From the IMG/VR virus record IMGVR_UViG_3300018891_000001, positions 62,001 through 126,000 of that record: a DNA stretch of 64,000 nt. One strand, 5' to 3'. Numbering within the stretch: the stretch's first letter is position 1; each line of letters begins with the position of its first letter. Under the pieces are notes generated by a model. It was not told where the DNA came from, ran no database searches, and saw nothing but the letters and a program-made list of their open reading frames with translations. The position numbers were made by a program, and so were the translations under genes. This document shows, piece after piece, positions 1 to 64,000 of this stretch.

Positions 1-1
1 G

Positions 2-3000
2 GCTAATACAATCCCTGGTGGTCTGTTGCACTTGCGGGATATCTTAAATGTAAAAACCGCCCGAGAACAAGCAAGTTTTCGTATTTTTGAAAGAGGAACC
101 ATTCAAGCTTCTTTGAATGCCCATCGAGGATTTGAAATTACTGAACCTCTAAATGAAGAAGTTATCTTTGTGAATGGTAAATTTGTAAAGCTCTTTGACT
201 ATGATGCAATTAATAATAATGCTCCCTTAGAAATCTTGAATCCAAAGCGAGACATGTTCCTAACATCTTCTCAGTTTGGTTCAATGGGAAAAATGCATCG
301 TCATATGTCAGGACTTATGACAGATAACGAATCTCCTCGGAATATTATATCTTCTTTCTTTGATATCGGACGACAAGATAAAGATAGTGTCTTTATCCAA
401 GGTGTGAGTGTCTTTACGAAGTTTTTTAAAGACGATTGGGAACGAAATAAAATGAAATCATTCATTAAATACGGGATTAATACCCCAGAGGATTTTTTTG
501 AATTGAACACATATTTCCGATTGAATACAAAAGGGTTTAGTGCACGGTTATTAAATAATTTAAGAGGACACTTGCCTCGATCTATAGAGGAATTTATTGA
601 AAGGGAAAACGTTAATTTTTCAAGACAGGAAGATATCTTAAAACTATTTAGTCATATCGGTGAGAAGGAAATCAAGCGAAAGGGTAGCCCTTATACGGAG
701 CTTGTCACATTGTATCGACAATATCGTCGCAATCCAGATGCCGTATTAAATCGAAAAACGCCTGTTGGAGAAAGTAATCCGATTTTAGGGCACCATACTC
801 ATATTCAGACTGGATATGATGTGATTCATCAGCAAACCAGCTTATATCTCTTGCAAGAAATGTTGATGGCTCGGCCGGGAAAAGGGATTTATATAGACCT
901 TGCCAATCAGTTTCGAAGAGAACTGCAAGGATTGTATTACGACGGTAAAATTTTTAAAGATGAGTTACAAAAAGCAGAAGAACTATTAAATTACAGTATG
1001 TTTCGTTCTCAAGGGTTTGATTTTTTCGAGAATCGAAATGCAGCTTTAAATCGTGTTAGTTACTTATTCCAACATAATGAAGAATTCCAGGATGCAATGA
1101 GAAAAATGGTTCGGCGCACTAACCCAATGTGGGAACGCTTCTCGGAAATTCGTCCAATTAACCAAGTGGAAGATGAATATGTAGCTATTAGTAAATCAAA
1201 TATAGGAGGCATTTTTAATCGTATTATCGGATTAAATTCAAGTCTTAAAGAGCGAGCACAAGCAGCAGGAGAATTGTTCCGTCAATGGAGTCCATTTACA
1301 GGACGACGCAATATGGAAGATGTCACTCCATTTACCCTGTTTGGTGTGTATTATCCAGTATATCGCTTACAAGATGCACTCGGTAATGCAGGATTAGGAT
1401 TTTCCGATCAATCAATGGGAAATACCTTCCAAATGTTTTCTGCTCTTATGTGGAAGCGAATTTTCCCGGTGTATGGTACCGTAGAAGGCATAAAGTATAT
1501 GGATTGGAAAATGGATCAATGGACAGGAGAAGGTCTTGATGAGCGATGGGAAAACTATAAAGCACAATATCGTTTAGAGAAAGCATTGGAGCGAACACCG
1601 GAAGAAATCTATCAACTTAAACGGGAGCGAATGCTTCGACCAGGTATTGAACATTGGGAAGCTATGCCGGATGTTCACATTCCGGGAATCGGCCCTGTTG
1701 GAGCAGGAGATTTCTTAAATTTATTGTTTGCTCCGTTGATGGGTTATGCTCCTCTTCGAGAAGAAGATATGATGACTTACGATGAAACTCTCCATGATTT
1801 GTATTACGGAACGGAAGAAATCCGAAAATCCCGTTGGTGGCTCTTTGGTTCCAAGTCAGCATATCGTGGAGATCGGATTATTGAATTTGCTCCAAATTCG
1901 TTCCGTTTAGCACATAGCGATTATGAATGGACAAATACAAATGCAACCGGAGAAGAATACTGGAGTCATCATTTATTACCGACACTCGAAAATCCATTAG
2001 GAGGATTATCTTATCTTTTCGGACTTCGTGACCCATATTGGTGGGAGCGAAAACATTACTATGATCGTCCGTATTTATTAACAGGCGAATTGTTCAACCC
2101 GAACACGATGGTGTTAGGAGATATCGGCAATGCAACAATCGGACGACTCATTAAACCAGTGCAGGAAATGCATCCGGAATATTGGAGTGATCCAATCCTT
2201 ATTTATGAAAATGAAACACAGTATTTAGGGGATCGGCCAACAGAACCGGTTCGAACTCGAATTTCTCCCGGAGGTCGAATTGAACATGATGTTCTTGCCA
2301 CTCCTGCACAGTATGGAGTAACAGAGGGGATTCAGAAAATCGAAGTCGTAGATGAGGATGGAGAAGAAATCAGAGTAATGAATCCTGAAATTCTAACAAG
2401 AGGATCAAACGCAAGATATGTGATGACTCTTGAACTGGACGATGAAGGAAAAACAACAGGAGGATATGTGGCCACTGATTTGGAAGCCAATGAAAGTATT
2501 TATGTCCCTGCTAATATTGCACAAGAATTGACACTGGAAGAAGCATTCCGATATGCCGAAACAGAAAACCCACAGGGAACTCAAGTCAAAGCGGTGACGA
2601 TTTCTACTCATAATCCAAGCTATCAAACATTAGTTAGCACTCAGCCACGAGCCATGATGGATGAAGAATTTGCCTATCATCAAGACATTTTGTATCGAAA
2701 AATGGTGAACATTCAAGATCCACGAGATGGATCATGGAGATTGAGAGAAGGTTTTGAAAACTGGACAGAACCATTAGGTGTGTATAAATGGATTTTAGGA
2801 GACGAGTTGATTGGATACGACCCATATAAAGGTCAATCGGTTATTCAGCGAGCCGATGTAGCCTACAATGCATCCAATCGTTTCTGGGAATCCGAATTAG
2901 GTTCTCTTGGTTCTCAGTTGTCTGAGATTGGTCGTCGTTTTATTCGGCGGGATAGCTCACAATTAGAGAAATATAATCCTATTCGGAACACTATGCCAGA

Positions 3001-3133
3001 CTGGTTGCCAGGAGATAACTATTTTATTAATTTCCAAGTAGGAGATCCATACTCAAAGATTCCAAATGGAGAACGACGTTTACCGGGAGAGGCATATGAA
3101 GCTTTGCATGAACTTCATCCAGATGAGACTGGT
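2..3133 (+). CDS. Exon 1 (5'-partial) of a giant virion-associated protein, possibly tape-measure-like or ejected; joined to 4340-6184 after intron removal
   Basis: The frame is open from base 2 (ANTIPGGLLHLRD...), so the track start at 26 is not the true start. It ends ...ELHPDETG at GGT 3131-3133, followed directly by group I intron structure. The tape-measure-like call rests only on size and position upstream of the hub/baseplate genes. Confidence 0.7.
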
Positions 3134-4339
3134 AAAATATTTGCCTGTCTATAAACATGGCACGAATTGCTGGAAACCCCTTAGAGCCTTGCGAGCTACA
3201 ACGGAACCGGTAACGGTAAACGTGAATGCTTGAAAATCGCAAGGATTGGGCAATCAGCAGCCAAGCATCTCTGGAAACGGAGATGAAGGTTCAGAGACTA
3301 TCGAAAGCTCCTACTATATCTCACCCTGACGAAACATGATATAATGGAGCAAGTAGAGTTATTTTACAGTGATGTAAAATAACGGCGTGCCATTAATTGC
3401 AAGGAGGATGTGTATAATGAAGTCATTGCATCAAAATAAAGAATGGTTAGAAGAACAGTATTCAAAGTATGGGACATCAACAATAGCAAAAATGGTCGGA
3501 AGAAATGATAAAACAATACAATATTGGTTGAAAAAGTTTAATATACCAATGCGAACAAGAAGTGAATCAATGAAAATAACCGAAAATCGCATTCATACTG
3601 TTGATGTCGATTATTTTAAAGAAATTGATACGGAAGAGAAAGCATACTTTTTAGGTTTTCTTATGGCTGATGCGAATTTATCAATCAGAACTGATAATAA
3701 ACATGTAGAAACAAAAAGCATAGATTTGACCATTCATAAAAGTGATGTTGAAATATTGATCAAATTAAAAAATGCAATTAAATGTAGCAATGAAATTAAA
3801 CCAAAAGGAAACAATATGAGATTAGCAATATATAATACACACTTTGCTGATAACTTGATTCATTGGGGTATTGCTGCAAATAAAACAGGGCATGAAGTTT
3901 TTCCAAATATATCCGAACATTTAAAGCACCATTTTTTAAGAGGATACTTTGATGGTGATGGATGTATTACTTGGAGTAAAAACGGGAGACTTCGAGGTAA
4001 AGTTCATTTTGTTAGCGGATATGAAATGATGAAAGGTATTAAAGATTTTATTGAGAGCAAAGGTGTACAGTATACAGATAAATCATTGCATCCTAAAAAG
4101 GGAGCAAATGCTTTTGAATTAGAAACAGCTACATTGCCAAATATAGCAAGAATATATGACATAATCTATAAAGATGCTACTGTTTTTTTAACCAGAAAGA
4201 AAAAACATTTTGATGCATTTATGGAGCAATATATTAATTCTCCTATTGCAATTAAAAGATATAGTCCGACCTTATACCGAAAGGTATAAGAGGCAAGCAG
4301 AAATGACTTGCCCCTCCTTTATTGGAGAGTAACAATGTG
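3134..4339 (+). mobile_element. Group I self-splicing intron (probably subgroup IA) with endonuclease ORF in loop L8
   Basis: P1: exon ACTGGT pairs with intron GCCTGT, with U.G at the splice site. P3 is ATGGCACG 3157-3164 / CGTGCCAT 3386-3393. Core elements: P AATTGCTGGAAA 3165-3176, Q AATCAGCAGCC 3252-3262, R TTCAGAGACTA 3290-3300, S AAGATATAGTCC 4256-4267. P7 is GACTA/TAGTC with bulged A3295. P8 is TAATTGCAA 3394-3402 / TTGCAATTA 4246-4254. P9 is CTTATACC-GAAA-GGTATAAG 4271-4290. Terminal G at 4339; P10 is exon-2 AAATA with intron TATTT. Splicing restores the frame (ETG|KYG). Confidence 0.93.
3417..4289 (+). CDS. Intron-encoded LAGLIDADG homing endonuclease with N-terminal HTH-like region
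   Basis: Two LAGLIDADG-like motifs (YFLGFLMADAN and HFLRGYFDGDG) and an N-terminal HTH-like segment (TSTIAKMVGRNDKTIQYWLKKFNIP). AAGGAGG at 3401-3407 favours ATG 3417 over the track GTG 3387. Confidence 0.88.
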   Translation: MKSLHQNKEWLEEQYSKYGTSTIAKMVGRNDKTIQYWLKKFNIPMRTRSESMKITENRIHTVDVDYFKEIDTEEKAYFLGFLMADANLSIRTDNKHVETKSIDLTIHKSDVEILIKLKNAIKCSNEIKPKGNNMRLAIYNTHFADNLIHWGIAANKTGHEVFPNISEHLKHHFLRGYFDGDGCITWSKNGRLRGKVHFVSGYEMMKGIKDFIESKGVQYTDKSLHPKKGANAFELETATLPNIARIYDIIYKDATVFLTRKKKHFDAFMEQYINSPIAIKRYSPTLYRKV

Positions 4340-6184
4340 AAATACGGAGCTTTTGATAAATTTAAAATTTTGGCAGATGTGGCTCCGTGGAGTGATGAAT
4401 ATAAATTCTGGAGTCAATATCTCCTAGATAACTTAGAAGATCCGGAATTGCGACAAGAAGCAGCCGAAATCCGCAGACAAGTCTCCATGCGGAAACAAAA
4501 ATATGATTTTCAACCATACCGATTTAAAGGACAAAATCTCGTATATGAAGAAGTAACTGTAAAAAAGTTTTTAGATGATTACACGTTTTTAACTGAAGAA
4601 TTCGGAGATCAGCCAATCCGAATTGCCGGAGTAGAATATCGCAAAAAAGCATCAGGAGTACTGCAAAATTACTTCCAAGAAGGAGACAAAGTGGTTATTG
4701 GAGTTGCCGCTGATCCAACGCAACGAATTGCTAATGACACTTACGGAACGATGCGAGCCGTTATTTTTAATGAATTAGGAAATATCAATCAAGATATTAT
4801 TCGTCGTGGTCGCATGGTCGAAAACCTGAATGATTTCTCTCCTGCGGGCGTGCATGCTCGTTTTACTCCGGAGGAAATTCGAAGAGGGGCACGATGGGAA
4901 ACAGTAGCTCATGCAAGTACACCATTGAATACCAAGTTCTTGCAAGTGCGAACCGCTTTAGAGGAATACGAACGAGATCAGATTTATGGAAAAGACTGGG
5001 CAACATGGGAAAACTTCATGCTAAGTGACTATGTTATCCCAACCTTGCAAGGATTAGGACGTTTTGATAGTCCATTGTGGTCCATGGCAGCAGGAGCCGT
5101 AACCGGACTTGTTCTTGGTCGCTTCTTTTTACGAGGAGGCCGACCAACCAAAATTGCTGCAATATTAGGAGGATTGTATGGTTTAGGCTCTAATTTCTTC
5201 TTTAAATACTATGAAAATAAGCATGGTGAAGCGTGGATTCCAGAGCGTCGAAGAATTGAACATGAAATCAATGAGTATTTCGATATCTTAAAATACCTCA
5301 AATACGAGGGACTCTATCAAAAAGCAAGAGAAGAAATTGCTCATGCCACGGGATATGATATTGAAGATTTGGCTCAATTGATTCAAAACCAAAAAGAATT
5401 AAACAAGCAACGAAAAGAGGAACTGGAGGCAGAAAAGAAACGGCTTTATATTGAGCAGCCAAAAGGATGGGAAAAGCGCAGAGAAGAGATCAATCAAGAA
5501 CTAGAAACAATTTCTTTAGATTGGGAAAATCTCTATTTGCCAGAAGCCTTCTTGCAAGCATTACAGTATCGACAAGAGCGTGATACCACATTATATGCGA
5601 TAGATCCATATGGTGATCGTTTGCAAGTCATGAGAGCTTTTCCGTACAAAGACAAATGGTTCTTTAATGCGTTTGTTGAAGCGAATCAAGAAGAACGAGA
5701 ACGTATTTTGGAACTAGTTCCTGAAAACCAACGCCGGATTTATAAGGCTATTTGGGGAATGGGGCTTGAACCTCAAAAGCCTCTAGAGTATTACATGCAA
5801 AAATACCGAATCCCTGATTGGACTTGGGAAGGCTGGCGACCGGAATATAATTTGGAAGACATTAAAGTCAAAGTAGTTCAAGAATATGGATTAGATTTGT
5901 CTGATTTCAATTTCTGGGAGGATGATGTAGAAGCCTCTCAATACGTTCCAGACTTGCATCCAGATGGAAATGAGTTTAAAGGTGAACCGGCTTCCAACTT
6001 TACTGGCTTTCAAGCATTGCGACAAAATCTGATTCATATTCTACAAGGATATGGCTTGCAAGATGTTCGTGTTACCGTATATCCATCCACTGGCTCTGAA
6101 ACCAATGTTCATTTCACCTATACTGAAGACCGAAGTGAAGAGATTGAAGAACATCTCCGCAAGTATGGAAGCCGATATGTGTAA
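4340..6184 (+). CDS. Exon 2 of the giant virion-associated protein; contains a degenerate SNase-like region and a Gly/Ala-rich hydrophobic hairpin
   Basis: In frame with exon 1 after splicing (KYGAFDKFKILADVAPWS...). SNase-like pattern at ~4547-4815; hydrophobic WSMAAGAVTGLVLGRFF...IAAILGGLYGLGSNFFF at ~5078-5205. Confidence 0.75.
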   Translation, partial: KYGAFDKFKILADVAPWSDEYKFWSQYLLDNLEDPELRQEAAEIRRQVSMRKQKYDFQPYRFKGQNLVYEEVTVKKFLDDYTFLTEEFGDQPIRIAGVEYRKKASGVLQNYFQEGDKVVIGVAADPTQRIANDTYGTMRAVIFNELGNINQDIIRRGRMVENLNDFSPAGVHARFTPEEIRRGARWETVAHASTPLNTKFLQVRTALEEYERDQIYGKDWATWENFMLSDYVIPTLQGLGRFDSPLWSMAAGAVTGLVLGRFFLRGGRPTKIAAILGGLYGLGSNFFFKYYENKHGEAWIPERRRIEHEINEYFDILKYLKYEGLYQKAREEIAHATGYDIEDLAQLIQNQKELNKQRKEELEAEKKRLYIEQPKGWEKRREEINQELETISLDWENLYLPEAFLQALQYRQERDTTLYAIDPYGDRLQVMRAFPYKDKWFFNAFVEANQEERERILELVPENQRRIYKAIWGMGLEPQKPLEYYMQKYRIPDWTWEGWRPEYNLEDIKVKVVQEYGLDLSDFNFWEDDVEASQYVPDLHPDGNEFKGEPASNFTGFQALRQNLIHILQGYGLQDVRVTVYPSTGSETNVHFTYTEDRSEEIEEHLRKYGSRYV

Positions 6185-6199
6185 AAGGGAGTGGATTAC

Positions 6200-9100
6200 A
6201 TGAATGAACCATGGAACCAAACACCAGAAGATATCCGAGTGAATATTGTATTACCTAAATCAAAAGATTTAAAAGTCGTTGCCGTTTCCGATCCGGTCTA
6301 TTATCAAGACCGGACGGATCCCGAATATGAAAAACGAATTACTCGTCATATTGATTTTCTGAATCGGCAATCGGCAATTTTAGAACGGGATAAAAACTCG
6401 TTGGCTCTTGAAATGCAAGAACTCATGCGTAAAAAAGAGACGATAATTTATGATGGACAACGAGTATATCGCTTGTTTCATTCCTTAAATCAACGACACA
6501 ATCAACAAACTTTAGAGCTATTTGAAGAGTTTTATCGTAGCCTAAAAAATAATCAAAATCATTATATTTTTGATATCGAAACATTTGGAGATGTTCATGA
6601 TCGACAAAAACCATACAGCATTTCCGAGATTTCAATTAATGAATTTGACCGACAAGGCAATTTGGTTCGCAAAGGCTATAACACCGTTTTGCGACAAGAT
6701 CAAAAAACAGTAGATTATTTGCAGCAACTTATTGATGATATTCGAAAAGACAAATATGCTTACAATCGTTTAGAAGATTGGGAAAAACGGAGTCTAGTGG
6801 ATTTAATGCGTTATGCAAGCTATATGAGTGAGTATGATGAACATGCGTTTTCTCATAACCTTAAAACTCAAGAAATCCAACATCATTCCATTATTAAATC
6901 GGTGTTTGACCACCAAGACCAAGTGCATCATGGAAAGGTATTACGTAATATTGACCAATATCTTTTGTATATGCAATCAGGACTTGATTATCTAAAAAAA
7001 CATGGTACACCAGTGCAAACAGCATTAAAACAGATCGAAAAATTATTTCAAGAGAATGCGGATCGTTTTTTCCTTACTTATAACGGGTTAGTCTTTGACT
7101 GGCCAGTGTTAAAAGCTTTTGCAGAAAAACATGGGGTCACTTTGTCATCTATTAAACATCTTGACTACTTAAATGCCATTCGAACCGTATTTTCGGACTC
7201 TGATGTATTAAAACGAAGAATCAATCCAGATTTTCAGCGGAGTGCATACAGTAAAGATAAACTAGCTGCTATGCGTCAAGCATTAAATTTAGAAACACAA
7301 GATGAAGCGCACAACGCACAAATTGATACACATGACACAGCAAAAGTGATAGCTGCTACCTATGAACATCTTCATCAAGAAATCCAAAATTCGAAATTTC
7401 CGATTCGAGAAGGATTCAACTATCATCCTACGTATTTAACATGGAATGATGAGCCTCTTCGTCACGGACAAAAACTATTTGCCATTGGAGGAGCAATGGC
7501 CGTACAAGATGGAGACGAATCTTTCCGAGTGACCTTAGATGAAAATGGAAAATGGGTGCCTGTCACTAATGATTTCAATAAAACCGTCATTAATAGTAAA
7601 ACCTTCTATGAATTTGCTGGTATGCAGAAATTAGAAGAAGGACAGCTGGCATTTCGATTTTTTGATCCAGACCGAAATGAATATGCCTATATTGTTCGTA
7701 GCGGAGAACATGCATTTCAGGAACTGCAAGACTTTGTACAAAGTCGTTTTTACAATTGGGATGGATTAGACCCTCAATATCAACGAGATATCTTGCACGC
7801 TGCTGAAGCAGACCGAGCCCGTCGTCGTTATCAGCGTTTCTTTAGTATGGATGGAGCCGGCAAAGGATTGGCAATTATAGATGGGGAAATCGTCGAAAAA
7901 GGGACAGCAGGTTTTTCTGGCTTAAAACGAATGATTGCCAATGCCGAAATCATGAAAACTCATTTAGAAAGTAAAGGAGCCCAGTATCGTGCCAAAGTAG
8001 AAGAACTCATAGCACAAGGAATGAGTCGAAATCAAGCCAAAAGAGAAGCACGAAAAATACGGGCACATCAATTGCCAAATCACCTAGATTTTGAAAGTTT
8101 ATGGGATGAAAGTCGGCAGAAATACGTTATTAATGAAGCAGAAAGAAAGCAATTCTTTAAAATGTATAAGCGTTTAATCGATGAACTTCCATATCTAAAA
8201 GAGGTAGTAGAAACCATTGATCAAGAATTTGCAGAAGAAATTCAACAAGCAGCTGCTATCAAAGATAACCGAAAACGACGCAGGGCTCTTATGGAGATTA
8301 ATCAAAAACGAGATCAAGCCCTTATGAATTACTATCGATACATGACAGATGCCGTGGGAGAACCTGAACAAGAAAGGACATTAAAAGAATTTGAAAATCG
8401 GCGTTTGGCTTTTTATGACCCGGAAGTAGACGATTATCGCACCTTGGATTTTACCACTGTCAAAAGTGCAAGAGATAGTTTATATCAATATGCTCGACGT
8501 GGCACAAAAGAAAGCCGTAATCAGCAAAAAGTGATGAAAGAGCGGTTAGATTTCCTTTTTCGTAATTTACAAACTCAGCATATCATTACTCCAGGTCAAT
8601 ACTCTTATTACTCCGATGTATTATGGAACACCGATTCGGTATGGCATGCAGCAGGAGAGATTGCTATCAATATGAGACAACGAAATAACGGAAAATATGA
8701 AACTACCTTAACAGAGCCATCCATGATTCAAAATCAAAATATTCAGCAGCTTACCAAAGAACAAAATCGACAGTTTATTCAAAGAGCTATCGAGGACACT
8801 CGTAATGCTCAATTGATTATCAATATGGACTCAGCAACAGGTAAGAAACTGATATTAGGTGAAGAAATAAGAAAAACATTAGAGATTTTGGATCAACAGC
8901 GTTTCTCACGACTAGAACCAAAAAACTATGAAGCATTAGAAGAATTGATTGCAAGTATTCGTAAAACTGATCGTACGAAACAAATTGCATTAGTAATGGA
9001 TACTCATTCTAATGATGGATTAATGAAAGCCTATGTCTATAACGGAAAAGATAGTATAACAGTTCGCAATCAATTAGCTCGAGGAACAACTCCTACACAA

Positions 9101-12100
9101 GCGTTAGAAATCGTCATGCCTTTGATTAATCAGGCCGGCACACATAAAGTAGGAGGCTTGGTATTAAATGCACATAATATAGCTGTTCGAGAAGGAAAAA
9201 ATATCGAGTTAATTTCAAGTGCCCAACATATTGCACGAGGATATGCTGATAGAATGGGATCTATTATGAAGGTATTCAATGAAGGAGATATAGAATGGGC
9301 CAATACACTCGCACGACGTACTCTTCGTAATCAAATTGAAAGCATGTCAGGAATCCAGAGAAATATGGAATTCGGAGAAAACGACACATATGTATGGGCG
9401 CAAAATCAGTCCGACATGTTAAAACAAGCACACGTCAAGCTAGGTAATGCTATGGTAGAAGATTTGTTTTACAACGGCTTTGAAGGTGTGCGACTAACAG
9501 AAAAAGATTTCTACGATCCGGATGATGTGTTTATAGATGACGGACATGGAAACCGAATCTTGCGCAAGGGTGTAACTTTAGAAGATGTAAAAATGGAAAC
9601 CAGCCACAAGATGCTGATGCTCATGCCTAAATGGGCAGAGGAACGGTTAAAGATTCCTTTATTTACATCTTCTGTGAAAGCTGAGCACGTATCCAAAGCG
9701 ATTTTATCAATGGAGGACATTCGCCAACTGATTCCTTATGGTACATTTTACAATCACGGCCGTGATAACGCTGTACAATATATGAATGCTTATCTAATTA
9801 ACTCTCAAACAGAAGAACGTTTAAGAAATATTAAAGGAGTCAGTCGGGATAGTTTATTGAAAACTCCTCGCCAACTAGAATATGAGTCTATTCAGCCTAA
9901 CAAAGTCAGCATGAATATGAGAATTGCTTATATGACGCAAGATGAACTACGTAAACGTGTAGAACAAATGATAAAAGATTCAAGAGGGCAACAACTTCTT
10001 TCCGAATTAGGATTTTTAGATGAGACAGGAAAACTTCAGTATGAAAAACTACCACGACTGTATGAGCAGCAGGGCATTATTGCTAAAGATTTAATGGATG
10101 CGTTAGAAGTCAATAATGAAAAGCGATATGACAAAGGAAAACGATTTGAATTAGAAAAAGGGTTGCAAATAGGTAGCACTATTCAACCAGGTCAGTTATT
10201 AGGATACCGAATCCATGATAATGGATACCGAGAAGCTATACGTTATGAAGGCACCAAAGTAGCCCAGCTTATTGATGGTGTGGAAGAAGGACGAGATTTA
10301 ATTGTACGTTGGCAAACCCAACCATTTAAATTTATGCTTGACGGCGAAAAAATGACCGATTCCCCCGTAGATCGTCGATTTATTGAATATCTTACTGGTC
10401 GAAATGACATTGTAGGGATTATTAACCCAGATGTGGCGAAACACCACGACTTTGGAATGTTAATGTCGGGGGAAGCTAGATTGCTAGCTGAAGAAATTAA
10501 AAAACTAAGCCCATCCAAACAAAAAACCGCTAGAAAAATTATTGAAAATGGTGGTATTGGGCTCAAGTGGAATCAAGAAATGGGCGGGTTCATTGATCAT
10601 AGTTTTGATTTGCAAATTGCTCGGGAACAATTTGATAAAGTATTTGAGCAACTCAACAAAGCCAAAATTCGTATTTCTCCAATAACTCCAACAGGATTGC
10701 GTATGGGTATTTTAGAAGGCCGTATGTCCAAAGTAGCCAATTATAGTAAAGTGATCGACCACAACGGAAGGCAAGTGATTGGCTATGAAGAAGGATATAA
10801 TGCTGAAACTGGCGAATACGAAGTTCGTAAAGTATATGCAGATGGCAGAGATGGAGTACAATGGGGACACCGAGAGATGGGGGTACTAAAGAGCTATGGG
10901 TTAGAGAAAACCTATCAACATGTTCATCAAATTATGTTGGAACAAGCTCAGCAAACTCATCGTCTCCAAGAAACTAGAGCCGTTGCTGAATCATTGCGAT
11001 ATCTGACACATGAGGATCGTATTCAAACAGAGGCATTGAACATAGAAGACTTTGACTCTCTTCCAGAAATGTATCGTAGTGAGAATACGTACAAAGGAAC
11101 GATTTTTGATCGTGAAAAAGTAAAAAGTTTAGTAAGCCAGTATAAAAATCATAATGCCATGAATGAGCATGGTTTCTGGCTAGAATTGCCTTCAGTAAAA
11201 CGTCCTGATGGTAAGCTCGATAAAGTTACGATCCGCATGGACGAGACAGGGACATTAAAAGAAATTGATAAAATCTTTATTCCATTTACGAAACTGGAAG
11301 GGGCACATGGCGATATCCATTTGCGGGATTTGCAAAAACAAATTGCTCGTATTTATGAAAAAGCGGAAGAAGTGCAACGAGCAACCAGTCTTCAAGATGC
11401 ACGAATGGCCCATCAAGAATTGCAGCAAGCGGTTCGAGGATATGTCAAACAATCATTTAAAGAACTCACCTCTTCTAAAGGTATGCTATTTGGAGATGTC
11501 TTTAAAACCCATATGAATAATTCGGCTTCAGGACTTTTTAAACTCATGGATTATCATACGTCTCAAAAAGTGATGGAAAAATGGGGAGAAGGAGAGTACA
11601 CGATTATTTCTGAAGATACTGCCAAGAAGATGGGCATTTACGATCGATTAAAAGCCGGAAACGAATTGTATGTAGCAAATGTCCGTTACCCAACATTCCA
11701 TGATGGAGCCATGCAGTTTACAAAACTCAAAATGGCCGACTGGGTAAAAGAGGGAGAGTTTCATACTACATCCTTTGCATCCATGCTTCAAAATGCAGAC
11801 TCTGACGGAGACTACTCGCATATTGTCTTTGTTGATGATAAAGACATTCAAGAAGAATGGAGAAGGGCACATGATCAAACACGACAAAAATTTGAAGAAC
11901 GATGGAGAGCACATTTAGAAAAAACGGACCCAACACACCCATCATATCAAGAAGCAAAACCGGTAAGTATTCGAGATACGGAAGCAAAGGGAGTAGCTGA
12001 TGAGCAATGGAAACAGTTTGTTTTGAAGCGAATCGGAAACAATGATCAAGAAACAGCATCTAAAATCGGTAAGATGACCATCGGACGAGCTTCCAACTTA

Positions 12101-13105
12101 AACTTATTTATTCGTCAAGTGGCAGACCGGTACTATGCCGATAACCCGGAAATTAACAATAAAATAAAAGAATTTGGTCGGGGACTCGAACAAAAGCTCA
12201 TCGACGCAAAGCACGGAGCTGAACCAGCGGGCTTAAAAATGATTGATGCCATTTATGCAGGAAATTGGGAGAAAGCCTTTGAAATTGATAAGCAATATTT
12301 TGATGGCATGTTCCAAAAGGACTATTATATGAACGTGGTTGCTCAGGAAATGCCAATGGCACTTACTCGAATGAGAGAGGGACTTCGCACAGCAGGCTTT
12401 AAATTTGGAACAAGTACCGGAATCAATGCCAACTATGGAGTTCAGAAGTTAATCGATTTATTATACGGACAAGCAGATCCACAAGAGTATGGGGGAGATA
12501 ATAAAGCATTAGCCATGTGGCATAAATATCTTCAAAGCGAAGGCATGAACATAGATCTTCATGGAGAACAACAAGCTCCTATGCCTATTCAACGATTAAC
12601 AACAACTCCAATGAAAGAGCGAATAGATGAAGGAAAAGGAATATTAAATCGAGCTCGCAATACGTTGAGTGATGCTATTGGAGGAAGTATTTCGGGTGTC
12701 AAAGGGAAGATTAGTCAACTCTTTGATAGTATCCAAAACATGAATCCAAAAACCGCTGCCCTCTTGGGAGCAGGTCTTGCAGTAACGGGTATTGCAGGGT
12801 ACAATATTCTTAACAGTGATAAACCTGTAATGCATTACAATAATGAAAGTCAAGAAAGAAAACGAGAACCTCGTCCGGCTTTGCAAGTAGATATGAATGA
12901 TTACCATTCAACACAAAATGCATCCATTCATATTGAGGCTTCCGGAAGGAAAGTAGGTTCTGATCAAATGTCTCATATGGTGGCTCAAGGAATGAGAGAG
13001 TCCGGCATGAATGCAGGACCAACCCGCATTTCTGTGACCCATCGGGATAATACTCAACAATTAAACCGAGTTTGGTATCGGGATAAAGTACGAGAGAATA
13101 TTTAG
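6200..13105 (+). CDS. Putative virion single-subunit two-barrel RNA polymerase fused to an N-terminal DEDDh 3'-5' exonuclease, with a C-terminal hydrophobic segment
   Basis: Beta-prime-like NVRYPTFH (11678-11701) and NADSDGD (11792-11812). Beta-like YEQQGII, IQPGQLLG, FKFMLDGEK (Lys codons 10328 and 10349) and DIVGIINP (10406-10429). Exo I FDIET (D 6572, E 6578), Exo II YNGLVFD (D 7097), Exo III HNAQID (H 7310, D 7325). C-terminal AALLGAGLAVTGIAGYNIL. RBS AAGGGAG 6185-6191 favours ATG 6200 over GTG 6191. Confidence 0.75.
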   Translation: MNEPWNQTPEDIRVNIVLPKSKDLKVVAVSDPVYYQDRTDPEYEKRITRHIDFLNRQSAILERDKNSLALEMQELMRKKETIIYDGQRVYRLFHSLNQRHNQQTLELFEEFYRSLKNNQNHYIFDIETFGDVHDRQKPYSISEISINEFDRQGNLVRKGYNTVLRQDQKTVDYLQQLIDDIRKDKYAYNRLEDWEKRSLVDLMRYASYMSEYDEHAFSHNLKTQEIQHHSIIKSVFDHQDQVHHGKVLRNIDQYLLYMQSGLDYLKKHGTPVQTALKQIEKLFQENADRFFLTYNGLVFDWPVLKAFAEKHGVTLSSIKHLDYLNAIRTVFSDSDVLKRRINPDFQRSAYSKDKLAAMRQALNLETQDEAHNAQIDTHDTAKVIAATYEHLHQEIQNSKFPIREGFNYHPTYLTWNDEPLRHGQKLFAIGGAMAVQDGDESFRVTLDENGKWVPVTNDFNKTVINSKTFYEFAGMQKLEEGQLAFRFFDPDRNEYAYIVRSGEHAFQELQDFVQSRFYNWDGLDPQYQRDILHAAEADRARRRYQRFFSMDGAGKGLAIIDGEIVEKGTAGFSGLKRMIANAEIMKTHLESKGAQYRAKVEELIAQGMSRNQAKREARKIRAHQLPNHLDFESLWDESRQKYVINEAERKQFFKMYKRLIDELPYLKEVVETIDQEFAEEIQQAAAIKDNRKRRRALMEINQKRDQALMNYYRYMTDAVGEPEQERTLKEFENRRLAFYDPEVDDYRTLDFTTVKSARDSLYQYARRGTKESRNQQKVMKERLDFLFRNLQTQHIITPGQYSYYSDVLWNTDSVWHAAGEIAINMRQRNNGKYETTLTEPSMIQNQNIQQLTKEQNRQFIQRAIEDTRNAQLIINMDSATGKKLILGEEIRKTLEILDQQRFSRLEPKNYEALEELIASIRKTDRTKQIALVMDTHSNDGLMKAYVYNGKDSITVRNQLARGTTPTQALEIVMPLINQAGTHKVGGLVLNAHNIAVREGKNIELISSAQHIARGYADRMGSIMKVFNEGDIEWANTLARRTLRNQIESMSGIQRNMEFGENDTYVWAQNQSDMLKQAHVKLGNAMVEDLFYNGFEGVRLTEKDFYDPDDVFIDDGHGNRILRKGVTLEDVKMETSHKMLMLMPKWAEERLKIPLFTSSVKAEHVSKAILSMEDIRQLIPYGTFYNHGRDNAVQYMNAYLINSQTEERLRNIKGVSRDSLLKTPRQLEYESIQPNKVSMNMRIAYMTQDELRKRVEQMIKDSRGQQLLSELGFLDETGKLQYEKLPRLYEQQGIIAKDLMDALEVNNEKRYDKGKRFELEKGLQIGSTIQPGQLLGYRIHDNGYREAIRYEGTKVAQLIDGVEEGRDLIVRWQTQPFKFMLDGEKMTDSPVDRRFIEYLTGRNDIVGIINPDVAKHHDFGMLMSGEARLLAEEIKKLSPSKQKTARKIIENGGIGLKWNQEMGGFIDHSFDLQIAREQFDKVFEQLNKAKIRISPITPTGLRMGILEGRMSKVANYSKVIDHNGRQVIGYEEGYNAETGEYEVRKVYADGRDGVQWGHREMGVLKSYGLEKTYQHVHQIMLEQAQQTHRLQETRAVAESLRYLTHEDRIQTEALNIEDFDSLPEMYRSENTYKGTIFDREKVKSLVSQYKNHNAMNEHGFWLELPSVKRPDGKLDKVTIRMDETGTLKEIDKIFIPFTKLEGAHGDIHLRDLQKQIARIYEKAEEVQRATSLQDARMAHQELQQAVRGYVKQSFKELTSSKGMLFGDVFKTHMNNSASGLFKLMDYHTSQKVMEKWGEGEYTIISEDTAKKMGIYDRLKAGNELYVANVRYPTFHDGAMQFTKLKMADWVKEGEFHTTSFASMLQNADSDGDYSHIVFVDDKDIQEEWRRAHDQTRQKFEERWRAHLEKTDPTHPSYQEAKPVSIRDTEAKGVADEQWKQFVLKRIGNNDQETASKIGKMTIGRASNLNLFIRQVADRYYADNPEINNKIKEFGRGLEQKLIDAKHGAEPAGLKMIDAIYAGNWEKAFEIDKQYFDGMFQKDYYMNVVAQEMPMALTRMREGLRTAGFKFGTSTGINANYGVQKLIDLLYGQADPQEYGGDNKALAMWHKYLQSEGMNIDLHGEQQAPMPIQRLTTTPMKERIDEGKGILNRARNTLSDAIGGSISGVKGKISQLFDSIQNMNPKTAALLGAGLAVTGIAGYNILNSDKPVMHYNNESQERKREPRPALQVDMNDYHSTQNASIHIEASGRKVGSDQMSHMVAQGMRESGMNAGPTRISVTHRDNTQQLNRVWYRDKVRENI

Positions 13106-13110
13106 GGGGT

Positions 13111-16100
13111 ATGCTCATGTCATTCCAGCAATATATTCCCTATGGGGGATTGCTTGAGCATCACTTACGCATAGGGGACACGATTTTTTACGTGCCCCCT
13201 ACTGCTATTAGTGTGCATCGTCAAATGAAAAATCAACGAATATCTATTTTACGGGCACGCAATAGTTTGCCAGTAGAATCCGGTTATTTTGACCGGGTCA
13301 TTGAATTTACTTTGTTCTTTCCGGATATTGAATCCATTAATAACGAGCTCCGTCCTTTATTGGCTCAGGTAAAGAAATGCCCGTTTCTTCCGATTGAAAA
13401 TACGTATTTGAATGATATTCATAAAATTGAAGCCGTTACGATTGTAGGAGTTACTGTACAAACCACTCCAGGATTCCCTAATACGCTTCAAGCTCAAATT
13501 CAATGTTATGCCTTTGAGCCGGCAAGTTATATTGCGGATGAGGATGACCGAACGTTTGACGAAATGTTTGACTGGCCACTATTCCGTTGGTATTACAGTC
13601 GAAATTTAGATCCTCAAATCGGAAATATGTTTCACACGTATTTTGAACCTTTGTATGGAGAGTTGGATCATTCTTTTAAATTTCGGATTGCCGCTATGGA
13701 TGATTTAGATGCGATTGCCGCATGGAGAAAAGAAAAGAAAAAACTCATTCGAGATTTTCTAAGAGAAACCCGGGAAAACTTTTGGGGAAATGAAAAACGA
13801 GAAGAAGAATTTCATCAAAAATATGACAAGCTATATCAAAAAGCCATGTTTGAGTACCAGCTTCATTATGAAGATTGGAATCTTCCGGGACTTGTTTTAA
13901 CAGACCTATCTATTGGTTTTGAAAATAATATCGCATCCTTACAACTGCAAGAAGATGCTTCTCCAACTCATCAATACTTAGGTTCACAAGATACGATTTT
14001 AGTAGCCCGTTTTCAAACCGATAACATAGAAACCATTGCCGAATTAGAAGCTCTTGTCAATCGAGCCACGTATATGACTCGCACTTATCATAAAGAGGTA
14101 TCGAATGGATTTTTAGAGTTTGATCACCCGTTGGCTCGATTATTTGGTGTGCGAAATGTTACGATCGAGGATATGCAAACTAATACGATTGAAGGGTATC
14201 CCGGAGCACATGAAGTTGTTTTAACGATGATTGCCTATAACCGAGCAGAACGAAAATTAAATGAGGTACAATGGCTGTCAGAAACGGCTCAATGGGATAT
14301 TAGCAAATATGAGGAGCTTTCTTTATTAGGGATTTTTACAGATTTTGACCTTGGAATTTCAGAAGATTATCAAGGTTCGGATATCATCATGGACATGCCT
14401 CTTATTAGTCCATTTGCACGTTTTGTACGGTTTATGTGGGATCGCCCAATGTTTGAACAGATGTTTTTAGGTTTGAAAAACTTTTTAGCCGGGCATCACA
14501 AAACACCTGCTGATTTAGATCAAGAAGGAGTTAAACGTATCATTTATGATGAATCCATTAAACAATTTTTCCGAGCAGCTGAAGTGTATCCCGATTTAGA
14601 GCTTCCGACATATGCAGAAGTAGCTATGGCAGGATTTCATGTGGAAAACACAAACGATGGCGTGTTTGTTGATCCAGACTTTTTCATTAAATATAAAAAA
14701 GGAACTCTATTTTGGGAAAATTTATTAAAATCCATTGAGCAAAATTATCAGGTTGTGTTACGAGATGCTTTAGGCGGAGAAGCAGTCGTTCATGGTGGTG
14801 AAATTAAAAATATCAATAAAGTAACCAGTGAGCAAATTCAAAAAGGAAAAAAGGACTTCCAAGAAGCTTCTGGTCAACAGCAAATGGATGCTTCTCCAAT
14901 TGCAAAAGATCTCATCGATACGGGCAATTTAAAAAAGGAACAAATGGAAGCTTTGATTCGTCAGAAAGCTCAACAGTTTGGTTTAAATCAGAACTTCCCT
15001 TTGGCTTTTGCTCGTGCTATGGATGAGGAATTAAAGCAGTTTTATGATAAAGGAATGAATGCGAAACAAGGAAAAGTTGTTAATCGTAACAGTAGTGCAC
15101 CTGTTATGATGAACAATCACTTTGAGTTTTACACGAATCCTGATGGAACCATTGACGGTGAGTATATTGGAGTGATGAAAGTTCGACGTTTATATGGCTC
15201 CAATGTGAATTTGCTAGGAAAAAACATCGAGTACAATGTGGAAACTGGTATCCGAAAAATGGCCGACTTTTATGCTGAATTAGCTCGTATTCATGCGAAT
15301 TCTGCCAATGGAGGCAAGAAAATTTATAACGAACAATACGTTTACGATTTGTTTGGTCTAAAAAATAAAAGAGGCACATTTGATGTAGAAAAAGCACGGT
15401 TTGCCGGAGTTGTCATGTTGTATCTTGGATTTGACCGAGAATATATGGCACTTGTTAAAGATAATAAACGACCACCACGGCAAATTGTGCAATTGGTGCA
15501 AAAAGTTTTGGATAACGTAAAAAATGAAGAACAATGGACTAATCAGCAAATTCACAATCGGGTAAAGAATTTACCAATCAAAGATTTTAAATCTGTAGGA
15601 ACTCAGGCAAGTGCAGTTACTTCTACCACGAGTGCTTCTTATGTAGATGATAATAATCAAATTTATAAAGGCATGCTTCATGATATGCTGCGTTATGATA
15701 AACGAGGTCGATTGGTTCGAGCATTCCCAACATTTTTCCTTACTTTTATTGATGAGGGTCAATATATCGGAACTATCAAACTGTCCGATCAATTTTTTCA
15801 GTATAAAGCAGTCATGGATATCATGTACACCAATAATCGAAAAGAAGCATCAAGTACATTAGTCTTAGAAATGTCTAATATTTATGGGACTTTAGATGAT
15901 GCCGAAAAAGGAATGGATTTAACTCACACAGGTTACTCAGAAGTCTTTAAAGCCATGACACTTCCGGGAGCTGTAACACGGGAAGCAGAGCGTTCCCGTC
16001 ACCGAAATCCAAATTACTATAAATCGATTATGCTTCGCACTGGGACTCGTATTCATTTTCGAATGGGATATGGCTCTAATCCAATGGAAATGCCAACAAT

Positions 16101-19100
16101 TATGAATGGTACCATTACCTCAATTACAAATAATAAAGAATCCATTACGGTCATTGCACAGGATGACGGAATCGAATTAACGAATAAAATCCGGGCTGAT
16201 GTGAACGAAACAACAGACGGAGGATTTCTTTTTTCTAAGAAAGAGCCTACCGAAATTGTTGATGAATTATTGACGGATTCCCAGGGATTCTTTAGGAACT
16301 TGTGGGCCGGATTATCAAACAAAGAATTTGAGAATCACAGTCTTGGAATTATGCATTTTGGTAGTCAACAGCAGCCACAAGGATGGGCACAATTACAATC
16401 CTTCTTGGGTGGTATCCCGGTAGGAGCTGCAGCTGGGATTATGGGAGGAGTGATCGGTGCTATTGCTGGATCTCTTTCCGGAGGACTCTTTGGTGGTGTA
16501 CTCGCTGGAAAAGATAGTCGTACCATTGGGGAAATCAATATGAATGTCTATCAAACGACAGGGCTTACTAATGAAGAACATGATCAGTGGTGGACGAAAA
16601 TCAAAGATGCTTTTGGTATTGGGAAAGCGGATGAACCCGGCATTAATATCAATCTATTTGATAAAAGTGTATGGGATGTCTTAAATATTTGTGCTTCTGT
16701 TGGAGATGATCATATCGTAGCGGTGCATCCATTTGGATTCCGTAACACTATCTTTTCTGGAAAACCTTATTTTCCGCTTCATTATGACTATATCGTGGAT
16801 GCTAAACAAGAAAAAGTGCTAGGAACAGCGGTCAAACCGTTTCGACAGTTTCATGTGTATGATAGTGCTACCTCGATTTTAGATAACAGTATTGAAGCAA
16901 CAGAAGAATATATACGAACAGTAGCTGTAGGTGTATACATGAATGAAGGGGAAATGGATACCACCTCTCCTATTTTCGTGGACACAAACATTTGGCCAGA
17001 AAAACAACGAGTTGTTAATATTGATACGACAATGAATGCGCAAGGAGTGCGGTTGATTCAGCATATTCCTCTCATTGGAGGACTATTAAATAAGCCATTG
17101 AAATGGTACTTCGATGAAGGAGTAGCAATTAAAATAGCAGCCGCTGGTTTACGAGATTATGTCAAAGACATGTATGATGGATACTTAACCGTTATGGGGG
17201 ATCCAAGTGTTAAGCCTTATGATCAAATGTGGGTTTTTGATACGTATAACGATATCGTCGGTCTTGCAGAAGTAAAAGAAGTTACCCAAATCATGAATCA
17301 CCAAATGGGATACATCACAATGATCAAACCGGATGCAGTGGTTGTTAATAGTGACCGGCGAGCTATGGGATTTGCCATGACACTCCAAGCCATTGCCGGA
17401 AGTGCCCTAATCACATATGCTCTGCGTAAAAAATTGAAAACATCTAAATATGCAGGACATCTTCCTATTTTAAATGCAGCGTGGGCAGCGACTCAGAATC
17501 AATTTGATCGATTGAAAGAGCGTTTTCAAACCAATCGGGTAACTAAAAAGTTGTATGATACTCTAACAGGAAAACGACCATCTAATGAGAACGATATTTT
17601 ACAAAAGGAATCTAAACGAAAAAGTGTGCGAGCAAAAGCAGAAGATGTAGCTCGATGGGCCAAAAACGGAATGTTGAATCAACTAGAAAAATGGACCGGA
17701 GAAAAAGCTCGCAACAATCTTGAGGAAATTTTGAGAAACAGTCGGGAATTTGGCTATAACACCTTTAATCATCTTCGATTAAAAGAAAAAATCACTCCTC
17801 TTTTAACAAGTGGAAGTCGAAAGCTTCGAAAACTCAAAGGAGTCGGGGAATATGCACGTATGGCGTGGGCAGGAACTCATGCTGCAGCAGGACCAATTGG
17901 ATGGATTGCTTTTGCCATTGAAGCTTTAGTGATTCATTTAATTACTGCCACTGTAGCAGAATTTATTGAGCGATGGCTCTTTACAAGGCAAGCTGTCATG
18001 ATTGCTCCTCTTATCAAAGGAGGATTGGAGTTCACCGCAGGAATTAATGGTCATAAAGGATCAGTGATTGGAGATCCCCCGGACTTTTGGCAAAGATTTA
18101 TGACCAACGAATTTTCCGCTGTTTTACTAGGATTTTTTGGAGTGGATGCATGGAAGTATCGCCAAGATTATGTAATGGAAAATGATCTTCAAATGCAAAC
18201 AAATTCCTCTGTTTCTCGTATCAATGTCAATAGTATGGCACAAGATTTATTGCAGCATTTTCGGAAACAACCACGGAACGTACCAGAATTGCAACACTTG
18301 TATGAAGAGGATCGCAAAGCAGCATTAGAACAAGTCAACCGGCGTTTGGCATTACTAAATTCTCGATACACCAAAGCTGTTCACCCAGAAGAAGAAAAGA
18401 GTTGGGAGGAATGGAAAAAACAAATCGGGGATTGGTTTTCAGACCTTTGGGAGCAAATCAAATTACTTTTTGGTGGAAAAGATGATGGACAAGTTTGTAT
18501 TCCAAAGGGAGATGTGCCAACCAACGGAAAAGCCGTGAATCTATCCAAATACTTTAGTGTGATCGGACCAAAAATTGAAGAAGAATGTAAACGTCAGGGA
18601 TTAAGTCCTTACGCAGAAATTCTAAAAGCAAAATGTATGCAAGAATCAGGAGGAAACTACCTCAAATATCCGGATGTTATGCAAGCATCAGAATCATTAG
18701 GAAAACCAATCGGATGGATTAAAGATGTAGATTTATCCATTCGTCAAGGTGTGAAATATTTTGGTGAGATTATTAAGAAATGTAATGGAGATATTAAACT
18801 TGCCCTGCAATCATACAACTACGGAAAAGGCTTTATTGATTACGCCATGAAACGAGGAGGCAAATATACACCGGAATTGGCATGGTCGTTTGCTGAAGAA
18901 ATGGTGAAGAAATATGGAAGAATTTCACGTATTCCTCCGGGATATGGAGACTCAAAATATGTTGAACGAGTACTTCGTTATTATCAAGGGGATCTTCCAA
19001 GTGGGGAATGTGAAAATGCAGTAGGCAATGGTCCGGGTGGAGCAAGTTCATGTCCATCTGTAACCGGAAGAGAGGGAAAGAGAAAATATCAAACAAGTGG

Positions 19101-19554
19101 AGAAGGATTAACAGATTTGCGCACAATTCCGCAGCGACCATTTGGCCTTGCTATTGTAGGTGGAACAAGTAAAGTACGACCTGGAACCGCAGAAGCTTTA
19201 GTTAATATGGCTCTTCTTTACAAGAAAGCAACAGGCAAAACGTTTAAAGTTACCAGTGGAAATCGACCAGGAGATCCTAATTGGCATGGAACCGGATGGG
19301 CGGTGGATATTGATACACCTAATACCATGCGAATTATTAATGGCAAAATGCGATTCCCAAATGGAACGGATAAAAACGATGCCCGTGCTTTATGTCAAGC
19401 TGCTATTGAAGCAGGTTTTCGTGGTCTATATTTTGGTGATTGGGATATCGTGCAAGAGATGAATCAGAAATACGGGGCAGGAACAATGACATATGATCCG
19501 GGTGGTCACTGGAATCATCTCCATTGCTCTTATCCAATTTGTAAGAAAAAATAG
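13111..19554 (+). CDS. Tail hub / tail-associated peptidoglycan hydrolase (lysozyme-like domain plus M15-type Zn peptidase at the C-terminus)
   Basis: CwlT-like lysozyme motifs MQESGG (Glu 18643), DVMQASES, SIRQGVKYF and ALQSYNYG at ~18550-18985. M15 motifs SGNR...WHGTGWAVD (His 19285, Asp 19306) and WNHLH (19510-19524). Located directly before the gpV/gp25/gpJ-like genes. Confidence 0.8.
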   Translation: MLMSFQQYIPYGGLLEHHLRIGDTIFYVPPTAISVHRQMKNQRISILRARNSLPVESGYFDRVIEFTLFFPDIESINNELRPLLAQVKKCPFLPIENTYLNDIHKIEAVTIVGVTVQTTPGFPNTLQAQIQCYAFEPASYIADEDDRTFDEMFDWPLFRWYYSRNLDPQIGNMFHTYFEPLYGELDHSFKFRIAAMDDLDAIAAWRKEKKKLIRDFLRETRENFWGNEKREEEFHQKYDKLYQKAMFEYQLHYEDWNLPGLVLTDLSIGFENNIASLQLQEDASPTHQYLGSQDTILVARFQTDNIETIAELEALVNRATYMTRTYHKEVSNGFLEFDHPLARLFGVRNVTIEDMQTNTIEGYPGAHEVVLTMIAYNRAERKLNEVQWLSETAQWDISKYEELSLLGIFTDFDLGISEDYQGSDIIMDMPLISPFARFVRFMWDRPMFEQMFLGLKNFLAGHHKTPADLDQEGVKRIIYDESIKQFFRAAEVYPDLELPTYAEVAMAGFHVENTNDGVFVDPDFFIKYKKGTLFWENLLKSIEQNYQVVLRDALGGEAVVHGGEIKNINKVTSEQIQKGKKDFQEASGQQQMDASPIAKDLIDTGNLKKEQMEALIRQKAQQFGLNQNFPLAFARAMDEELKQFYDKGMNAKQGKVVNRNSSAPVMMNNHFEFYTNPDGTIDGEYIGVMKVRRLYGSNVNLLGKNIEYNVETGIRKMADFYAELARIHANSANGGKKIYNEQYVYDLFGLKNKRGTFDVEKARFAGVVMLYLGFDREYMALVKDNKRPPRQIVQLVQKVLDNVKNEEQWTNQQIHNRVKNLPIKDFKSVGTQASAVTSTTSASYVDDNNQIYKGMLHDMLRYDKRGRLVRAFPTFFLTFIDEGQYIGTIKLSDQFFQYKAVMDIMYTNNRKEASSTLVLEMSNIYGTLDDAEKGMDLTHTGYSEVFKAMTLPGAVTREAERSRHRNPNYYKSIMLRTGTRIHFRMGYGSNPMEMPTIMNGTITSITNNKESITVIAQDDGIELTNKIRADVNETTDGGFLFSKKEPTEIVDELLTDSQGFFRNLWAGLSNKEFENHSLGIMHFGSQQQPQGWAQLQSFLGGIPVGAAAGIMGGVIGAIAGSLSGGLFGGVLAGKDSRTIGEINMNVYQTTGLTNEEHDQWWTKIKDAFGIGKADEPGININLFDKSVWDVLNICASVGDDHIVAVHPFGFRNTIFSGKPYFPLHYDYIVDAKQEKVLGTAVKPFRQFHVYDSATSILDNSIEATEEYIRTVAVGVYMNEGEMDTTSPIFVDTNIWPEKQRVVNIDTTMNAQGVRLIQHIPLIGGLLNKPLKWYFDEGVAIKIAAAGLRDYVKDMYDGYLTVMGDPSVKPYDQMWVFDTYNDIVGLAEVKEVTQIMNHQMGYITMIKPDAVVVNSDRRAMGFAMTLQAIAGSALITYALRKKLKTSKYAGHLPILNAAWAATQNQFDRLKERFQTNRVTKKLYDTLTGKRPSNENDILQKESKRKSVRAKAEDVARWAKNGMLNQLEKWTGEKARNNLEEILRNSREFGYNTFNHLRLKEKITPLLTSGSRKLRKLKGVGEYARMAWAGTHAAAGPIGWIAFAIEALVIHLITATVAEFIERWLFTRQAVMIAPLIKGGLEFTAGINGHKGSVIGDPPDFWQRFMTNEFSAVLLGFFGVDAWKYRQDYVMENDLQMQTNSSVSRINVNSMAQDLLQHFRKQPRNVPELQHLYEEDRKAALEQVNRRLALLNSRYTKAVHPEEEKSWEEWKKQIGDWFSDLWEQIKLLFGGKDDGQVCIPKGDVPTNGKAVNLSKYFSVIGPKIEEECKRQGLSPYAEILKAKCMQESGGNYLKYPDVMQASESLGKPIGWIKDVDLSIRQGVKYFGEIIKKCNGDIKLALQSYNYGKGFIDYAMKRGGKYTPELAWSFAEEMVKKYGRISRIPPGYGDSKYVERVLRYYQGDLPSGECENAVGNGPGGASSCPSVTGREGKRKYQTSGEGLTDLRTIPQRPFGLAIVGGTSKVRPGTAEALVNMALLYKKATGKTFKVTSGNRPGDPNWHGTGWAVDIDTPNTMRIINGKMRFPNGTDKNDARALCQAAIEAGFRGLYFGDWDIVQEMNQKYGAGTMTYDPGGHWNHLHCSYPICKKK

Positions 19555-19566
19555 GGAGGAATATAA

Positions 19567-20025
19567 ATGACTGTTGAACAAAGCAGCTTTAAGAAAGGGT
19601 TGTATGAGCAAAGTGCCGATAGAGCGTCTGAGCGACGCTCTTATGGCCTTATTGGAAAAGTGGCGTATTATCATCCCAATACCACATATTGTTCTTGTGG
19701 AGCAACTGACCAATTTGGAAATGAACGTCACCCAAAAGGCAGAAAAACACCACTTGCCAAACACGAACGACATACCATAGATGTGGATGTTCTATTAGGA
19801 AATAAAATTCAGCGATTATACTCTGTCCCATGCTTTGTTTATTCGCAGGGTTTGATTGATAAAGGTTTTCAAAAAAATGATCGGGTATGGATTGAATTTG
19901 TCAATGGAGATCCGAATATGCCTGTGGCCACTGCTTATTATCGAGAGCCCGATCAATTAGATTTATTCTTTAATAATCTTAAATACCGGGTAGCGGAATT
20001 CTTCGATGAATTGCTTCCGGGATAA
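19567..20025 (+). CDS. Baseplate spike / gpV-gp5 N-terminal OB-fold-like protein
   Basis: KNDRVWIEFVNGDPNMPVATAYY resembles the gpV/gp5 OB-fold end motif; RBS GGGAGGA; position between hub and gp25. Confidence 0.6.
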   Translation: MTVEQSSFKKGLYEQSADRASERRSYGLIGKVAYYHPNTTYCSCGATDQFGNERHPKGRKTPLAKHERHTIDVDVLLGNKIQRLYSVPCFVYSQGLIDKGFQKNDRVWIEFVNGDPNMPVATAYYREPDQLDLFFNNLKYRVAEFFDELLPG

Positions 20026-20036
20026 GAGGTGATAAG

Positions 20037-20408
20037 ATGAGCTGGAAAGAGGATTTATATGAATTAGACTTATATGAATCACTAGATTTAGATGTAATCG
20101 CAGACCAGAGTACAGAAGCCAAAGAAAATGATATTGGAATGATTAATCCCATCAGCGGAGCCGGTATCCTTGCGAGAGAGAATGGAACTCTAGAAGGATT
20201 TGCTGATTACGGGTTAGGATTTCGGTTTAGTCGAGATAGTCAAAGTCTTTTAATTTTTGCACCAAATATTCATGTATTTTCACTTCATATTGAAAAGCAT
20301 GACAAAATCATACGAAATACGTATTTAAAAGATGAATACGGGGATATCGAAAACTTGTTAAATGAAATCAAACTCGTTGAAGGAGATCATAACCATGAGA
20401 AACTATAA
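20037..20408 (+). CDS. Hypothetical baseplate-region protein
   Basis: 123-aa ORF with RBS GAGGTG, packed between the gpV-like and gp25-like genes. Confidence 0.6.
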   Translation: MSWKEDLYELDLYESLDLDVIADQSTEAKENDIGMINPISGAGILARENGTLEGFADYGLGFRFSRDSQSLLIFAPNIHVFSLHIEKHDKIIRNTYLKDEYGDIENLLNEIKLVEGDHNHEKL

Positions 20409-20796
20409 CGAAAAAGATTTGGCATTTTATAATTTAGATAGCCATATTGAAGGAGATTTGATTGTCGATGAAACTGGGGATCTTGCTTTAACAGTAAATT
20501 ATGATTCAGCCCGGCAAGATATCACCAATCGACTTCGCACACAAAAAGGAGATTGGCGTTCTCATCCGCAATTAGGAGCGGATTTAGAATTATTAGAGGG
20601 AGAACCAAATACTCGAGAAACCGGAATGAAAGGTGTAGCTCAAATTTATGAAGCTCTCACATATGACCATCGTTTTCACTTAGAAGATCTTCATGTACGG
20701 GCTGTGCCTACTAGTATTGAGGAAATTCAGTTCTTCGTATTATTAGATTCCGATTCTAATGAACCCGTTGTGGTACAACAATCCCTAGAATTATAA
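20395..20796 (+). CDS. Baseplate wedge gp25/gpW-like protein
   Basis: ARQDITNRLRTQKGDWRSHPQLGADL matches the gp25-family pattern. RBS GAAGGAGA 20379-20386 favours ATG 20395 (track start 20362). Confidence 0.75.
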   Translation: MRNYNEKDLAFYNLDSHIEGDLIVDETGDLALTVNYDSARQDITNRLRTQKGDWRSHPQLGADLELLEGEPNTRETGMKGVAQIYEALTYDHRFHLEDLHVRAVPTSIEEIQFFVLLDSDSNEPVVVQQSLEL

Positions 20797-20809
20797 AGCA
20801 GGTGATATC

Positions 20810-21679
20810 ATGTTTTTAAAACGCAGTAAGCAGGAAATTTTACGAGATGCGGCTATCATACTTGCTCGAAATACGCCTATTACCAACTTTTCAGCAGGAA
20901 GTATTGCCCGCTCTATTGTAGAAGCAATAGCTTCAGAAATTGGAACTAGTGAGGATCCCAATCGTGTATCTTTATATGAATTTGCTCAGCAGGTATTGGA
21001 TCTCGGTTTTTTAAGTCGTGCGAAAAAGACAGAACTTGATTTAATCGGAGGATTATTTAGTTATCCACGACGCAAAGAACAGATCCGAAAAGAAGATGGA
21101 AGTCTAGTAGAAGAGCCCATTAGTGATGATATGTATCGCTATGAAATATCACAAGTGGTTCCATCTATGGCTACAGCAAATTATACCTCCCTGCGTTTGG
21201 CACTCCTTACGATACAAGGCATCAAAGATATTATTGGGAAAGAGTATAGTCATGGAACAGGTAGCTTTTCTTTTATTATTATCCCCCAATATGGATTTGA
21301 TGAAAAAGAGATAAGGGCGAAAGTACAAGAAGCGGTTGAAAAGGTTAAAGGTTTTGGGATTCGCCCTCATATTCTATTTCCGGTATCTGTGCCAGTAGAT
21401 ATTACGGTAAAACTTCTTTTTCATGAAACAACAAGTGAACCTCAAAAAGCACATATCCGTCTGGAAACCGAACAAAAATTAAAGTCTTATATTGGTCAAC
21501 ACGAAATGGGAAAAGGAATTATTTACAATGATTTAGTACAGGAAATCATGAATACTCATGAAAAAATTGTAGATTTTGAGATACTGAAATTTTACATGAA
21601 CAATGAGCCTGTACTCTTAACGAATCAGTCAATATTAGAAGATGAGCGTCTTACACCGCAGTATATTCAGGCTATTTAA
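20810..21679 (+). CDS. Baseplate J-like (gp6/XkdT-like) protein
   Basis: N-terminal ITNFSAGSIARSIVEAIASEI, then LDLIGGLFSYPR and SDDMYRYEI; follows the gp25-like gene. Confidence 0.75.
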   Translation: MFLKRSKQEILRDAAIILARNTPITNFSAGSIARSIVEAIASEIGTSEDPNRVSLYEFAQQVLDLGFLSRAKKTELDLIGGLFSYPRRKEQIRKEDGSLVEEPISDDMYRYEISQVVPSMATANYTSLRLALLTIQGIKDIIGKEYSHGTGSFSFIIIPQYGFDEKEIRAKVQEAVEKVKGFGIRPHILFPVSVPVDITVKLLFHETTSEPQKAHIRLETEQKLKSYIGQHEMGKGIIYNDLVQEIMNTHEKIVDFEILKFYMNNEPVLLTNQSILEDERLTPQYIQAI

Positions 21680-21697
21680 TGCAGAGCGAAAAAGACT

Positions 21698-21711
21698 TGT
21701 AATGCATGACA
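21698..21711 (+). promoter_or_regulatory. Copy of the recurrent palindromic motif (TGTAATGCATGACA), followed by an extended -10-like TGnTATTAT
   Basis: 13/14 match to TGTAATGCATTACA in the 21680-21803 intergenic gap. Confidence 0.55.
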
Positions 21712-21803
21712 TGTTATTATAAAGAAAGATGAACTGAGCGAAAAAAGGAGAAAGGGTCATATTATACTTCTTTGTATGACATAAATAAGGAGGAATCAGT
21801 AAT

Positions 21804-22382
21804 ATGGCCATTAACCGAATACGACTGAGTCAAATTAAGGCGCAAAGTCCGGATCTCAATCATTTTGAGGAGCAATTAAATGGACAAGGACAACCCTACT
21901 ATGAGAAAATCGTGGCTTCTGAAGGGCAGCAACGATTTACATTAGCGGTCCCATACCAAGCAGGAAATGGAGATTTATTGGTCTTTTTGAATGGACAGAA
22001 AGTGACAGCTACTTCAGATCCATCTCAAGCCGATGGGGAATATCGGGAAATCGATCCAACCACTATCGAATTTGTAAATCCTTTATTCCAAGATGATATT
22101 GTAGAGTTCTTTATGAGTGGAAAAGGCCAAGGGGTGGCTATGGTCGTAGACCACTTTCATGTGTATCGAGAAAAGCCAAGTGGAACGATTGATGGGATCA
22201 ATCGAGTCTTTTTTCTAGCACGCACTCCAAAGGTCAATTCGGAAATGGTGTTCCGAAATGGAATACTATTGAACATGGGAGTAGAAGAAGATTATGTCAT
22301 GGATGGCAATAAAATCATTTTTAATGAGGCTCCACCTATAGGTTCGAAAATTCTTGTTAATTATGATGTATCCTATGTCTAA
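21804..22382 (+). CDS. Virion protein with two tandem beta-rich repeats (F-x-L...V-x-x-NG)
   Basis: Two similar units (QRFTLAVP...LLVFLNGQ...EFVNPL...DIVEF and RVFFLARTP...EMVFRNGI...IFNEAP...KILVNY); strong RBS AAGGAGG. Confidence 0.6.
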   Translation: MAINRIRLSQIKAQSPDLNHFEEQLNGQGQPYYEKIVASEGQQRFTLAVPYQAGNGDLLVFLNGQKVTATSDPSQADGEYREIDPTTIEFVNPLFQDDIVEFFMSGKGQGVAMVVDHFHVYREKPSGTIDGINRVFFLARTPKVNSEMVFRNGILLNMGVEEDYVMDGNKIIFNEAPPIGSKILVNYDVSYV

Positions 22383-22397
22383 TAAGGAGGAATAGGC

Positions 22398-22976
22398 ATG
22401 TCAAATCCTACAAAAATCTTAATGTATGATTTAGAATCTTCTATTCGAAAACTTCTTGAAGATTTAAACACCTTTCAAGGAAGCTATTCGTCTTTATATG
22501 AGCGTTTAAACAAACTTGATGTCAGTGTGTTTGATGGAGATACCAAATCTGTAATCCAAGATTTGATTGATGCATATCGAAACGATAATAAAGGATTGAC
22601 TAGGGAACGGATAAACAGCTTGGAATCCCAATTAGCAAGTACCCAAGACGATGTGGTCATTCTTGAAAATAAATTAAACAGCACTGAGAAGCAGATCCTT
22701 TTAAGCTCCATTATCGAAACATCAAAGTACGAAGAATATCAATATGACTCTGGAGGCAATGTCATTCATCATCGTGTTTATGCAGACAATACCAAAGCCA
22801 AAAAGATATATGAAATCTCTTTCACGTATGATTCGCCAGAAAGTGGAGTATTGCAAAGTTCTCAAAAGAAAGTATACGAAGAAGATGGTGTTACCTTAAA
22901 ACAAACCGTAAATAAGGTATACAATTATGATTCTCAAACAGGGGATATTATCTCCATTGCAACTACAGTAGTGTAG
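22398..22976 (+). CDS. Hypothetical tail/fibre-region protein (coiled-coil N-terminus, Tyr/Asp-rich beta C-terminus)
   Basis: 192-aa ORF with RBS AAGGAGG. Confidence 0.65.
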   Translation: MSNPTKILMYDLESSIRKLLEDLNTFQGSYSSLYERLNKLDVSVFDGDTKSVIQDLIDAYRNDNKGLTRERINSLESQLASTQDDVVILENKLNSTEKQILLSSIIETSKYEEYQYDSGGNVIHHRVYADNTKAKKIYEISFTYDSPESGVLQSSQKKVYEEDGVTLKQTVNKVYNYDSQTGDIISIATTVV

Positions 22977-22994
22977 CGGGGGGAGGGGAGCTGT

Positions 22995-23714
22995 ATGGAT
23001 ATTGTTTCATTTTCTAAAGCCAGTAAAACACTCAAAAAGATTCAAGAACTTGATCAATCTGTAGTGTCTCCTTTAGCCGAAGACCGGTTTTCAACTGTCG
23101 ATGCACGGTTGGATTGGCTAGAGGGGCAAGCTAATAAGGCCATCACCGAAAATAGCAAACAGTTGGATTTAAGTCAAGGTGTATTTGATAATACCGAGTT
23201 TGTGAATGGAAAGTTGAAGTTGAAGGCAGTAAGACAAATAGAAACAATGGAGTCAAATGTGCAAATCCACTACTACCCTTCCGGCACTTATGAATCTCCG
23301 GTTATTGATTTAGGAGAGGAATGGAAAGAAACAAAATTAGTGGATATTATCAAGCAAATTAAAACAGGAACAACAGATTGTATTTTAGAAATATCCACTT
23401 CTTCAGATGGAGTCACATTTTCATCTTATTTGACACTCGATTTATCCTCTTTACCTCAAGGTCGATATATAAAAATACGTGCTACTTTATCGGCTCTAGT
23501 ACAACCGGGAGAAGTTAAAACCCTGCAATATAGTCAGTCTCCTGAAAATCACGTCACGTTAAATGAATTTACAGAAGCCAATGGGGATCTCAAATTAAAA
23601 AATCAATACACATATGCGATGAATATGGACGGAACACTGGGACAGGGAAATCAATTTAGTGTTTCCATTCCAAAAACATCTTTTAAATCGATTCAATCGA
23701 TAGAGGTGAAATAA
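22995..23714 (+). CDS. Fibre adapter-like protein, paralog family MD(I/V)xS
   Basis: Shares the N-terminus (MDIVSFSKA) and the NTExVNGK.../YxPSGxYESPVxDxGE motifs with the genes at 26033 and 29846. Confidence 0.6.
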   Translation: MDIVSFSKASKTLKKIQELDQSVVSPLAEDRFSTVDARLDWLEGQANKAITENSKQLDLSQGVFDNTEFVNGKLKLKAVRQIETMESNVQIHYYPSGTYESPVIDLGEEWKETKLVDIIKQIKTGTTDCILEISTSSDGVTFSSYLTLDLSSLPQGRYIKIRATLSALVQPGEVKTLQYSQSPENHVTLNEFTEANGDLKLKNQYTYAMNMDGTLGQGNQFSVSIPKTSFKSIQSIEVK

Positions 23715-23715
23715 C

Positions 23716-24639
23716 ATGCAGTCCACAATAAAATATTTAGTTGAAGATAATGGAGAAGTAAAGAAATTTAATGGAACCTCTTGGGTTTCAGTTGGTTCGA
23801 TGCCTGCCACGGAATCCATGTTCTTAACGGATGGCATGACTGATTTAAGTGTGATTGATAATGCTGCCATTCAAGCATTGGTGTCAGATACACCGAAACT
23901 ATTAATGTATCATGATAATCCATCTAAGACTTCAGCTTTGGCTACCTTAATAGCCGTACCACATGGACAGTTAATCCTTCAAGAAGGGGATATGGATGTA
24001 AGCGGAGGAGTGCAAAGTCTTTCTATTGCGGCAACCTCTACAGGTGTAAGTATGTTAAAAATAATCATTAGTACAGATAGCGGAGTGACATGGAAAACTT
24101 TTGACGGGAATGCATGGAGCGCCATTGTTCCAAATGCATCATCGGTAAAATCCAATGGCATGACACCATCTGTTATCAATGGTCTTACGAAAGACCAAAT
24201 TGATGTACTCTTAAATGGAAGTAACACTTTGCGATTTGCCTATTATTTAGAGCAAGATCAAATAGTCGATGTTGTAAATGTCGATTCTATTACGATTACA
24301 GCCAATCCTGTAGCAACAGAAACTCCATCCCTTGACAGTATTAAAATCACATATGACGAATTAACCATTGAAGGGCGCATGCAAGATCTAGAAAGAGTGA
24401 ATGCAATCAATATGCAAAAACTTCAATTTAAAGCAAATACCATTATGAAATCACATGCTTATAAACTTCATGATTTGGTAATAGACACATTTGAGGTAGA
24501 CAGTATGGAAACATTAGATTCGTCAATAAATGACACACAAATTAAAGACATGTCTACACCTGAGATACTGGGAAATGGATATATTTCAAAAGTAAGTCTA
24601 TCTGAGTTTAAGAGTATCAATGGAGTCACTCTTTCTTAG
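23716..24639 (+). CDS. Tail fibre-associated protein, paralogous to part of 28019-29833
   Basis: Shares WVSVG..PATE.MF..DGMTDLS.ID, IIIS.DSG.TWK and RFA(Y/F)YLEQ motifs with the 28019 product. Confidence 0.6.
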   Translation: MQSTIKYLVEDNGEVKKFNGTSWVSVGSMPATESMFLTDGMTDLSVIDNAAIQALVSDTPKLLMYHDNPSKTSALATLIAVPHGQLILQEGDMDVSGGVQSLSIAATSTGVSMLKIIISTDSGVTWKTFDGNAWSAIVPNASSVKSNGMTPSVINGLTKDQIDVLLNGSNTLRFAYYLEQDQIVDVVNVDSITITANPVATETPSLDSIKITYDELTIEGRMQDLERVNAINMQKLQFKANTIMKSHAYKLHDLVIDTFEVDSMETLDSSINDTQIKDMSTPEILGNGYISKVSLSEFKSINGVTLS

Positions 24640-24663
24640 TGACTCCTTCAAGGAGGGAAATAA

Positions 24664-25896
24664 ATGGGACAACCAATTAGAAATTTGCCAGTTGGATCAT
24701 GGGTAAAAGATACTGCTACTCTAATTAACGGGAAAATAGTTAAATGGAAAATTCTAGATCATAATCATTCTGGTTATCCAACCAATACCACTACTTTAAT
24801 GGGTGTTCCCGATCAAACTGATCCTGTCCTAGTGTCTCCACAACCATCTTGGAACAACAGTGCCAAAAGCACATTTCGTGATTTTTCTACTACTTATAAA
24901 GGGATGACCAAAACCATCGGTGAAATCCTGGATGAATTATACCAAGGATTCAGTCAAGGATTAAAAAATAAAATTGTGGATACGCCATTGGATATTGGTT
25001 ATTCAGGAAGCTATACAGGATCTAGTGCACGGACAAGAAAAGAAACTCATCGTATCTTTTTATTTGGTGCAAAAGAAATGAATCATGGAAGTTCTACTTA
25101 TTTAAATGGAGCCAATAGTCAAGTGTACTTTCCACAATTAAGTGCATTTAATAATTCTGGTATTAATATTTATATGAACATTGATTCTTCAATAAAAGTC
25201 ATGAGTCGTGATATCGCAATTAGTTCATCTGACTATTATACTATGTTTCCAGGATACCTAAATATTCAACAAGGATATAGCGCTAGTTCTACAATTCAAA
25301 TGCAGATTCTTCCAATGATTAATATATCATCTGATACAATGGTTAAAGACCAACAGGATGGTGATACTTATATTTTAGATCTTAGTCAACGTTTAGGTTT
25401 AATAGAAAAAGATGGAGAAATTCTTAAATGGGATGCAAGTATCTCTAATTGGGTGAGTGTGGGCAATAGTCCGGCAACAGAAGATATGTTTTTAAATCAT
25501 GGAATAGCTGATTTTTCTGTTATTCCAAAAGAAAAATGGAAGAAGCTAAATAATCAATTTGATATCCTTTGTTATAGTGATGTATCAGATTTGCAAAAAA
25601 TTATTATTAAAAAACCCAAAAGTGTGTATAATCCTACGGAGTTTTGTTATAAGGGATATGGTGTAATTGCAACAAAAACAGAAATCTTGCCAAAATCAAG
25701 AAGAAAATTGCTGATTAGTGCAGAGCATGCAAATTGTCTATTTGAATATTCCTTAGATGACGGTATAACATGGCATAGTTGCAATGTAGAAGAATTGATA
25801 GATGTTACAGCCATTTCTGGAAATCAATTAAAAATAAAAATTACTCTTCCTGATGTAACAGCAACTATTAGTTCATTATCATTTTCGTGGATATAA
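24664..25896 (+). CDS. Putative tail fibre / receptor-binding protein
   Basis: The N-terminus (IRNLPVGSWVKD...KWKILDHNHSGYP) resembles DUF6273-type prophage tail proteins. The C-terminal YSLDDGITW...SFSWI end is shared with neighbouring fibre genes. Confidence 0.5.
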   Translation: MGQPIRNLPVGSWVKDTATLINGKIVKWKILDHNHSGYPTNTTTLMGVPDQTDPVLVSPQPSWNNSAKSTFRDFSTTYKGMTKTIGEILDELYQGFSQGLKNKIVDTPLDIGYSGSYTGSSARTRKETHRIFLFGAKEMNHGSSTYLNGANSQVYFPQLSAFNNSGINIYMNIDSSIKVMSRDIAISSSDYYTMFPGYLNIQQGYSASSTIQMQILPMINISSDTMVKDQQDGDTYILDLSQRLGLIEKDGEILKWDASISNWVSVGNSPATEDMFLNHGIADFSVIPKEKWKKLNNQFDILCYSDVSDLQKIIIKKPKSVYNPTEFCYKGYGVIATKTEILPKSRRKLLISAEHANCLFEYSLDDGITWHSCNVEELIDVTAISGNQLKIKITLPDVTATISSLSFSWI

Positions 25897-26000
25897 ATAA
25901 CAGGAAATATGGGTATATAAATTGAGGTGAAGTTAAAAATTAAAGATTTTAACAGACAGAGAATAGTTTTCCTCTTATACTTCCCCTTATAATAAAATCA

Positions 26001-26014
26001 TGTAATGCTTTTCA
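26001..26014 (+). promoter_or_regulatory. Degenerate copy of the palindromic motif (TGTAATGCTTTTCA) 7 bp downstream of TATAAT
   Basis: 12/14 match; TATAAT at 25988-25993; RBS GAGGTG at 26021-26026 follows. Confidence 0.5.
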
Positions 26015-26032
26015 TGACAAGAGGTGAAATAC

Positions 26033-28015
26033 ATGGATGTTCTTTCGTTAGCAAAAGCCATGAAAGCAAAACGAAGCATTCAACAATTGCAACATCGATT
26101 AGGAATGAATGGAACCGAACAAGGAGAAGATGTGCGAGGCACTTATGCAAATGTCAAAAGCAGATTAGAAGAATTGGAAAAGAAAAATCCCAAAGTGACT
26201 TTGTATAATCGAGTCAGCGATTTGGAGCAGCATACAGTTATCAACTTAAACAAACACAATTTGCATATCAACTCGATTTTAAATCAATCCAAATTTAATT
26301 TAGCTGAATTGGCCTTTGATGATTTTGGTGACGATAGCGGCATTGATGCCTCAAAGTCAATCGGTCATGTATTTGATGCAGCCGGCCGCCGAGTAAAAAT
26401 TGCAAATGGACAAACGCAAGCAGAAATTGTCACTACTGCTGAAAATACAAATACGATCCCACAAATGATCACAGTTTCCCAATCCTTTAATGGACAGTTA
26501 ACATCAAACAAATTAGTGGATATGACTAATGGAACATTGATGAATACTGAAATCGTGAATGGGAAAATTCAACTAAAAACAATAGGCACTATAAAAGCAG
26601 GAATATATAAATCCAATGCCATACCAATTATGAATAGTAATATGAGTAAAGGAATTACAGTATCTGCTTCTTCTGAATATAGTGCAACTTATCAAGCCTG
26701 GAAAGCTTTTAATGGTACTACATTAGACAGCACTGATGCATGGATTACTGCCAATGGTCAAACAGTGGGATGGTTAAAACTTGATTTGGGTGCAGGAAAT
26801 GAAAAAGCGATTGCCAAATACACGATTACACCTAGAAATCATACGAGCTCACTAGATGCTTCTCCTAAAAACTGGACATTTGAAGCTTCTCATACAGGGG
26901 CTTTCGCTGGAGAGCAAATTATTTTGGATCAGCAAACCGATATCACGGGATGGTCAATAAACACTAAAAAAGAGTTTACTTTTACTAATACAATGCCTTA
27001 TCGTTATTATCGCATTCATATTACAGCAAACAATGGAAATGGATCTTATACAGCTATTGGTGAAATGGAATTAATGGAAGAAGATATTCAAAATCTCTAT
27101 GTGCCAAGTGGATCCTATGAATCTCCTGTATTAGATTTAGGAGAAAACTTCAAATCATTGAGAAAAATTGAGAAAAATGGATCTGTTTTAGTGGAATATG
27201 TAAGTCTAATTCCAGCCATGACATCCAACGATAACGGTAATATACAAATATCTGCTTCCACTCAATATAGTAGCACTTATGCACCATTTAAGGCTTTTGA
27301 TGGGATTATATCAGGAAGTGCAAATCGTTGGGTTACGGCTTACAACTATAGGACAGGATGGCTTCAAGTGCAATTTAAGTCAGGTGCGAAGGTTGTAAAA
27401 AAGTATTCGATTCGATGTATAGATGGTAGCAATATAGGTCAAGCACCTAAAGATTGGACCTTTGAGGGGTCACACGACAGAATAAATTGGACCATTTTAG
27501 ATCAACAAGCCAATCAAATCAATTGGTCGTCGGCTGAAAAAAGAGAATTTGAAATTAGCAATACAAATGCTTATCCATATTATCGCATCAATATTACTGC
27601 AAATAATGGAGAAACGGCCGTATCAATTACAGAAATGGAGTTGTTTGAGAAAATTGAATATGGAGATGTGAAAGTTTATACTGCCACGTCCTCTGATAAC
27701 CTCACGTTTTCTGACTGGCAATCTATTAATCCAGATGGAACGATTGCCTCTCCATCGGCTCGGTATATAAAAATAAAAGTGGAGCTAATCGGTGGTGCAG
27801 AAGTGCAAGAAAAAACAGTATATGATTTTACTTTAACGGATGCAGTTAATTTTGAGGCAAATAAGCAGATAGTGTTTGATGGTTCATTAAGACTGAAAGT
27901 AAACCATACTGAAAGCATGGATCTTGACCCCTCATTCTCAGAATCAGGAACATTATTAAGAAAAGTTATTAATAAGAATCAATTTAAAACAATCGAAAAG
28001 CTAGAGGTGAAATAA
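26033..28015 (+). CDS. Fibre adapter-like protein with two inserted discoidin (F5/8 type C-like) domains
   Basis: Two domains with SASSxYS...AxKAFxG...W...GWL...PKxWTFExS...YxYYRIxITANNG...IxEMEL (~26618-27082 and ~27203-27652). RBS GAGGTG favours ATG 26033. Confidence 0.75.
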   Translation: MDVLSLAKAMKAKRSIQQLQHRLGMNGTEQGEDVRGTYANVKSRLEELEKKNPKVTLYNRVSDLEQHTVINLNKHNLHINSILNQSKFNLAELAFDDFGDDSGIDASKSIGHVFDAAGRRVKIANGQTQAEIVTTAENTNTIPQMITVSQSFNGQLTSNKLVDMTNGTLMNTEIVNGKIQLKTIGTIKAGIYKSNAIPIMNSNMSKGITVSASSEYSATYQAWKAFNGTTLDSTDAWITANGQTVGWLKLDLGAGNEKAIAKYTITPRNHTSSLDASPKNWTFEASHTGAFAGEQIILDQQTDITGWSINTKKEFTFTNTMPYRYYRIHITANNGNGSYTAIGEMELMEEDIQNLYVPSGSYESPVLDLGENFKSLRKIEKNGSVLVEYVSLIPAMTSNDNGNIQISASTQYSSTYAPFKAFDGIISGSANRWVTAYNYRTGWLQVQFKSGAKVVKKYSIRCIDGSNIGQAPKDWTFEGSHDRINWTILDQQANQINWSSAEKREFEISNTNAYPYYRINITANNGETAVSITEMELFEKIEYGDVKVYTATSSDNLTFSDWQSINPDGTIASPSARYIKIKVELIGGAEVQEKTVYDFTLTDAVNFEANKQIVFDGSLRLKVNHTESMDLDPSFSESGTLLRKVINKNQFKTIEKLEVK

Positions 28016-28018
28016 GAA

Positions 28019-29833
28019 GTGCCTGTTGTTGTTTTGCATCCTAGTAAAGACACTTATATATTGAGTTACAATAGCAACAATAACTATGGAACTAATACAA
28101 CCCTACAGATAGGAGTCAACGGAACCTTATCAAACGCACAAGGGAACATCTTAATTCAATTTGATCTCAGTTCAATTCCTCAAGGAGCCATCATTATTAG
28201 TGCAGTTTTAGAATTGTATTGCTACTCAAGATATACTACTAATAACGATGCTATTATCTCTGCCCCTTTAAATACCATAAAAACAGATTGGAGTGAAACA
28301 GAAGTCAATTGGTCAACCAGGCCTTCTGTTAATAGTGAGAATATTGAACCTTACACGGGGCTATGGACAGTGAATGCATGGTGGAAATGGAATGTTACAG
28401 ACTTGATTAGAAAGTTTGTTTCAGGTACTCAAACGAATTATGGGTTTGAAGTTAGTCGAATATCTAGTGGAACTTATAAATATAGTGGAGCTCAGTTTTA
28501 TTCTTCAAACTATACAACCAATCCATCGCTACGTCCAAGACTTGTTGTTGAGTACTTAAACGAAAAGTATCTCTTCCAAGATGGAACAGATATAAAGAAG
28601 TATGTAAAAAAAATAAATGACACAGTTCCATTAATGTCTTCTGGAATAAATGGAAATATAGTTATTTCATGTTCAAGTGTTTACAATAGTAATTATGCAG
28701 ATTGGAAAATGTTTAATAAAACATTACAAGGTGCGTATGATGCATGGTTAACAGGAAGCGGGAAAACAGTGGGAGAATGGATTCAAGTGGATTTTGGCGA
28801 AGGAAATGAAAAGAAAATTACTAAGTATACATTAACCACAAGAAATCATTCATCTCCGAATCCAGCATATGGCTGGGTGATAGAAGCTAGTAATAATGCA
28901 TCATCATGGATTCAAATCGATTCACAAAATAATCAAAATACACCATCTTGGCCTGGAAATACAAAAAAAGAATATACTTGTGCTACACCTCCAACGGTTC
29001 CATATCGCTATTATAGATTACGAATCACAAATGCAGGTTCACAGAGCTACTGTGGCTTTGGTGAAATGGAATTATTGGAGGAGGAAAAAGGGTGGAGAGT
29101 TGTAGGAGCTGCTCCAGTAACCAAAACCATGTTTGATCAGGATGGCATGACTGATCTCTCCATTATAGACCACGTGGTAATTCAAGATTTAACTTCCGAT
29201 AATCCTGAAATATTATGCTGGACTGATGAAACAGGATCTTCTGTTGCTCGTACCATTCATTTAGTGGCTGTTCCAAAGCCTCAACTTCTCTTACCTGTAG
29301 AAGATTTAACTATAGGAGAAGTAGAGAGCATGAATCTCGCAACTACTTTATCCGAAGTAGGAGATATCAAGGTGATTATTAGCGGAGATAGTGGGGCAAC
29401 ATGGAAAGGGAAAAATGGAACAGTAGAAATATCTGATTTAACACAAGTAAAAACAAATGGATATACACCAAGTGAATTTAACACTCTAACTAAACAGGAA
29501 TTGACTTATTTGTTCCCAAACAGAAAAGCACGATTTGCTTTCTATTTAGAACAAACAGCATCAGCTGATGTTGTTACAATCAATAAACTGACTATTAATG
29601 AAAATGTTTATAAATTTACACCGGATTTGAATTCTTTAAAAGTCATCTATGATTTATTAAAAAATGAAAATCCTAAACTCTATGTCTCCCGAGATGATGG
29701 AATCACTTGGAAAGAAGTCCAACCAGATACTCTTACTCGATTGGATGATCTACCAGAGGGAACTAGGCTACGTGTTAAAGCCGTTCTTTCCAACGGACAA
29801 GAATTACACGGACTTTCGTATTCATGGATTTAA
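28019..29833 (+). CDS. Putative receptor-binding fibre protein: DNRLRE-like N-domain plus discoidin domain plus shared C-terminal module
   Basis: KDTYILSYNSNNNYG...LIQFDLSSIP...SAVLELY...RPRLVVEY is a DNRLRE-type pattern. Discoidin motif at ~28622-29082. C-terminal [10 protein letters not shown]...[12 protein letters not shown]. Confidence 0.72.
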   Translation: MPVVVLHPSKDTYILSYNSNNNYGTNTTLQIGVNGTLSNAQGNILIQFDLSSIPQGAIIISAVLELYCYSRYTTNNDAIISAPLNTIKTDWSETEVNWSTRPSVNSENIEPYTGLWTVNAWWKWNVTDLIRKFVSGTQTNYGFEVSRISSGTYKYSGAQFYSSNYTTNPSLRPRLVVEYLNEKYLFQDGTDIKKYVKKINDTVPLMSSGINGNIVISCSSVYNSNYADWKMFNKTLQGAYDAWLTGSGKTVGEWIQVDFGEGNEKKITKYTLTTRNHSSPNPAYGWVIEASNNASSWIQIDSQNNQNTPSWPGNTKKEYTCATPPTVPYRYYRLRITNAGSQSYCGFGEMELLEEEKGWRVVGAAPVTKTMFDQDGMTDLSIIDHVVIQDLTSDNPEILCWTDETGSSVARTIHLVAVPKPQLLLPVEDLTIGEVESMNLATTLSEVGDIKVIISGDSGATWKGKNGTVEISDLTQVKTNGYTPSEFNTLTKQELTYLFPNRKARFAFYLEQTASADVVTINKLTINENVYKFTPDLNSLKVIYDLLKNENPKLYVSRDDGITWKEVQPDTLTRLDDLPEGTRLRVKAVLSNGQELHGLSYSWI

Positions 29834-29845
29834 GGGGTGTGACAG

Positions 29846-30871
29846 ATGGATGTGGTATCCTATGCTAAATCAATTAAAGCAAAAAAACGTATTCAACAAT
29901 TGCAAAATCGGCTAGGAATGAATGGCACTGAACAAGGAAATGATGTGCGAGATGTATATGAGAGTGTAAAGCAACGCTTAGAGACTCTTGAACAAAAGAG
30001 TCCTAAGATGGCTTTATACAACCGTGTTTCAGAATTAGAAACAAATACTATTATTAACTTAAACAAACATAATTTGCATGTAAACTCTGTTCTAAATCAA
30101 AATAAATATCAATTCATGGAGTTAATGTTTGATGATTTTGCCGATGATAGCGGCATTGATGCTACGAAATCTATTTCTTATGTTTTTGATTCTGTAAATC
30201 GTCGAATTCAAATTGCCAATGGTCAAACCCAGGCGATTGTTGTAACAACTGCTGAAAATACAGTAAATATTCCACGCATGATTACGGTATCTCAAGTCTT
30301 TAATAAACAGGCAGTAGTGCAAAAACCTATTGATCTAAACAATGGAACACATGTTAATACTGAAATAATCAATGGGAAAATTCAATTGCAATTTCGTCAC
30401 ACAGAAGATCAATATGTTCCGTCAGGAATTTATGAAACTCCCGTCATTGATTTTGGAGAAAACACAAAACAAATTTTAAAGCTTCAAACTTCTATTTATA
30501 TCCCAACAGCATCAGCTAATCAAAACAAAGCGGAAGTATATATTTACACATCTACTTCTCCTGATAACCAAACTTTTTCTGATTGGCAATTACTGAATCC
30601 AGATGGAACCATCGCATCACCTGCAGGAAGATATCTTAGAATCAAAATTGAATTGAAAGCAGAAAGAGAACAAGAACTTAATCAAGTCAATACATCTGTA
30701 GAATACGATCCCTCCAAGGTCATTGTGGTCACTGATAACTATACTTTAAAGGATCAAGATCGACTATTAAAATTGGTATATAACATTCTTGATACCATGC
30801 CAATCGAATATGATGCTACTAAAATTCAAAAAGGTCTGGATTACTATGTATTGCAAGGTAATGTTCAATAA
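29846..30871 (+). CDS. Fibre adapter-like protein, paralog of 26033-28015 without the discoidin inserts
   Basis: The N-terminal ~165 aa are highly similar to the 26033 product (MDVVSYAKSIKAKKRIQQLQNRLGMNGTEQG... versus MDVLSLAKAMKAKRSIQQLQHRLGMNGTEQG...). Confidence 0.75.
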   Translation: MDVVSYAKSIKAKKRIQQLQNRLGMNGTEQGNDVRDVYESVKQRLETLEQKSPKMALYNRVSELETNTIINLNKHNLHVNSVLNQNKYQFMELMFDDFADDSGIDATKSISYVFDSVNRRIQIANGQTQAIVVTTAENTVNIPRMITVSQVFNKQAVVQKPIDLNNGTHVNTEIINGKIQLQFRHTEDQYVPSGIYETPVIDFGENTKQILKLQTSIYIPTASANQNKAEVYIYTSTSPDNQTFSDWQLLNPDGTIASPAGRYLRIKIELKAEREQELNQVNTSVEYDPSKVIVVTDNYTLKDQDRLLKLVYNILDTMPIEYDATKIQKGLDYYVLQGNVQ

Positions 30872-30884
30872 GGAGTGATGAAAA

Positions 30885-32510
30885 ATGATAGCACAACATA
30901 TTTTATTTATTAATAAGTATCAAGAGTTATGGGGGATGGGGCGAAACGCCAGTGGACAATTAGGGGATGGAACGACTACTAATAAACTTATCCCTACTCG
31001 AATTGGAACAGATACAGATTGGAAACAGGTAGCAGTAGGAGAGTTTCATACAGTTGCTATCAAAAATGATGGAAGTCTGTGGGCATGGGGGCATAACGCC
31101 AATGGACAAGTAGGGGATGGAACGACTACTAGTAGAACCACTCCTACTCGAATTGGAGCAGATACAGATTGGAAACAAGTAGCAGCAGGAAACCATCATA
31201 CAGTTGCTATTAAAAATGATGGAAGTCTGTGGGCATGGGGGTATAACGCCAATGGACAAGTAGGGGATGGAACGACTGCTAATAAAAACACCCCTACTCG
31301 AATTGGAACAGATACAGATTGGAAACAGGTAGCAGCAGGAAGCAATCATACAGTTGCTATCAAAAATAATGGAAGTCTGTGGGCATGGGGGCATAATAAC
31401 TATGGACAAGTAGGGGATGGAACGACTGCTAATAAAAACACCCCTACTCGAATTGGAGCAGATACAGATTGGAAACAAGTAGCAGCAGGAAACCATCATA
31501 CAGTTGCTATTAAAAATGATGGAAGTCTGTGGGCATGGGGGTATAACGCCCAAGGACAATTAGGGGATGGAACGATTACTAGTAGAACCACTCCTACTCG
31601 AATTGGAGCAGATACAGATTGGAAACAAGTAGAGGTAGGATACCAACATGCAGTTGCTATTAAAAATAATGGAAGTCTGTGGGCATGGGGGTATAACAAC
31701 GTTGGACAATTAGGGGATGGAACGACTGCTACTAGAACCACTCCTACTCGAATTGGAGCAGATACAGATTGGAAACAAGTGATAATAGCGGGATCTACCT
31801 CTTACGGAATCAAATTAACACTCGATTTATATGGTTGGGGGTATAACAACGTTGGACAATTAGGGGATGGAACGACTAACAATAGGCTAACTCCAATCAA
31901 AATTTCCATTACAGATCCTATCGGAGTGTCTATCCAAAAAATTTTCCCAACAAATGTTCCTACAAATTTGATTGTAGCTTGTCGTTCTCTTGATCTATAT
32001 AAGTTAATTTTAAAGGTTCAAATTCCTTCTCAAACCGGTATGAGATTTTTATTCTCAACCGATAAAACCAACTGGAAATCTTATAACTTGACTACACGTT
32101 CATGGGAAGTGGTTTCTCTTGAAAATATTCGTAATCAAGGAATGACCAAAGAACAAGTCGAGTCGTTAAATGAAATCGATCTAGCTCCATATCGCAATGT
32201 TCCATTTTATATTGCTGTATGTATGTGGACTGAAAATCAAAATGAAACTCCTGTATTTAGGGGAATCGATGGGTATATTGATGCCTATACTAATACTCCA
32301 AGTATTCAATCGATTTCTGCTGAATGTGAATTGCTAAAAAGCGAACAACCAAAACTCTATGTTTCTCGAGATGATGGAGCCACTTGGAAAGAAATCCGGC
32401 CAGATACTCTCACTCAATTAGATGACTTACCAGAAGGAACCAAATTACGTGTAAAAGCAGTTCTTTCAAATGGTCAAGAACTGCATGGACTGTCATATTC
32501 TTGGGTTTAA
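30885..32510 (+). CDS. RCC1-repeat (beta-propeller) putative receptor-binding fibre protein
   Basis: About 6.5 repeats of GQLGDGTT...[31 protein letters not shown]; C-terminal module almost identical to that of the 28019 product. Confidence 0.85.
30951..31895 (+). repeat. Tandem 150-bp coding repeat array (6 full units plus 1 partial)
   Basis: Units start at 30951, 31101, 31251, 31401, 31551, 31701 and 31851, with long identical blocks such as GATACAGATTGGAAACA and GGAAGTCTGTGGGCATGGGGG. Confidence 0.95.
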
Positions 32511-32522
32511 GAGGTGAGACAA

Positions 32523-33512
32523 ATGGATATCATTTCATACGGTATAGCATCCAAAGCCGCTAAACAAGAATCTTACACCCGAAAAGAGGTATTAGGATTG
32601 GGTGTACAAGGTACTTCGTCACATCTTAAAGGACGTATCGATCATATCGAAAAAGAGATTCAATCGGTTGTTGCACAAGCTGATAAACTTATTATCAATA
32701 ACACTATTAATATCATGAAAGCTCATGCAAAACTTAATGCCGTAGCCAAAAGTATGAAGTATAAAATGCATAATATGATGTTTGATGATTTGTTAGATTT
32801 AAGCGGTATTGACACGGCCAAAAGCTCTGGATATACACATGATGCAATCAACGGGTTATTAAAAGCTAGTAAAGCTAGTTCCTATATGATTACGACAAAA
32901 ATAGAACCAACCGATACTGTGCCTAACAAAGTGGTATTAACTGTTGAAGAAAGAAGTGAAGGAGCAAATATTGCCAATCAAGCTGTCATCACCGGAATTG
33001 GAGGAACATTTGTATCCGGTCGTTCCTTGGTAGACGGGGATAAAACCAACTATGCTTGGGATGATGGTTCCCAAACTAATCAAGGAGTAGTGTTTACCTA
33101 TGCATCTCCTAGGAAAATACAAAAAGTAGTAGTATACAGCAATAACACTTACTATTTAAGGGGAGCCGAATTATGGGTAAATGGGACAAAAATAGCTTCA
33201 ACAACTAATAACATTAGTTCAAGTAATCCGTGGATAATTGATCTGACACCTATGGATGCCACAGAAATTAAAATTATTCGACCTTCTGGGGCATATGATC
33301 AAGCCATTAGTGAAATTGAAATTTATGAATCTGTGACAGACATTAAAGGCTCTTATTTTTTGTCCCGGGATGGCGGGAATACGTTTGAACCCATTCAGCC
33401 GGAAACGCTCTTTTATTTCACGGCAAAGTCACCGGCTGATAAACAACTAGTATTAAAAGCAGAACTTCCTGCGAACGTTCAGCTATTAAACTATGGATTG
33501 ACATGGTCATAA
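32523..33512 (+). CDS. Fibre protein fusing an MDIxS-type N-terminus, a discoidin-like domain and the shared SRDGG C-terminal module
   Basis: MDIISYGIASKA start (RBS GAGGTG); MFDDLLDLSGID is shared with the adapter paralogs; SLVDGDKTNYAW...AISEIEIY is discoidin-like; FLSRDGGNTF...YGLTWS end. Confidence 0.6.
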   Translation: MDIISYGIASKAAKQESYTRKEVLGLGVQGTSSHLKGRIDHIEKEIQSVVAQADKLIINNTINIMKAHAKLNAVAKSMKYKMHNMMFDDLLDLSGIDTAKSSGYTHDAINGLLKASKASSYMITTKIEPTDTVPNKVVLTVEERSEGANIANQAVITGIGGTFVSGRSLVDGDKTNYAWDDGSQTNQGVVFTYASPRKIQKVVVYSNNTYYLRGAELWVNGTKIASTTNNISSSNPWIIDLTPMDATEIKIIRPSGAYDQAISEIEIYESVTDIKGSYFLSRDGGNTFEPIQPETLFYFTAKSPADKQLVLKAELPANVQLLNYGLTWS

Positions 33513-33526
33513 GGAGGAAAAAGAAA

Positions 33527-33973
33527 ATGGCAAGACAACGTATTAACTTAGTATCTGATGAAGTAAAACAAGAATGGATATTGGAGTCCCAAATTCGCTT
33601 TGGTGAAATTAATGCAGAAAACTTTCATGAATTGTCTCCAGAAGAACAAGCCAAAGTCAATGCCATTTTATTTAGAATGGCTTCTGATAAAGTGAATCCA
33701 AATCAGGGAGCTTCCGTGTTAGAGTTTATTCTACTTGGTCATCTTCGTTTAATGGAGAAAAAGCTCAATGGACTTGCACTATCAGAGGACGAAAAAGCCA
33801 TTGAAGCAAGCATCAAACGGATTATGGACATGCATGAGCTTGCAAATCCATCTATTCCAAAAGAAGAATGGATGTTTAATTATATGGAATACGCAGAAGC
33901 AAAGGCAAGTGAAATCTTGCAAAATCGAAAGGAACATATTGAAAGAAAGAAAAAAGTCATGGGACAAGTGTAA
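33527..33973 (+). CDS. Hypothetical helical protein (possible fibre assembly chaperone)
   Basis: RBS AAGGAGG 33511-33517 favours ATG 33527. The chaperone role is inferred only from its position after the fibre genes. Confidence 0.55.
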   Translation: MARQRINLVSDEVKQEWILESQIRFGEINAENFHELSPEEQAKVNAILFRMASDKVNPNQGASVLEFILLGHLRLMEKKLNGLALSEDEKAIEASIKRIMDMHELANPSIPKEEWMFNYMEYAEAKASEILQNRKEHIERKKKVMGQV

Positions 33974-34065
33974 TGTCCTTCTAGAATCATAGTTGAAAAA
34001 TTTAAAAATCATCCATAAGATAAAAAAATAGAAAGGAGAATGTCATACGAAGGGAGTCTTTTAGA

Positions 34066-34560
34066 GTGATTCAACTTGGTGATATTCTTCTATTCAAAGG
34101 AAATACTCCTGTGATTTCTTCTTTGATTCGATGGTTCACAAATTCGGAATATACACATGTCGCTATGGCTATGAATCATCAAGAAATGATCGAAATTGAT
34201 ATTCATCGACGTTTAGCCATTCGTCCAATCCGGAGTGAAACGTTTGATGTATTTCGATATAAACGGGGCTTAACGTTACAGCAACAATTGGATTTAAAGA
34301 ATTATATAGAGAACCGTATTCACACTAATCAAGGATATGATTGGCTTCGAATTCTTTCATTTGTTACACAAAAATTCATTCGATTTGCACCTATATGGGA
34401 GCAAGCAAATCGAGTGATTTGCTCAGAAATTATTGATCATATTTACACACATATAGGAATTGACTTGGTTCCTGAACGAGAAGATGGGCATATTGCTCCG
34501 TCTCATTTGGCTTCATCTCCCTATTTAGTAAAAGTACAAAGCCATTTGGCTTGTATATAA
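34066..34560 (+). CDS. Permuted papain-like (YiiX/YebB-type NlpC/P60) amidase
   Basis: GDILLFKG...IRWFTNSEYTHVAM (His first), then YDW and VICSEII (Cys last): the circularly permuted catalytic order. Confidence 0.8.
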   Translation: MIQLGDILLFKGNTPVISSLIRWFTNSEYTHVAMAMNHQEMIEIDIHRRLAIRPIRSETFDVFRYKRGLTLQQQLDLKNYIENRIHTNQGYDWLRILSFVTQKFIRFAPIWEQANRVICSEIIDHIYTHIGIDLVPEREDGHIAPSHLASSPYLVKVQSHLACI

Positions 34561-34587
34561 AATATTCTTTTCATAAGGGGTGAAAAT

Positions 34588-35211
34588 ATGGCACGATTAG
34601 AATCTATGTATTCTACACAGGTATCTGCTATGGCTAGTGATGTCCTAGTTCCTGCACAAGTGCAAAACTTGCAGTATACCTTAGCACAAGGACAAGTTCT
34701 TTTAACATGGGATGCAGTGACAACCAATAGTGATGGTTCTACGCTCACAGATCTTGGTGGCTACAGAATCTATCGCAAGAAAAATGCAGGAGATACCTTT
34801 GTGCAAATTGGTGAAGTAAATGCCAATACAACATCATTTACTGATAATACTATGAAAGACGGGGCTTCTTATATCTATGCCGTATCTGCCTTTGATGATG
34901 AAGAAACAGCCAATGAAGGAGTCAAATCGAATGAATTGGCTGTTAAAACGATTCCATCTATTCCTCAAGGATTGGTTGCAGCCGCATTTGACAGAAAGAT
35001 TGTTCTTTCTTGGAGCTCCGTACAAAATGAGCTGGATCCGGAGTTAAACGAAAACTTAGCCGGATATAACATTTATCGTTCTGAAGTTGATGGAGGTCCA
35101 TACACATTGATTGGTGCAGCTGCTGCAACAGAAACTTCCTTTGAAGATACCACTGTAGCTAATGGAGTCACATACTACTATGTAATTACAGCTTATGATA
35201 ATTCTCTGTAA
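34588..35211 (+). CDS. Tandem fibronectin type III domain protein
   Basis: Two FN3 patterns: PAQVQNL...LTWD...GYRIYR...SFTD...YIYAVSAFD and PQGL...LSWS...GYNIYRS...SFED...YYYVITAYD. Confidence 0.85.
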   Translation: MARLESMYSTQVSAMASDVLVPAQVQNLQYTLAQGQVLLTWDAVTTNSDGSTLTDLGGYRIYRKKNAGDTFVQIGEVNANTTSFTDNTMKDGASYIYAVSAFDDEETANEGVKSNELAVKTIPSIPQGLVAAAFDRKIVLSWSSVQNELDPELNENLAGYNIYRSEVDGGPYTLIGAAAATETSFEDTTVANGVTYYYVITAYDNSL

Positions 35212-35220
35212 TTTTTAAAA

Positions 35221-35260
35221 AAGAAGCACTTAGAGAAATGATACTCTAGGTGCTTCTTTT
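35221..35260 (+). terminator. Rho-independent terminator
   Basis: 15-bp stem AAGAAGCACTTAGAG / CTCTAGGTGCTTCTT with an 8-nt loop and a T-rich tail, just after the FN3 gene stop. Confidence 0.8.
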
Positions 35261-35285
35261 ATGTTATACTGTTGATATATAAATT

Positions 35286-35299
35286 GGTAATGCATTACA
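35286..35299 (+). promoter_or_regulatory. Copy of the palindromic motif (GGTAATGCATTACA) downstream of TGnTATACT
   Basis: Perfect 12-bp core GTAATGCATTAC at 35287-35298; extended -10-like TGTTATACT at 35262-35270. Confidence 0.6.
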
Positions 35300-35317
35300 T
35301 GATAAGGGGCGAGTAAG

Positions 35318-36778
35318 ATGGCCTATGTCATTCAACATGAAGATATATGGATTGAAAGTACAGAGCCGTTAAGTTGGAGACAATTTTTCGATGAATCTTT
35401 AAATTACGAGAATCTATCTATTAATATTCAAGACTATGCAGATTATCAGCCAACTCGATTGCAGTTTCATTTGTCTTCTGTTGCAACGAATCAAAACATT
35501 CGGATACGGATTCCCTATGCCAATCGGTTAACACGAACTCATGCTAAACATGCAATGGTTTGTCGATATCACGAAACACAAAAACAATGGACGAAAGTGT
35601 CTCATATATTAAATGAAAAGGACAAAACCATCGAGTTTACCGTAAACAGCACGGGGATTTACTGTGTATTTGTAAATCATTATTGGTATACATCGTTTAC
35701 GCAACGAATGGCTCATGAGTATCCAAATTGGACATTGATTCGGCAATCTGCTCAAAGTATCGGTCAACAATTTTTAAACTATTTTGGAATAGAATTAGAA
35801 ACAGTTCAAGATTATTTAGAATGGATTTCGGAACAAAAGTACATTAGTACAGTTGATATCCATGTGTATGATTGGATTTATATGTATACATTACCGGATC
35901 TGCAAATGTCCGATCATATAGAAGTGTATCGAGTGCTTAGTGGAGGAACAACGATTCCTGTTATAGTGTTAGACACCATTAAAGAATTTTTCTATAATGA
36001 CCGAAATGAAGGCGGTATTTTTGATTACGAGGAAAAACGATTTTACACCTCTCGACGTTATGGTACACTTCGATTTGATATTATACGAAACGGAGTTCGT
36101 ATCTCATATACCGTTGAGCCTGTCGATTATCATGTGTGGAATGCGTTAGACGAATTTGGTCTTTTGGTAGGATTGCAGCGACTGCATTTAGAGAAAAATG
36201 CCACATTCAAAGAACGAATTCTTGATGTCTTTCGTTATCCATCTGGAACTCATGATATTGGATTGACACACGGAATTGCGAGAGATTTAAATTTAATTCA
36301 GCGAAAAGATCGATTCGGAAAACCTTTAATCTGGAAAGATGACACCAAAGATTTTTATTTAAAAAATGTCACAGGGAAGCGGATCGATGTTCGTACACTT
36401 CGTGTGGATCATCAGCCGCTTGAAGAACATGAATATGAAATTGATGAGATCGGAAATATTCGGATTTTTGCTACAGGAACAGGAGAATCACACGAAATCA
36501 GTTTTATTTATGGAATTGAAAAATATCAGCTGTATGATAAGGCTCATCCTTCTTTATATAAAATGATGTTTACCTCTGATGGGCAGGCGACTCCTACACT
36601 AATCAATTGGGTGGAATACATTAATACCATCGCTCCGGTGATGTGGGACCACTTCAACTGGGATGAAGGGTTTTGGGATACGATTGATCAACAATTAACC
36701 GGATTGGGGTATGTGCCAAATATTTGGGATTCCAATATTGATGTATGGAGAGAGTATGTATTTGAGTCTGAAAGATAG
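35318..36778 (+). CDS. Hypothetical virion structural protein
   Basis: 486-aa ORF. VWNALDEFGLLVGLQRLHLEKNATFKERIL resembles baseplate wedge 'G...R...E.D..YR.RI' segments. Confidence 0.6.
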   Translation: MAYVIQHEDIWIESTEPLSWRQFFDESLNYENLSINIQDYADYQPTRLQFHLSSVATNQNIRIRIPYANRLTRTHAKHAMVCRYHETQKQWTKVSHILNEKDKTIEFTVNSTGIYCVFVNHYWYTSFTQRMAHEYPNWTLIRQSAQSIGQQFLNYFGIELETVQDYLEWISEQKYISTVDIHVYDWIYMYTLPDLQMSDHIEVYRVLSGGTTIPVIVLDTIKEFFYNDRNEGGIFDYEEKRFYTSRRYGTLRFDIIRNGVRISYTVEPVDYHVWNALDEFGLLVGLQRLHLEKNATFKERILDVFRYPSGTHDIGLTHGIARDLNLIQRKDRFGKPLIWKDDTKDFYLKNVTGKRIDVRTLRVDHQPLEEHEYEIDEIGNIRIFATGTGESHEISFIYGIEKYQLYDKAHPSLYKMMFTSDGQATPTLINWVEYINTIAPVMWDHFNWDEGFWDTIDQQLTGLGYVPNIWDSNIDVWREYVFESER

Positions 36779-36789
36779 GAGGCCAATGA

Positions 36790-39700
36790 ATGAGCAAGAA
36801 ACGAAAGCGAAATGCCATTCATTCAGGGATTGGCGATAATGATGACCTACTAGTTAAACGTCCTAAAGAAGAAAACGGAGAAGAAACGTTTCAATACGCT
36901 GTGCGTCTTCGAGGAAAAAAACGTCATGAAACCATGATTTATCCTGAAATCCCTTTTGAATATGGCATTCACTACACAGGACAAACGTTAGAAACCTATA
37001 ATGAAAAACCATATAAATTTGGAATTCATGCTCATCCAGAGAAAACCATCGCTTATCGAATTCAAGAAGATAAGGAGCTTCCTGTAAAACGTATGTGGGA
37101 GGCACGTGCTTGTTTTGAAGCTACAGTCTGGCGAATGAACATGAAATATGCATTAAAATGGTCAGGTAAAAAAGCCTACCAAGCAAGAAATACAGTAGAA
37201 TATGCGGTTTCATGGAAAGCCTCAGTAGTAAGTAAATCTATTTCTGATGCTCGAAGTTTTTTTACCTCGCAAAATGGTCAATTTATTGGTTATGGGGATA
37301 GTACTACATGGAAACGGCATAGCAGCGGATATGTTTATGATTATTCCAATGTCGGCCGCTTCTCAGGTATTATCGCTAAGCATTATTATGATTTGACTGA
37401 TTATGAAGCTGAATTCGATTTCAAAACAGTTCTTGCAACCAATGACCAACATGTAGGTGGAAATGATGACGATATTGTGGGATTGATTTTCAAAGCGAAA
37501 GATAATAAAAATTTCTATATGATGTTATGGGAACGACATAATCGTGTAAAAGGATCATGGCGAGCACCGGATAATCTAGAAGGATTTAATATGTTGACTA
37601 GTGGAGAAAGTGCATGGGAAAACCGAGTAGAAGCCGATAACTGTAAATCTTCTATTTATATGAGTGATTCTCAATGGGATGATTATGTCAATAATCGTGG
37701 ATGGCGATTAAAGCATCGCCGAATTTATAAAGTGACAAATGGTGTCATGAGGCGAGTAGACACAACTCCAAGCTCAGGAACACCAGGGTATGATTCCAGT
37801 GTTAAAGATTTAGGAAACGGAAAAGGATGGGACCTAAATGAACTTCATACCATTAAAGTTAACTCGATAGGAAAACGGGTGCAAATTTTTATTCGTGATA
37901 ATGGGGTTTGGAGTAAAATTTTTGATTTTGAAACCGATTGGGAAAAAGGATCATTTGGGATGGTCAATGTATCTCAAGCGGTGCAATTCCATCGTATTGA
38001 AGTAAAGGAGAAAAAGATTATCCAAGGTAGAATTCCGGAAACCGGATGGCATACATCTAATCAAGCAACCAAAACACTTGGAACAGGATATAACTACTGT
38101 ATCACGCAGGCCAAACAAAAGGCCAATGCCTTAAAAGCTAGTATTCCAACAGTGGATACTAACACCATTGATTTTATTTGGATTGCTGGGTCTTTAAAAG
38201 ATTCCACTAAAGGATCAATAACGAATCCGATTGGAGAAAGTACCAATATCGTAGTCACAGCTGGAACACATACGGCATATGAAAATATAAGCGGTCGAGT
38301 TCCGCAAACAGGATGGTTTGAATTTGATGGAATTGGTAGTCGTATTCATGCTCAAAATGCTATGGAATATATTAAAAGCAAAGACTCGGTGGCTGCTCAG
38401 TCTAATGTTACGATTACATCGATTGTTGGAGAAGTATGGGATGATCCGCAATATCCTGTGCCTACAGGTACTGTCATTGTGACTTCATTAGCCGGTCAAA
38501 TTATTGCTAAAAATAATAATCCGACTGATGCTGGAAAAACCTATAGCAAATGTTACGTACGATGTGGAATTGTAGAAGTCACCCCAGATCATCGCAATTA
38601 TGAAACAGGTCTAATGGTGTGGTCAGATATTGCCAATGTATTTAAAAAAGATTATGCGGAATTTTTTAATCGAATTGAATACATCAATAAAAAAGCTACT
38701 TATGAATTGTTAAAACCTATCAAAAAGGACCCGCCTAAGCCGCCACCAAAAGAAGAATCAGAGGCTGGATGCGTAATTGAAGAACCAAAACCTCCTGCTC
38801 CTGATGAACCAATCATTGAGTGTTGGGATGACTTTCATTTTGATGGAAAAAAGCTGATTATGTGGTCTTGTGAATTTCCCGTAGAAACTACAACGAAGTT
38901 ATTCGAAGACCAGGTGTATGCCTATCGGGGATGGATGACCTTTAATCCTTTGGCTTCTTTTACGCCGAATAAATGGACCAAATATACACTTATTCCGATT
39001 GAGGCAGCCATTGATCCGACATATGATGAAATCAAATGGGCTGGATGGGAGACTTACAAAAATGCACCTCCCGGAACCAAAGTCTTAATACGTACAAAAG
39101 AATGGTATAAAGCCATTTTTCCGGCAGATATCATTAATAGTGGTATTGTGAATAGCGAGGAAAATATAATAGCTAATATTCCACCAGCTCCTGAGCATTA
39201 TGTGCATCCGGAAAAGACAGATGAAAGAATGCCAGATCGATATGAAGTCATTCATTATTTGTTATATGCTTGGGACAATCATCCAGATGTGGTGATGTGG
39301 TTTGCTGCTAATCCTAACTTGACAACAGAGAATGTTCATCGAAATCCAGAATCTCTAGCAAAGGAAGGTCTTATGGGGATGCCAATCATCTTGACTTCCA
39401 ATCATAATGATCAGATTGTCATCCATTGTAAAGAAGACCCTCGCTATATACCATGGTCATCAGGAAAATATATTGGATACGGAAAAGTCAATGGAAAACG
39501 GCCGTTTTTTGGCGATGGTGCCGGAAAAGCGGATATGGTGAATGTTTCTACAGAGGTAGTCTTTTTCCCTAATAATCTTGTAAGGGAAACTTTGCAAGGG
39601 CCATTTATTGATATTTATGATCCTGAGTTTCCGGAGGAGCCACGGGTGAAATATCGACTGCATAGTGATAATAAGCTAGTTGATTTTTATTCTGATTATA

Positions 39701-41754
39701 TGGATGCCTATATATGGTATACCGATTGGTATTCCAAGTGGGTAGAAGATATAACCACATATACCGCTACGATGAAAGAAATTATTCATATTGCAAATCC
39801 ATTGGAACTAGATCCAACGGATCCAACCGTTAGTGAGGATTATCAGCCGGATAACACGATGATCGAAAAAATAGAAGTTACTAGCAGTAACCCATTTGTA
39901 AAGCTGTGGATTGAAGAAGATCGAGGAAAAATGCGAGGTCTTCTTGGAACCTATTATCATCGTGACAAATATGACCCTACACAAAAATACTATTTAGGAG
40001 AGAAAAAATATTCACAATTGGATTTCCAAGAAGATACACCAAGCCAATCTTCCAATCCAAACTACAATGATCCTTATTATGAAGGCTCTCTTTGCTTTAA
40101 TTGGGGATACAATAGTCCAAAAGATTTGCCTTCTTCCAACGATTTTGCTGTTTCATGGAACGGTTATTTGTATGCACCAGAATCCGGAATTTACCGGTTT
40201 AAAGCAACAGTCAATGATGGATTTCGATTATGGGTGCGTGATAAGCAAATCATTGATAAGTGGCATGTAACTGGAAACCCTGATTACTTCCCAGACTATG
40301 AAGCTAGTATTTATTTGGAAGGAGGAAAATGGCATCCAATTCGTATTCATTATTTTGATCATATTGGTCAAGCCCTTATGCGGTTGCATTGGTCGATTCC
40401 AGGAAAAGGGTATCAACGTATTTCACCACATTACTTAACTCCATATTTGGGGTATCGTCTGTTTGCACAAGTCAAACAAGCTCGGCCGCTACCGTGGAAT
40501 CCAATGATTCATAATGGTTACTATTATCACGAAGACCGAGAATATTATCTGTATGCGCAAAAAGTGGTTCATAAAAAGACCCCGGATGTCTTTCATGAAA
40601 TTCAGATTAGCCCTCGTCCTCAACAGGGAAGTGCAATTATTGTAAGAGATAACGAAGGAAATAATCTTCGCAAAGTGACGTTTTATGATGAAAACTGGAA
40701 TCTGACATTAGAAAATAAAGAAGAATTTCATGGAAACGGGTATGCAAAATATTATCTTCAGTATAAGGGTGTTGACAAGCAAACCCTAAAAGTCAAAGTC
40801 AATGGAAAAACACTGATGAATCATGATTATATTTTCCATGAAGAGGAATCAGCCATTGAATTCATGGAAGAATTGCATATGACCGACCAAATCGAGATTC
40901 GTTATAAGCTCTTATACAGTTATTGCATTGATATGAATGCTGATATCGTTGATGGTTTTGTTAATAAAGATGTTGCTAAGATTAGGCTGCATAATAATTA
41001 TGATCCAAAGAAAATGGTGAATATGGAGATTATTTATGAAGCTGCCAAGGATACTCCATTTTATCGAGCTACTGAAGTGGTATTTAATCCGCTTTTAAAT
41101 CATAACCATTCAGGGTTTTTGTATATTACGGAACAACAAGAGCAGGCAGTAAAAGAAATCATGGTTCATCTTTCAGATAAAACCTTATCCAATTCTGGGC
41201 TGGAAAAGGTGCTTGTAACGGTAAAAGTGATTGACTCATATGGTAATCCTTGTCCAAATAAACGAGTTCAAATTTTCCGTGATGATGTCCTAGTATTTGA
41301 AGGAAACACGAACATGGCAGGAGAGGTATATCTATATGACCAACCTGTTCCAACAGATGAATTGGTCAGCGTTTACCGAATCCATTGTGAGGATATCATC
41401 CAAGAAGTTCTATTAAATTACTATGTAGACCAACAATTAAAACGGTATTACCTAGATATTATGGCCGAAAAACTTACTGTCATGGCTGGAGTAGAAGATG
41501 ATGCTACCATTCAAGTCACACTCAGAGATCATCATTGGAATCCAGTAGGAACTGGGTATACAGTAAAAGTCGAGTATCGAAATACACATGGAGAAAAGAA
41601 AACAGAAACTTTGGTCACAGATGCGTATGGTCAAGTTCACTTGCGGATTTCTGGTTTAGAAGAACGTCACGGAAATATCATGGTGAAAGTTTCCTATGAT
41701 ATGGGATTTGAAGAAACAGCTAACTATGTATATATCAAAGTCATTGGGGGTTAA
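36790..41754 (+). CDS. Large virion adhesin-like protein with thrombospondin-C-like, PA14 and C-terminal Ig-like domains
   Basis: DDDIVGLIFK...NFYMMLW (DDD at 37465-37473). PA14 pattern GLLGTYY...FNWG..SP...DFAVSWNGYL..PESG.YRF...NDGFRLWV...YLEGGKWHPIRIHY (~39935-40440). Big-1-like VTVKVIDSYGNP and IQVTLRDHHWNPV at the C-terminus. Confidence 0.75.
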   Translation: MSKKRKRNAIHSGIGDNDDLLVKRPKEENGEETFQYAVRLRGKKRHETMIYPEIPFEYGIHYTGQTLETYNEKPYKFGIHAHPEKTIAYRIQEDKELPVKRMWEARACFEATVWRMNMKYALKWSGKKAYQARNTVEYAVSWKASVVSKSISDARSFFTSQNGQFIGYGDSTTWKRHSSGYVYDYSNVGRFSGIIAKHYYDLTDYEAEFDFKTVLATNDQHVGGNDDDIVGLIFKAKDNKNFYMMLWERHNRVKGSWRAPDNLEGFNMLTSGESAWENRVEADNCKSSIYMSDSQWDDYVNNRGWRLKHRRIYKVTNGVMRRVDTTPSSGTPGYDSSVKDLGNGKGWDLNELHTIKVNSIGKRVQIFIRDNGVWSKIFDFETDWEKGSFGMVNVSQAVQFHRIEVKEKKIIQGRIPETGWHTSNQATKTLGTGYNYCITQAKQKANALKASIPTVDTNTIDFIWIAGSLKDSTKGSITNPIGESTNIVVTAGTHTAYENISGRVPQTGWFEFDGIGSRIHAQNAMEYIKSKDSVAAQSNVTITSIVGEVWDDPQYPVPTGTVIVTSLAGQIIAKNNNPTDAGKTYSKCYVRCGIVEVTPDHRNYETGLMVWSDIANVFKKDYAEFFNRIEYINKKATYELLKPIKKDPPKPPPKEESEAGCVIEEPKPPAPDEPIIECWDDFHFDGKKLIMWSCEFPVETTTKLFEDQVYAYRGWMTFNPLASFTPNKWTKYTLIPIEAAIDPTYDEIKWAGWETYKNAPPGTKVLIRTKEWYKAIFPADIINSGIVNSEENIIANIPPAPEHYVHPEKTDERMPDRYEVIHYLLYAWDNHPDVVMWFAANPNLTTENVHRNPESLAKEGLMGMPIILTSNHNDQIVIHCKEDPRYIPWSSGKYIGYGKVNGKRPFFGDGAGKADMVNVSTEVVFFPNNLVRETLQGPFIDIYDPEFPEEPRVKYRLHSDNKLVDFYSDYMDAYIWYTDWYSKWVEDITTYTATMKEIIHIANPLELDPTDPTVSEDYQPDNTMIEKIEVTSSNPFVKLWIEEDRGKMRGLLGTYYHRDKYDPTQKYYLGEKKYSQLDFQEDTPSQSSNPNYNDPYYEGSLCFNWGYNSPKDLPSSNDFAVSWNGYLYAPESGIYRFKATVNDGFRLWVRDKQIIDKWHVTGNPDYFPDYEASIYLEGGKWHPIRIHYFDHIGQALMRLHWSIPGKGYQRISPHYLTPYLGYRLFAQVKQARPLPWNPMIHNGYYYHEDREYYLYAQKVVHKKTPDVFHEIQISPRPQQGSAIIVRDNEGNNLRKVTFYDENWNLTLENKEEFHGNGYAKYYLQYKGVDKQTLKVKVNGKTLMNHDYIFHEEESAIEFMEELHMTDQIEIRYKLLYSYCIDMNADIVDGFVNKDVAKIRLHNNYDPKKMVNMEIIYEAAKDTPFYRATEVVFNPLLNHNHSGFLYITEQQEQAVKEIMVHLSDKTLSNSGLEKVLVTVKVIDSYGNPCPNKRVQIFRDDVLVFEGNTNMAGEVYLYDQPVPTDELVSVYRIHCEDIIQEVLLNYYVDQQLKRYYLDIMAEKLTVMAGVEDDATIQVTLRDHHWNPVGTGYTVKVEYRNTHGEKKTETLVTDAYGQVHLRISGLEERHGNIMVKVSYDMGFEETANYVYIKVIGG

Positions 41755-41797
41755 TTCCCCTTTGACTTTTTCATCAATATGAAAAGGAGGTCATCTT

Positions 41798-44700
41798 ATG
41801 CCTCTTGAAAGAGAAAAACAGGGGCTAAAAATACAAGAATATAAGTCAACATTACCCAATCAAACCTTTGCTCTCCGAGTAGGAAAAGAGGTTCCAGAAG
41901 GCGGCGTAAATCTCGCCTATATCCATACTCCACGAGTTCAATCAGATGAAAATATTTCACTTATTGATACTTCCTATGTATCGGATAATGTCATTCCTCA
42001 AGACCAGTTGGAATCCATTGTCGTTGCTAACAGTCAAGGGGAATTAGAATATGTTGATATGATTGGAAATGGTGAAGTGCGTCCTCGACCGCCGAAGAAT
42101 ACATTTCCAAGTAATAAGGTCAGCGTGACACGGAAATTTAAAAAGAATGAAATCCGAACAGAAAATGCGCTCTATTATAAATTTGAAATTGATTATCACT
42201 ATGATAGTAAAATGGCAATTCCGAATGAAAAAGGTGAATATGTCGTTGAAAAATACAATGGCCAACAAATTGAATTAACTGATGAAAACGGAAATGCCTT
42301 AGATGATTCCTATAAGTATGATATCTATGTTCAAGCTCATGCATTAAATCCTCGCATTTATTCGGTTCGCATCTATTTGCATAAAACCACTAACAAAACC
42401 GACACAATTAAAGTAAGATACAATCATATTGACAGGGTGGTAAAAGATGAGCATGTGCAAAGCGTGAAACGAAGTATTGAACTGTACACCAATAAAGACA
42501 ATACTATTGTTGTTGATCAACAAAGCAAACAAATGCTTGAAGGTGGAAAGCTTCGTATTATTAACGGAGTGAGTGCCTTTGAAAAACGACCAGAAGAAGA
42601 AGTTCGACAAGCCATGATAGAACACCATGAAAAAGAGATTTTTGCGGTGGTACCTAAAGAAAATGGGGAAGGGTATAAGCTCATTGTTCCGCAACGTTCC
42701 GAACATGATCCACGGATTCCACGTATTTTTTCACACCGAGTAGTAGCTGAATATAAGGGAGTCGATAATCAGACTGTAAAAGTCACAGTAGGTCATATCA
42801 CAGATTGGTGCATTAATCCAGAGGCTCTTTTAAAGAATGAACGAGAAGAATATTCGGGAGAATGGAAAAATATCGGTATCCCCATAGGAGGAGCTAAGCT
42901 GAATGCAAAAGAAATGATTGAACTATCTCTTCCATTTGGGACACCAAGTATTCCATCAGAGGCGAAATTCTATATTGAAGATGACCAGGGAAATCTCATG
43001 TATCACATTACTGCTTTAACGGATAATTCAAATGTAGATACAAAGGTCAATGAAATTATGTCTTATACGATTGAAGCAAAGGCTAACGGACTTAATCAAA
43101 CTCCATGGATAAATGCCTTACAAGAAAATACAGTTATCAAGAATAATCCTATTCTGCATCGCTGTTCGATTATTCCAGAGCGTCAAAAAACAAAATGGTC
43201 ATTTACATGGGAGGCAAATGGACAAGGATATACAGAGCGCACTACTACTTATACAACCAATTGGCAAGTGTGTGCCAATGTAGGATTTAAGAAAAGCCTT
43301 CATCCTAATACTCTTGATGTACTTGATAAAACCAAATGGGCGACTATTGGCAATGATGCAGATGTAAGCAAATGGCGGTATTCTTATGTTGCAGAAATGG
43401 GAAAAAACGTCATAGAGTATTTAGAAAATGCCGATGATGTCATTGGATTCTACCAAAGAAAAGAAATGATTAATGGAACACTAACAGATTTAATGGGGAA
43501 ACAAGATTACCAGTTTAGTGTGAAGGTTCGCTTAACAGATCCTATTGACGATGATGCTATCGGTCTTTTGTTCCGGGTAAAAGATGCTCAGAATTATTAC
43601 ATGTTTATTTGGGAGAAAGATGAGATTTCAACGGTCAATAAAACGTATACCTTTGACCATGGGGAAGGGATTGTTGGTACTGTTCATGGTTGCGGGCGAG
43701 TGTATTTGGATCAATACGGGTATACCACGCATCGTTATAGTCCTGATGGGGCAGCAACAGAATCTTGGAGATGGACCAATAATAAAGACCGTTATCTCTA
43801 TAATATGGGATTTGGGACAAGGCATAAACGAATTTTGCGAGCAACGCCAAGTACTAAATCACCTCATCCAAACCCAAATTCACAAAGCAATGTATGGGAT
43901 GGAACAACACGTTATCCACAAGATAAAACCAATTGCCAATTCACAGACATCACGGACTTTTCTATAAACTACAATGCAAAAGGTTGGGAATACGGAAAAG
44001 ACTATAAAATTACCGTGGTTGTAACCGGAAATCTGTTTCGAATTTACATTAGTGAAAATGTCCATTCTGATGATTTAGGAGAGCTGGTATGTCAGGCTAT
44101 TGATAATACACACACTCAAGGGACATACGGTATCTTCTGTATTTCACAGCGTTGGACATATTGGTATGATTTAAAAATGACAGAAATTCAAATGGATACC
44201 GTATGCACGGAAAAGAAAGAAATTGTGTTAATGGACACAAATGAGAAAAAATTATCAAATTATACTGCCCCCGATTTATTGGAGCCTTTAATCAAAGAAA
44301 GAGCCAATACCGTGTTCAATGGGGCTCCTTATGAAATCTTTGGCTATTATGGTCGTTCAGATGGAGACTTTACCGTTCGAATCGATTCACGAACTAACTT
44401 TATCTATGGTAAGACTAATAACTCCGCTGCAGGAGGAGTTGTCCGAACACCGTGGACAACAGATGCTAATGGATTAAGTGTAAAAGGCACCGGCACCGTA
44501 GAGTATCATTCGGATGGACACTTTACAATATTGTTTTCTCCGAGTATATTGCCAACAGAACAGATACCAAGTAATGTATTAGGGTTTACATGGAATACTC
44601 CACGAATTACATCAGGAGAAAATGTTAGTATCTCCTTAGTTCCACCTAATCGAATTCAAGTTACAGCTACGGTTCCATCTATTCACATTGTTGGACAACC

Positions 44701-46807
44701 GTATGTTCTTGATGACGATGCAATTGTTAAATCTGATGGCATTAAGCATTTGGCTTACGTGTTTGATACAGATGGGGTGGAAGGATTTTACAAAAAACTC
44801 AACATCCCAAATAATATTCCTCCAGAAGAAATTATGCTTCGAATCGAAAGAGGAAAAGTGAAAGCCATTCATGCTAATGGTGTGGCAACAGTCGAAAATG
44901 CTGAACATCGAGTAAATTACCGATTCCGTTGTCAAAAGGAAGGGTATGTTCGTTTACCGGTAGACCAATTCCAAGATCAGTTAGGAGTTAATCGTTTGCG
45001 GTTGAAAAGTCTTTTGCAATCCGATGGCACATTAGATCCTGCAATTAAAGTAGATGTAGTGGCATGGACAACCTTCCAAGAACTTGAAGCTGTTCCGTTG
45101 TTTGCAATTAAAATTGAAGAAGAGCGAAAAATCGAAATTGAAAAACCGAAAGTCGAACACCGACATATGGAATATGAAAATTGGTATCTACGAGTGAAGA
45201 ACGGACGATTCTTAAAACGGATTCAGTTACCATATCACGAAGTGGGTTCGGGGGAAAAGCCACCTGAGATTTATATAGCGTATCCGCAATTGCTGGGAAT
45301 GGTTCAACACCCGAATCAAGTAGTAGAAGTGGATCTAGAATATAGCTTGCCAGAATATACAAATCAAGAATTCCATAACCGACCTTATGTATTGATTGAT
45401 AAAGAATTGCCAATCATTTTAAACGAATATGCCATTCAAACACGATATGCACCAATAGTATTAAAATCTGAGCATGGTCATAGTTTTCTTGATGTTTATT
45501 CGATTCGTAACAACCAGCGAAGAATACTTCGAGTATCCGATGTCGATGCAGTAAAAGGGATTATTTATCTCCATGATCGAATCAGGGAGCAGGATGAAGT
45601 GTATGTAAGATATGCCTATCAAGAAGACTGGTATACGTACCGGGGATTTGAAAAAGATCAGACCTTCTTTCATCTAGATTTAAATCCAACACCGGGACAT
45701 CGACATACCATTGCCACAAACGGATTTCATAGATGGATTCCTATAGACCGAGATCAAGAAACCTATACATCTAAAGATGTAGACAATACAGAATTGTTGG
45801 TTAAGCCAATTCATCTTTATTTACGACCGTCTTGTATACGATATGTGAACTATAATCAAGAGTCAAATCAGAGTATAGGGGATATTATACCGGGAACCGC
45901 TCGAAACCGAGTCTTGTTGCACACGGATGAAGAATGGTGGTTTAATCCGAAAGATTATCGATATGATCCGACTATGCTGCGTTTAGGAAAAGTAGTGTTG
46001 CAGGCTAACTCCATCATATCCGACCATATGACCATCCTGGATACTCGAACGAGGGGTGGAGGACTGGATGAATCTTTATCAAAAGAGATTATCCGACAAG
46101 TCAATAAGGAATCCTTATATCATTGGGATATTGGATACTTTGACGGTGAAGCGTATCAAGAAAATGGAGTCATCATCGTTCGTTTGCCACGGAGTATTTT
46201 AAAGTCAGATACTAATCCAAATGGATTCCATGAATCAATGATTCAACAAGCCATTGCTAAGCACAAGGCTTATGGTATCTTGCCAATTATAGAATATTAT
46301 GATGAAGTCACTGATGAATCCCGATTCAATCTTCTTCCCAACCCAGAATTTCTACACGGTCATCACATTGGATATTATGATCCTGCACGCAGTAAAGGAA
46401 ATTATGAAATTCGCTATATCATGCTAGGCTCAGGAGATAATCACGTTCTGCAAATTACAGACGATGCTGAATATGCCATCACTGTGCCAGGATATAAGTT
46501 TAAAAATGGGGGCTATCAGTTAGATATCAAAGCCTTAAAAGAGCAAACAGCTTCCATTCGAAGTGCCGGAACTGTCAATATTTATTACAAAAATGGAGAA
46601 AGTAAACAAATCCAACTTCCTCCTGTCAATCGGGATCAATGGATGGTTTATAAGGCTGATGTAGAAATTACGTCTTCTGTGCATCATGTAACCATCACAT
46701 TAAACAAAACCACAGAAGAACGAAAAGGGCGCATCATTTATGATTATGTAATGTTGCGACCTAATCCACGTGTTTCAGAAGAAAATACAGAAATTCACGA
46801 AATTTAG
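41798..46807 (+). CDS. Large virion protein with a thrombospondin-C-like domain
   Basis: DDDAIGLLFRVKDAQNYYMFIWEK (DDD at 43547-43555) and THTQGTYGIFCISQRWTYWYDLK; RBS AAGGAGG. Confidence 0.7.
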   Translation: MPLEREKQGLKIQEYKSTLPNQTFALRVGKEVPEGGVNLAYIHTPRVQSDENISLIDTSYVSDNVIPQDQLESIVVANSQGELEYVDMIGNGEVRPRPPKNTFPSNKVSVTRKFKKNEIRTENALYYKFEIDYHYDSKMAIPNEKGEYVVEKYNGQQIELTDENGNALDDSYKYDIYVQAHALNPRIYSVRIYLHKTTNKTDTIKVRYNHIDRVVKDEHVQSVKRSIELYTNKDNTIVVDQQSKQMLEGGKLRIINGVSAFEKRPEEEVRQAMIEHHEKEIFAVVPKENGEGYKLIVPQRSEHDPRIPRIFSHRVVAEYKGVDNQTVKVTVGHITDWCINPEALLKNEREEYSGEWKNIGIPIGGAKLNAKEMIELSLPFGTPSIPSEAKFYIEDDQGNLMYHITALTDNSNVDTKVNEIMSYTIEAKANGLNQTPWINALQENTVIKNNPILHRCSIIPERQKTKWSFTWEANGQGYTERTTTYTTNWQVCANVGFKKSLHPNTLDVLDKTKWATIGNDADVSKWRYSYVAEMGKNVIEYLENADDVIGFYQRKEMINGTLTDLMGKQDYQFSVKVRLTDPIDDDAIGLLFRVKDAQNYYMFIWEKDEISTVNKTYTFDHGEGIVGTVHGCGRVYLDQYGYTTHRYSPDGAATESWRWTNNKDRYLYNMGFGTRHKRILRATPSTKSPHPNPNSQSNVWDGTTRYPQDKTNCQFTDITDFSINYNAKGWEYGKDYKITVVVTGNLFRIYISENVHSDDLGELVCQAIDNTHTQGTYGIFCISQRWTYWYDLKMTEIQMDTVCTEKKEIVLMDTNEKKLSNYTAPDLLEPLIKERANTVFNGAPYEIFGYYGRSDGDFTVRIDSRTNFIYGKTNNSAAGGVVRTPWTTDANGLSVKGTGTVEYHSDGHFTILFSPSILPTEQIPSNVLGFTWNTPRITSGENVSISLVPPNRIQVTATVPSIHIVGQPYVLDDDAIVKSDGIKHLAYVFDTDGVEGFYKKLNIPNNIPPEEIMLRIERGKVKAIHANGVATVENAEHRVNYRFRCQKEGYVRLPVDQFQDQLGVNRLRLKSLLQSDGTLDPAIKVDVVAWTTFQELEAVPLFAIKIEEERKIEIEKPKVEHRHMEYENWYLRVKNGRFLKRIQLPYHEVGSGEKPPEIYIAYPQLLGMVQHPNQVVEVDLEYSLPEYTNQEFHNRPYVLIDKELPIILNEYAIQTRYAPIVLKSEHGHSFLDVYSIRNNQRRILRVSDVDAVKGIIYLHDRIREQDEVYVRYAYQEDWYTYRGFEKDQTFFHLDLNPTPGHRHTIATNGFHRWIPIDRDQETYTSKDVDNTELLVKPIHLYLRPSCIRYVNYNQESNQSIGDIIPGTARNRVLLHTDEEWWFNPKDYRYDPTMLRLGKVVLQANSIISDHMTILDTRTRGGGLDESLSKEIIRQVNKESLYHWDIGYFDGEAYQENGVIIVRLPRSILKSDTNPNGFHESMIQQAIAKHKAYGILPIIEYYDEVTDESRFNLLPNPEFLHGHHIGYYDPARSKGNYEIRYIMLGSGDNHVLQITDDAEYAITVPGYKFKNGGYQLDIKALKEQTASIRSAGTVNIYYKNGESKQIQLPPVNRDQWMVYKADVEITSSVHHVTITLNKTTEERKGRIIYDYVMLRPNPRVSEENTEIHEI

Positions 46808-46814
46808 TAGTTTA

Positions 46815-46828
46815 TGTAATGCATTTCA
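46815..46828 (+). promoter_or_regulatory. Copy of the palindromic motif (TGTAATGCATTTCA), followed by an extended -10-like TGnTAAAAT
   Basis: 13/14 match in the short gap between 46807 and the GAGGAGG RBS at 46844-46850. Confidence 0.55.
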
Positions 46829-46857
46829 TGATAAAATAAACCAGAGGAGGAATGTTT

Positions 46858-47916
46858 ATGCCTGTTTATTCGACACGGGATTTGATTCCTTTTGTTAACC
46901 AGCTAGAGCAAAAAATTTTGGAAATGAATGAAGCATTTAAAGATTGGGATCTTAATAAATACCGAGTCCTGCAATCTGTTAACCGAATAGATGCTACCTT
47001 CACTACAGCAATGACGGCTTTAGTACGTGCTGACGAGGCGTTAGCAGAGATTGGGACAGCCACTTTCCGAAGCGCAGCTAGCCGTGGTAAACGCTTAGAA
47101 GATACATTAAACAAACTGAAAAACGAAATCTATGAAATTGCTGCTACCGTTCCTGCAAACGGTGGCGGCGCTTTAACCGAAGGAATTTTTTATGATGAAC
47201 TCAATAATGCCATTGCTTCTGTTGATGCCACGATTGAGGATGGATTAAAACTGGATTATCGATTAAGAGAAATCCAGGAAATGGCGGCTTATGGAAATGT
47301 GGCGATACAAAAAGAACTGTATATGCCTTATAAATACAGTGTGACAAATCCATCCTCTTTAACAATTGAGATTCCTTCACAAGATGAGATCGTTTTTGTG
47401 GACGGGGAAGTAACGGTATTAAATCAAGAAGGAACCCCTTTTTTAGATGAGAATCAACAACTGATTACAGGAACGATTAACACAAATGGAATAGTTACGT
47501 TAACAGCGATTCCTTCAGATATGTGTTATTTATATTTTCCGGTTCAAATGAAATTTAAAGACATTCCAAAAGAATTTCTGTATTTATTTATGCAGCAAAT
47601 GATTCAGAAAAACAGTCGTATTATGGAATTTATATTGACTTTTGAAAAGCAACTTCTTGATATTTTACAAGATATCGATTATATGAAAGGAACTCAATGG
47701 ACTCCCGATTTTTCAATTATGAGAAATCATCAGGAGATTGTAAAAGAAGGTATTACTCCAAAAGGACTGAATGTAGAAGTCGTCGATGGAAAGGCTCATG
47801 TGACATTTAGCTATAATGACCATCCTCATTTAAGTCATTTCATACTAGAAATATGGGATGAAGCTCAACAGCGGTTTGTTCCTTATGATGGGGTTAACGG
47901 TATTGTTCAGAAATAA
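46858..47916 (+). CDS. Hypothetical virion protein with coiled-coil N-terminus
   Basis: ORF of ~352 aa; RBS spacing favours ATG 46858 over 46852. Confidence 0.65.
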   Translation: MPVYSTRDLIPFVNQLEQKILEMNEAFKDWDLNKYRVLQSVNRIDATFTTAMTALVRADEALAEIGTATFRSAASRGKRLEDTLNKLKNEIYEIAATVPANGGGALTEGIFYDELNNAIASVDATIEDGLKLDYRLREIQEMAAYGNVAIQKELYMPYKYSVTNPSSLTIEIPSQDEIVFVDGEVTVLNQEGTPFLDENQQLITGTINTNGIVTLTAIPSDMCYLYFPVQMKFKDIPKEFLYLFMQQMIQKNSRIMEFILTFEKQLLDILQDIDYMKGTQWTPDFSIMRNHQEIVKEGITPKGLNVEVVDGKAHVTFSYNDHPHLSHFILEIWDEAQQRFVPYDGVNGIVQK

Positions 47917-47940
47917 GACAGCTTCGGCTGTCTTGTTTTA
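47915..47940 (+). terminator. Rho-independent terminator
   Basis: AAGACAGC-TTCG-GCTGTCTT hairpin (UUCG loop) followed by GTTTTA. Confidence 0.75.
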
Positions 47941-47969
47941 CATCTTACAGAAAGGAGTAGCCCTATAAA

Positions 47970-50468
47970 ATGAGTAAGTTCCTAGAAGATTTCCTAATTA
48001 CCATGCCCACTACTCAACGAAAAAAACTCATGGAACTTTTAGAGTTAAAAAGACAAAAAGGTTATATTCGCTCAAATCATGAATTGCAAGCTGAACTAGA
48101 ACGATTATTAGCTGATATTGAAAGTCGTCAAGGTGGTCCAACTTTTCAAGCTCGACCACAATCCCATAAAATCAATTCCCAGTCCTATAATGCCAATATG
48201 GAAGAAATTGCTTTCGATTTGGCAACCTTATTTGAAGCATCTACTACTGTTGATCGATTGATGACTGATAATCAGCAGTTGTCACGATCTCTTTTATCCG
48301 GTATTAAAAAACAAATTTATGCTCTCCGCTCAAAGTTAGAGCGATATAAGATGCTCATGAAAAACACGGATGGATTTATTGATGGAATTTATGAACAATT
48401 TACATCTCCAGAGTTAACAGAAACCGATGAAAAAATTTTGCAATCTCTTCGAAAAGATCGGTTTGATAAATACCTAGATACTTCCTATAATGCTGAACAT
48501 GTTGGAGATGCTTTACAGCTGTCCGGTATTGAAACCATAGATCAGTTAAAAACGAACTACGGCCGACGACTAGCACGGATTGAAATACTGAATCGAACAG
48601 GACATGCTAGTGAAAATCCGGATCATGGTATTGATAAAGCGGTAGATGGTTCTCTTCACACTTATTGGGCAGAAAGTATTTTGGTCGATCAGCCTATTGT
48701 GCAAAATATTCACGATCTTTGGAGTAATGACTATAAGGATATTCCAAAAGACGGGGCCATCTGTGAAATTCAAATTACATTGAACGGTATTACAACGGTA
48801 TCTGATATTCATTTCGATCCTTTTTGTGCCTATCCGCTTGAAGTGGTATCCATCTATGGATACGAGACAGAAGATATGGGCGGAAAAGTTTATGAATTGA
48901 TTTCACCGAATCATCGAAATCCGCACCAACGAAGCAAAAAATCAGTTAATCTAATGACATTTCAGTTTCCATCCGTAGCGGTATCTAAACTGCGTATTTT
49001 AATTCGGCAAGAAAATTATGTAAAAGAAAACTATATTGTCAATCATAATGAGGCGCAAAATATGGAGCTGTGGCGTAAGCTTTCTTCTTCTCCGGAACTT
49101 ATTGAGGATTACAAACAACCTAATGAAACCATTGCCGAGTTTGATAAGAAAAATGAAATCACAGGATGGTCGGTGTATTTAGAAAAATTAAAAGAATGGG
49201 CTTCTTCCCTTAATCAAGTTGGTGTACTTGAAGCAGCCAAGCGAGCGATGGAGACTATTCGGATGGGAGATTATAAAAATCCACTTCTATTAAAATTACG
49301 GGCTTTATCGACAGATAAACAAAAAGAAATCGATAAACATTCTATATTGTCTCAAGAATGGAAAGCGGTTAATAAGTTATCTTACTTGTATGGTGCTTAT
49401 AATATTTCCGTATTTGGACGCAAATATCGAAATCAATCCATTTACATTTCTAAACCGCTTCCTTTATCCAGTAATGCTACCCGTATCAGCTTAGATACAA
49501 TCGAGAAGCATCATGATATGGAAATTGGCCCTGAAGTTGTTGATCCGTTGACAGGCCAAGCCCAACAGCAAGATGTCGCACGGATTACCGATATTGAATT
49601 TTATATTACCCATAAGAAAAACCCGACTGCAAAAGACTGGCAACCAATTTTACCTATTCATAAGAAATATGTGCAAGGAGAATTATTATTTGGAGACTTA
49701 ATAGAAGGGTATTATCCTGAGTTTGAAGAACATGAGAGAAGTGGGAATCCGCTTGTCGTGTACAGTTTTCGTTTTCCAGTTGTCTCAGACAAAACAGTGG
49801 TATTAAGGCGTAATGGAATCCCAATGAACCCTAATACGTATGTAATCTCGCATGATGGAAAAAAGATTGGGATTTTTGCAAAGTTCTATACGGCTTCCAG
49901 TATTTATACAGTTGATTATAAGCCAGCAGATAGCGCATACTTTGTCCATTTAGATGAATCAGTGGGAGTTACGCCTACTCAGTACATCAATAAAAATGGT
50001 GAAACAGGAGAATTCTTTTCTGAAGTTGATCAAGATAACTCCGTGACTTTAAAACATAAACCATATGTCTTTCGAAAGGATTTATTTTCTTATCACGAAA
50101 AAGAAAACGTCTATGAACAAAACTCAGAAAAATTGACTTCCGTTTCACCGGAGTTTCCGATTATTGTCCGAGTTGGAGGAGTAGAATTTAAAAATATTAC
50201 TAATTATGCCAATAACACTTATGATGTAGAACGACTGCTTGAAAACGATGGAAAGACCTTTGCTCAAATTGGAAACCGTATTGTTTTCGGCAGACCGACT
50301 GATGGAACAAAACTTGAAAACATTAATATTGATTATTACTATATTGCCACTGATATTCGCCTAAAAGCCATTTTGCGAAGAAATAGTGTAGAAGATGAAT
50401 CGGTAACTCCTGCATTATATAGCTACAGTATTCGATGTCAGTCTTACGATCAGGAGGTAGGAGCATGA
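47970..50468 (+). CDS. Virion structural protein, paralog family (S..YN helix plus degenerate discoidin-like domain)
   Basis: GPTFQ...SQSYNANMEEIAFDLATLF and KAVDGSLHTYW motifs recur in the genes at 50606, 56185 and 59593. Confidence 0.65.
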   Translation: MSKFLEDFLITMPTTQRKKLMELLELKRQKGYIRSNHELQAELERLLADIESRQGGPTFQARPQSHKINSQSYNANMEEIAFDLATLFEASTTVDRLMTDNQQLSRSLLSGIKKQIYALRSKLERYKMLMKNTDGFIDGIYEQFTSPELTETDEKILQSLRKDRFDKYLDTSYNAEHVGDALQLSGIETIDQLKTNYGRRLARIEILNRTGHASENPDHGIDKAVDGSLHTYWAESILVDQPIVQNIHDLWSNDYKDIPKDGAICEIQITLNGITTVSDIHFDPFCAYPLEVVSIYGYETEDMGGKVYELISPNHRNPHQRSKKSVNLMTFQFPSVAVSKLRILIRQENYVKENYIVNHNEAQNMELWRKLSSSPELIEDYKQPNETIAEFDKKNEITGWSVYLEKLKEWASSLNQVGVLEAAKRAMETIRMGDYKNPLLLKLRALSTDKQKEIDKHSILSQEWKAVNKLSYLYGAYNISVFGRKYRNQSIYISKPLPLSSNATRISLDTIEKHHDMEIGPEVVDPLTGQAQQQDVARITDIEFYITHKKNPTAKDWQPILPIHKKYVQGELLFGDLIEGYYPEFEEHERSGNPLVVYSFRFPVVSDKTVVLRRNGIPMNPNTYVISHDGKKIGIFAKFYTASSIYTVDYKPADSAYFVHLDESVGVTPTQYINKNGETGEFFSEVDQDNSVTLKHKPYVFRKDLFSYHEKENVYEQNSEKLTSVSPEFPIIVRVGGVEFKNITNYANNTYDVERLLENDGKTFAQIGNRIVFGRPTDGTKLENINIDYYYIATDIRLKAILRRNSVEDESVTPALYSYSIRCQSYDQEVGA

Positions 50469-50593
50469 GCCAAGAAGAATTGAAAAAGCGAGAAAAGAGA
50501 ATCCTCTATAACTTTACTTCTATTTTTCTGCTAATTACTGCTATTACAATTGGAGCAATCACTGGAATTATCTATATCGCAAAGCTATTAATA
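50465..50593 (+). CDS. Small 42-aa membrane peptide (not in the ORF track)
   Basis: MSQEELKKREKRILYNFTSIFLLITAITIGAITGIIYIAKLL. RBS AGGAGG at ~50452-50457; ATGA overlap with the upstream stop; fills the gap to the next RBS. Confidence 0.7.
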
Positions 50594-50605
50594 TAGGAGG
50601 GTATT

Positions 50606-53600
50606 ATGAGTAAACCGATCAAAAATCATTCCAAGTTGCTATATTTGCAAGCTCGTCAATTATTCGAACGTGCCAAAGCCAAATTTGAAAATGGCACTAT
50701 ACAATCCGAACCTAGATTGATTGAAGCGGTCTTTCAGGCCTTCCAAGAATTTTTTACCACAATGGGAAAGCCAAATATGATTCCCCGCTATGCTCCCGAA
50801 GAGGGTCCACCCTGGAGCGAAGATTACAATCAAATGATGCAAGAAATTCGTCAAGATTTAGAGTTGCTATTCCAGGAAATAGACATTCTAGGAAAAACAC
50901 TTTATACAGATTTTAATCACAACATGATTCAACACGAAATGATCCAGAAACAATTTGAGCAAGTGTTGGATAAAATGAGGGATTTAGAACTCTACTCAGG
51001 TTTGCATCAAAGTGGAATCGAACTAGGCCGTGATGATTTTCTTAATAAAGATAAAATTGATTACTCTCGAATTTCCGGCAATCCACTAGAAATCATTGAC
51101 GGTGCTGTTACACTGCCTCAAATCAATCGTGTTAATGTAGCAAAAGATGCTCAAATTACAATTATTACAGGGAATCAACAACAAAATAAATTTATTTTGG
51201 GTACAGAATCGAACGGATTTCCGGGAAACAATACAGAGATTCATAGTGTTACCGATGAAGTGTTAACAAGTCGAAATTATATTCCTACTTTTTTAGGAAT
51301 TGAGAATAACCACGGGGATTATTCTGTTGTGCTTGATGGCTCTCCTCATACATGGTTTGAATATGAAAAGGTCAATGTACGAGAACATGATAAAGTACGT
51401 GTAGCCAAAAATCTCGGATGGGATTATCAAGTCTATAAAAATCAAACCATCACATGGGCAGAGGATCCGGATGGTGGAATACTAAAATTACATTTGCAAA
51501 TCACGTTACCGAAAGAAACGATCATCAATCAAATTAATTGCAATATGTATACACCACCTAATTACGGTGCTAAAACAGCGATTGTTAAAAATATTCTGGT
51601 ATCGGATGGAAAGGAAGCTCCTCGCTCGATTATGCCAAAAAATCGAAAAGATGACCAATATCAATTTCATTTTCCACCAGTAAAAGCAAAGGTCATTTCG
51701 ATACTGTTTGAACAACCGCACAAATATATTACAGATATTGGTCACATTTTCTATGAAAAGAAAATGCAAGTAGAAGATCATTCGGAATATGCAATGGATA
51801 TGGCAACCAAGAAGTATAAGTATGCGCCTCGTATAGAAGGTCCTTTGATTTCATTAGAAGATCTAGGAATACAAGTAAAGGTGAGTGAAAATAACGTAGA
51901 GGCCTCTTATCCATTATTAAGAACAAGTAGGAATAATCACACTACAAATATTGCCGAAATCATTGATCGACTAATGAATCAAATAGACATGGATACTGCA
52001 GAAATGGGAATTGAGAAATTTGAGGGGTTTCGTTGGTGTATTGGTATACGGGATATTGAAATCTGGTCATGTGAATATGCAACAGAAGGGGAACTAGTAA
52101 CACACCCATTTTACTTTGACAAGCCATTGGATAAAATCATGTTAAATGTCAATGAGAATATCCCGCCTATTTTTGCTGCTAATCCCGCTTTAAAATATGA
52201 CTGGTTGAAATATTATATTTCCATCGATGATGGAGCTACATGGTATCCAATTACACCAATGAGTCATGAGCATGTAACAAAGGATCAGCCACCTAAAATT
52301 TATACCATTCGTATGATTGAAAGTGCGGAACAGCAACTAAATCATAAAGAGGCATATATTGAATCCGAATATCCCGTGTACAGTTTACGTCTTAAAATTG
52401 TAGCAAGACGACCAGACGATTATACGGCTGAAGGATTCATGATAAAAGATCAAACCGGTTCAACCAATGCGTCATTTGCGCAAACCAGTCCGATTATTAA
52501 CCACTATTCTTTTGAAGTAGTTACTATGGATGAAATTACAAATAGTGAAGAAAGTGACCGAATGGTTGCTGATTTATCAGAATTGATTGAAGCACAAAAA
52601 CCAAATACCGGATTCCCAGATCATTCAACTCCTCAGCCACCTTATACGGGAAGGGACCCGTGGGGGGATGATGACGGAGACGGAATTCCCAACTGGGATG
52701 ATCCTGATCACCCAGATTATATTCCACCACATACTCGGCCACCAGGATGGGAACCACCAGGGCGACCACCGGAAAGTACATACCCACCGGGAGGAAATCC
52801 ACCATCCATCGGAGGCCCAAATGAAGACGATGACAGAGATGGAATTCCAAACGAGCGTGATCCCGATTGGAAGCCACCTCTTACGATTCAAATCAATCGC
52901 AAAACAGAATGGTGTGTTGATAAAGATCTTACAATAGCGGGAATCTTATATAGTTATCACGAACTCCGAAAAGTAGAGCTCTATCTGAATGGAGAGAAAA
53001 AGGAAACCAAAACCATCACTGGAAAATATCAATCCTTTTCTTTCACAATACCGACTTCTGATCTTAAAGAGGGTGTATTAACTGTTCTGGTTAAAGGGTA
53101 TGACACAAAGTATGAAGTGATGACCACAGATGTAATCACTATTATAAATTGCGAAGGTCTTCCACCAGAAGATCGCCCAGATGAAAATTATGTAGACGAA
53201 TTAAAAGTCATCATTGATAAAAAAGTTTCTAAACTTTGTGAATGTGATCAACTTGTATTCTATGGAAGTGTGCAAGGACCTAACCCTATTCAAGAAGTTG
53301 TATTTCGTGTTAATGGAACTGTAATCGATCCAAATGATTTGGGAGCTTCCCCTGTTTATCATCCTTGCGCAAACAGTAAAGGGATTTCCATGCAAGAAGT
53401 CAAAGCAGCATCTCTTAAAACTGAAGAAGAAATTTTAAAAATCAAGGACTTTGGTGAGTGGTTAGATGCTTTTGAAGAGCTTCATGATTGTGGATGCAAA
53501 AACAAAAATAAAAGTCAGAAGCCAGTGCTTCATTCACAAAGTCATCCATTTCATATTATGAACTTAAATGAACAATCGTTTTATGTAGAAATTCCTTATT

Positions 53601-56170
53601 GGAAACTGTACGCAATGGGGATCAATGCAGGACAAACTATAACAGTTTCCGTGACAGCGTATGATTCAACAAATCAAGAAAGAACGGAAAGCTTTCAGGT
53701 TCTCATTGAGAATTGTAAAAAGCCGCCTACAGATGAAAATGGAAATCCACGAGTTCGAGAATGTTATTTGCTAGAAAGTATTGAAGTGCATTACTATAGT
53801 CATGAAACCCAACAAATCGAATCAACAACTATTCCTGCTAATGCTCTGCCATATAGCAGCATCACCAATGGAGCCGGTTCTGGTATTACAGTTGGATGGA
53901 GAAAAGAAGAAAAAGCTCCTATCCTGATGATGACATCGGGATACGATGATTCAGGATATGCTTTCCAAATTCATGCAGTAGGAGTTCATTATCTGAACGA
54001 ATACGATCAACCTCAAACGGTATGGGCTACTTCTATTGGAGGAAAAACAGAAGGGGTTAAAAATAGTGAAAAAATGCTCGGAGCGGCAAACCGCACTGCA
54101 GAATGGATGCAAGATATTGCCAATGGAGATTATTCTGCAACACCAAGTTTGGGTGGTATTAACGATTATGCTATCTTCATTATGAATAACGATTGGATCA
54201 TTAAAGCATGTGATGTTAATCTACCAAACTTTCTGCCAAGCGAACATGAACAGCCAACGGAATCGCAACCAGATCCTAACCGTCCGAAGCTTTATGACTG
54301 TAATCTATTAACACACGTTGTCTTTCAGGTTTATGATGAACTGGCTCGTGAACTAAAAATGTACAAAATTGATGTTCGCTCCACAGGGAAGGATACTTAT
54401 CAATTAACAACCAAAAATGGAGTTATTACCATTTCTGTGGGATGGGTCAATTATTTTAAAGGTCCTGCTATTCAGATTAAATCAGGTAATGGCACCGATA
54501 ATATTCTGTTAACAGCTATAGGGGCTTCCTATCGAGATATGTATGGGGATTCTCAAACTGCCTGGTCTACACGATTGCGTTACAAAACCAATGGAGTTCG
54601 TTACCCGGAATTTGTTGTAGGAGAAAAGAAAACATTATCAGATATTTATTGGGTCAACAACGGAGTAGTGAATTATACTCAAGCTACATATATCGGAAAA
54701 CAAGGCGATATGGTAGCGTATGTAATTGACGAACTAATTACAGATCACTTGTGTCAACCCGAAAAGCCAATTGACAACGAAATCGGCATTGACCCAAGCA
54801 ATCCACCAGATTTACCAACAGTCGAATTTATTAACCCGTCTTCAAGCATATGCCTAGAAGATAAAAGTGTAACAATTTCTGCTACAGTCAAAGACCCAGT
54901 AGAATTAAAATCCGTAACATATGGAATTTTGTTAAATGGTATAGAGATTTATGGACCATATACGGATTCTCTCAGCCGTCCTGAGCACAGAATTGATTAC
55001 TTTATTGATGTTGAACGATTGCAAGCCGGCGATACTATTCAGCTTCATATAACAGCTGTAAATGCTTTTAATGTGTCTGTAACCCAAACTATTGATCTCC
55101 TTGTAGAAAGTTGCGCACCAATAGCAAGGGCAACAGGCTCCATTTCTACTGAAGCAACTATTACGTACTCAATAGGAGCAGATATTAATTTAGGCAACTT
55201 TATGACCGAGTGGACACAATGGCATCATGATCAGGCTGGAAACTGGATGACGGTTAATAATGCCGGACGAATAGAATTAACCAACACCATTAACCAAAAT
55301 GGTTATTCTGGTTGGTATAATGTCAATCACATGAATGAATCAGATTATTACTTTGAATTTAAATGTCAAGCACGGGGAGCCGATAATGATACGCTTGGTG
55401 CTTTCTTCCGAATTCAACGGGATAGTACAGGAAAAGTGACTGGATTTTATTCAGTAGAGCATGATGGATATGGGTCATGGGTAAATCCGGGAGGTTTCCG
55501 TATTATTCGTCATGTAGTCAACGGAGCAGTAACAACAAAAACAGTTCTTGCGGAAGACGTAAATGCTGGATGGACAGAAGGAAATCACCGAGCCTATCGC
55601 ATTGTAGTAACAGTAGAAGGAAGTCGAATTACAGCAGAATTATATGGTGAACAAACATTAACTCGGCCGGCCAATCAACCAGCTGTTGAACCTTACGGAT
55701 GGCAACATATCACTACGCTTGTAGCAGAAGATAGCACCTTTACAAAAGGGGCTTGGGGCCCAATGACTAACTCGAATCCAGATTCTTTCTTCTGGGATTT
55801 AAAAATGAAAAATGTACAACAAATTTCTCATCAGGAAGAACCGACATTATCGCAAACATTCTCTGTCAATGTGCTTGAAAAATATGAGCCTAGCGATGCA
55901 GGGACCTATAAAGAGGTATTGTTGGTTGAAACACCAATTGGGCAACATTACAGTAATATCGTTTCACAGATTCTGAATAAACGTGGAATCACATCAGAGC
56001 AATTGCTAAAGGTGGGATATAAAATCTCATCAAGCAATGTAACAGATATAAAAAATAATCTTGTTCCTGTAAGTCAACTAAAATTTGTTCCTTCGAATGG
56101 ATTCACCCCTCAAGATACTTATGATGAAAACGCCGTAATTTGGGGGAATATTTTGGTTGACAGGCCGTAG
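50606..56170 (+). CDS. Giant virion protein: paralog-family N-terminus, Pro-rich linker with TSP3-like Asp-rich repeats, Ig-like domains and a C-terminal thrombospondin-C-like domain
   Basis: DDDGDGIPNWDDPD (52667-52708) and DDDRDGIPNERDPD (52826-52867); DNDTLGAFFR (from 55382) and TFTKGAWGPMTNSNPDSFFWDLK. Confidence 0.7.
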   Translation: MSKPIKNHSKLLYLQARQLFERAKAKFENGTIQSEPRLIEAVFQAFQEFFTTMGKPNMIPRYAPEEGPPWSEDYNQMMQEIRQDLELLFQEIDILGKTLYTDFNHNMIQHEMIQKQFEQVLDKMRDLELYSGLHQSGIELGRDDFLNKDKIDYSRISGNPLEIIDGAVTLPQINRVNVAKDAQITIITGNQQQNKFILGTESNGFPGNNTEIHSVTDEVLTSRNYIPTFLGIENNHGDYSVVLDGSPHTWFEYEKVNVREHDKVRVAKNLGWDYQVYKNQTITWAEDPDGGILKLHLQITLPKETIINQINCNMYTPPNYGAKTAIVKNILVSDGKEAPRSIMPKNRKDDQYQFHFPPVKAKVISILFEQPHKYITDIGHIFYEKKMQVEDHSEYAMDMATKKYKYAPRIEGPLISLEDLGIQVKVSENNVEASYPLLRTSRNNHTTNIAEIIDRLMNQIDMDTAEMGIEKFEGFRWCIGIRDIEIWSCEYATEGELVTHPFYFDKPLDKIMLNVNENIPPIFAANPALKYDWLKYYISIDDGATWYPITPMSHEHVTKDQPPKIYTIRMIESAEQQLNHKEAYIESEYPVYSLRLKIVARRPDDYTAEGFMIKDQTGSTNASFAQTSPIINHYSFEVVTMDEITNSEESDRMVADLSELIEAQKPNTGFPDHSTPQPPYTGRDPWGDDDGDGIPNWDDPDHPDYIPPHTRPPGWEPPGRPPESTYPPGGNPPSIGGPNEDDDRDGIPNERDPDWKPPLTIQINRKTEWCVDKDLTIAGILYSYHELRKVELYLNGEKKETKTITGKYQSFSFTIPTSDLKEGVLTVLVKGYDTKYEVMTTDVITIINCEGLPPEDRPDENYVDELKVIIDKKVSKLCECDQLVFYGSVQGPNPIQEVVFRVNGTVIDPNDLGASPVYHPCANSKGISMQEVKAASLKTEEEILKIKDFGEWLDAFEELHDCGCKNKNKSQKPVLHSQSHPFHIMNLNEQSFYVEIPYWKLYAMGINAGQTITVSVTAYDSTNQERTESFQVLIENCKKPPTDENGNPRVRECYLLESIEVHYYSHETQQIESTTIPANALPYSSITNGAGSGITVGWRKEEKAPILMMTSGYDDSGYAFQIHAVGVHYLNEYDQPQTVWATSIGGKTEGVKNSEKMLGAANRTAEWMQDIANGDYSATPSLGGINDYAIFIMNNDWIIKACDVNLPNFLPSEHEQPTESQPDPNRPKLYDCNLLTHVVFQVYDELARELKMYKIDVRSTGKDTYQLTTKNGVITISVGWVNYFKGPAIQIKSGNGTDNILLTAIGASYRDMYGDSQTAWSTRLRYKTNGVRYPEFVVGEKKTLSDIYWVNNGVVNYTQATYIGKQGDMVAYVIDELITDHLCQPEKPIDNEIGIDPSNPPDLPTVEFINPSSSICLEDKSVTISATVKDPVELKSVTYGILLNGIEIYGPYTDSLSRPEHRIDYFIDVERLQAGDTIQLHITAVNAFNVSVTQTIDLLVESCAPIARATGSISTEATITYSIGADINLGNFMTEWTQWHHDQAGNWMTVNNAGRIELTNTINQNGYSGWYNVNHMNESDYYFEFKCQARGADNDTLGAFFRIQRDSTGKVTGFYSVEHDGYGSWVNPGGFRIIRHVVNGAVTTKTVLAEDVNAGWTEGNHRAYRIVVTVEGSRITAELYGEQTLTRPANQPAVEPYGWQHITTLVAEDSTFTKGAWGPMTNSNPDSFFWDLKMKNVQQISHQEEPTLSQTFSVNVLEKYEPSDAGTYKEVLLVETPIGQHYSNIVSQILNKRGITSEQLLKVGYKISSSNVTDIKNNLVPVSQLKFVPSNGFTPQDTYDENAVIWGNILVDRP

Positions 56171-56184
56171 AAAGGAGCTTCTTT

Positions 56185-58299
56185 ATGAGTATTCGTAAAA
56201 TGCAAGTCACTAGAAAGATTGAAGAAATCATAAAAAGTTACCTCTTTCGTGGAAGATATCCAACGTTTCAAACCATTACACATCACTTAGGACAGTGGCT
56301 TCGGGATCATCGTCCCGGAGCACCTTCCTTTCAACCATTAAAGGTCTTTCGTAAAGAAAAGTCTAGTTCGGAAAAATATAATCAGCACATTCACGCTATC
56401 TACCAAGATATTTCGGATGCATATACAGCCACCATTCAACAAACCACACAAATCATGAATGATTTTCAGTTTATTGAAACAGAGCGGCAAAAAATTCTCC
56501 ATGAACTTGCTAATATTTCAAAATCAATTGATGAAATGCTATTAATCTCTCACCACGGGGAATACCGATATTTTGATGGATATACGATCAGTTTTGAAAA
56601 TGCTTCAGACGTAAATAAAGAAAAAAGTACCGCTTTTGTAGATGTGAAAAATCGGGAAGTGACGCTTGCAGAAAACCTTAATCAGAGCAACCGAATTGTT
56701 GTCGATCCTAACAAAGTTGCGTTCCAGCCATTACAACCAATTCATAAGCACGCAGCATTAGAAAGTATTCGTCATGCATTTGATGACAATATTAATACAG
56801 CTTGGTGGCATGTCGTAAAAACCAAAGAACTAGGTGCTAATAATATTATGCGAGCAGAATTAATCGTTATGTTTGATCAATCAGAAGAAATCAACCATAT
56901 TGAGTATCTGCCACATCATGTTAAACCTGTTAATATAAAAATTGAATACACTCAAGATGGAATTGTTTTTACACCTATTCATCAGCAAGCAGAAACTGAT
57001 AAAGTAACGGGTATGAAAATTTGGAGTTTTCCACGTACTAACGCAAGAGGAGTTAAGTTCATCTTTGAAAAATCAGATTATGATGAGCGTTCCGGGGAAT
57101 GGTATCAATATTATTTTGGAGCGAAAAACATTGGATTTTTTAAGAAAAATTATCTCAGTGAAGGAGTTATGTACACGAACGTCATCGAGTTTCGGGAAAA
57201 CGTACAACAAGTGTCTTTGTTAGCGAAACATGATATTCCTTTTAATACCGAAGTGCATTACGAAATCGCTTTATACGAGCCGGAAAAGAATTTAGAAGAA
57301 CTTATCTGGCATCCGATTTCATCTTTTGATGAAACAAAACCGAAATATGCTAAAATTGTCAATTTAAATGTTAAAGAACATAAAAAGATTGAAGCCAGCA
57401 AAGCAGAAGCAACAGGTCAAATCATTAACGGCATGCAAGTATTTCGCCTCATGAAAGATAATGGGGATGGGATTATGTCAGAAATCATTTTGGATACTCA
57501 AACAGGGGAAACAAAAGAAACATTTGACATATTTCAAAATCCCAAACTTTTTCGAGGCATTAACCAGTGGAAAAGAGAAAGAACCTATGTCCCGTTTGAT
57601 GGAAGTGTGCCTTTAAATAATAAATGGGATGAGCAATATCAAAATCGTCCGGAAACCGTTCGAATAGACTATCTCCCAAAAGGAAACGAATTAAGCCTTA
57701 AACGGGAACATGGCGGTTTTGACGACAACTTTTATCGTTTCACCATATGTATTTATTCAGACGAACCACGCAGCGAACCTTTGAGTTTGTCTGTAATGAC
57801 TACTCTTCCTTCAGGAGTGCGAAAACGATTAGGTGCTTATTCTGTATATGTCAACCGACAACGATTAGCTCCCGTTAATGATGAAGTTACTATGAATTTT
57901 GTAAAGGGATGGAATGAGATTCAAATCTTATACCATTGGGGAGATATGCAAGAACGAAAAGATACTGCACGGGAAAACCTCCCCAATAAAACGATTGTAG
58001 GGAAATTCAATTTCTTAAAAGAGAAACGAGTACGTGGCGATTTAGAACACATGAAATTTGTTAATGTGCATAGTTTGTTTCATAATATCTCTCCTAATAA
58101 TCGAAACTATTTTTCTATTCATGAGCGTCAAGTGGTTCTTAATTATTTGCCGAAGAACTGTATATTTCAACTCATGTACGAAACAAGCAAACAAATTAAA
58201 CAACACCATCAAGTAATCGTTCGTGCTCATATGAAACGGGACATGAATGTCCCTCACATCACTCCGAAAATTTATCAAATTCGATTACGGGCGAAGTAG
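56185..58299 (+). CDS. Virion structural protein, same paralog family
   Basis: GAPSFQP...SSSEKYNQHIHAIYQDISDAY and HAFDDNINTAWW motifs. Confidence 0.65.
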   Translation: MSIRKMQVTRKIEEIIKSYLFRGRYPTFQTITHHLGQWLRDHRPGAPSFQPLKVFRKEKSSSEKYNQHIHAIYQDISDAYTATIQQTTQIMNDFQFIETERQKILHELANISKSIDEMLLISHHGEYRYFDGYTISFENASDVNKEKSTAFVDVKNREVTLAENLNQSNRIVVDPNKVAFQPLQPIHKHAALESIRHAFDDNINTAWWHVVKTKELGANNIMRAELIVMFDQSEEINHIEYLPHHVKPVNIKIEYTQDGIVFTPIHQQAETDKVTGMKIWSFPRTNARGVKFIFEKSDYDERSGEWYQYYFGAKNIGFFKKNYLSEGVMYTNVIEFRENVQQVSLLAKHDIPFNTEVHYEIALYEPEKNLEELIWHPISSFDETKPKYAKIVNLNVKEHKKIEASKAEATGQIINGMQVFRLMKDNGDGIMSEIILDTQTGETKETFDIFQNPKLFRGINQWKRERTYVPFDGSVPLNNKWDEQYQNRPETVRIDYLPKGNELSLKREHGGFDDNFYRFTICIYSDEPRSEPLSLSVMTTLPSGVRKRLGAYSVYVNRQRLAPVNDEVTMNFVKGWNEIQILYHWGDMQERKDTARENLPNKTIVGKFNFLKEKRVRGDLEHMKFVNVHSLFHNISPNNRNYFSIHERQVVLNYLPKNCIFQLMYETSKQIKQHHQVIVRAHMKRDMNVPHITPKIYQIRLRAK

Positions 58300-58307
58300 G
58301 TGAATAC

Positions 58308-59612
58308 ATGTTAAACATTACGAATGTTACATTTTATTTTGCCAATCCAAAGCAAGATGCCAATGGAAATCCCTTAATGAATCAACCTCCAGAATCTCAT
58401 ACTCTTTCATGGGAAGAAGTCGCCAATAATGCAGGTTTTTCTTTATCAACAGGTGAATCGATGTTTACAGAATTGCCAGAGCCTAACAATAAGCATGTCA
58501 TTCGAATCATTAACGGATTTTATTTTGGTACGGGCTTATGCGGGAGTCTACTGGCCATTCAATATCATTATGAAGACGGCTCAGAAGGTTGGATTGCGTC
58601 TATACGATCTCAATCTTCACACGCTCAACATTTAAACACAATTATCGGCAACTGGATAAAGGGGCTGACCTATGAGCAAATTACACAGCATCCAAACTGG
58701 AGTGGAAAGCCCTATATTGGGCATGAAAATGATTTTGTAGAAGTCGAGGTAGTACGAATTACCCCTTCTCCAGAACCAGAGCCGGATCCTGATCCTAACC
58801 CAGAACCGGAGCCAGAACCTTGTGATTTATTGCTAACACCATTGTCATTAACCATTCCTTTAGGAAGTGCAGCTACATTTGAAGTGACCCATTCTTTCAC
58901 TGAGTCCGGACAATGGATATATGATCTGACTCTACTAGTCATAGAGAAAAACAGTCAACGCCTTGTTGTCCAGCCTCAAGCATTAGGCTCTTATTCAATT
59001 CAATACACTGTAAAACATTGCAATGCCTCGGCACTTTTAACGGTAATAGAACCGGATTCGAATCCAGGAAATGAAACAGACCCTGTAGAGCCGCCTCCAC
59101 CGCCATTGCCAAATACGCCACCTGATCCTATTGAAACATCGGATTGGGTGATTAAACTGGTGGATGCGTCCAAACCGATTCCACCTCTTTATAAACTTCC
59201 GAATATCATGAAGAGGAATGCCCGGTATCGGGGACATCGTGAATCTGAAAAATTTCTCAGCGACCACCAAGAACAAATCTATGAAATCCGACAAATCTAT
59301 AAAGATTTATCATCTCTTGAGCAAATGAAAGACGTTACAGTCCGTTCTTGGTTTTACGGCGTAGAAACCGGGAGTATTTCTATGAAATTAGAAGAAAATG
59401 ACAAGGAAACGAAAAAAAGACAGGAAGACTTTACCGACAAGGGCATTGACAGTATAAGAGCTTTTACTAACGATGTGATACAATTAAGTGGGAACTCTTT
59501 TGAAGAACGTATTGTAGGTATCTATGGATTAAGACAAAAAATGCGGGAATTAGATGAAAGAATTGCAGAAGCCGAAAGGAGATACAGGGAATATGAGAAT
59601 GCCTACAAGTAA
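58308..59612 (+). CDS. Virion protein with Pro/Glu-rich linkers and an Ig-like middle domain
   Basis: PSPEPEPDPDPNPEPEPEP and PVEPPPPPLPNTPPDP linkers. C-terminal ARYRGHRESEK resembles ARFRGPTSSHEY of the next gene. Confidence 0.65.
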   Translation: MLNITNVTFYFANPKQDANGNPLMNQPPESHTLSWEEVANNAGFSLSTGESMFTELPEPNNKHVIRIINGFYFGTGLCGSLLAIQYHYEDGSEGWIASIRSQSSHAQHLNTIIGNWIKGLTYEQITQHPNWSGKPYIGHENDFVEVEVVRITPSPEPEPDPDPNPEPEPEPCDLLLTPLSLTIPLGSAATFEVTHSFTESGQWIYDLTLLVIEKNSQRLVVQPQALGSYSIQYTVKHCNASALLTVIEPDSNPGNETDPVEPPPPPLPNTPPDPIETSDWVIKLVDASKPIPPLYKLPNIMKRNARYRGHRESEKFLSDHQEQIYEIRQIYKDLSSLEQMKDVTVRSWFYGVETGSISMKLEENDKETKKRQEDFTDKGIDSIRAFTNDVIQLSGNSFEERIVGIYGLRQKMRELDERIAEAERRYREYENAYK

Positions 59613-60843
59613 AGGTGGTGGGGCACGATTTCGTGGTCCCACTTCTTCGCATGAATATAACATGAATGAAGATCAAAAATATCTGGAACTTATAGAATTG
59701 TATCAACAAGCTAATGCTACACAACTCAATCTAAAAGAGGCACATCAAATTGTACTTATTGAAAATGCTGCTTTACATGATTACGTTAAAATGTTAGAAG
59801 ACCGAGTAGCACATCTAGAATCTCAACTCGACTCTTTAGGAGGAGCTTCTTGGATGAACGGTCATTTTTTTAAAACATCCTTTGTACAAGATATGACAAC
59901 CCGATATCCAAAAGATTTTCAAGATCAGCAAGTATCTATTCCTCGATGCCAAGTTGATTTGCAGCATCGTTACGTAACTATTCCTCAAATCCATCAGATA
60001 CCAAAAACACATATCGTGGATGATAAAGGAAATCACATTATCCCCTCGCAGCTAAAAATCAAAGTAGGACGAAGCAACACTAAAGGAACGGTTTCTGAAA
60101 ATGATATTCTAAATGCTTTTAATGGGGATCCTTTATCATTCTGGCGAAGAAGTGTTACATACGATTCTTTATCTGATGTTCCTAAAGATGGCGAAGATGT
60201 CATAATCGAAATCGAACTCCCAAGCCATCTTGTAAATAATTTAAATGTCAATACAATCGTGATACATCCACATCCAGAACGAGGAATCCAGATTAAGAAT
60301 ATTGAAATCCATTACAATAATGGGTGGCAAACAATCAAGGGATTTAAGCAAGAGGACATTACAAGTGTTCGTGGTGATGACCATTCGCCAAGAAGAAAGT
60401 GGTACTTTCCAAGCGTTCCAGTTCAGAAGGTGCGAATCACATTGATTCAAAAGCATCCGGTGAACATTGGGGGTAAAACTGTATTCATTTTAGGAGCCCA
60501 GGAAATAGGAATTTATTTATCAATGTTTGAGCCGAGTGGAGGAATGATTCTCACTCCATTTGAGATGGATGGTATCTACAATATTGAATCTGTAGAACAT
60601 GTATTTTTAAACCGAAAAGCGTTGAGTTATCCAGAGAATATGGACTACATGTTAAATGGAAATATCTTTGAATATGAATTATACGCAGAGGAACCTGATC
60701 TTACTTTGCGTCCGATTACTCGTTCTGAATGGACAAGTCAAACAGCTCGACGCATATGGGTAAAAACACATTTATATCCAGATCCTCACAATGGAGTAAA
60801 TCCTTGCCTTCATGCCGTGCGATTACACTACACCAAGGAATAA
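59593..60843 (+). CDS. Virion structural protein, same paralog family
   Basis: GARFRGPTSSHEYN and NAFNGDPLSFWRR motifs. ATG 59593 (or 59599) overlaps the upstream gene end; the track start 59554 lacks an obvious RBS. Confidence 0.65.
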   Translation: MRMPTSKGGGARFRGPTSSHEYNMNEDQKYLELIELYQQANATQLNLKEAHQIVLIENAALHDYVKMLEDRVAHLESQLDSLGGASWMNGHFFKTSFVQDMTTRYPKDFQDQQVSIPRCQVDLQHRYVTIPQIHQIPKTHIVDDKGNHIIPSQLKIKVGRSNTKGTVSENDILNAFNGDPLSFWRRSVTYDSLSDVPKDGEDVIIEIELPSHLVNNLNVNTIVIHPHPERGIQIKNIEIHYNNGWQTIKGFKQEDITSVRGDDHSPRRKWYFPSVPVQKVRITLIQKHPVNIGGKTVFILGAQEIGIYLSMFEPSGGMILTPFEMDGIYNIESVEHVFLNRKALSYPENMDYMLNGNIFEYELYAEEPDLTLRPITRSEWTSQTARRIWVKTHLYPDPHNGVNPCLHAVRLHYTKE

Positions 60844-60861
60844 TGTAAGGAGGCAAGCAAT

Positions 60862-61251
60862 ATGGCAAACTTTTATCAAAAAGAAATTGATATCGACTCC
60901 CTTATTCGTCGTCAAGATGAACTAGAACGTGAGATTAGTAAACTCAAAGAAATGTACAAAGACATGAAAGAACATAATGACCAATCGATCGGGCGAATCA
61001 ACCAGCGAATTGATGAATTAGAAGAAGAAGTCGCTGAAGTTCGTCAAACACTAAATGAATTAAAAGTATCACTTGATGTGATTCAAACAGGAGTCAATAC
61101 CGTACAACAACATGTCAGCGATATTAATGCCAAACAAGATGTGGCCATCACCGCTCAAGATAAATTTATTGAGCAACTGTGGAAAGCATTCTTTGCTTTA
61201 CTTGGTGTCATTACTGCCGCAGGAGCAGGTATCGTAACATTACTAAAGTAA
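60862..61251 (+). CDS. Coiled-coil protein with a C-terminal transmembrane segment (holin/XhlA-like candidate)
   Basis: Heptad-rich body, then LWKAFFALLGVITAAGAGIVTLLK; last gene of the structural block; RBS AAGGAGG. Confidence 0.5.
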   Translation: MANFYQKEIDIDSLIRRQDELEREISKLKEMYKDMKEHNDQSIGRINQRIDELEEEVAEVRQTLNELKVSLDVIQTGVNTVQQHVSDINAKQDVAITAQDKFIEQLWKAFFALLGVITAAGAGIVTLLK

Positions 61252-61260
61252 AAAATTAAG

Positions 61261-61306
61261 AAAAATGCAGAATTCTTGCGTAAATACAAGAAATTCTGCA
61301 TTTTTT
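61261..61306 (+). terminator. Rho-independent terminator (possibly bidirectional) ending the structural block
   Basis: AAAAATGCAGAATTCTTG / CAAG(A)AATTCTGCATTTTTT inverted repeat with an 8-nt loop. Confidence 0.85.
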
Positions 61307-61318
61307 CATTGACAATAC

Positions 61319-61352
61319 TTGTGCATAGAAATATATCATGTTAGAATATAAT
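61319..61352 (+). promoter_or_regulatory. SigmaA-type promoter for the recombination/replication genes
   Basis: TTGTGC (61319-61324), 17-bp spacer, TGnTAGAAT (61339-61347). TTGACA at 61309-61314 and TATAAT at 61347-61352 suggest overlapping alternative promoters. Confidence 0.65.
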
Positions 61353-61368
61353 TGTAATGCATTACAAT
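61351..61368. promoter_or_regulatory. Perfect 18-bp palindrome ATTGTAATGCATTACAAT (candidate operator)
   Basis: Perfect inverted repeat over the predicted +1 region; an extra half-site CATTACAA lies at 61376-61383. Confidence 0.7.
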
Positions 61369-61415
61369 AGATATACATTACAACTTATGCAATCAAAAAA
61401 AGGAGGTATAAAACG

Positions 61416-62639
61416 ATGCATAAATTGACAGCCGAAGAAATGAAAACGGTCAAAGAGCGTTTAAAAGAATGTAAGCCAGAATGGTTAGAGAAAAATGCAA
61501 AAGGACAAGATTCATTAGGCGTGTGGACAGTTCAACAAATCTTAGACCATGCCACAGAAGGAATTACAACATGGGATTTTAAACCTATAAAAGAATGGCG
61601 AGAAGAAGTACATAAATTTGATAAACAACGAAATCAATGGGTGTTTGATGGATATGTTTATCATGTTCGAGGAACACTGACCATTCACGGGATCGGTAGC
61701 CGTTCGCAATACGGAAGTAAGGTTGCCGTAGGGGGAAAAGATAATCAAAATTCATCTTATAAATCTGCAGCGAGTGATTGTTTAAAGAAATGCGCTTCTT
61801 TGTTTGGTGTAGGTTCAAGTATTTATTCAAGGATTAAAATTGATTTTGATGATCAGGATCAATACCATTACTTGCAAAACCACTCAAATTATCATGTTGG
61901 CTCCATGCAAGCAAATATGTCAGGAATGCAACAAGCAATGCATACAGACACCCTTGTTCAGCAAGGAGAATGGATCTGGGACTCACAAAGAAATCAGTGG
62001 GTGCATCAAAATGAATACTATGCGTCTTCTCCTACAACACTCAATGGAGGTTATCCCAGTCAATCCAACGTAGCATCACAGCAAAATTGGTATGAGCAAA
62101 CTATGAAGCAATTTGACCCGCAAGGGTATCAGCAAATAAGGCAAGAAGAACAAAAAATGCAAGAAGCAATGCAATTTGCCGACCAAAACTTTCAAAATTC
62201 TCAAATAGATTTTCCGTTTGAAAATACACCAAATACAGAAACACCTAAGTCATCACAAGAATTTCAAGCTATCCCACAGGGAAATATAGAGGCACAACCA
62301 CAACCAGAAGCACAGCAACAAAACTTTCAAGCGATTCAATACGGTGTACCTGTAGATTCGAAAGAGCAAATTCAAGAACCATCCAAAGAATCTGCTTCGT
62401 CTGCTAGAAATGAAAACCCATTAGAACATGTAGTACCTAATAATCCGTGGGATACACCTGAAAATCGGGAGCAAATCGAAATCTTTCGTCAGCATAAAGA
62501 ACGATTAGGCATTAAACAAGATAGTCAATTGCTACCGTATGTGCGAGATTATTTTAAAGATGAAAAAGCAACAATTGCAAGCATTACTCCTGAAACATTG
62601 AAAGGATTTAACACATATTTAGAAAACATTCATGTATAA
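61416..62639 (+). CDS. Rad52/Rad22-like (Sak-type) single-strand annealing protein with a long Gln/Asn/Pro-rich tail
   Basis: VWTVQQILDHA...YHVRGTLTIHG...YGS...YKSAASDCLKKCASLFGVGSSIY matches the Rad52-family K.A.TD.LKRAA..FGIG pattern; RBS AAGGAGG. Confidence 0.75.
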   Translation: MHKLTAEEMKTVKERLKECKPEWLEKNAKGQDSLGVWTVQQILDHATEGITTWDFKPIKEWREEVHKFDKQRNQWVFDGYVYHVRGTLTIHGIGSRSQYGSKVAVGGKDNQNSSYKSAASDCLKKCASLFGVGSSIYSRIKIDFDDQDQYHYLQNHSNYHVGSMQANMSGMQQAMHTDTLVQQGEWIWDSQRNQWVHQNEYYASSPTTLNGGYPSQSNVASQQNWYEQTMKQFDPQGYQQIRQEEQKMQEAMQFADQNFQNSQIDFPFENTPNTETPKSSQEFQAIPQGNIEAQPQPEAQQQNFQAIQYGVPVDSKEQIQEPSKESASSARNENPLEHVVPNNPWDTPENREQIEIFRQHKERLGIKQDSQLLPYVRDYFKDEKATIASITPETLKGFNTYLENIHV

Positions 62640-62651
62640 GGGTGAGGAAAC

Positions 62652-63335
62652 ATGGGAAGTGTGGAAGAATTAGCCCACTACTTTGTTTACGAAATTACAA
62701 AAGCCAGAATCGGAATTGAAGGCCGATTGCAAAGTGCCTATCATGCCATTACGAAATTATTGGAAAAAGGATGGACACTACAAGAAATTAAAGAAGAGCT
62801 TGATCAATTTGCACGAGATTATCCGCAAATTATCCTTAATGTCTATCACGTAGAAGAAATCATGGCGAAGAAAGAACCACCCAACAATTTACTTCAAGCA
62901 GATATCTTTTATTATCACAATATATTAAGGGAAGTATCGCCTCCTGTAAAAATTGCAAAGGATCCAAAAACCGGTCAATTAATTCGCCAATCGCATCCGT
63001 TCTTTCTTGAAATGAAGAGACGGTTTACTATGAAGGATTTGCTGAATTATTGGTATGAGCAAATGGATATTGCACCAAGCGAGCATCTAATTCGTCAAGA
63101 TGAAGGAAAATTCAAGTATATGCTTTCCAATTATACACTTGATGAAATTTTATTTGCCATCGATGTTGCTAAAACCATCCGGAAAGAACAGCAATTACGA
63201 CCGCTTCGTAATGCTTTCGATCTTGAAAAATATATAGAAGACGCACGTGAGTTTATTCGTGCCAAAGAAAATATTCATCGGCTGCAGGGGATCAATCGTG
63301 AATTCAAACGACATGACACAAACTGCTACCACTAA
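62652..63335 (+). CDS. Hypothetical protein in the replication module
   Basis: 227-aa ORF with RBS GGTGAGG between the annealing protein and the primase; no motif recognised with confidence. Confidence 0.6.
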   Translation: MGSVEELAHYFVYEITKARIGIEGRLQSAYHAITKLLEKGWTLQEIKEELDQFARDYPQIILNVYHVEEIMAKKEPPNNLLQADIFYYHNILREVSPPVKIAKDPKTGQLIRQSHPFFLEMKRRFTMKDLLNYWYEQMDIAPSEHLIRQDEGKFKYMLSNYTLDEILFAIDVAKTIRKEQQLRPLRNAFDLEKYIEDAREFIRAKENIHRLQGINREFKRHDTNCYH

Positions 63336-64000
63336 TGCTGTGTGGGTAGAATGTGGAGCTGACTTAATCGGTCAGAAAATCCCCTTTACTCGAAAGCATT
63401 ATATGTTTCCGGAATATACGTGGCAATTTCGACAGGCTTACAACAATCAAGGGGTTTATCAAACAGCCATGCAATACATTAACCCTATATGGTATCAAGA
63501 TCATAAAGGAAAATGGCTGATTAATGCTGCCGAGAGTTTAAAGTGGGGCGACTTTTACTTAGACTTTGATACAGTTATTGAAAGTGAAACAGACTATCAG
63601 AAATTAAAAGAAGATGTTCGTATTGCTTTACGATACATTACAGTCATTATGAGTATTGACATTAATCAAGTTCGTTTCTTTTATTCGGGGGGCAAGGGAA
63701 TCCACCTTACCATTCCAGCAATCACTTTAGGACTAGAACCTCATGTGGCTTTAAATCAAATCTATAAAATGATTGCCGAAGATATCAAAACATACTGCAA
63801 ACACAACACATTGGATACTAAAGTATACGATGATAAACGAATGTTTCGGATGGTCAACTCATGGCATATAAAAGGAAAAGCATATAAAATTCCGATTACT
63901 TACGAGGAATTTATTCGTTTGTCATATGCAGAAATTCATCAACTAGCCCAACAACCAAGAACTATTACGGTTGCTGATCCCATTCCCTCAAACCGGGCTC
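63313..64000 (+). CDS. Archaeo-eukaryotic primase (AEP / Prim-Pol) family protein, 3'-partial (not in the ORF track)
   Basis: Open frame from ATG 63313 to the window end. Motif I FYLDFD (DFD 63562-63570), motif II YSGGKGIH (SGGKGIH 63685-63705), motif III DTKVYDDKRMFRMVNSWH. Confidence 0.85.
   Translation, partial: MTQTATTNAVWVECGADLIGQKIPFTRKHYMFPEYTWQFRQAYNNQGVYQTAMQYINPIWYQDHKGKWLINAAESLKWGDFYLDFDTVIESETDYQKLKEDVRIALRYITVIMSIDINQVRFFYSGGKGIHLTIPAITLGLEPHVALNQIYKMIAEDIKTYCKHNTLDTKVYDDKRMFRMVNSWHIKGKAYKIPITYEEFIRLSYAEIHQLAQQPRTITVADPIPSNRA

What the first reader, a model, noticed from the sequence alone, without database searches (positions are those of the whole stretch)
3134..4339. Group I intron interrupting a giant virion-structure gene
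Seen: all core pairings (P1, P3, P7 with the G-binding bulge, P8, P9, P10) can be drawn, and splicing fuses two track ORFs into one protein of >1650 aa (...HPDETG|KYGAFDKF...). Without splicing, exon 1 stops 18 nt into the intron. Known: phage group I introns mostly sit in nucleotide-metabolism or replication genes; cases in structural genes are fewer. Inference: production of a probably essential virion protein depends on ribozyme splicing, and HPDETGKYG may mark a conserved functional motif.
Basis: partly seen in the sequence, partly recalled or inferred. Interest (0 to 1): 0.62.

Follow-up and report, generated by a model that had tools for sequence, protein, structure and literature searches.

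The report
Mobile group I intron in phage tail gene
A self-splicing group I intron that carries its own homing-endonuclease gene interrupts a 2,008-codon tail-region virion gene of a 216-kb soil-crust phage; the call is sound, but this kind of element is already well known in phages, structural genes included.

Summary
Window 3134-4339 (1,206 nt) is a subgroup-IA-type group I intron.

- **RNA structure:** every core pairing can be written with coordinates, including the U·G pair at the 5' splice site and the terminal G at 4339. Rfam's group I model matches in two collinear halves (39.7 and 27.7 bits). They are split by an 833-nt P8 loop.
- **Relatives of the core:** it is 77-83% identical to introns in 305 public phage records. 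Sixteen of 33 predicted pairs show compensatory changes.
- **Splice junction:** eleven related phage contigs and Moorella phage MTATph1 carry the gene uninterrupted. They are collinear to the codon across ...HPDETG|KYGAFDKF...
- **Host gene:** it starts upstream of the window and encodes 1,394 + 614 = 2,008 aa. It is the homologue of Bacillus phage 0305phi8-36 gp145, which was found in virions by mass spectrometry. It lies between chaperone-like genes and a tape-measure-like gene.
- **Not shown:** splicing itself. Only DNA runs hold this phage.
- **Novelty:** low. Introns in phage capsid and tail genes, and intron-rich jumbo phages, are published. This genome has five more introns, in the large terminase, DNA polymerase and helicase genes.

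The parts
2..3133 (+). Exon 1, the part inside the window. The gene starts 1,049 nt upstream of the window at G000:C1:60952 (L008:10952). The whole exon is 1,394 codons and ends ...LHPDETG.
   Evidence: ORF lists; translation and blastp to gp145 homologues
3128..3148 (+). P1 hairpin. The last six exon bases ACUGGU plus AAA pair with the internal guide UUUGCCUGU. U3133.G3143 is the wobble pair at the 5' splice site.
   Evidence: Script check 8 of 9 paired; Rfam alignment
3134..4339 (+). Group I intron, 1,206 nt, subgroup IA type (P7.1 and P7.2 present, no P2). The terminal G is at 4339.
3157..3406 (+). 5' ribozyme core: P3, P4, P5/P5a/P5b, P6/P6a, J6/7, the P7 5' strand (3294-3300), P7.1, P7.2, the P3 3' strand and the P8 5' strand (3395-3406).
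   Evidence: blastn 77-83% identity to known phage introns
3401..3407 (+). Ribosome-binding site AAGGAGG of the intron ORF, 9 nt before ATG 3417. Its GGAG (3403-3406) lies in the P8 stem, paired with CUCC 4240-4243.
   Evidence: Sequence; pairing check
3417..4289 (+). Homing-endonuclease gene of 290 aa. It has an N-terminal helix-turn-helix-like region and two LAGLIDADG motifs (FLGFLMADA and LRGYFDGDG). Its last ~16 codons overlap the P8 3' strand, J8/7, the P7 3' strand and P9.
   Evidence: Pfam PF14528 (29 bits, cut-off 22.5) and PF00961 (24 bits, cut-off 23.1); phrog_4645 1.8e-43; translation
4240..4339 (+). 3' ribozyme core: the P8 3' strand (4240-4253), J8/7 plus the P7 3' strand (AAGAUAUAGUCC, with UAGUC at 4262-4266), P9 (4271-4290, GAAA loop), P9.1 (4292-4312), P9.2 (4314-4327) and the terminal G 4339.
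4340..4344 (+). P10: the first five exon-2 bases AAAUA pair with UAUUU 3138-3142 of the internal guide.
   Evidence: 5/5
4340..6184 (+). Exon 2: 614 codons plus the stop, beginning KYGAFDKFKILADVAP...

Best explanation
Window 3134-4339 is a mobile group I intron of subgroup IA type, inserted between the Gly and Lys codons of a conserved block (LHPDETG|KYGAFDKF) of a 2,008-codon tail-module virion gene. The gene is the homologue of Bacillus phage 0305phi8-36 gp145, and the phage is a 215,870-bp genome from a biocrust metagenome. The expected mechanism, inferred from the intact anatomy and the general chemistry of group I introns, runs as follows. The pre-mRNA folds so that the exon end ACUGGU pairs with the internal guide (P1, with a U.G pair at the cleavage site). 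An external guanosine bound in P7 attacks after U3133. P10 then aligns exon 2, the terminal G4339 takes the guanosine site, and the exons are ligated. The result is one reading frame for a 2,008-aa protein. The 833-nt P8 loop encodes a two-motif LAGLIDADG endonuclease. It presumably cuts intron-less alleles of this gene in co-infecting relatives, so that repair copies the intron in (homing). Its ribosome-binding site lies within the P8 stem, so ribozyme folding and endonuclease translation probably compete. Shown here: sequence, structure, covariation, collinearity with intron-less homologues, and the endonuclease family. Inferred: splicing, homing and the need for the protein.
For: Rfam RF00028 matches in two collinear halves, E 2.8e-8 and 1.2e-4; in the genome-wide search these are 9.5e-10 and 4e-6. 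All pairings were verified. Model-free folds give z = -6.7 and -4.3. The core is 77-83% identical to introns in 305 phage records, for example the split lysin gene of Staphylococcus phage PT1-4. Sixteen of 33 consensus pairs carry compensatory double changes across 8 related introns. Eleven IMG/VR relatives (53-74% amino-acid identity in exon 2) and Moorella phage MTATph1 CDS0026 read straight through the predicted junction with no gap, and KLEB27-3 gp033 also spans it. The Gly codon immediately before the junction is invariant, which fixes the splice sites to the base. The endonuclease passes both Pfam LAGLIDADG cut-offs and keeps both acidic motif residues. The same genome holds five more group I introns and three paralogous endonucleases.
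Against: There is no RNA evidence. The only runs holding this DNA are four DNA metagenome runs of one study, kept as contigs. Neither Rfam half reaches the 50-bit gathering score. P1 has one U-U mismatch. A GTG at 4337 lies 7 nt after GGAGAG, so exon 2 could in principle be translated on its own from unspliced RNA.
Confidence: 0.92

Rival explanations
1. The ribozyme is decayed or inactive and the gene is truly split. Exon 1 (plus 6 extra codons) and exon 2 (started at GTG 4337 or TTG 4322) are made as two proteins that assemble without being joined.
For: An SD-like GGAGAG (4324-4329) lies 7 nt before the in-frame GTG 4337. Gene callers annotated the homologous KLEB27-3 gene as separate 'structural protein' genes. 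No RNA data are available.
Against: Every catalytic element is intact: the U.G pair, the P7 guanosine site, J8/7 AAGAUAUAGUC and the terminal G. The GGAG is paired in P9.2. All 12 intron-less homologues encode one chain across a highly conserved block. The KLEB27-3 'split' is itself an unannotated group I intron.
Confidence: 0.05
2. It is a free-standing homing-endonuclease gene lying between two genuinely separate genes, or an intein or other protein-level insertion, and not an RNA intron.
For: Free-standing endonuclease genes between phage genes are common. 0305phi8-36 has an in-frame 236-aa insertion at the same spot.
Against: The exon frame hits a stop 18 nt into the insert, so there is no in-frame read-through and an intein is impossible. 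Ribozyme halves flank the ORF. The flanks are two halves of a single conserved protein. The 0305phi8-36 insert has no intein termini and no Pfam match.
Confidence: 0.01
3. The intron splices, but its endonuclease is no longer a homing enzyme. It could be inactive, a maturase that helps folding, or a weapon against co-infecting relatives as reported for PhiPA3 gp210.
For: The ORF overlaps the ribozyme core, and four diverged paralogues (28-39% identity) persist in one genome. A competition role for an intron endonuclease has been published (PMC11620839, listed).
Against: Both LAGLIDADG motifs keep their acidic residues and the ORF is full length. Nothing here distinguishes these roles.
Confidence: 0.25

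Closest known systems
Phage subgroup IA group I introns with endonuclease ORFs (T4 td/nrdB/nrdD, SPO1 DNA polymerase intron, Staphylococcus phage K/Twort-type lysin and polymerase introns)
   Same: Same core with P7.1/P7.2, the J8/7 sequence AAGAUAUAGUC, a U.G 5' splice site, a terminal G, and an endonuclease ORF looped out of a peripheral stem. The P3-P7 core is 82.6% identical to the intron that splits the lysin gene of Staphylococcus phage PT1-4.
   Different: The host gene is a giant tail-module protein. The ORF is a LAGLIDADG type in P8, whereas the T4 and Staphylococcus examples carry GIY-YIG or HNH enzymes (their ORF types and positions are from my own knowledge, not tested here). There is no P2.
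Cluster J mycobacteriophage capsid and tail gene introns (PMC3706429)
   Same: Group I-like introns in virion structural genes, with U at the exon-1 end and G at the intron end. One carries a LAGLIDADG ORF. They were recognised the same way, by collinearity with uninterrupted homologues.
   Different: Those were confirmed by RT-PCR and protein sequencing; this one is not. The phage lineage and host gene are unrelated.
'Tube' gene intron of prophage BwK1 and B. cereus B4264, relatives of 0305phi8-36 (PMC2504315)
   Same: A group I intron in a tail structural gene of the same broad phage lineage. It is present in some members and absent in others, and sits in the most conserved part of the gene.
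   Different: A different gene (tube versus the gp145 homologue).
0305phi8-36 introns: recA (I-Bth0305I, PMC3239194) and the DNA polymerase III gene with ORF036 'mobile intron protein'
   Same: ORF036 is a homologue of the endonuclease found here (28.6% identity, E 8e-15). The phage lineage is related.
   Different: Those host genes are replication and recombination genes. 0305phi8-36 gp145 itself has no intron.
Intron-rich jumbo phages (Jug phages, 18.5 group I introns per genome, PMC12880540)
   Same: A large phage genome with many essential genes split by group I introns and endonucleases, here at least six introns. About half of the Jug phage introns tested were confirmed by metatranscriptome reads.
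   Different: Gut Bacteroides phages with mostly short ORF-less introns. This is a soil-crust phage related to phages of Bacillus and Moorella, and four of its introns have LAGLIDADG genes in or beside them.

Membership tests
Group I catalytic intron (Rfam RF00028) | Covariance-model match at or above the curated gathering score (50 bits) | tested here: inconclusive
   Two collinear partial matches of 39.7 and 27.7 bits (E 2.8e-8 and 1.2e-4) together cover the model, split by the 833-nt ORF loop. Neither half alone reaches 50 bits. The ORF-deleted ribozyme could not be scored with the tools available.
Group I catalytic intron (Rfam RF00028) | Conserved core helices P3-P8, with the P7 guanosine site and the J8/7 sequence | tested here: met
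   P3 8/8, P4 6/6, P6 3/3, P7 5/5 (I read a bulged A and an extra G-C pair beside it), P8 12 bp, and J8/7 AAGAUAUAGUC. Compensatory changes occur in P5, P5a, P5b, P6 and P6a.
Group I catalytic intron (Rfam RF00028) | P1 with a U.G wobble at the 5' splice site, a terminal G at the 3' end, and P10 | tested here: met
   U3133.G3143, G4339, and P10 5/5.
Group I catalytic intron (Rfam RF00028) | Removal restores a continuous gene that is collinear with uninterrupted homologues | tested here: met
   Eleven IMG/VR loci and MTATph1 are contiguous across the exact junction. The test was made exon by exon; the joined protein was not built.
Group I catalytic intron (Rfam RF00028) | Guanosine-dependent self-splicing of the RNA | not testable with these tools
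   No RNA run holds the sequence.
Subgroup IA (IA2-like) | Extra helices P7.1 and P7.2 between P7 and the 3' strand of P3 | tested here: met
   P7.1 3307-3311/3346-3350 and P7.2 3358-3367/3374-3383 (10/10) were found by hand and by minimum-energy folding. Subgroup-specific models were not available, so the IA2 label is provisional.
LAGLIDADG homing endonuclease | Two LAGLIDADG motifs with a conserved acidic residue, and a match to the family profiles | tested here: met
   PF14528 29 bits (cut-off 22.5) and PF00961 24 bits (cut-off 23.1); motifs FLGFLMADA and LRGYFDGDG; phrog_4645 1.8e-43.
LAGLIDADG homing endonuclease | Site-specific cleavage of the intron-less allele | not testable with these tools
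   Needs a bench assay.
0305phi8-36 gp145-like virion protein | Sequence homology along the protein, and the same position upstream of the tape-measure-like gene | tested here: met
   Exon 2 versus gp145 gives E 5e-112, and exon 1 gives E 2e-33 and 4e-23. gp145 is annotated as a virion protein by mass spectrometry and precedes gp146, the 'hypothetical tape measure protein'. Here the gene follows a tail sheath gene and chaperone-like genes and precedes 2,304-aa and 2,147-aa ORFs.

The most novel reading that the evidence does not exclude
The roughly 45-codon conserved block of this gp145-family tail gene (MPDWLPG...HPDETG|xYGAFDKF) may be a recurrent landing pad where related group I introns have moved between sites. 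Bacillus phage KLEB27-3 carries a different, unannotated group I intron with an HNH-family ORF in P6, 43 codons upstream in the same gene. Its 5' exon flank is AGACUGGAU, against AGACUGGU here. The present gene contains AGACTGGT at both positions (2998-3005 and 3126-3133). That pattern would fit guide-sequence-directed ectopic insertion by reverse splicing, rather than two independent endonuclease-driven invasions.
Probability: 0.1. Interest if true: 0.5.

Novelty: new member of a known kind. Interest (0 to 1): 0.27.

Why it matters
For annotation, three called ORFs in this phage should be read as one 2,008-aa tail-module protein plus one intron endonuclease. The same correction applies to gp031, gp032 and gp033 of Bacillus phage KLEB27-3. 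For biology, it adds one more case where production of a large virion protein must wait on RNA splicing. It also adds a LAGLIDADG-bearing intron to the mostly HNH and GIY-YIG phage repertoire, in a genome with at least six introns. It opens no new question, because intron-split structural genes and intron-rich jumbo phages are already documented.

Tried and rejected
- **Rfam at gathering threshold, whole window:** blank. The reason is the ORF-split hit, not the absence of an intron.
- **Megablast of 2600-4900 against GenBank phages:** no match. The phage has no close sequenced relative there.
- **Host protein domains:** Pfam, PHROGs and NCBIfam on both exons gave nothing significant. A profile of 11 homologues against PDB sequences gave nothing credible; the best hit, E 0.03, was an antibody fragment.
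- **Structure of the junction region:** AlphaFold2 on a 600-aa stretch of an intron-less homologue centred on the junction gave mean pLDDT 49.5, with the junction region below 50. The structural role of HPDETG/KYG therefore could not be assessed. Only a downstream SNase-like OB fold came out (the Atlas lead scored 0.84, below its trust level).
- **RNA evidence:** none. Four DNA contig runs of one biocrust study hold the sequence. One contig is identical and is probably the source. No intron-less joint was seen.
- **Intein idea for the 236-aa insert in 0305phi8-36 gp145:** rejected. It has no Cys/Ser start, no His-Asn end and no Pfam hit.
- **Rfam over 38 kb of three homologous loci at E 0.01:** blank. 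A narrower scan then found the 3' core of the KLEB27-3 intron at 19.6 bits.
- **Literature search for gp145 of 0305phi8-36:** nothing found.
- All protein work was done exon by exon by reference, or on naturally uninterrupted homologues. The large protein searches were not used, because the cheaper searches answered the question.

Full report
**1. What is at the coordinates**

The window is G000:C1:62001-126000 of a 215,870-bp virus record with direct terminal repeats. The record is 37% G+C. The DNA occurs in four biocrust metagenome runs of one study.

The + strand frame that enters the window runs to a TAA at 3152-3154. A 300-codon ORF follows at 3387-4289, and a 620-codon ORF at 4322-6184. 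The upstream gene starts outside the window at L008:10952.

Exon 2 is 614 codons beginning KYGAFDKF... at A4340. The spliced product would therefore be 2,008 aa, not just '>1650'.

**2. Is it a group I intron?**

The default Rfam scan of the window found nothing. A scan of 3000-4500 found RF00028 twice on the + strand: 3124-3458 (39.7 bits, E 2.8e-8) and 4177-4289 (27.7 bits, E 1.2e-4). The first hit covers P1 through the 3' strand of P3. The second covers the 3' strand of P8, J8/7 (AAGAUAUAGUCC) and P9. The two halves are separated by the ORF, which explains why neither reaches the 50-bit cut-off.

I wrote out each helix and checked it by script:

| Helix | Coordinates | Result |
|---|---|---|
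| P1 | 3128-3136 / 3140-3148 | 8 of 9 paired, U3133.G3143 wobble at the cleavage site |
| P10 | 3138-3142 / 4340-4344 | 5/5 |
| P3 | 3157-3164 / 3386-3393 | 8/8 |
| P4 | 3168-3173 / 3254-3259 | 6/6 |
| P6 | 3260-3262 / 3288-3290 | 3/3 |
| P6a | 3266-3273 / 3278-3285 | 8/8, GAAA loop |
| P7 | 3296-3300 / 4262-4266 | 5/5; I read G3294-C4267 as a sixth pair with A3295 bulged |
| P7.1 | 3307-3311 / 3346-3350 | 5/5 |
| P7.2 | 3358-3367 / 3374-3383 | 10/10 |
| P8 | 3395-3406 / 4240-4253 | 12 bp, 2-nt bulge |
| P9 | 4271-4278 / 4283-4290 | 8/8, GAAA loop |
| P9.1 | 4292-4297 / 4307-4312 | 6/6 |
| P9.2 | 4314-4317 / 4324-4327 | 4/4 |

The terminal G is G4339. P7.1 and P7.2 between P7 and the 3' strand of P3 mark subgroup IA. 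There is no P2.

Minimum-energy folding with no model recovers P3-P6, P7.1 and P7.2 (z = -6.7) and P9-P9.2 (z = -4.3). No shuffle out of 200 folded as well.

The P3-P7 core has blastn matches in 305 phage records. The best-listed ones are 77-83% identical, led by Staphylococcus phage PT1-4 at 82.6%. In PT1-4 the match lies between two halves of a lysin gene, next to an HNH endonuclease gene.

I aligned eight related cores: this one, three others from the same genome, PT1-4, S. epidermidis phage BE28, Vibrio phage ICP1 and Bacillus phage KLEB27-3. In that alignment 16 of 33 consensus pairs keep pairing through changes on both sides. P4 is invariant.

**3. Are the splice sites right?**

I did not build, search or fold the joined protein.

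tblastn of the last 300 aa of exon 1 and the first 300 aa of exon 2 hit the same genes in GenBank phages.

- **Moorella phage MTATph1, CDS0026 (1,949 aa).** Exon 1 ends at residue 1349 and exon 2 residue 2 aligns at 1351, so there is no gap.
- **IMG/VR relatives.** A scan with exon 2 returned 12 loci. One is the same phage from another sample, with the intron. The other 11 (53-74% identity) have the end of exon 1 directly followed by the start of exon 2.
- **Junction sequence.** Their junctions read LHPDETG|xYGAFDKFKILADVA with small variations. The Gly before the junction and the YG after it are invariant.

Moving both splice sites by a codon or less would lose that Gly, so the sites are fixed to the base.

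**4. The intron ORF**

ATG 3417 is preceded by AAGGAGG (3401-3407). The 290-aa product passes the Pfam cut-offs for LAGLIDADG_3 and LAGLIDADG_1 and matches phrog_4645 at 1.8e-43. It has two motifs with the acidic residue kept (FLGFLMADA and LRGYFDGDG), plus an N-terminal helix-turn-helix-like part.

Homologues at 25-33% identity are annotated 'mobile intron protein' or 'endonuclease' in other phages. They include ORF036 inside the DNA polymerase III gene of 0305phi8-36.

The ORF sits in the P8 loop, and its last ~16 codons run through the 3' strands of P8 and P7 and into P9. Its GGAG is one strand of P8, so folding of the ribozyme should hide the ribosome-binding site. This last point is an inference.

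**5. The host gene**

No Pfam, PHROG or NCBIfam family matches either exon. Homology is to 0305phi8-36 gp145, annotated 'identified as virion protein by mass spectrometry'. That gene lies after two 'tail chaperonin' genes and before the 'hypothetical tape measure protein' gp146.

The order here is:

1. tail sheath (phrog_16991);
2. two paralogous small genes;
3. chaperone-like genes;
4. this gene;
5. a 2,304-aa ORF;
6. a 2,147-aa protein with a peptidase/lysin part.

'Giant virion-structure gene' is therefore supported by homology and position. Its role and its essentiality are inferred.

A fold of an intron-less homologue was poor around the junction (pLDDT below 50). Residues 64-168 after the junction resemble the staphylococcal-nuclease OB fold (Z 8-9). 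This agrees with a weak Atlas lead. Glycine-rich helices follow.

0305phi8-36 lacks the HPD motif and has a 236-aa non-intein insertion exactly at this position. This argues that the site is an insertion-tolerant surface element rather than a catalytic centre.

**6. What is not shown**

Splicing itself is not shown. No RNA run holds the sequence. The contigs laid on it show only the source phage, plus short 90-95% matches at 3244-3314 from other contigs of the same community that diverge on both sides of that stretch. No intron-less joint was seen.

An in-frame GTG at 4337 behind GGAGAG could start exon 2 independently. The intact core makes a truly split gene unlikely (about 5%).

**7. Comparison and novelty**

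Group I introns in phage structural genes are published:

- capsid and tail genes of Cluster J mycobacteriophages, confirmed by RT-PCR (PMC3706429);
- a tail 'tube' gene in prophages related to 0305phi8-36 (PMC2504315);
- Jug phages, which average 18.5 group I introns per genome (PMC12880540).

The present genome has five more RF00028 matches: in the large terminase gene, twice in the DNA polymerase gene, and in or beside two helicase genes. It also has three paralogous LAGLIDADG genes.

The finding is a sound new member of a known kind. It is useful for annotation but unsurprising to a specialist.

**8. Side result**

In Bacillus phage KLEB27-3 the homologous gene is annotated as gp031, gp032 and gp033. 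The intervening L011:4813-5873 has these features:

- a P1 with a U.G pair (ACUGGAU/GUCCAGU);
- a P4-P5 region 75% identical to the one here;
- an ORF matching PHROG families annotated as HNH endonuclease (phrog_374, 4.3e-66), placed in P6;
- J8/7-P7-P9 (RF00028, 19.6 bits);
- a terminal G.

Its removal gives ...MPDW-M-PGVEYF..., collinear with ...MPDWLPGDNYF... here. It is thus a second, different intron 43 codons upstream in the same conserved block.

Noticed in passing
L011:4813-5873 (Bacillus phage KLEB27-3, OM634661.1, about 31818-32878): An unannotated group I intron splits the homologous gene, currently annotated as gp031 'structural protein', gp032 'hypothetical' and gp033 'structural protein'. 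gp032 matches PHROG families annotated as HNH endonuclease (phrog_374, 4.3e-66). The insertion site is 43 codons upstream of the site in the window.
   Followed up: partly
window 2998-3005 and 3126-3133: The octamer AGACTGGT occurs twice, 128 nt apart. One copy is at the 5' flank of this intron and the other is at the position where KLEB27-3 has its intron (flank AGACTGGAT). This may be coincidence, or a trace of guide-sequence-directed movement between the two sites.
   Followed up: no
G000:C1:30259-30543(+), 144689-144985(+), 145674-145941(+), 173787-174082(-), 183708-183959(-); all outside the window: Five more RF00028 matches in the same genome, four of them above the gathering score. They lie in the large terminase gene, twice in the DNA polymerase gene, and in or next to two helicase genes. 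Three of them have a phrog_4645 LAGLIDADG paralogue (28-39% identity) beside the ribozyme, not inside the Rfam hit.
   Followed up: partly
L009:5290-5997 (0305phi8-36 gp145 residues 1055-1290): An in-frame 236-aa insertion sits exactly where the intron lies in the window's gene. It has no intein termini and no Pfam match, and the HPD motif is absent in that phage.
   Followed up: partly
window about 4530-4845 (exon 2 residues about 64-168): A staphylococcal-nuclease / Tudor-SN-like OB fold is predicted in an intron-less homologue (Z 8-9), followed further on by glycine-zipper-like helices. The function is unknown, and the usual nuclease motifs look degenerate by eye.
   Followed up: partly
window 4322-4339: GGAGAG followed by an in-frame GTG (4337) or TTG (4322) inside the intron's 3' end gives gene callers a false start for exon 2. 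The GGAG is one strand of P9.2.
   Followed up: yes
L025 (Staphylococcus phage vB_SepS_BE28) 1501-1639; L026 (Vibrio phage ICP1) 1501-1641: Closely related ribozyme cores lie in tail-gene regions of public phage genomes, beside HNH endonuclease genes. In BE28 the match lies upstream of a 'tail associated cell-wall hydrolase'. In ICP1 it lies between a putative tape measure gene and ORF79. In ICP1 nothing is annotated at the match.
   Followed up: no
L008:7179-7946 and 8019-8534 (just upstream of the window): Two adjacent paralogous ORFs between the sheath and chaperone-like genes match phrog_9206, which is labelled 'major head protein'. By position they look more like tail tube proteins, so the label may be wrong.
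   Followed up: no
window 3244-3314: Other contigs in the four biocrust runs match only this P6-P7 stretch at 90-95% and diverge on both sides. This suggests that further group I introns of the same family are present in that community.
   Followed up: no

Follow-up and report, generated by a model that had tools for sequence, protein, structure and literature searches.

Can a cell-type (two-barrel) RNA polymerase be hidden within a giant protein of a phage tail module, and if so, is it likely to be delivered with the virion? An earlier note, made from sequence alone, had raised this possibility for a 2301-residue protein encoded next to the baseplate hub of a Bacillus-type jumbo phage, citing four beta-like motif sites followed by two beta-prime-like motifs in the order expected for single-chain enzymes. 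We examined this gene within a window of 64,000 nucleotides (positions 62,001 to 126,000 of IMG/VR record IMGVR_UViG_3300018891_000001) and found that the proposal is largely supported, with the fold being predicted and virion delivery and catalysis being inferred.

Gene architecture and motif conservation

The ORF 6191/6200-13105 (+) is intact, and its likely start is the ATG at 6200, which follows a GGGAG Shine-Dalgarno sequence and gives a protein of 2301 aa. The features of the locus are as follows, with residues in ATG numbering.

1..6184 (+), upstream neighbour, a gp145-like giant virion-protein gene split by an intron with a homing endonuclease
6200..13105 (+), the whole gene, encoding an exonuclease, a middle region, a two-barrel RNAP core and a C-terminal anchor, in that order
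6500..7399 (+), DEDDh (DnaQ-fold) 3'-5' exonuclease-like domain, about aa 101-400
7397..9649 (+), middle region, about aa 400-1150, globular alpha/beta domains of unknown function
9647..12439 (+), two-barrel RNA polymerase-like core, about aa 1150-2080
10052..10459 (+), beta-like barrel region, aa 1285-1420
10853..10900 (+), GVQWGHREMGVLKSYG motif, aa 1552-1567, resembling the beta-subunit GGQRFGEMEVWALEAYG motif
11504..11827 (+), beta'-like barrel, aa 1769-1876
12062..12217 (+), helical segment after the beta'-like barrel, aa 1955-2006, KIGKMTIGRASNLN ... LEQKLIDAKHG, a candidate bridge helix with the start of a trigger-like loop
12752..13102 (+), C-terminal anchor, with a hydrophobic segment at aa 2185-2205 and a conserved terminal stretch (DNTQQLN..WYRDKVRENI)
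13111..19554 (+), neighbouring gene, baseplate hub with a lysozyme-like/SLT domain (2147 aa)

All seven motifs named in the earlier note are present where it had placed them: YEQQGII at aa 1288 (nt 10061), IQPGQLLG at aa 1328 (nt 10181), FKFMLDGEK at aa 1376-1384 (nt 10325), DIVGIINP at aa 1403 (nt 10406), HDFG at aa 1416 (nt 10445), NVRYPTFH at aa 1827-1834 (nt 11678, with R1829-Y-P1831-T-F-H at nt 11684-11701) and NADSDGD at aa 1865-1871 (nt 11792-11812), in which the three Asp codons start at 11798, 11804 and 11810. For this one sequence, among 5000 shuffles D.DGD occurs in 3.7% and R.P followed 30-50 residues later by D.DGD occurs in 0.22%, which is suggestive but not decisive.

The decisive evidence comes from conservation. 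We identified 19 full-length homologues at 31-70% identity and 92 clusters at 50% identity, and the four-part architecture is conserved among 71 representatives, with the exonuclease found in 68, the middle region in 63 and the C-terminal region in 58. Across 74 representatives that are each under 50% identical to one another, R1829, P1831, D1867, D1869 and D1871 are conserved in 69/69 and G1870 in 65/69, and nothing else in the 1000-residue module is that conserved except G1962 (65/65) and K2004 (60/60). DSDGD is conserved in essentially all homologues as DxDGD, including DFDGD and DYDGD variants. The five invariant residues match five of the eight reported as invariant in all two-barrel RNAPs, namely R, P, three Asp, one further Asp and two basic residues (PMC2919709). 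The beta-like residues are also conserved, with K1377 in 58/64, K1384 in 60/64, T1386 in 60/64 and E1289 as 54 Glu plus 7 Asp of 65, although the two lysines are 7 residues apart rather than 8 and the fourth acidic residue is Glu rather than Asp.

A predicted two-barrel polymerase core

An AlphaFold (AF2) model of aa 1101-2100 is confident (pLDDT 84.7, pTM 0.79), and Foldseek against the PDB gave 531 matches at E<=1e-3, of which the 50 shown are all beta'/Rpb1 or beta/Rpb2 chains of cellular and viral multisubunit RNAPs at probability 0.98-1.0. Foldseek against BFVD returned RNAP subunits of giant viruses and of many large DNA viruses, the best match being a 'minor tail protein' of a gut siphovirus (E 1.5e-20, query TM-score 0.53). 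In the model, a beta-rich block at positions 191-290 corresponds to the beta-like region, for which matches include the beta/Rpb2/NRPD2 chains 8xmc_B, 8q3i_C, 8wa1_B and 1k83_B. Strands of the beta'-like barrel lie at positions 669-776, with the DSDGD loop between helix 758-764 and strand 772-776, and these are followed by helices at 858-878 and 883-902 and a low-confidence loop at 905-907. The latter segment, in which N1966, Q1998 and I2001 are conserved in addition to G1962 and K2004, aligns collinearly with the IGEITN and QG..ID.AKTG motifs of the gp99/YonO family.

Sequence profiles support the beta'-like half in particular. The whole-module profile aligns to E. coli beta' at probability 78% and E 1.8e-5, whereas hhalign of the beta'-like barrel to E. 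coli beta' 376-489 gave E 8.1e-5 and to the YonO-like gp99 family E 3.2e-4, with four collinear motifs. Pfam RNA_pol_Rpb1_2 (PF00623) was the only family hit repeatedly, in 2 of 9 and 7 of 24 members, but always below threshold (best E 0.0014). By contrast, the beta-like part has no significant sequence match to beta (E 0.19-0.21) or to gp99 (E 0.42), although a collinear, non-significant alignment to E. coli beta 1060-1110 was found. The GVQWGHREMGVLKSYG motif, which the earlier note did not list, has family-wide conservation of G1552, G1556, R1558 and E1559 and pairs with E. coli beta at about residues 1270-1290, collinear with the two upstream motifs, but again the overall E-value of 0.19 is not significant. 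Comparison of a 9-sequence profile with the gp99 family gave nothing, as did profile comparison with the P23-45 gp96 RNAP (probability 0.2%). Without a residue-level superposition, we infer that the beta-like barrel supplies K1377 and K1384, and probably E1289, and after a connector of about 380 residues the beta'-like barrel supplies R1829, P1831 and the Mg-binding loop D1867-x-D1869-G-D1871.

The exonuclease domain and tail context

[quoted passage not shown] Its catalytic candidates, D125/E127 (ExoI), N295..D300 (ExoII) and H371..D376 (ExoIII), are invariant in our alignments A1 and A6, and the A6 profile hits the ExoII region of family-B DNA polymerase exonuclease domains at E 1.6e-5. An AF2 model of aa 1-1160 matches oligoribonuclease/REXO2, exonuclease I and DnaQ domains at probability 1.0, with target TM-scores of 0.5-0.67. 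Pfam RNase_H_2 is sub-threshold, and RNase_T is precomputed for relatives. The domain could trim RNA 3' ends, clear oligoribonucleotides or attack host nucleic acid. The middle region is conserved in the family but has no sequence match in the PDB, and no match beyond the exonuclease domain appears among the 50 Foldseek matches shown; its model has pLDDT around 80 and is not a long coiled coil. Residues 1-2100 model as globular, and the protein does not look like a classical helical tape measure.

The gene lies in the slot of 0305phi8-36 gp146, a 'hypothetical tape measure protein' noted in its record as found in virions by mass spectrometry. The two parts of the upstream neighbour align end to end with a single 2030-aa ORF in L004, and the order gp145-like gene, this gene, hub is conserved in L004, L010, WH1, KLEB27-3 and 0305phi8-36. 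The hub matches PHROG 20474 at 2046 bits, has Pfam Lysozyme_like at aa 1820-1934, and is a homologue of 0305phi8-36 gp147 and Moorella MTATph1 CDS0032. The C-terminal hydrophobic segment scores 1.59 in a Kyte-Doolittle 19-residue window, and there is weak collinear similarity to the C-termini of 0305phi8-36 gp146 and Moorella phage CDS0031 (E about 0.01 in a set of eight sequences), in agreement with the positionally biased match reported previously (PMC2147016). As the earlier note had anticipated for automated annotation, the polymerase is not named in homologues, which are called 'hypothetical protein', 'structural protein', 'virion structural protein' or 'ribonuclease H-like domain-containing protein'. 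The isolated relatives WH1 gp095 and KLEB27-3 gp034 are annotated only as virion or structural proteins, labels that may rest on homology rather than mass spectrometry; we found no papers on them.

We therefore favor, with a probability of roughly 0.7, a model in which this 0305phi8-36-related contractile-tailed jumbo phage of Firmicutes probably injects its own transcription enzyme through the tail. In the absence of activity or virion data for this protein, we infer that it is built into the tail and anchored through its C-terminus at the hub, like the gp146 'tape measure' it replaces positionally, that it is expelled ahead of the DNA on sheath contraction, that its hydrophobic segment engages the membrane, and that the polymerase module then transcribes the first DNA to enter, independently of host RNAP. 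It is unclear, however, how about 250 kDa of folded protein would fit in, or pass through, a tail tube. The distribution of phage polymerases is consistent with this model, as 0305phi8-36 has a free-standing YonO-like gp99 and a gp146 that lacks DxDGD, whereas WH1, KLEB27-3 and Edson carry this module and show no gp99-like gene by tblastn.

Alternative readings and related systems

The fused exonuclease leaves room for a two-barrel enzyme other than a DNA-dependent RNAP, such as a DNA polymerase or primase resembling archaeal PolD, which shares both barrels (PMC10770324), or an RNA-dependent RNA polymerase like QDE-1. An exonuclease joined to a polymerase is the usual DNA-polymerase layout, the N-terminal domain matches family-B proofreading exonucleases, and the beta'-like part aligns to the gp99/YonO family, which Pfam files under RdRP PF05183. 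We consider this unlikely, given that the 50 structural matches shown include no PolD, that the exonuclease model fits oligoribonuclease/REXO2 better, and that the exonuclease motif also occurs in 0305phi8-36 gp146 and Moorella phage CDS0027, which lack DxDGD, so that it is not tied to the polymerase; YonO itself, moreover, appears to be a DNA-dependent RNAP. About equally unlikely is an active RNAP that is merely encoded within the tail block and works in the cytoplasm. The seemingly awkward folded size and the lack of a second RNAP in the relatives searched would fit this, since a sole phage RNAP is often non-virion, but the gene is co-oriented and tightly packed with late structural genes, with a 5-nt gap to the hub gene and a 15-nt gap from the upstream gene, and a late-expressed enzyme is only useful early if it is packaged. 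The hydrophobic anchor shared with the virion protein gp146, the annotation of relatives and the tail-protein label of the best BFVD match also speak against it.

More doubtful still is a tail-lumen or tape-measure protein in which an ancestral polymerase module survives only as a scaffold. The gp146 slot (PMC2147016), the presumably functional gp146 without DxDGD, and the freely varying middle residue of DxDGD could be read this way, but, G1962 and K2004 apart, the invariant residues in about 1000 positions are exactly the metal-binding and NTP-contacting ones, a signature of selection on catalysis rather than scaffolding, and residues 1-2100 do not form a long helical ruler. Chance similarity in a long protein, despite the shuffling frequency of D.DGD alone, is refuted by the 69/69 conservation and the independent structural matches to RNAP.

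Among known systems, 0305phi8-36 gp146 occupies the same slot upstream of the hub, has a similar length (2537 aa) and has an ExoI-type D-I-E-T motif and weak C-terminal similarity, but it has no R-x-P...DxDGD and no match to the RNAP-module profile (E 0.34). The beta::beta' fusion NCgl1702 of a Corynebacterium glutamicum mobile element (2169 aa; PMC2919709, PMC7824862) is also a single chain of similar size, with beta before beta', associated with a prophage or mobile element and unannotated over most of its length; a search seeded with actinobacterial-type members of our family found no Corynebacterium protein. The virion RNAP gp66 of crAss-like phage phi14:2 is likewise a large virion-associated protein with a hidden, highly divergent two-barrel RNAP that automated annotation missed, a description that for our protein includes inferred virion association, and crAss 'cr50_1' and 'cr118_1' proteins appear only as weak BFVD matches.

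The YonO / 0305phi8-36 gp99 / QDE-1 clade of single-subunit RNAPs (PF05183) shares a single chain with a beta-like barrel followed by a beta'-like barrel and four collinear motifs, R-x-P, DxDGD, IG..(S/T)N and Q..I(D/S).(A/S)K.G. However, no member of our family reaches PF05183, the beta-like half does not align, the 50 PDB matches shown are all multisubunit RNAPs, the core carries a beta-type G..EM.V..L..YG-like motif, and gp99 is a free-standing 1218-aa early gene rather than part of a tail protein.

Tail-fused virion RNAP is known so far only from Thermus phage P23-45, whose gp96 (PMC10770324) is likewise a giant tail-module protein in the tape-measure slot carrying a single-chain two-barrel RNAP. 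P23-45 gp96 belongs to a siphovirus, its RNAP forms the N-terminal part (by our estimate about 1100 residues) of a 5002-residue tape measure protein, and P23-45 also has a second, non-virion paralogue (gp64), whereas none was found here. In the contractile-tailed jumbo phage lineage, the RNAP instead lies at aa 1150-2080 of 2301, preceded by a DEDDh exonuclease and a 750-residue unknown region, and no long helical ruler is predicted. Nevertheless, the presumed logic is the same, namely delivery through the tail and transcription of the first genes, as has been shown for the P23-45 enzyme.

Genomic context and conservation of the tail-module gene

The window holds an uninterrupted + strand ORF that begins at either a GTG or an ATG, the latter preceded by GGGAG, and we use the ATG start, which gives 2301 aa. 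All seven of the beta-like and beta'-like motifs that the earlier note had proposed for this protein are present where it placed them. In shuffles of this one sequence, D.DGD appears by chance in 3.7% of trials, whereas R.P followed 30-50 residues later by D.DGD appears in 0.22%, and the motif alone is therefore a lead rather than proof. Base composition is uniform at about 37-40% G+C, and all large ORFs are on the + strand. The features of the window discussed here are as follows.

6191 (GTG) or 6200 (ATG) to 13105, + strand: ORF encoding the 2301-aa protein
7397-9649: part of this ORF encoding its conserved globular middle region, aa 400-1150
13111-19554: next gene, encoding a 2147-aa baseplate hub with a lysozyme-like/SLT domain
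3124-4340: insert of about 1.2 kb splitting the upstream gp145-like giant gene, with an intron-like RNA at 3124-3458 and an ORF at 3387-4289
26024-32510 and 36790-41754: run of fibre or receptor-binding candidates

The hub is a clear homologue of 0305phi8-36 gp147 and Moorella phage MTATph1 CDS0032, and baseplate wedge and fibre-like genes lie downstream. The fibre or receptor-binding candidates carry F5/8 type C, CBM96, RCC1-like, PA14 and Big_1 domains and shared C-terminal modules (PHROGs 38477 and 31511), suggesting modular exchange among tail fibre genes. In 0305phi8-36 the order is tail chaperonins, gp145 (1930 aa, virion protein), gp146 (2537 aa, ‘hypothetical tape measure’, noted as found in virions by mass spectrometry) and then the hub gp147. 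The same order of three giant genes occurs in two related loci, L004 and L010, and in Bacillus phages vB_BceM_WH1 and vB_BauM_KLEB27-3. The ORF therefore sits in the gp146 slot, directly upstream of the hub in an order conserved in 5 relatives, with a second giant gene between it and the chaperonins. The window itself is part of IMG/VR contig UViG_3300018891_000001, which is 215,870 bp long.

The insert in the gp145-like gene has a group I intron signature (Rfam RF00028, 39.7 bits, E 2.8e-8) that lies below the gathering score, and it carries a LAGLIDADG homing endonuclease (Pfam LAGLIDADG_3/_1, PHROG 4645). A gathering-threshold Rfam scan of the window returned nothing. The two flanking ORFs align end to end with one 2030-aa ORF in L004, joining at residues 1414/1416, and Pfam returned nothing for the gp145-like neighbours. 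The gp145-like gene of phage KLEB27-3 (gp031-gp033, positions 295-7448 of locus L071) is also annotated in two pieces (1340 aa and 677 aa) with a small ORF between them, an arrangement that resembles the split in the window. In MTATph1, the gene in the gp146 slot (CDS0027-0031, positions 6730-14086 of locus L001) appears to be interrupted by a transposase gene (CDS0028).

Searches of the whole protein against PHROGs, against the PDB by sequence and, by tblastn, against 50,697 phage records found nothing, as did a megablast of 25 kb of the window, and BLASTP against 0305phi8-36 gp145/gp146 and Moorella CDS0026/0027 gave only noise. A word-indexed search nevertheless found 19 full-length homologues at 31-70% identity on contigs of 8 to 226 kb, many of them 204-226 kb, from Bacillus, Priestia and metagenomes. 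Close homologues (P0002-P0006 and P0013, and locus L003) sit on contigs of 188-226 kb in genome assemblies of Priestia megaterium, Bacillus licheniformis, B. atrophaeus, B. subtilis, B. velezensis, the B. cereus group and Oceanobacillus profundus, suggesting jumbo phages or phage-like episomes carried in cultured strains. Scans of sequence collections added more divergent loci at 29-34% identity, including one in O. profundus, although the scan of genome contigs returned a single locus. A profile of aa 1101-2100 searched against 1.84 billion representative proteins found 92 clusters at 50% identity, nearly all of them proteins of 2100-2900 aa with the module in the same relative place, one of them from Rhodococcus; 71 representatives have at least 1800 residues. 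The cultured phages WH1 (gp095), KLEB27-3 (gp034) and Edson have members, and WH1 gp095 and KLEB27-3 gp034 match the family HMM at E 1e-58 and 1e-95, with motifs reading ADHDGD and ADYDGD. The three are annotated as ‘virion structural protein’, ‘structural protein’ and ‘hypothetical protein’, and public records call the proteins of this family hypothetical or structural.

When 74 representatives were aligned to the module profile, the only positions conserved in every aligned sequence were R1829, P1831, D1867, D1869 and D1871 (69/69), G1962 (65/65) and K2004 (60/60), with G1870 at 65/69. R1829 and P1831 lie 38 residues before D1867, within the distance of about 35-45 residues expected between the invariant R-x-P (Rpb1 R446/P448) and the Asp loop. 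The middle residue of DxDGD varies (S, A, F, Y, N, Q, T, M, H), so that canonical DFDGD and DYDGD forms occur in the family, and K1377 (58/64), K1384 (60/64), T1386 and E1289 (54 Glu plus 7 Asp of 65) are also strongly conserved. The residues reported as invariant in two-barrel RNAPs are R and P upstream of the three Asp in the beta'-type barrel, plus one Asp and two basic residues in the beta-type barrel. Five of these are matched exactly here, and the other three have plausible counterparts, with the spacing of the basic residues 7 rather than 8 and Glu in place of Asp.

Profile comparisons and predicted structure

Pfam gives no significant hit. RNA_pol_Rpb1_2 (PF00623, the beta' domain that holds NADFDGD) is the only family hit repeatedly at sub-threshold level, in 2 of 9 and 7 of 24 members with a best E of 0.0014, and in one member the hit covers the R-x-P to DxDGD stretch. 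A profile of 9 sequences gave only noise against PDB sequences and nothing by hhalign against P23-45 gp96 (probability 0.2%) or the gp99 family, and only the 66-74-sequence profile built from the representative search gave signal. With a 66-sequence profile, the beta'-like part aligns to E. coli beta' residues 376-489 at probability 61%, E 8.1e-5, pairing RYPTxH with NRAPTLH (424-430) and ADxDGD with NADFDGD (458-464), and the whole module aligns to beta' at probability 78%, E 1.8e-5. The beta'-like part also aligns to the YonO-like gp99 family of 0305phi8-36 at E 3.2e-4 (probability 39%) with four collinear motifs, including IG..SN and Q..I...KHG against IGEITN and QG..ID.AKTG. Conserved helices follow at aa 1958-1978 and 1983-2002, collinear with these gp99-family motifs. 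The beta-like part never reached significance by sequence (E 0.19 against E. coli beta), although its best alignment to E. coli beta is collinear across three motifs, pairing GEK.T with GDKMAGRHGNKG, I.NP...KH.D.G with DIVLNPLGVPSRMNIG, and GV.WGHREMGVLKSYG with GGQRFGEMEVWALEAYG.

AlphaFold2 on aa 1101-2100 with a 26-sequence alignment gave a mean pLDDT of 84.7 and pTM of 0.79. Foldseek with this model against the PDB returned 531 matches at E<=1e-3, among them largest subunits (beta', Rpb1, A190, phage AR9 beta' fragment) or second-largest subunits (beta, Rpb2, plant NRPD2, plastid beta) of multisubunit RNAPs, at probability 0.98-1.0. The beta'/Rpb1 chains match at probability 1.0, and the beta/Rpb2/NRPD2 chains include 8xmc_B (E 8.6e-7), 8q3i_C, 8wa1_B and 1k83_B. 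The predicted secondary structure shows a beta-rich block at aa 1291-1390 (model positions 191-290) that holds the beta-like motifs, and a second block at aa 1769-1876 with DSDGD in a loop just before a strand, as in beta'. These matches, which were not accompanied by a superposition or a check of barrel topology, are consistent with a beta'-type and a beta-type barrel in the same enzyme.

Against predicted viral structures, the list is led by a ‘minor tail protein’ of a gut siphovirus (E 1.5e-20, query TM-score 0.53), an unnamed protein (E 5e-18) and an uncharacterised protein of the Acinetobacter jumbo phage vB_AbaM_ME3 (A0A172Q021, E 6e-11), followed by about thirty RNAP subunits of giant viruses, ascovirus, nudivirus and poxvirus. 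The gut siphovirus, Siphoviridae sp. ctnpt50 (BFVD entries A0A8S5SD80 and A0A8S5SEF1), has both the ‘minor tail protein’ with this RNAP-like fold and a separate ‘RNA-dependent RNA polymerase’, reminiscent of the two RNAPs of P23-45.

Residues about 101-400 form a DEDDh (DnaQ-fold) 3'-5' exonuclease, judged from sequence motifs and predicted fold, in which ExoI (D125, E127), ExoII (N295..D300) and ExoIII (H371..D376) are invariant. The profile of this region hits the exonuclease domain of family-B DNA polymerases at E 1.6e-5, and the model of aa 1-1160 (pLDDT 81, pTM 0.63) matches oligoribonuclease (Orn)/REXO2, exonuclease I and DnaQ domains at probability 1.0. The 750 residues at aa 400-1150 are conserved and globular, with no sequence relative in the PDB or Pfam and no structural match beyond the exonuclease domain among the Foldseek matches examined. 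The C-terminus has one hydrophobic segment (aa 2185-2205) and a conserved end that weakly but collinearly resembles the ends of 0305phi8-36 gp146 and Moorella CDS0031, in agreement with the report that only the last 60 residues of gp146 align with its positional counterparts (PMC2147016). gp146 and Moorella CDS0027 have an ExoI-type motif but no DxDGD and no match to the RNAP profile.

Inferred role in infection

Taken together, the protein has a predicted two-barrel RNAP-type fold with intact catalytic-type residues under strong purifying selection, is fused to an exonuclease, and is encoded in the tail module next to the hub. We consider the two-barrel polymerase fold highly probable (about 0.95) and an active polymerase likely, and delivery with the virion somewhat less so, although still more likely than not. 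By analogy with P23-45 gp96 (PMC10770324), and from the virion status of gp146 and the annotations of relatives, which are indirect evidence only, we infer that the protein is part of the tail, is expelled on contraction, anchors via its C-terminal segment and transcribes the entering DNA without host RNAP. The main physical difficulty is that the modelled 2100 residues are compact domains rather than a ruler, so that storage in or passage through the tail tube would need unfolding or an unusual arrangement, and the gp145-like neighbour may be the true length ruler. A complementary distribution supports a transcription role. 0305phi8-36 has a separate YonO-like gp99 (PF05183; positions 38030-41683 of locus L016) and its gp146 lacks the module, whereas WH1, KLEB27-3 and Edson have the module and no gp99-like gene by tblastn, and none of 53 gp99-like IMG/VR loci lies on a contig that carries this family. 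The free-standing and tail-embedded RNAPs appear mutually exclusive among 0305phi8-36-like phages, although this evidence is limited because the scans use patterns and whole contigs were not read.

Other readings of the protein fit less well. A classical tape measure is unlikely, since the models of aa 1-1160 and 1101-2100 are compact alpha/beta domains rather than a long helical ruler and the protein has no PHROG hit and no TMP Pfam hit; one of 24 distant members has TMP_3 at E 0.014, and only the position and the C-terminal anchor are TMP-like. A peptidoglycan-cutting DPBB domain of the 3D/RlpA/MltA type, which is common in tail proteins, was rejected because the repeated Pfam signal is RNA_pol_Rpb1_2, the motif is R-x-P...DxDGD, and the structural matches examined are RNAPs.

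More tentatively, and as a possibility we hold at somewhat less than even odds, a whole, so far unrecognised clade of contractile-tailed jumbo phages and phage-like episomes may inject, through the tail, one protein of about 250 kDa that combines a two-barrel RNA polymerase with a 3'-5' exonuclease. Such a clade would span Bacillus, Priestia and Oceanobacillus, reach Rhodococcus, and have structural relatives in an Acinetobacter jumbo phage and a gut siphovirus. In these phages the injected enzyme would replace the free-standing YonO-like RNAP of the sister lineage 0305phi8-36 and would be the phage's only RNAP, and its beta-like motifs suggest an independent, beta/beta'-like single-chain branch of the superfamily.

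Relationship to known two-barrel RNA polymerases

Tail-delivered two-barrel RNAPs are known experimentally from one thermophilic siphovirus, and our result suggests that the strategy is widespread in jumbo myovirus-like phages of Gram-positive bacteria. No paper or record that we could search describes this family as a polymerase, and we know of no other two-barrel RNAP fused to a DEDDh exonuclease. A minimal single-chain enzyme that retains beta- and beta'-type motifs bears on how multisubunit RNAPs, YonO/QDE-1-type enzymes and phage RNAPs are related. A possible earlier sighting of a relative is C. glutamicum NCgl1702, a 2169-aa beta::beta' fusion (PMC2919709, PMC7824862); a search for a Corynebacterium (NCgl1702) relative found none, and the relationship itself could not be tested.

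Functionally, the closest system is P23-45 gp96, which shares the tape-measure slot of the tail module and the inferred mode of action. The protein is nevertheless not a member of the gp96 family, as no profile similarity to the gp96 RNAP was detected and the RNAP lies at aa 1150-2080 with the rest globular, rather than at the N-terminus followed by a long ruler. At superfamily level the protein is, by its predicted fold and conserved residues, a two-barrel RNAP, but it is not a member of the YonO/QDE-1-type family PF05183, to which there was no hit in 35 members scanned, and only the beta'-like part aligns to the gp99 family. Its beta-type motifs and PDB matches lean towards the beta/beta' side, whereas the post-barrel motifs resemble the YonO/QDE-1 side.

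What the first reader, a model, noticed from the sequence alone, without database searches (positions are those of the whole stretch)
6560..7330. Intact DEDDh 3'-5' exonuclease fused to the putative RNA polymerase
Seen: complete Exo I (FDIET), Exo II (YNGLVFD) and Exo III (AHNAQID) motifs at the N-terminus of the polymerase-like protein, with an unusually long (~170-aa) Exo I-II spacer. Known: DEDDh domains are DnaQ/RNase T/oligoribonuclease-type nucleases and usually partner DNA polymerases; cellular RNAPs proofread by Gre/TFIIS-assisted cleavage instead. Inference: an RNAP with a covalently linked exonuclease could proofread or trim transcripts, process the injected DNA end, or degrade host or defence nucleic acids on entry. 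I am not aware of this architecture being characterised.
Basis: partly seen in the sequence, partly recalled or inferred. Interest (0 to 1): 0.78.

Follow-up and report, generated by a model that had tools for sequence, protein, structure and literature searches.

The report
Exonuclease-fused giant phage RNA polymerase
A 2,300-residue protein in the tail-gene block of a Bacillus-type jumbo phage joins an apparently active DnaQ-type 3'-5' exonuclease to a single-chain cellular-type RNA polymerase core, a conserved combination that I did not find described and whose purpose is still open.

Summary
ORF 6191..13105 (+, 2304 aa; likely start ATG 6200) has Exo I (FDIET), Exo II (YNGLVFD) and Exo III (AHNAQID) at the stated coordinates. 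An AlphaFold model places them in a DnaQ fold (ExoI Z 16.4, Pol III epsilon Z 14.3) with about 90 extra, mostly helical residues.

D128, E130, D303, H374 and D379 are invariant in 84/84 full-length relatives. The fusion is found in 83 of 85 full-length relatives, so it is not an artefact.

Residues ~1127-2114 fold as a fused beta-beta' two-barrel RNA polymerase core (pLDDT 90; 569 Foldseek hits, the top-ranked RNAP large subunits). It carries RxPTxH...NADSDGD, and every member checked has the Asp triad.

The gene lies between the tail chaperones plus an ORF145-like giant gene and the baseplate hub. This is the slot called "tape measure" in phage 0305phi8-36. Homologues in phages KLEB27-3 and WH1 are annotated as virion proteins. 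The genome also encodes a separate YonO-like polymerase.

Best reading: an ejected multi-enzyme protein, comparable to P23-45 gp96 and crAss gp66, carrying an added exonuclease. The exonuclease's substrate is unresolved. Distant relatives keep this domain without the polymerase.

The parts
6191..13105 (+). Whole gene: 2304-codon ORF (probable start ATG 6200) with the order exonuclease, unassigned domains, beta-like module, beta'-like module, hydrophobic segment, conserved C-terminal tail
   Evidence: 22 full-length homologues at 34-70% identity. 85 representative clusters, nearly all 2100-2900 aa.
6545..7390 (+). DEDDh (DnaQ-like) 3'-5' exonuclease domain, aa ~119-400
   Evidence: VIA-align: ExoI Z 16.4, DinG exo 14.9, 3'hExo 14.5, Pol III epsilon 14.3. 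Foldseek gives ExoI, oligoribonuclease and REXO2 at probability 1.0.
6569..6583 (+). Exo I motif FDIET (D128, E130)
   Evidence: invariant in 84/84 members
6692..7060 (+). Insertion between Exo I and Exo II (aa ~168-290), mostly helical, containing the conserved 'RSLVDLMRY' stretch
   Evidence: Secondary structure. 189 of 279 residues align to ExoI. Y208 and G264 are nearly invariant. Partly recognisable in Moorella phage CDS0027.
7079..7099 (+). Exo II motif YNGLVFD (N298, D303)
   Evidence: D303 in 84/84 and N298 in 82/84. Matches the PolB Exo II motif in the PDB profile search.
7307..7327 (+). Exo III motif AHNAQID (H374, D379), the H-x4-D form that defines DEDDh
   Evidence: invariant in 84/84
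7391..9568 (+). Unassigned, confidently folded globular region (aa ~401-1126) with conserved basic motifs (D541, R544, R545, K579, R580)
   Evidence: pLDDT mostly above 85; conservation. No structural assignment, because the exonuclease matches fill the hit list. Only weak language-model leads to LPD and MuF_C 'polyvalent protein' domains.
9569..10957 (+). RNAP beta (second-largest subunit)-like module with a double-psi barrel, aa ~1127-1589
   Evidence: VIA-align: AR9 nvRNAP 7s00_C Z 14.9, phiKZ nvRNAP 7ogp_C 14.2, Pol I A135 14.1, X. oryzae beta 13.6
10325..10360 (+). FKFMLDGEKMTD: candidate beta-type lysine pair (K1380, K1387), followed by the NPDVAKHHDF motif at 10424-10453
   Evidence: K1387 and T1389 are nearly invariant or invariant. 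hhalign places the stretch on E. coli beta 1061-1077 (GDKMAGRHGNKG) and on NPLGVPSRMN, but only at E 0.25. Coordinates.
10997..12532 (+). RNAP beta'/Rpb1-like module (clamp-helix-like hairpin, switch-2-like motif, catalytic double-psi barrel, following helices), aa ~1603-2114
   Evidence: VIA-align to Rpb1 and beta' chains Z 10-11.6. Foldseek PDB gives 569 hits at E<=1e-3; the listed top-ranked ones are RNAP large subunits, mostly Rpb1/beta'. hhalign to E. coli beta' 293-481, E 4.7e-5.
11684..11701 (+). RYPTFH: equivalent of beta' 'RAPTLH' (R1832, P1834)
   Evidence: In 80/86 sequences of the global alignment, and invariant in the 63-sequence alignment A4. Aligned to beta' by hhalign.
11792..11812 (+). 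NADSDGD: metal-binding Asp triad D1870, D1872, D1874
   Evidence: The members missed by the first regular expression also carry DxDGD. Weak Pfam RNA_pol_Rpb1_2 hits at this site in 3 of 4 distant members.
12755..12811 (+). Gly/Ala-rich hydrophobic segment AALLGAGLAVTGIAGYNIL
   Evidence: A2197, Y2204, N2205 and L2207 are invariant among close homologues. Below a strict Kyte-Doolittle 1.6 cut-off. The only region with weak similarity to 0305phi8-36 ORF146.
12920..13102 (+). Conserved C-terminal tail (…DNTQQLNRVWYRD…), possibly the anchor to the tail or hub
   Evidence: Invariant D2286, N2287, T2288, L2291, R2293, W2295, Y2296 among close homologues. In 0305phi8-36, only the last ~60 residues of ORF146 aligned to its BtI1/BwK1 counterparts (PMC2147016).
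13111..19554 (+). Downstream neighbour: baseplate hub with a lysozyme-like/SLT domain (orthologue of 0305phi8-36 ORF147)
   Evidence: Pfam PF13702 and PF01464; phrog_20474; tblastn; BLASTP
1..6184 (+). Upstream neighbour: ORF145-like giant tail-module gene in two pieces (to 3154, and 4322-6184), separated by a LAGLIDADG ORF
   Evidence: BLASTP to Moorella CDS0026 and 0305phi8-36 ORF145; ORF map

Best explanation
The gene encodes a virion-delivered, multi-enzyme ('polyvalent') protein of a 0305phi8-36-like jumbo phage of Bacillaceae. It is built into the tail or ejection apparatus through its C-terminal hydrophobic segment and conserved tail. It enters the cell with the leading end of the DNA.

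Its C-terminal half is a single-chain beta-beta' RNA polymerase. This polymerase would transcribe the first (pre-early) genes without host RNAP, and the separate YonO-like polymerase would take over later, as in P23-45.

Its N-terminal DEDDh domain is a catalytically competent, Mg-dependent 3'-5' exonuclease. Only a few copies can arrive per virion, so it must act locally and on a 3'-OH end.

My first choice for the substrate (about 0.35) is the 3' end of the enzyme's own transcript. The nuclease would trim RNA extruded from a backtracked or mis-extended complex and so rescue the few polymerase molecules available. That would replace Gre/TFIIS, and it follows the general rule that a DEDDh domain fused to a polymerase edits that polymerase's product. 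My second choice (about 0.25) is processing of the 3' end of the entering phage DNA.

Shown: both domain identities, conservation of both active sites, conservation of the fusion, and the gene's position. Inferred: virion delivery, catalytic activity, the order in which the two polymerases act, and the substrate.
For: - Exonuclease. The motifs are present. The five catalytic residues are invariant in 84/84 members. The predicted fold matches ExoI at Z 16.4 and Pol III epsilon at Z 14.3.
- Polymerase. The model has pLDDT 90.4 and pTM 0.86. Foldseek finds 569 PDB hits at E<=1e-3, the top-ranked being RNAP large subunits. The beta-like part reaches Z 14.9 and the beta'-like part Z 11.6. An AFDB single-chain 'DNA-directed RNA polymerase' cluster matches at E 5e-25, TM 0.54, over model residues 17-1031. 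R1832, P1834, D1870, D1872 and D1874 are the only positions 90% or more conserved in a global alignment of 86 sequences. hhalign to E. coli beta' gives E 4.7e-5, covering a clamp helix, switch 2 and NADFDGD.
- Fusion. It is present in 83 of 85 full-length members, and all members checked keep DxDGD.
- Tail-module position. The order is chaperone pair, ORF145-like gene, this gene, hub. The same order holds for a very distant member on a 182-kb scaffold.
- Virion association. KLEB27-3 gp034 and WH1 gp095 are family members (HMM E 1e-87 to 1e-205). They are deposited as 'structural protein' and 'virion structural protein'. The positional counterpart 0305phi8-36 gp146 was found in virions by mass spectrometry.
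- Second polymerase. The genome has a PF05183 ORF of 1159 aa.
- Precedents. P23-45 has a TMP-fused vRNAP plus an nvRNAP (PMC10770324). crAss gp66 is another. N4-type vRNAPs are fused to other effectors (PMC5512222).
Against: - No biochemistry exists for any family member.
- The 'structural protein' labels are depositor annotations, and I could not check their basis. No paper on these phages was found.
- Moorella phage CDS0027 has a homologous, complete DEDDh domain (E 1e-22). 0305phi8-36 ORF146 has a homologous domain (E 3e-9; Exo I clear, Exo III not recognised). Both sit in the same genomic slot and lack any DxDxD or RNAP-core similarity. The nuclease can therefore exist and persist without the polymerase, which weakens the transcript-editing reading.
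- Two-barrel RNAPs can cleave backtracked RNA at their own active site (general knowledge), so an extra nuclease is not obviously required.
- The two halves were modelled separately, so the position of the nuclease relative to the secondary channel is unknown.
- Both halves are predicted to be compact and globular. How 250 kDa passes through a tail tube is unexplained.
Confidence: 0.55

Rival explanations
1. The exonuclease is an autonomous module that processes the entering phage DNA. Sitting in the tail lumen next to the leading DNA end, it resects the 3' strand once it meets cytoplasmic Mg2+. This could expose the terminal repeat for annealing and circularisation, or it could convert the end into a long 5' tail that the host AddAB/RecBCD-type nuclease cannot load on. 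The polymerase is a separate passenger on the same ejected polypeptide.
For: A homologous exonuclease domain occupies the same tail-module slot in relatives that have no polymerase. The slot is next to the hub, where the DNA end exits. The top structural neighbours include DNA-specific enzymes: ExoI, a DNA-polymerase-embedded exonuclease domain (9qpc) and Pol III epsilon. The low copy number favours a single local substrate (inference). Polyvalent proteins commonly combine independent early-acting modules (PMC5512222).
Against: The true genome ends are unknown, because the record's 'terminal repeat' is only 61 bp and is probably an assembly overlap. No end-protection or annealing role is known for a DEDDh enzyme in any phage (from memory). 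A pure end-binding role would not require all five catalytic residues to stay invariant. RNA-specific DEDDh enzymes (3'hExo, REXO2, RNase T) score almost as well.
Confidence: 0.25
2. The exonuclease is an injected counter-defence or host-takeover effector. It would destroy host or defence nucleic acids, or linear oligonucleotide signals, at the moment of entry, independently of transcription.
For: It follows the polyvalent-protein logic of delivery with the DNA. DEDDh enzymes include oligoribonucleases, and DEDDh domains also occur in defence systems, as in Cap18 and Cas2-DEDDh among the structural neighbours. Language-model leads for aa 400-1100 point weakly to LPD and MuF_C domains, which are typical of polyvalent proteins.
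Against: There is no PADLOC or NCBIfam match. A handful of molecules per cell is a poor way to clear bulk nucleic acid (inference). Strict conservation across more than 80 clusters, with no domain shuffling, is unlike the rapid turnover usual for counter-defence modules. The atlas scores are below 0.9, so they are leads only.
Confidence: 0.13
3. The protein is primarily the tail tape measure protein, as annotated for the equivalent 0305phi8-36 gene. The enzyme-like motifs would be relics or structural elements.
For: It shares the slot of 0305phi8-36 ORF146, 'hypothetical tape measure protein'. It is similar in size and has a C-terminal hydrophobic segment and a conserved tail. P23-45 shows that a tape measure can carry a polymerase.
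Against: The 0305phi8-36 assignment rested mainly on length, and the gene is one gene removed from the chaperones (PMC2147016). The ORF145-like gene lies directly after the chaperones and has an N-terminal transmembrane segment. Both halves of this protein are predicted, at pTM 0.81-0.86, to be compact multi-domain folds and not an extended helical ruler. Both catalytic sites are invariant, so they are not relics.
Confidence: 0.05
4. The two-barrel module is a DNA polymerase (functionally PolD-like), and the DEDDh domain is its classical proofreader.
For: DEDDh domains normally partner DNA polymerases. Archaeal PolD is a two-barrel polymerase that works with a separate 3'-5' exonuclease (general knowledge; PMC7281927 listed). 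The Asn of NADxDGD is not conserved across the family, which also shows K and A at that position.
Against: The listed structural matches (the top 50 of each search) are almost all RNA polymerases, and no PolD chain appears among them. The arginine equivalent to beta' R425, which from memory selects ribo-NTPs, is invariant. A switch-2-like motif and a clamp-helix-like hairpin align to beta'.
Confidence: 0.02

Closest known systems
P23-45 gp96, the tape-measure-fused virion RNA polymerase of a Thermus phage (with nvRNAP gp64); PMC10770324
   Same: A giant tail-module protein that carries a single-chain two-barrel RNAP with a DxDGD motif. It has a hydrophobic segment elsewhere in the chain. A second, non-virion two-barrel RNAP is encoded in the same genome. 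The fold is shared (8h2n Z 6.8; the nvRNAP homologue P74 gp62 Z 8.9).
   Different: In gp96 the polymerase is N-terminal; here it is in the C-terminal half. gp96 has a metallopeptidase domain, and the paper never mentions an exonuclease. gp96 is clampless and belongs with the YonO/QDE-1-like clade, whereas this core matches multisubunit-type beta and beta' best. No sequence similarity is detectable.
crAss-like phage phi14:2 gp66 virion RNA polymerase (PDB 6VR4)
   Same: About 2,200 residues, virion-packaged, single-chain and two-barrel, encoded among tail and cargo genes. The fold match is Z 7.3 over 459 residues.
   Different: gp66 has a DFDID motif and QDE-1-like affinities. The preprint does not contain the word 'nuclease'. 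Its neighbour carries a zincin protease, not a nuclease.
Multisubunit RNAPs of jumbo phages (AR9 and phiKZ nvRNAP and vRNAP) and cellular beta/beta'
   Same: These are the best structural matches of the beta-like module (7s00_C Z 14.9, 7ogp_C Z 14.2). The beta'-type motifs RxPTxH, NADxDGD, the switch-2-like motif and a clamp helix align to E. coli beta'.
   Different: Those enzymes are split into four or five polypeptides. This one is a single chain with beta and beta' fused, plus about 1,100 N-terminal residues that include the exonuclease. It reaches no Pfam threshold for any RNAP domain.
DnaQ-like DEDDh exonucleases (E. coli ExoI, Pol III epsilon, RNase T, oligoribonuclease/REXO2, 3'hExo, DinG-exo)
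   Same: It has the Exo I, II and III residues with H-x4-D, and an RNase H-like fold with Z 13-16.
   Different: It is embedded in a 2,300-residue protein. It carries an insertion of about 90 residues between Exo I and Exo II with its own conserved motif, and additional invariant residues E146 and D325. It is below threshold in Pfam, NCBIfam and PADLOC.
Polyvalent proteins, including N4-type virion RNAPs fused to peptidase, ART, lysozyme or RNase domains (PMC5512222)
   Same: A very large multi-domain protein encoded among late genes, probably delivered with the DNA, that combines a polymerase with another enzyme.
   Different: N4-type polymerases are T7-like (right-hand fold), not two-barrel. 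A DEDDh partner is not described there: 'DEDD' occurs 0 times and 'exonuclease' once.
Coronavirus nsp14 ExoN working with the RdRp (functional analogy only, from memory)
   Same: A DEDDh 3'-5' exonuclease associated with an RNA-synthesising polymerase.
   Different: The polymerase fold is unrelated, the complex is non-covalent, and the template is RNA. No homology is claimed or tested.

Membership tests
DEDDh (DnaQ-like) 3'-5' exonuclease superfamily | Exo I motif with D-x-E | tested here: met
   FDIET at 6569-6583; D128 and E130 in 84/84 members
DEDDh (DnaQ-like) 3'-5' exonuclease superfamily | Exo II motif with a conserved Asp | tested here: met
   YNGLVFD; D303 in 84/84 and N298 in 82/84. 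The profile matches PolB Exo II.
DEDDh (DnaQ-like) 3'-5' exonuclease superfamily | Exo III motif H-x4-D (the 'h' subtype, not Y-x3-D) | tested here: met
   AHNAQID; H374 and D379 in 84/84
DEDDh (DnaQ-like) 3'-5' exonuclease superfamily | RNase H-like alpha/beta fold superposable on solved members | tested here: met
   Predicted model only: ExoI Z 16.4 at rmsd 2.8 over 189 residues, epsilon Z 14.3. TM by target is 0.55-0.69 to oligoribonucleases.
DEDDh (DnaQ-like) 3'-5' exonuclease superfamily | Metal-dependent 3'-5' exonuclease activity, and its substrate | not testable with these tools
   Needs an enzyme assay
Two-barrel (beta/beta'-type) RNA polymerases | beta'-type double-psi barrel with a DxDxD metal site | tested here: met
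   NADSDGD. D1870, D1872 and D1874 are invariant in A4, and all members carry DxDGD. Fold matches.
Two-barrel (beta/beta'-type) RNA polymerases | Invariant Arg and Pro upstream of the triad (Rpb1 R446 and P448, per PMC2919709) | tested here: met
   RYPTFH; R1832 and P1834 are invariant. Aligned to beta' RAPTLH.
Two-barrel (beta/beta'-type) RNA polymerases | beta-type barrel supplying two basic residues and one acidic residue (Rpb2 K979, K987, D837) | tested here: inconclusive
   The structural match to beta/Rpb2 is strong (Z 13-15). K1380 and K1387 are conserved, but the sequence alignment to E. coli beta is weak (E 0.25) and puts K1380 one residue out of register. The acidic residue is not assigned; E1292 is a candidate.
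Two-barrel (beta/beta'-type) RNA polymerases | Switch-2 and funnel elements said to mark DNA-dependent enzymes (PMC2919709) | tested here: inconclusive
   A switch-2-like motif, SKGMLF…SASG, aligns to beta' KGKQGRF…YSGRS. Helices follow the barrel. The funnel was not mapped explicitly.
Two-barrel (beta/beta'-type) RNA polymerases | Template-dependent RNA synthesis | not testable with these tools
   Needs an enzyme assay
YonO / eukaryotic RdRP family (Pfam PF05183) | Match to PF05183 | tested here: not met
   This protein has no hit. A different ORF of the genome does (34.8 bits against a cut-off of 23.8).
Tail tape measure proteins | Gene immediately downstream of the tail chaperone pair and upstream of the hub | tested here: inconclusive
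   It lies upstream of the hub, but it is separated from the chaperones by the ORF145-like gene.
Tail tape measure proteins | Extended, largely helical ruler that can lie in the tail lumen | tested here: not met
   Both halves are predicted to be compact mixed alpha/beta multi-domain bodies, pTM 0.81 and 0.86. This is prediction only.
Tail tape measure proteins | Protein length proportional to tail length | not testable with these tools
   No virion images exist for this phage
Polyvalent proteins (Iyer et al. 2017) | Several effector or enzyme domains in one polypeptide, encoded among late/virion genes and delivered with the DNA | tested here: inconclusive
   The multi-enzyme architecture and late-gene context are met. 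Delivery rests on annotations of homologues and on the 0305phi8-36 gp146 mass spectrometry. The signature LPD and MuF domains are only weak leads.

The most novel reading that the evidence does not exclude
A DNA-dependent, cellular-type (two-barrel) RNA polymerase uses a covalently attached DEDDh exonuclease to edit or rescue its own transcripts. The nuclease would digest the RNA 3' end extruded on backtracking or after misincorporation, in place of Gre/TFIIS-stimulated cleavage at the polymerase active site. This would be the first dedicated proofreading or anti-arrest exonuclease for DNA-templated transcription. It would be a counterpart of the DNA polymerase epsilon-type editor and of coronavirus ExoN.
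Probability: 0.3. Interest if true: 0.9.

Novelty: new variant of a known kind. Interest (0 to 1): 0.72.

Why it matters
Virion-delivered two-barrel RNA polymerases are a recent discovery (crAss gp66 and P23-45 gp96). This family adds a third, independent lineage, found in Bacillaceae jumbo phages. Its core looks closer to multisubunit beta and beta' than to the YonO/QDE-1 group. It also has the first universally conserved nuclease partner.

If the nuclease edits transcripts, that would change the textbook view that DNA-dependent RNAPs proofread only through their own active site. If it acts on the entering DNA end, it defines a new kind of ejected DNA-processing enzyme. That enzyme would be conserved across a very old phage lineage, including members that lack the polymerase.

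Either way the question can be tested directly, because three isolated Bacillus phages carry the protein: KLEB27-3, WH1 and Edson. The result also calls for re-examining the 'tape measure' annotation of the equivalent 0305phi8-36 gene.

Tried and rejected
1. Assembly or read-through artefact. Rejected: the frame is uninterrupted, and the same length and domain order recur in 22 close homologues and in more than 60 distant clusters.

2. Single-sequence searches. Megablast and tblastn of the query against 50,697 phage records found nothing. PHROGs, NCBIfam and PADLOC gave nothing useful, and phmmer against PDB sequences found nothing. These misses reflect divergence only. Family HMMs then recovered KLEB27-3 gp034 and WH1 gp095, and tblastn with gp034 also found Edson.

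3. Direct BLASTP to 0305phi8-36 ORF145/146 and Moorella CDS0026/27. There was no significant similarity. Only the exonuclease domain is recognisable, and only with the family HMM.

4. The idea that the exonuclease strips one strand to make a single-stranded template for a sigma-less polymerase. I considered this and dropped it. A 3'-5' nuclease leaves a 5' tail, on which transcription would run outward toward the DNA end. Core RNAPs prefer 3' tails (from memory). The record's ends are not the real genome ends, since the repeat is only 61 bp.

5. Membership in the YonO/RdRP family. Not met: a different gene carries PF05183.

6. Looking for the YonO-like gene in KLEB27-3, WH1 and Moorella phage. 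Nothing was found, and the tool warns that an empty answer shows nothing.

7. Assigning aa 401-1126. The structural hit lists were filled by exonuclease matches. The language-model search gave only sub-0.9 leads.

8. Testing kinship to the C. glutamicum NCgl1702 beta::beta' fusion mentioned in PMC2919709. I could not fetch that sequence with these tools.

9. A full-length structure prediction to place the nuclease relative to the RNAP channels.

Full report
**Setting**

The window is bases 62001-126000 of a 215,870-bp virus record. Its 'terminal repeat' is only 61 bp exact, so the record ends are probably an assembly overlap and not the true genome ends. Nearly all genes of the window are on the + strand at about 37-40% G+C.

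The neighbour downstream of the target (13111-19554) is a 2147-aa baseplate hub with lysozyme-like and SLT domains. It matches phrog_20474 end to end. Its nearest database relatives are the hub proteins of Moorella phage MTATph1, Bacillus phages vB_BceM_WH1, vB_BauM_KLEB27-3 and Edson, and 0305phi8-36. The phage is therefore a distant member of the 0305phi8-36-like jumbo myoviruses.

**The observation**

ORF 6191..13105 is a single 2304-codon frame. The likely start is ATG 6200, behind AAGGGAG.

Single-sequence family searches barely detect the domain. Pfam RNase_H_2 gives E 0.0015, below its cut-off. PHROGs, NCBIfam and PADLOC give nothing.

The large protein database holds 22 full-length homologues at 34-70% identity. 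They come from contigs that are mostly 70-225 kb, several from Bacillus and Priestia assemblies, and all are hypothetical proteins. An exhaustive profile search with aa 1101-2200 found 85 representative clusters, nearly all of 2100-2900 residues.

An iterated HMM of the exonuclease domain finds it near the N-terminus of 83 of the 85 full-length sequences. The two exceptions are shorter sequences. D128, E130, D303, H374 and D379 are invariant in 84/84. In a 58-sequence MAFFT alignment reaching 16-20% identity to the query, the invariant columns are exactly D128, E130, G133, E146, N298, D303, D325, H374 and D379.

An AlphaFold2 model of aa 1-1100 (pLDDT 88.6, pTM 0.81) superposes over aa 119-400 on DEDDh nucleases:
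- ExoI, Z 16.4
- an exonuclease domain embedded in a DNA polymerase (9qpc), Z 15.2
- S. aureus DinG exo, Z 14.9
- 3'hExo, Z 14.5
- Pol III epsilon, Z 14.3
- REXO2, RNase T, Cas2-DEDDh and Cap18, with lower scores

Only 189 of the 279 residues in that span align to ExoI. This confirms an insertion of about 90 residues between Exo I and II. It is mostly helical and has its own conserved stretch around R200-Y208.

**The rest of the protein**

The model of aa 1101-2200, built from a 63-sequence alignment (A4), is confident: pLDDT 90.4, pTM 0.86. Foldseek returns 569 PDB matches at E<=1e-3, and the top-ranked ones are RNAP large subunits.

A search independent of Foldseek splits the model into two parts. 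Residues 1127-1589 match second-largest subunits: AR9 nvRNAP Z 14.9, phiKZ nvRNAP 14.2, Pol I A135 14.1, bacterial beta 13.6, ASFV and vaccinia. Residues 1603-2114 match Rpb1 and beta' at Z 10-11.6. The single-chain enzymes QDE-1 (11.3), RDR2 (11.1), P74 gp62 (8.9), crAss gp66 (7.3) and P23-45 gp96 (6.8) align across both parts.

The best AlphaFold-DB cluster is a 1052-residue single-chain 'DNA-directed RNA polymerase', aligned over model residues 17-1031 (E 5e-25, TM 0.54).

At the sequence level, the only positions conserved at 90% or more in a global alignment of 86 family members are R1832, P1834, D1870, D1872 and D1874. Members missed by a strict regular expression still carry DxDGD. hhalign of the family profile against E. 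coli beta' gives E 4.7e-5 over beta' 293-481. It pairs a clamp helix, the switch-2 motif, RAPTLH with RYPTFH, and NADFDGD with NADSDGD. Three of four distant members give weak Pfam RNA_pol_Rpb1_2 hits at this site.

The beta-side lysines are probably K1380 and K1387 in FKFMLDGEKMTD, followed by an NP…G motif similar to beta's NPLGVPSRMN. The sequence alignment there is weak (E 0.25), so I score that feature as inconclusive. Overall the 'putative RNA polymerase' is a real beta-beta' fused two-barrel core, closer in shape to multisubunit-type enzymes than to YonO.

**Genomic context**

The gene order in the genome is as follows:
- two small tail-chaperone homologues
- a 1400-aa ORF
- a LAGLIDADG ORF
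- a 620-aa ORF
- the 2304-aa gene
- the hub

The 1400-aa and 620-aa ORFs together are colinear with 0305phi8-36 ORF145 and Moorella CDS0026. The target therefore occupies the slot of 0305phi8-36 ORF146, which is annotated as a hypothetical tape measure protein and was found in virions by mass spectrometry.

That annotation rested mainly on length. The authors noted that the chaperones are one gene removed from it and that only the last ~60 residues align with its counterparts in the related BtI1/BwK1 elements (PMC2147016). The same gene order holds for a very distant family member on a 182-kb metagenomic scaffold.

KLEB27-3 gp034 (2434 aa, 'structural protein') and WH1 gp095 (2515 aa, 'virion structural protein') are family members by HMM (E 1e-87 to 1e-205). 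Both keep DEDDh and RxPT…DxDGD. Edson has one too. I could not find papers on these phages, so the virion labels are depositor annotations.

The genome also encodes a separate 1159-aa YonO/RdRP-like protein (PF05183, above its cut-off). It is the counterpart of 0305phi8-36 orf99.

**A finding that bears on function**

The slot-mates in more distant relatives lack the polymerase but keep the nuclease. Moorella CDS0027 has VLDLETT, GQNVVGFD and HEALTD. Pfam RNase_T scores above its cut-off, and the family exonuclease HMM gives E 1e-22.

0305phi8-36 ORF146 has YLDIETTG at aa 1222 and matches the family exonuclease HMM at E 3e-9. Its Exo III motif is not recognisable. Neither protein has any DxDxD motif or any similarity to the RNAP-core HMM.

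The nuclease is thus the most widely retained enzymatic module of this tail-module gene. The polymerase is specific to one large clade.

**Interpretation**

The closest characterised systems are the virion RNAPs that travel with the DNA. P23-45 gp96 is fused to the tape measure and acts before a second, non-virion two-barrel RNAP. crAss gp66 is another. N4-type polymerases sit within 'polyvalent proteins' that combine several early-acting enzymes. None of these papers describes an exonuclease partner, and full-text searches found none.

I therefore read the protein as an ejected polyvalent protein with four parts: the nuclease, unassigned domains, the beta-beta' RNAP, and a C-terminal hydrophobic segment with a conserved tail that may anchor it in the tail. 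By analogy with P23-45, the polymerase would make the first transcripts and the YonO-like enzyme would follow. This part is inferred, not shown.

For the nuclease, few copies can be delivered, so a local 3' end is the likely substrate. Across biology, DEDDh domains fused to polymerases edit the polymerase's product. Both active sites and the fusion are invariant throughout the family. On that basis I rank trimming of backtracked or mis-extended transcript 3' ends first, at about 0.35. The existence of polymerase-less relatives with the same nuclease argues for an autonomous role on the entering DNA end (about 0.25) or in counter-defence (about 0.13).

The pure tape-measure reading is unlikely, because both halves are predicted to be compact globular bodies and both active sites are under strict conservation. 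A DNA-polymerase reading is very unlikely on the fold matches and the invariant arginine.

**Limits**

- All structural statements rest on predictions.
- The two halves were modelled separately, so the position of the nuclease relative to the RNAP channels is unknown.
- aa 401-1126 remain unassigned.
- No activity, virion content or expression timing was measured.
- The relation to the NCgl1702-type beta::beta' fusions mentioned in PMC2919709 could not be tested.

**Verdict**

This is a real, conserved and apparently undescribed architecture. It is a new variant of the virion two-barrel RNAP theme with a DEDDh exonuclease attached. It can be tested directly in three isolated Bacillus phages. 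Interest 0.72.

Noticed in passing
window 1-6184 (exon-like pieces to 3154 and 4322-6184; intervening ~3134-4342; LAGLIDADG ORF 3387-4289): The ORF145-like giant tail-module gene is split in two, colinear with a single gene in Moorella phage and 0305phi8-36. The gap holds a LAGLIDADG homing-endonuclease ORF. It is flanked by sub-threshold Rfam group I intron matches at 3124-3458 (39.7 bits, E 3e-8) and 4177-4289. This is probably a homing-endonuclease-bearing group I intron inside a virion protein gene. KLEB27-3 shows the same three-piece layout (gp031/gp032/gp033).
   Followed up: partly
own genome G000:C1 ~14188-17667, minus strand (locus L004:313-3792), outside the window: A separate 1159-aa YonO/RdRP-like two-barrel polymerase (Pfam PF05183, 34.8 bits, above its cut-off). 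The phage therefore encodes two unrelated-looking two-barrel polymerases.
   Followed up: partly
L003:6573-14183 (0305phi8-36 ORF146, aa ~1200-1500) and L002:6730-10656 (Moorella phage CDS0027, aa ~842-1070): The 'hypothetical tape measure' of 0305phi8-36 and its Moorella counterpart contain a homologous DEDDh-type exonuclease domain but no polymerase motifs. It is complete in Moorella; in 0305phi8-36 Exo III is not recognisable. In Moorella a transposase gene follows directly, so that gene may be disrupted.
   Followed up: partly
own genome ends (G000:C1:1-61 and 215810-215870): The 'direct terminal repeat' of the record is only 61 bp exact, which looks like an assembly overlap. The physical genome ends, and therefore which end enters the cell first, are unknown.
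   Followed up: yes
window 7391-9568 (aa 401-1126 of the target): About 700 confidently folded residues between the exonuclease and the polymerase have no assigned fold or function. They include a family-wide conserved basic motif (D541, R544, R545, K579, R580). Language-model leads point weakly to LPD and MuF_C domains of polyvalent proteins.
   Followed up: partly
window 36790-46807 and 50606-56170: Three further very large ORFs (1654, 1669 and 1854 aa) lie downstream in the structural module. I did not examine them.
   Followed up: no

Follow-up and report, generated by a model that had tools for sequence, protein, structure and literature searches.

A giant protein encoded in the tape measure position of a jumbo Bacillus-type phage is predicted to combine an exonuclease, an RNA polymerase and a conserved hydrophobic C-terminal module

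The analyzed window is a 64,000-nucleotide stretch (positions 62,001 to 126,000) of the IMG/VR virus record IMGVR_UViG_3300018891_000001, and it opens within a block of tail and baseplate genes that contains three consecutive giant genes on the plus strand. The gene of giant 1 starts about 1,048 nt upstream of the window, and its exon 1, a 1,400-aa open reading frame, extends over positions 1–3133, homology to an uninterrupted 1,980-aa homolog ending at about 3133. Exon 2 (~614 aa) comprises positions 4340–6184. The exons were not joined, each being analyzed by reference only. Giant 1 is the counterpart of 0305phi8-36 gp145 and contains a conserved N-terminal Gly/Ala hydrophobic segment (aa ~27–50) and a weaker one in exon 2 (aa 252–270 of the ORF 4322–6184).

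The exons are separated by a group I intron (3134–4339, +, approximate boundaries), which carries a LAGLIDADG homing-endonuclease ORF (3387–4289) matching Pfam LAGLIDADG_1/_3 and phrog_4645. The Rfam model RF00028 scored 39.7 bits (E 3e-8) at 3124–3458 and 27.7 bits at 4177–4289, both below the gathering score, while Rfam at gathering thresholds returned nothing over the whole window. The possibility that the intervening sequence is an intein was rejected, since it contains stop codons and bears the group I intron signature.

Giant 2, the subject of this analysis, is encoded at 6191–13105 (+) and has 2,304 residues when counted from GTG 6191, although the likely true start is ATG 6200, behind the ribosome-binding site AAGGGAG. 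Its stop codon, TAG, is at 13103–13105, and the gene of giant 3 (13111–19554, +; 2,147 aa) begins after a 5-nt spacer at ATG 13111. An alternative start at ATG 13117 would give the 11-nt spacing seen in most relatives. Giant 3 is a gp27-like baseplate hub with lysin domains, the counterpart of 0305phi8-36 gp147, and contains Gly-rich hydrophobic segments at aa 1097–1133 and 1590–1624. These segments, as well as those of giant 1, are conserved in relatives.

The order sheath, tube, two chaperonins, giant 1, giant 2 and hub holds in this genome and in 7 of 7 relatives’ loci, with spacers of 4–14 nt. Promoter-like and terminator-like sites show no excess over shuffled sequence across the region. 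This is the slot assigned in the 0305phi8-36 literature to the tape measure protein, although giant 2 is one gene removed from the chaperonins because giant 1 intervenes.

Searches at the sequence level missed the polymerase of giant 2. Megablast and tblastn with the whole protein and with its last 175 residues gave no match among GenBank phages. Pfam, PHROGs and PDB sequence searches, including lenient thresholds and a family profile, found no RNA polymerase (RNAP) or tape measure protein (TMP) family, the only hit being a sub-threshold match to Pfam RNase_H_2. A look-alike search with exon 1 of giant 1 was uninformative.

The AF2 model of residues 1–1200 (pLDDT 79) contains a predicted DEDDh 3′-5′ exonuclease domain at aa ~115–400 (6533–7390, +), with Z scores of 13–14 to ExoI, the DnaQ epsilon subunit, the PolC exonuclease, 3′hExo and REXO2. 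The Exo I (DxE), Exo II (NxxxFD) and Exo III (HxxxxD) motifs are present, and the corresponding residues D128/E130, N298…F302-D303 and H374…D379 are invariant.

The model of residues 1200–2304 (pLDDT 72.9, pTM 0.67) gave 483 Foldseek matches in the PDB at E ≤ 0.001, at least 50 of which are RNAP large subunits, of both β′ and β type. The predicted β (Rpb2)-like region comprises aa ~903–1600 (8897–10990, +). Its residues 903–1200 match residues 26–717 of 6j9e_C (Z 9.3), while residues 1–322 of the second model match 4c2m_B in VIA-align (Z 13.0, 243 residues aligned, rmsd 4.4), the match being to the C-terminal half of Rpb2/β. This region includes an SBHM-like insert (aa ~1309–1375) and two invariant lysines, K1380 and K1387, in the motif FKFMLDGEKMT, which were assigned by eye to the catalytic lysines. 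The predicted β′ (Rpb1)-like region comprises aa ~1603–2113 (10997–12529, +), and residues 407–914 of the model match 7ob9_A (Z 10.6, 396 aligned). It contains the invariant RYPTFH (aa 1832–1837) and NADSDGD (aa 1868–1874; 11792–11812, +), the latter being the metal-binding DxDGD signature of the β′ double-psi β-barrel. NADSDGD is invariant in 23 of 23 close homologs, and DxDGD is present in 45 of 48 distant full-length representatives. Further matches were to RDR2 (Z 10.2), QDE-1 (9.4), phi14:2 gp66 (7.2), P74-26 gp62 (7.2) and P23-45 gp96 (6.5). Both the β′-type barrel with its metal-binding DxDxD motif and the second, β-type barrel, which supplies basic residues to the active site in two-barrel RNAPs, are thus found in the predicted fold.

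It may be asked whether this two-barrel module transcribes at all. It could instead be a primase-like or DNA-translocating motor, a polymerase working with the N-terminal exonuclease in proofreading or end processing, or an inactive structural relic. No sequence-level match to any RNAP family was found, a 3′-5′ exonuclease fused to a two-barrel polymerase is not reported for the virion RNAPs discussed in PMC10770324, and Hardies et al. raised a role in injection for the phage’s other polymerase. However, RxPTxH, NADxDGD and the two lysines, which are known as RNAP-specific, are kept across the family, the best structural matches are DNA-dependent RNA polymerases, and the retention of catalytic residues argues against a relic. 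This alternative is considered improbable, although polymerase activity itself is inferred.

The polymerase region is followed by a poorly conserved helical linker (aa ~2125–2187; 12563–12751, +), a conserved Gly/Ala-rich hydrophobic segment (aa 2188–2208; 12752–12814, +) and a 96-aa tail. The tail includes a conserved C-terminal domain (aa 2238–2304; 12902–13102, +) of predicted β-α-β-α structure, which ends in the motif DNTQQLNRxWYRDKV. AF2 places helices at aa ~2141–2195, although the whole C-terminal module has pLDDT below 50. The core of the hydrophobic segment, AALLGAGLAVTGIAGYNIL (aa 2189–2207; 12755–12811), is the only stretch of the protein with a Kyte-Doolittle mean of at least 1.3 (maximum 1.59). 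The first-pass annotation had described a polymerase-like protein ending in a helical stretch, a Gly/Ala-rich hydrophobic segment and a short tail, placed between two giants with similar segments and 5 bp from the hub gene, and this description is confirmed.

The hydrophobicity of the segment is not in itself significant, as a 19-aa window this hydrophobic arises in 807 of 2,000 shuffles of the protein. It is also marginal for a membrane helix, being 1.59 here and 0.9–2.1 in relatives, with several at 0.9–1.2. The significance comes from conservation. Within the close family, column identity is 0.75 for the segment and 0.72 for the C-terminal domain, as opposed to 0.63 overall and 0.47–0.54 for the flanking linkers, which makes them the best-conserved parts of the protein, and G+A content is 39% in the segment against 14% overall. 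A Gly/Ala hydrophobic segment lies 101–155 residues from the C-terminus in all 48 full-length representatives found among 1.84 billion proteins.

The C-terminal module provides a link to a protein found in virions. In 0305phi8-36 the same slot is occupied by gp146, which was detected in virions by mass spectrometry and called the hypothetical TMP (PMC2147016). An HMM built from the last 190 residues of 66 family members matches gp146 end to end at aa 2351–2529 of 2537 (E 2.6e-8 at Z = 1e6), as well as WH1 gp095 (1.5e-27) and Moorella phage CDS0031 (7e-10), but not the giant 1 proteins or the hubs. BLASTP and hhalign agree with this result, although pairwise BLASTP of the protein against gp146 and against Moorella CDS0026 and CDS0027 gave nothing significant. 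A language-model look-alike search placed the last 165 residues nearest a cluster named tail tape measure protein (score 0.90), which is only a weak lead. A complex prediction between the N-terminal 450 residues of the hub and the C-terminal 69 residues of giant 2 scored 0.00, which is no evidence either way.

Giant 2 could be the true length-determining tape measure, stored extended in the tube as proposed for gp146 and for P23-45 gp96, with the enzymes refolding only after ejection. The assignment of gp146 as TMP rests on tail length (PMC2147016), the slot lies directly before the hub, the C-terminal module is TMP-like, and P23-45 shows that an RNAP can be part of a ruler. On the other hand, AF2 predicts compact α/β enzyme domains, not long helices, over aa ~45–2120 (pLDDT 73–79), only about 180 C-terminal residues look tape-measure-like, and no TMP family matches in Pfam or PHROGs. 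Moreover, giant 1 lies directly after the chaperonins and has a near-constant length of 1,930–2,025 aa, while giant 2 varies from 1,873 to 2,959 aa. A tape measure in the strict sense is therefore not supported, and this reading is regarded as unlikely.

It is also conceivable, though unlikely, that giant 2 is a non-virion transcription or replication factor which merely happens to be encoded in the tail cluster, its C-terminal module serving, for example, to tether a replication or transcription factory to a membrane. Its domains look like ordinary soluble enzymes, no virion proteomics exists for the family, and the genome encodes another RNAP for phage transcription. This second polymerase is a 1,159-aa ORF (contig G000:C1 of the genome, ~14188–17667, –), which matches PF05183 at 34.8 bits against a cut-off of 23.8. 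However, the gene order is rigid and the genes are tightly packed within the tail and baseplate block in every lineage examined, the C-terminal module is homologous to that of a protein found in virions, and all 48 full-length representatives keep this module at the very C-terminus.

The most plausible interpretation, to which a probability of about 0.6 may be given, is that giant 2 is a tail-loaded virion RNA polymerase that is ejected into the host and carries a tape-measure-like C-terminal anchor. It belongs to a 0305phi8-36-like jumbo myophage with a 215,870-bp genome and direct terminal repeats. From the N- to the C-terminus it would comprise the exonuclease, a ~500-aa region of unassigned fold, a single-polypeptide β/β′-type two-barrel RNAP, and a ~180-aa module of helices, a Gly/Ala-rich hydrophobic helix, a spacer and a small domain. 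In this view, the module loads and holds the protein in the tail lumen or hub during tail assembly, as tape-measure C-termini do, and on ejection would keep it at the entry site, possibly by inserting into or lining a channel in the membrane. The polymerase would then transcribe the first-entering DNA, a plausible target being the gene of the second, YonO-like polymerase. The analysis itself establishes the predicted exonuclease and RNAP folds with their catalytic motifs, the conservation of the C-terminal module, its homology to the C-terminus of a proven virion protein, and the conserved gene order. The presence of giant 2 in the virion and tail, its ejection, membrane contact, polymerase activity, and the timing and targets of transcription are inferred, and the link to virions rests on about 180 residues of homology plus gene position. 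Folded domains of this size could not sit in a tail-tube lumen in their native state, and storage would require an unfolded or extended form.

The first-pass annotation had further proposed, citing the P23-45 precedent, that the intron-split protein, the exonuclease-RNAP and the hub-lysin may form an ejected trans-envelope machine that anchors transcription at the entry site, possibly coupling it to genome uptake. This interpretation is supported in part. The enzyme identity, the gene position, the group I intron in the upstream giant and the precedent itself all hold, whereas membrane spanning by the hydrophobic segment, a single machine formed by the three giants, and coupling of transcription to uptake are not shown.

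A more speculative and rather unlikely possibility is that the C-terminal module is a portable signal for loading into the tail lumen and for ejection, which different sub-lineages of 0305phi8-36-like phages would use to deliver different giant enzymatic cargoes, exonuclease plus RNAP in most and exonuclease plus something else in the gp146 family. In the RNAP-bearing lineages the anchored polymerase would both start pre-early transcription and help draw the ~216-kb genome into the cell, while the exonuclease would prepare the entering DNA end or remove host nucleic acid.

Only one tape-measure-associated virion RNAP has been described, that of the thermophile siphophage P23-45, in 2024. Giant 2 is likely a second, previously unrecognized kind of polymerase that a phage injects through its tail, and an independent case in contractile-tailed jumbo phages of Bacillus-type hosts would show that loading a polymerase through the tail is a recurring strategy. 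It would also reinterpret the long-standing “hypothetical tape measure” slot of the 0305phi8-36 lineage and add an RNAP family that Pfam, PHROGs and PDB sequence searches miss. No description of this family was found in the literature searched. The fusion of an N-terminal exonuclease to a virion RNAP appears to be without precedent and invites a mechanistic study. The system would be tractable, since the cultured phage WH1 carries a counterpart with the polymerase signature, the related isolates Edson and KLEB27-3 may carry one too, and family members are found on ~205–225-kb contigs in Bacillus subtilis group, B. cereus group and Priestia assemblies.

The best structural matches of the predicted polymerase are the β and β′ subunits of cellular and jumbo-phage multisubunit RNAPs, with Z 13.0 for β-type chains, 10.6 for β′-type chains and 11.5–11.7 for the β-like chains of AR9 and phiKZ. 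RxPTxH, NADxDGD and an SBHM-like insert are present, but in giant 2 the β and β′ parts are fused in one chain and much reduced, and no sequence-level match to Pfam RNAP domains or PDB RNAP chains was found.

The protein gp146 of Bacillus phage 0305phi8-36 holds the same slot between the gp145 counterpart and the gp147 hub, is of similar size, shares the C-terminal module and has a DEDDh-type Exo I motif, at which a weak match to giant 2 was observed (E 0.005). There is no full-length homology, and the exonuclease motifs of gp146 lie mid-protein (aa ~1222–1689) rather than near the N-terminus. The gp146 family shows no DxDxD motif and no profile match to the RNAP region, and a search of the 0305phi8-36 and Moorella phage records with the RNAP profile gave no match. 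A virion RNAP is therefore not universal in the lineage and not obviously essential.

The crAss-like phi14:2 gp66 and the N4 vRNAP are likewise proteins of more than 2,000 residues with the polymerase in one polypeptide, presumed to be delivered with the DNA to start transcription, and gp66 also has the two-barrel fold (6vr4_B, Z 7.2, 418 aligned). The N4 enzyme is T7-like and not two-barrel. Both belong to short-tailed phages, are carried in the capsid and are not known to be encoded between tail chaperonins and hub, and neither has the exonuclease or this C-terminal module.

A close parallel is gp96 of Thermus phage P23-45, a tape-measure-fused virion RNAP (PMC10770324), of which giant 2 is not an ortholog. 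In both cases a two-barrel RNAP with a DxDGD motif is encoded in the tape measure position, the polypeptide carries hydrophobic segments (of only marginal hydrophobicity in giant 2), the proposed role is pre-early transcription at the entry pore, and the genome encodes a second polymerase, shown to be non-virion in P23-45 and presumed so here. However, the structural match is weak (8h2n_A, Z 6.5 over 100 residues), below those to cellular β and β′, and there is no sequence match. While gp96 has 5,002 residues, with the RNAP at the N-terminus (aa 327–1124) followed by ~3,800 residues of canonical tape with a metallopeptidase, in giant 2 the predicted RNAP fills aa ~900–2120 of 2,304 and only ~180 residues follow it. 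P23-45 has a non-contractile tail and its gp96 has no exonuclease, whereas the present lineage is a contractile-tailed jumbo phage of Bacillus type with a separate second giant, giant 1.

The window is bases 62001–126000 of a 215,870-bp virus record with direct terminal repeats, and the region in question lies in a run of same-strand genes, in which promoter-like and terminator-like sites show no excess over shuffled sequence. Three giant genes follow each other: giant 1, which starts ~1 kb upstream of the window and ends at 6184, giant 2 (P0001), which runs from 6191 to 13105 and encodes 2,304 residues, and giant 3 (P0002), which runs from 13111 to 19554 and encodes 2,147 residues. Upstream in the genome lie a 974-residue ORF, which by position and size is the sheath, a tube-sized ORF, and two small ORFs in the place of the 0305phi8-36 tail chaperonins, after which giant 1 comes next. 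Three further very large ORFs of 1,654, 1,669 and 1,854 residues (36790–41754, 41798–46807 and 50606–56170) lie downstream on the same strand.

Giant 3 matches phrog_20474 over nearly its whole length and carries Lysozyme_like and SLT domains. Its nearest relatives in GenBank phages are the hub proteins of Moorella phage MTATph1, of Bacillus phages WH1, KLEB27-3 and Edson, and 0305phi8-36 gp147, the T4 gp27-like baseplate hub. By eye, the last ~150 residues of the hub (18900–19554) show an H...D...HxH pattern like that of LAS-type cell-wall metallopeptidases, although Pfam gave no match there.

The first-pass annotation described giant 2 as a polymerase-like protein that ends in a tape-measure-style membrane segment and sits where a tape measure gene would, and this observation is borne out by the analysis. 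The Gly/Ala-rich hydrophobic segment comprises residues 2189–2207 (nt 12755–12811) and is the only stretch of the protein above a Kyte-Doolittle mean of 1.3, with a maximum of 1.59. The spacer to the hub ORF is 5 nt, as had been noted. The mechanically assigned ORF starts are, however, probably not the real ones. The likely start of giant 2 is ATG 6200, behind the good ribosome-binding site AAGGGAG (region 6184–6202), in agreement with the N-termini of the homologs, while the hub may start at the second ATG (13117; region 13103–13119) rather than at 13111, which would give a spacer of 11 nt, matching the 11–14 nt seen in most relatives.

Giant 1 and the hub do carry Gly/Ala-rich hydrophobic segments, as the same annotation had stated, and these are conserved. 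Giant 1, the gp145 counterpart, is indeed split, by a group I intron with a LAGLIDADG homing endonuclease. Homology to uninterrupted homologs of 1,961–2,019 residues stops at ~3133 and resumes at ~4340 with no residues missing, and the intervening ~1.2 kb (3134–4339) holds a LAGLIDADG homing endonuclease ORF (3387–4289) and gives two sub-threshold matches to a group I intron. In the seven relatives examined the gene is uninterrupted.

On composition alone the hydrophobic segment of giant 2 is not more than chance, since in 807 of 2,000 shuffles of the protein a 19-residue window is at least as hydrophobic. The case rests on conservation. In the 23-member close family the segment has a column identity of 0.75 and the C-terminal domain 0.72, which makes them the best-conserved parts, above the catalytic regions (0.64–0.65), while the flanking linkers score only 0.47–0.54. 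Gly and Ala account for 39% of the segment against 14% overall. An exhaustive profile search of 1.84 billion representative proteins found only 69 relatives, of which the 48 full-length ones have 1,873–2,902 residues. All 48 carry a Gly/Ala hydrophobic segment 101–155 residues from the C-terminus, in 45 of 48 a DxDGD motif lies some 420–500 residues from the end, and most have an FDIET-type exonuclease motif near the N-terminus. Family members at four loci in NCBI assemblies (L007, L009, L010 and L012) sit on contigs of 205–225 kb, the size of a whole phage genome, inside assemblies that include the B. cereus group, B. subtilis and Priestia megaterium, suggesting a carrier state or an extrachromosomal prophage.

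Sequence searches say almost nothing about the identity of the protein, whereas structure prediction is informative. The model of residues 1200–2304 has a pLDDT of 72.9 and is confident to residue ~2124. Foldseek gives 483 PDB matches at E ≤ 0.001, of which the 50 inspected are all RNAP large subunits of both β′ and β type. An aligner independent of Foldseek places residues ~1200–1600 on the C-terminal half of Rpb2/β chains (4c2m_B: Z 13.0, 243 aligned, rmsd 4.4) and residues ~1603–2113 on Rpb1/β′ chains (7ob9_A: Z 10.6, 396 aligned), and an SBHM-like insert (residues ~1309–1375) also appears. Single-subunit enzymes rank lower, with RDR2 at 10.2, QDE-1 at 9.4, phi14:2 gp66 at 7.2, P74-26 gp62 at 7.2 and P23-45 gp96 at 6.5. 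The model of residues 1–1200, with a pLDDT of 79, shows a DEDDh exonuclease at residues ~115–400 (Z 13–14) and matches the N-terminal part of β at residues ~903–1200 (Z 9.3).

The invariant residues fit these folds. They comprise the exonuclease residues D128/E130, N298...D303 and H374...D379, the motifs RYPTFH and NADSDGD, the lysines K1380 and K1387 in FKFMLDGEKMT, and IINP. In β and β′ these are the hallmark active-site motifs, although the assignment of motif to function is by eye. By predicted fold and motifs, the protein is therefore an exonuclease plus a fused β/β′-type two-barrel RNAP, and it is predicted as compact domains almost throughout, not as a helical tape.

In 0305phi8-36 the same slot holds gp146, a 2,537-residue protein that was found in virions by mass spectrometry and called the hypothetical tape measure, mainly from tail length. 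Hardies et al. could align only its last ~60 residues with the counterpart in BtI1/BwK1, and the same pattern is found here, as pairwise and profile comparisons match only the C-terminus. An HMM of the last 190 residues of 66 family members, evaluated at Z = 1e6, matches gp146 end to end at residues 2351–2529 of 2537 (E 2.6e-8), its relatives at 2e-13 to 2e-7, WH1 gp095 at 1.5e-27 and Moorella CDS0031 at 7e-10, but none of the giant 1 proteins or hubs used as controls. WH1 gp095 also matches the β′ region (hhalign E 4.5e-8) and has ADHDGD. The gp146 family (0305phi8-36 record L001:11573–19186 and the family alignment, A3) keeps DEDDh-type exonuclease motifs mid-protein (DIETTG at ~1222, H1684...D1689) and the C-terminal module, but profile and motif comparisons of this family gave no DxDxD motif and no detectable RNAP region in its other ~1,900 residues.

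The gene order chaperonins, giant 1, giant 2, hub is kept in 7 of 7 loci of the close family, and in 0305phi8-36, WH1 and the Moorella phage. In Moorella phage MTATph1 (L002:11730–19086) the giant 2 counterpart is in two pieces, CDS0027 with an exonuclease motif and CDS0031 with the C-terminal module, which are separated by a transposase gene and a second ORF that, read by eye, looks like an IstB-type helper. Either the gene tolerates disruption or this phage copy is defective.

Outside the window, at ~14188–17667 on the minus strand of the record (G000:C1, corresponding to 313–3792 of locus L004) and ~14–18 kb from one end, the genome has a 1,159-residue ORF that passes the Pfam RdRP (PF05183) cut-off. 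It is a YonO/QDE-1-like second RNA polymerase and the counterpart of 0305phi8-36 orf99, the YonO-like enzyme. This is the two-polymerase layout that Chaban et al. showed for P23-45, where the tape-measure-fused virion enzyme transcribes pre-early genes, including the gene of the non-virion enzyme (PMC10770324).

The best-supported reading is that giant 2 is a tail-loaded, ejected enzyme with a constant C-terminal anchor module. The analysis itself shows that this module is under stronger constraint than the active sites, is shared with a known virion protein and is encoded directly before the hub, whereas tail loading, ejection and enzymatic activity are inferred. The first-pass annotation went further and proposed that the three giants form an ejected trans-envelope machine that anchors transcription at the entry site, possibly coupled to genome uptake, and this interpretation is only partly supported. 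That the anchor spans a membrane, that the three giants act as one machine, and that transcription drives DNA entry remain inferences by analogy with P23-45. The hydrophobicity of the segment is marginal, as low as 0.9–1.2 in some relatives, and it could equally be a buried helix of an oligomeric bundle in the hub or tube. As to the length ruler, giant 1 is next to the chaperonins and has a constant size, which makes it at least as good a candidate as giant 2.

No description of this family was found in the literature searched, although not all of the key papers were covered and prior mention cannot be excluded. The jumbo-phage overview lists only the YonO-like enzyme for 0305phi8-36, and the family does not appear in the text examined of the survey of phages with two RNAPs that accompanies the P23-45 study (PMC10770324). 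The concept of an RNAP in the tape-measure gene is known from that one system. The present family differs from it in the kind of phage, the domain order, the lack of a long tape and the presence of the exonuclease, as well as in a polymerase fold that leans toward cellular β/β′.
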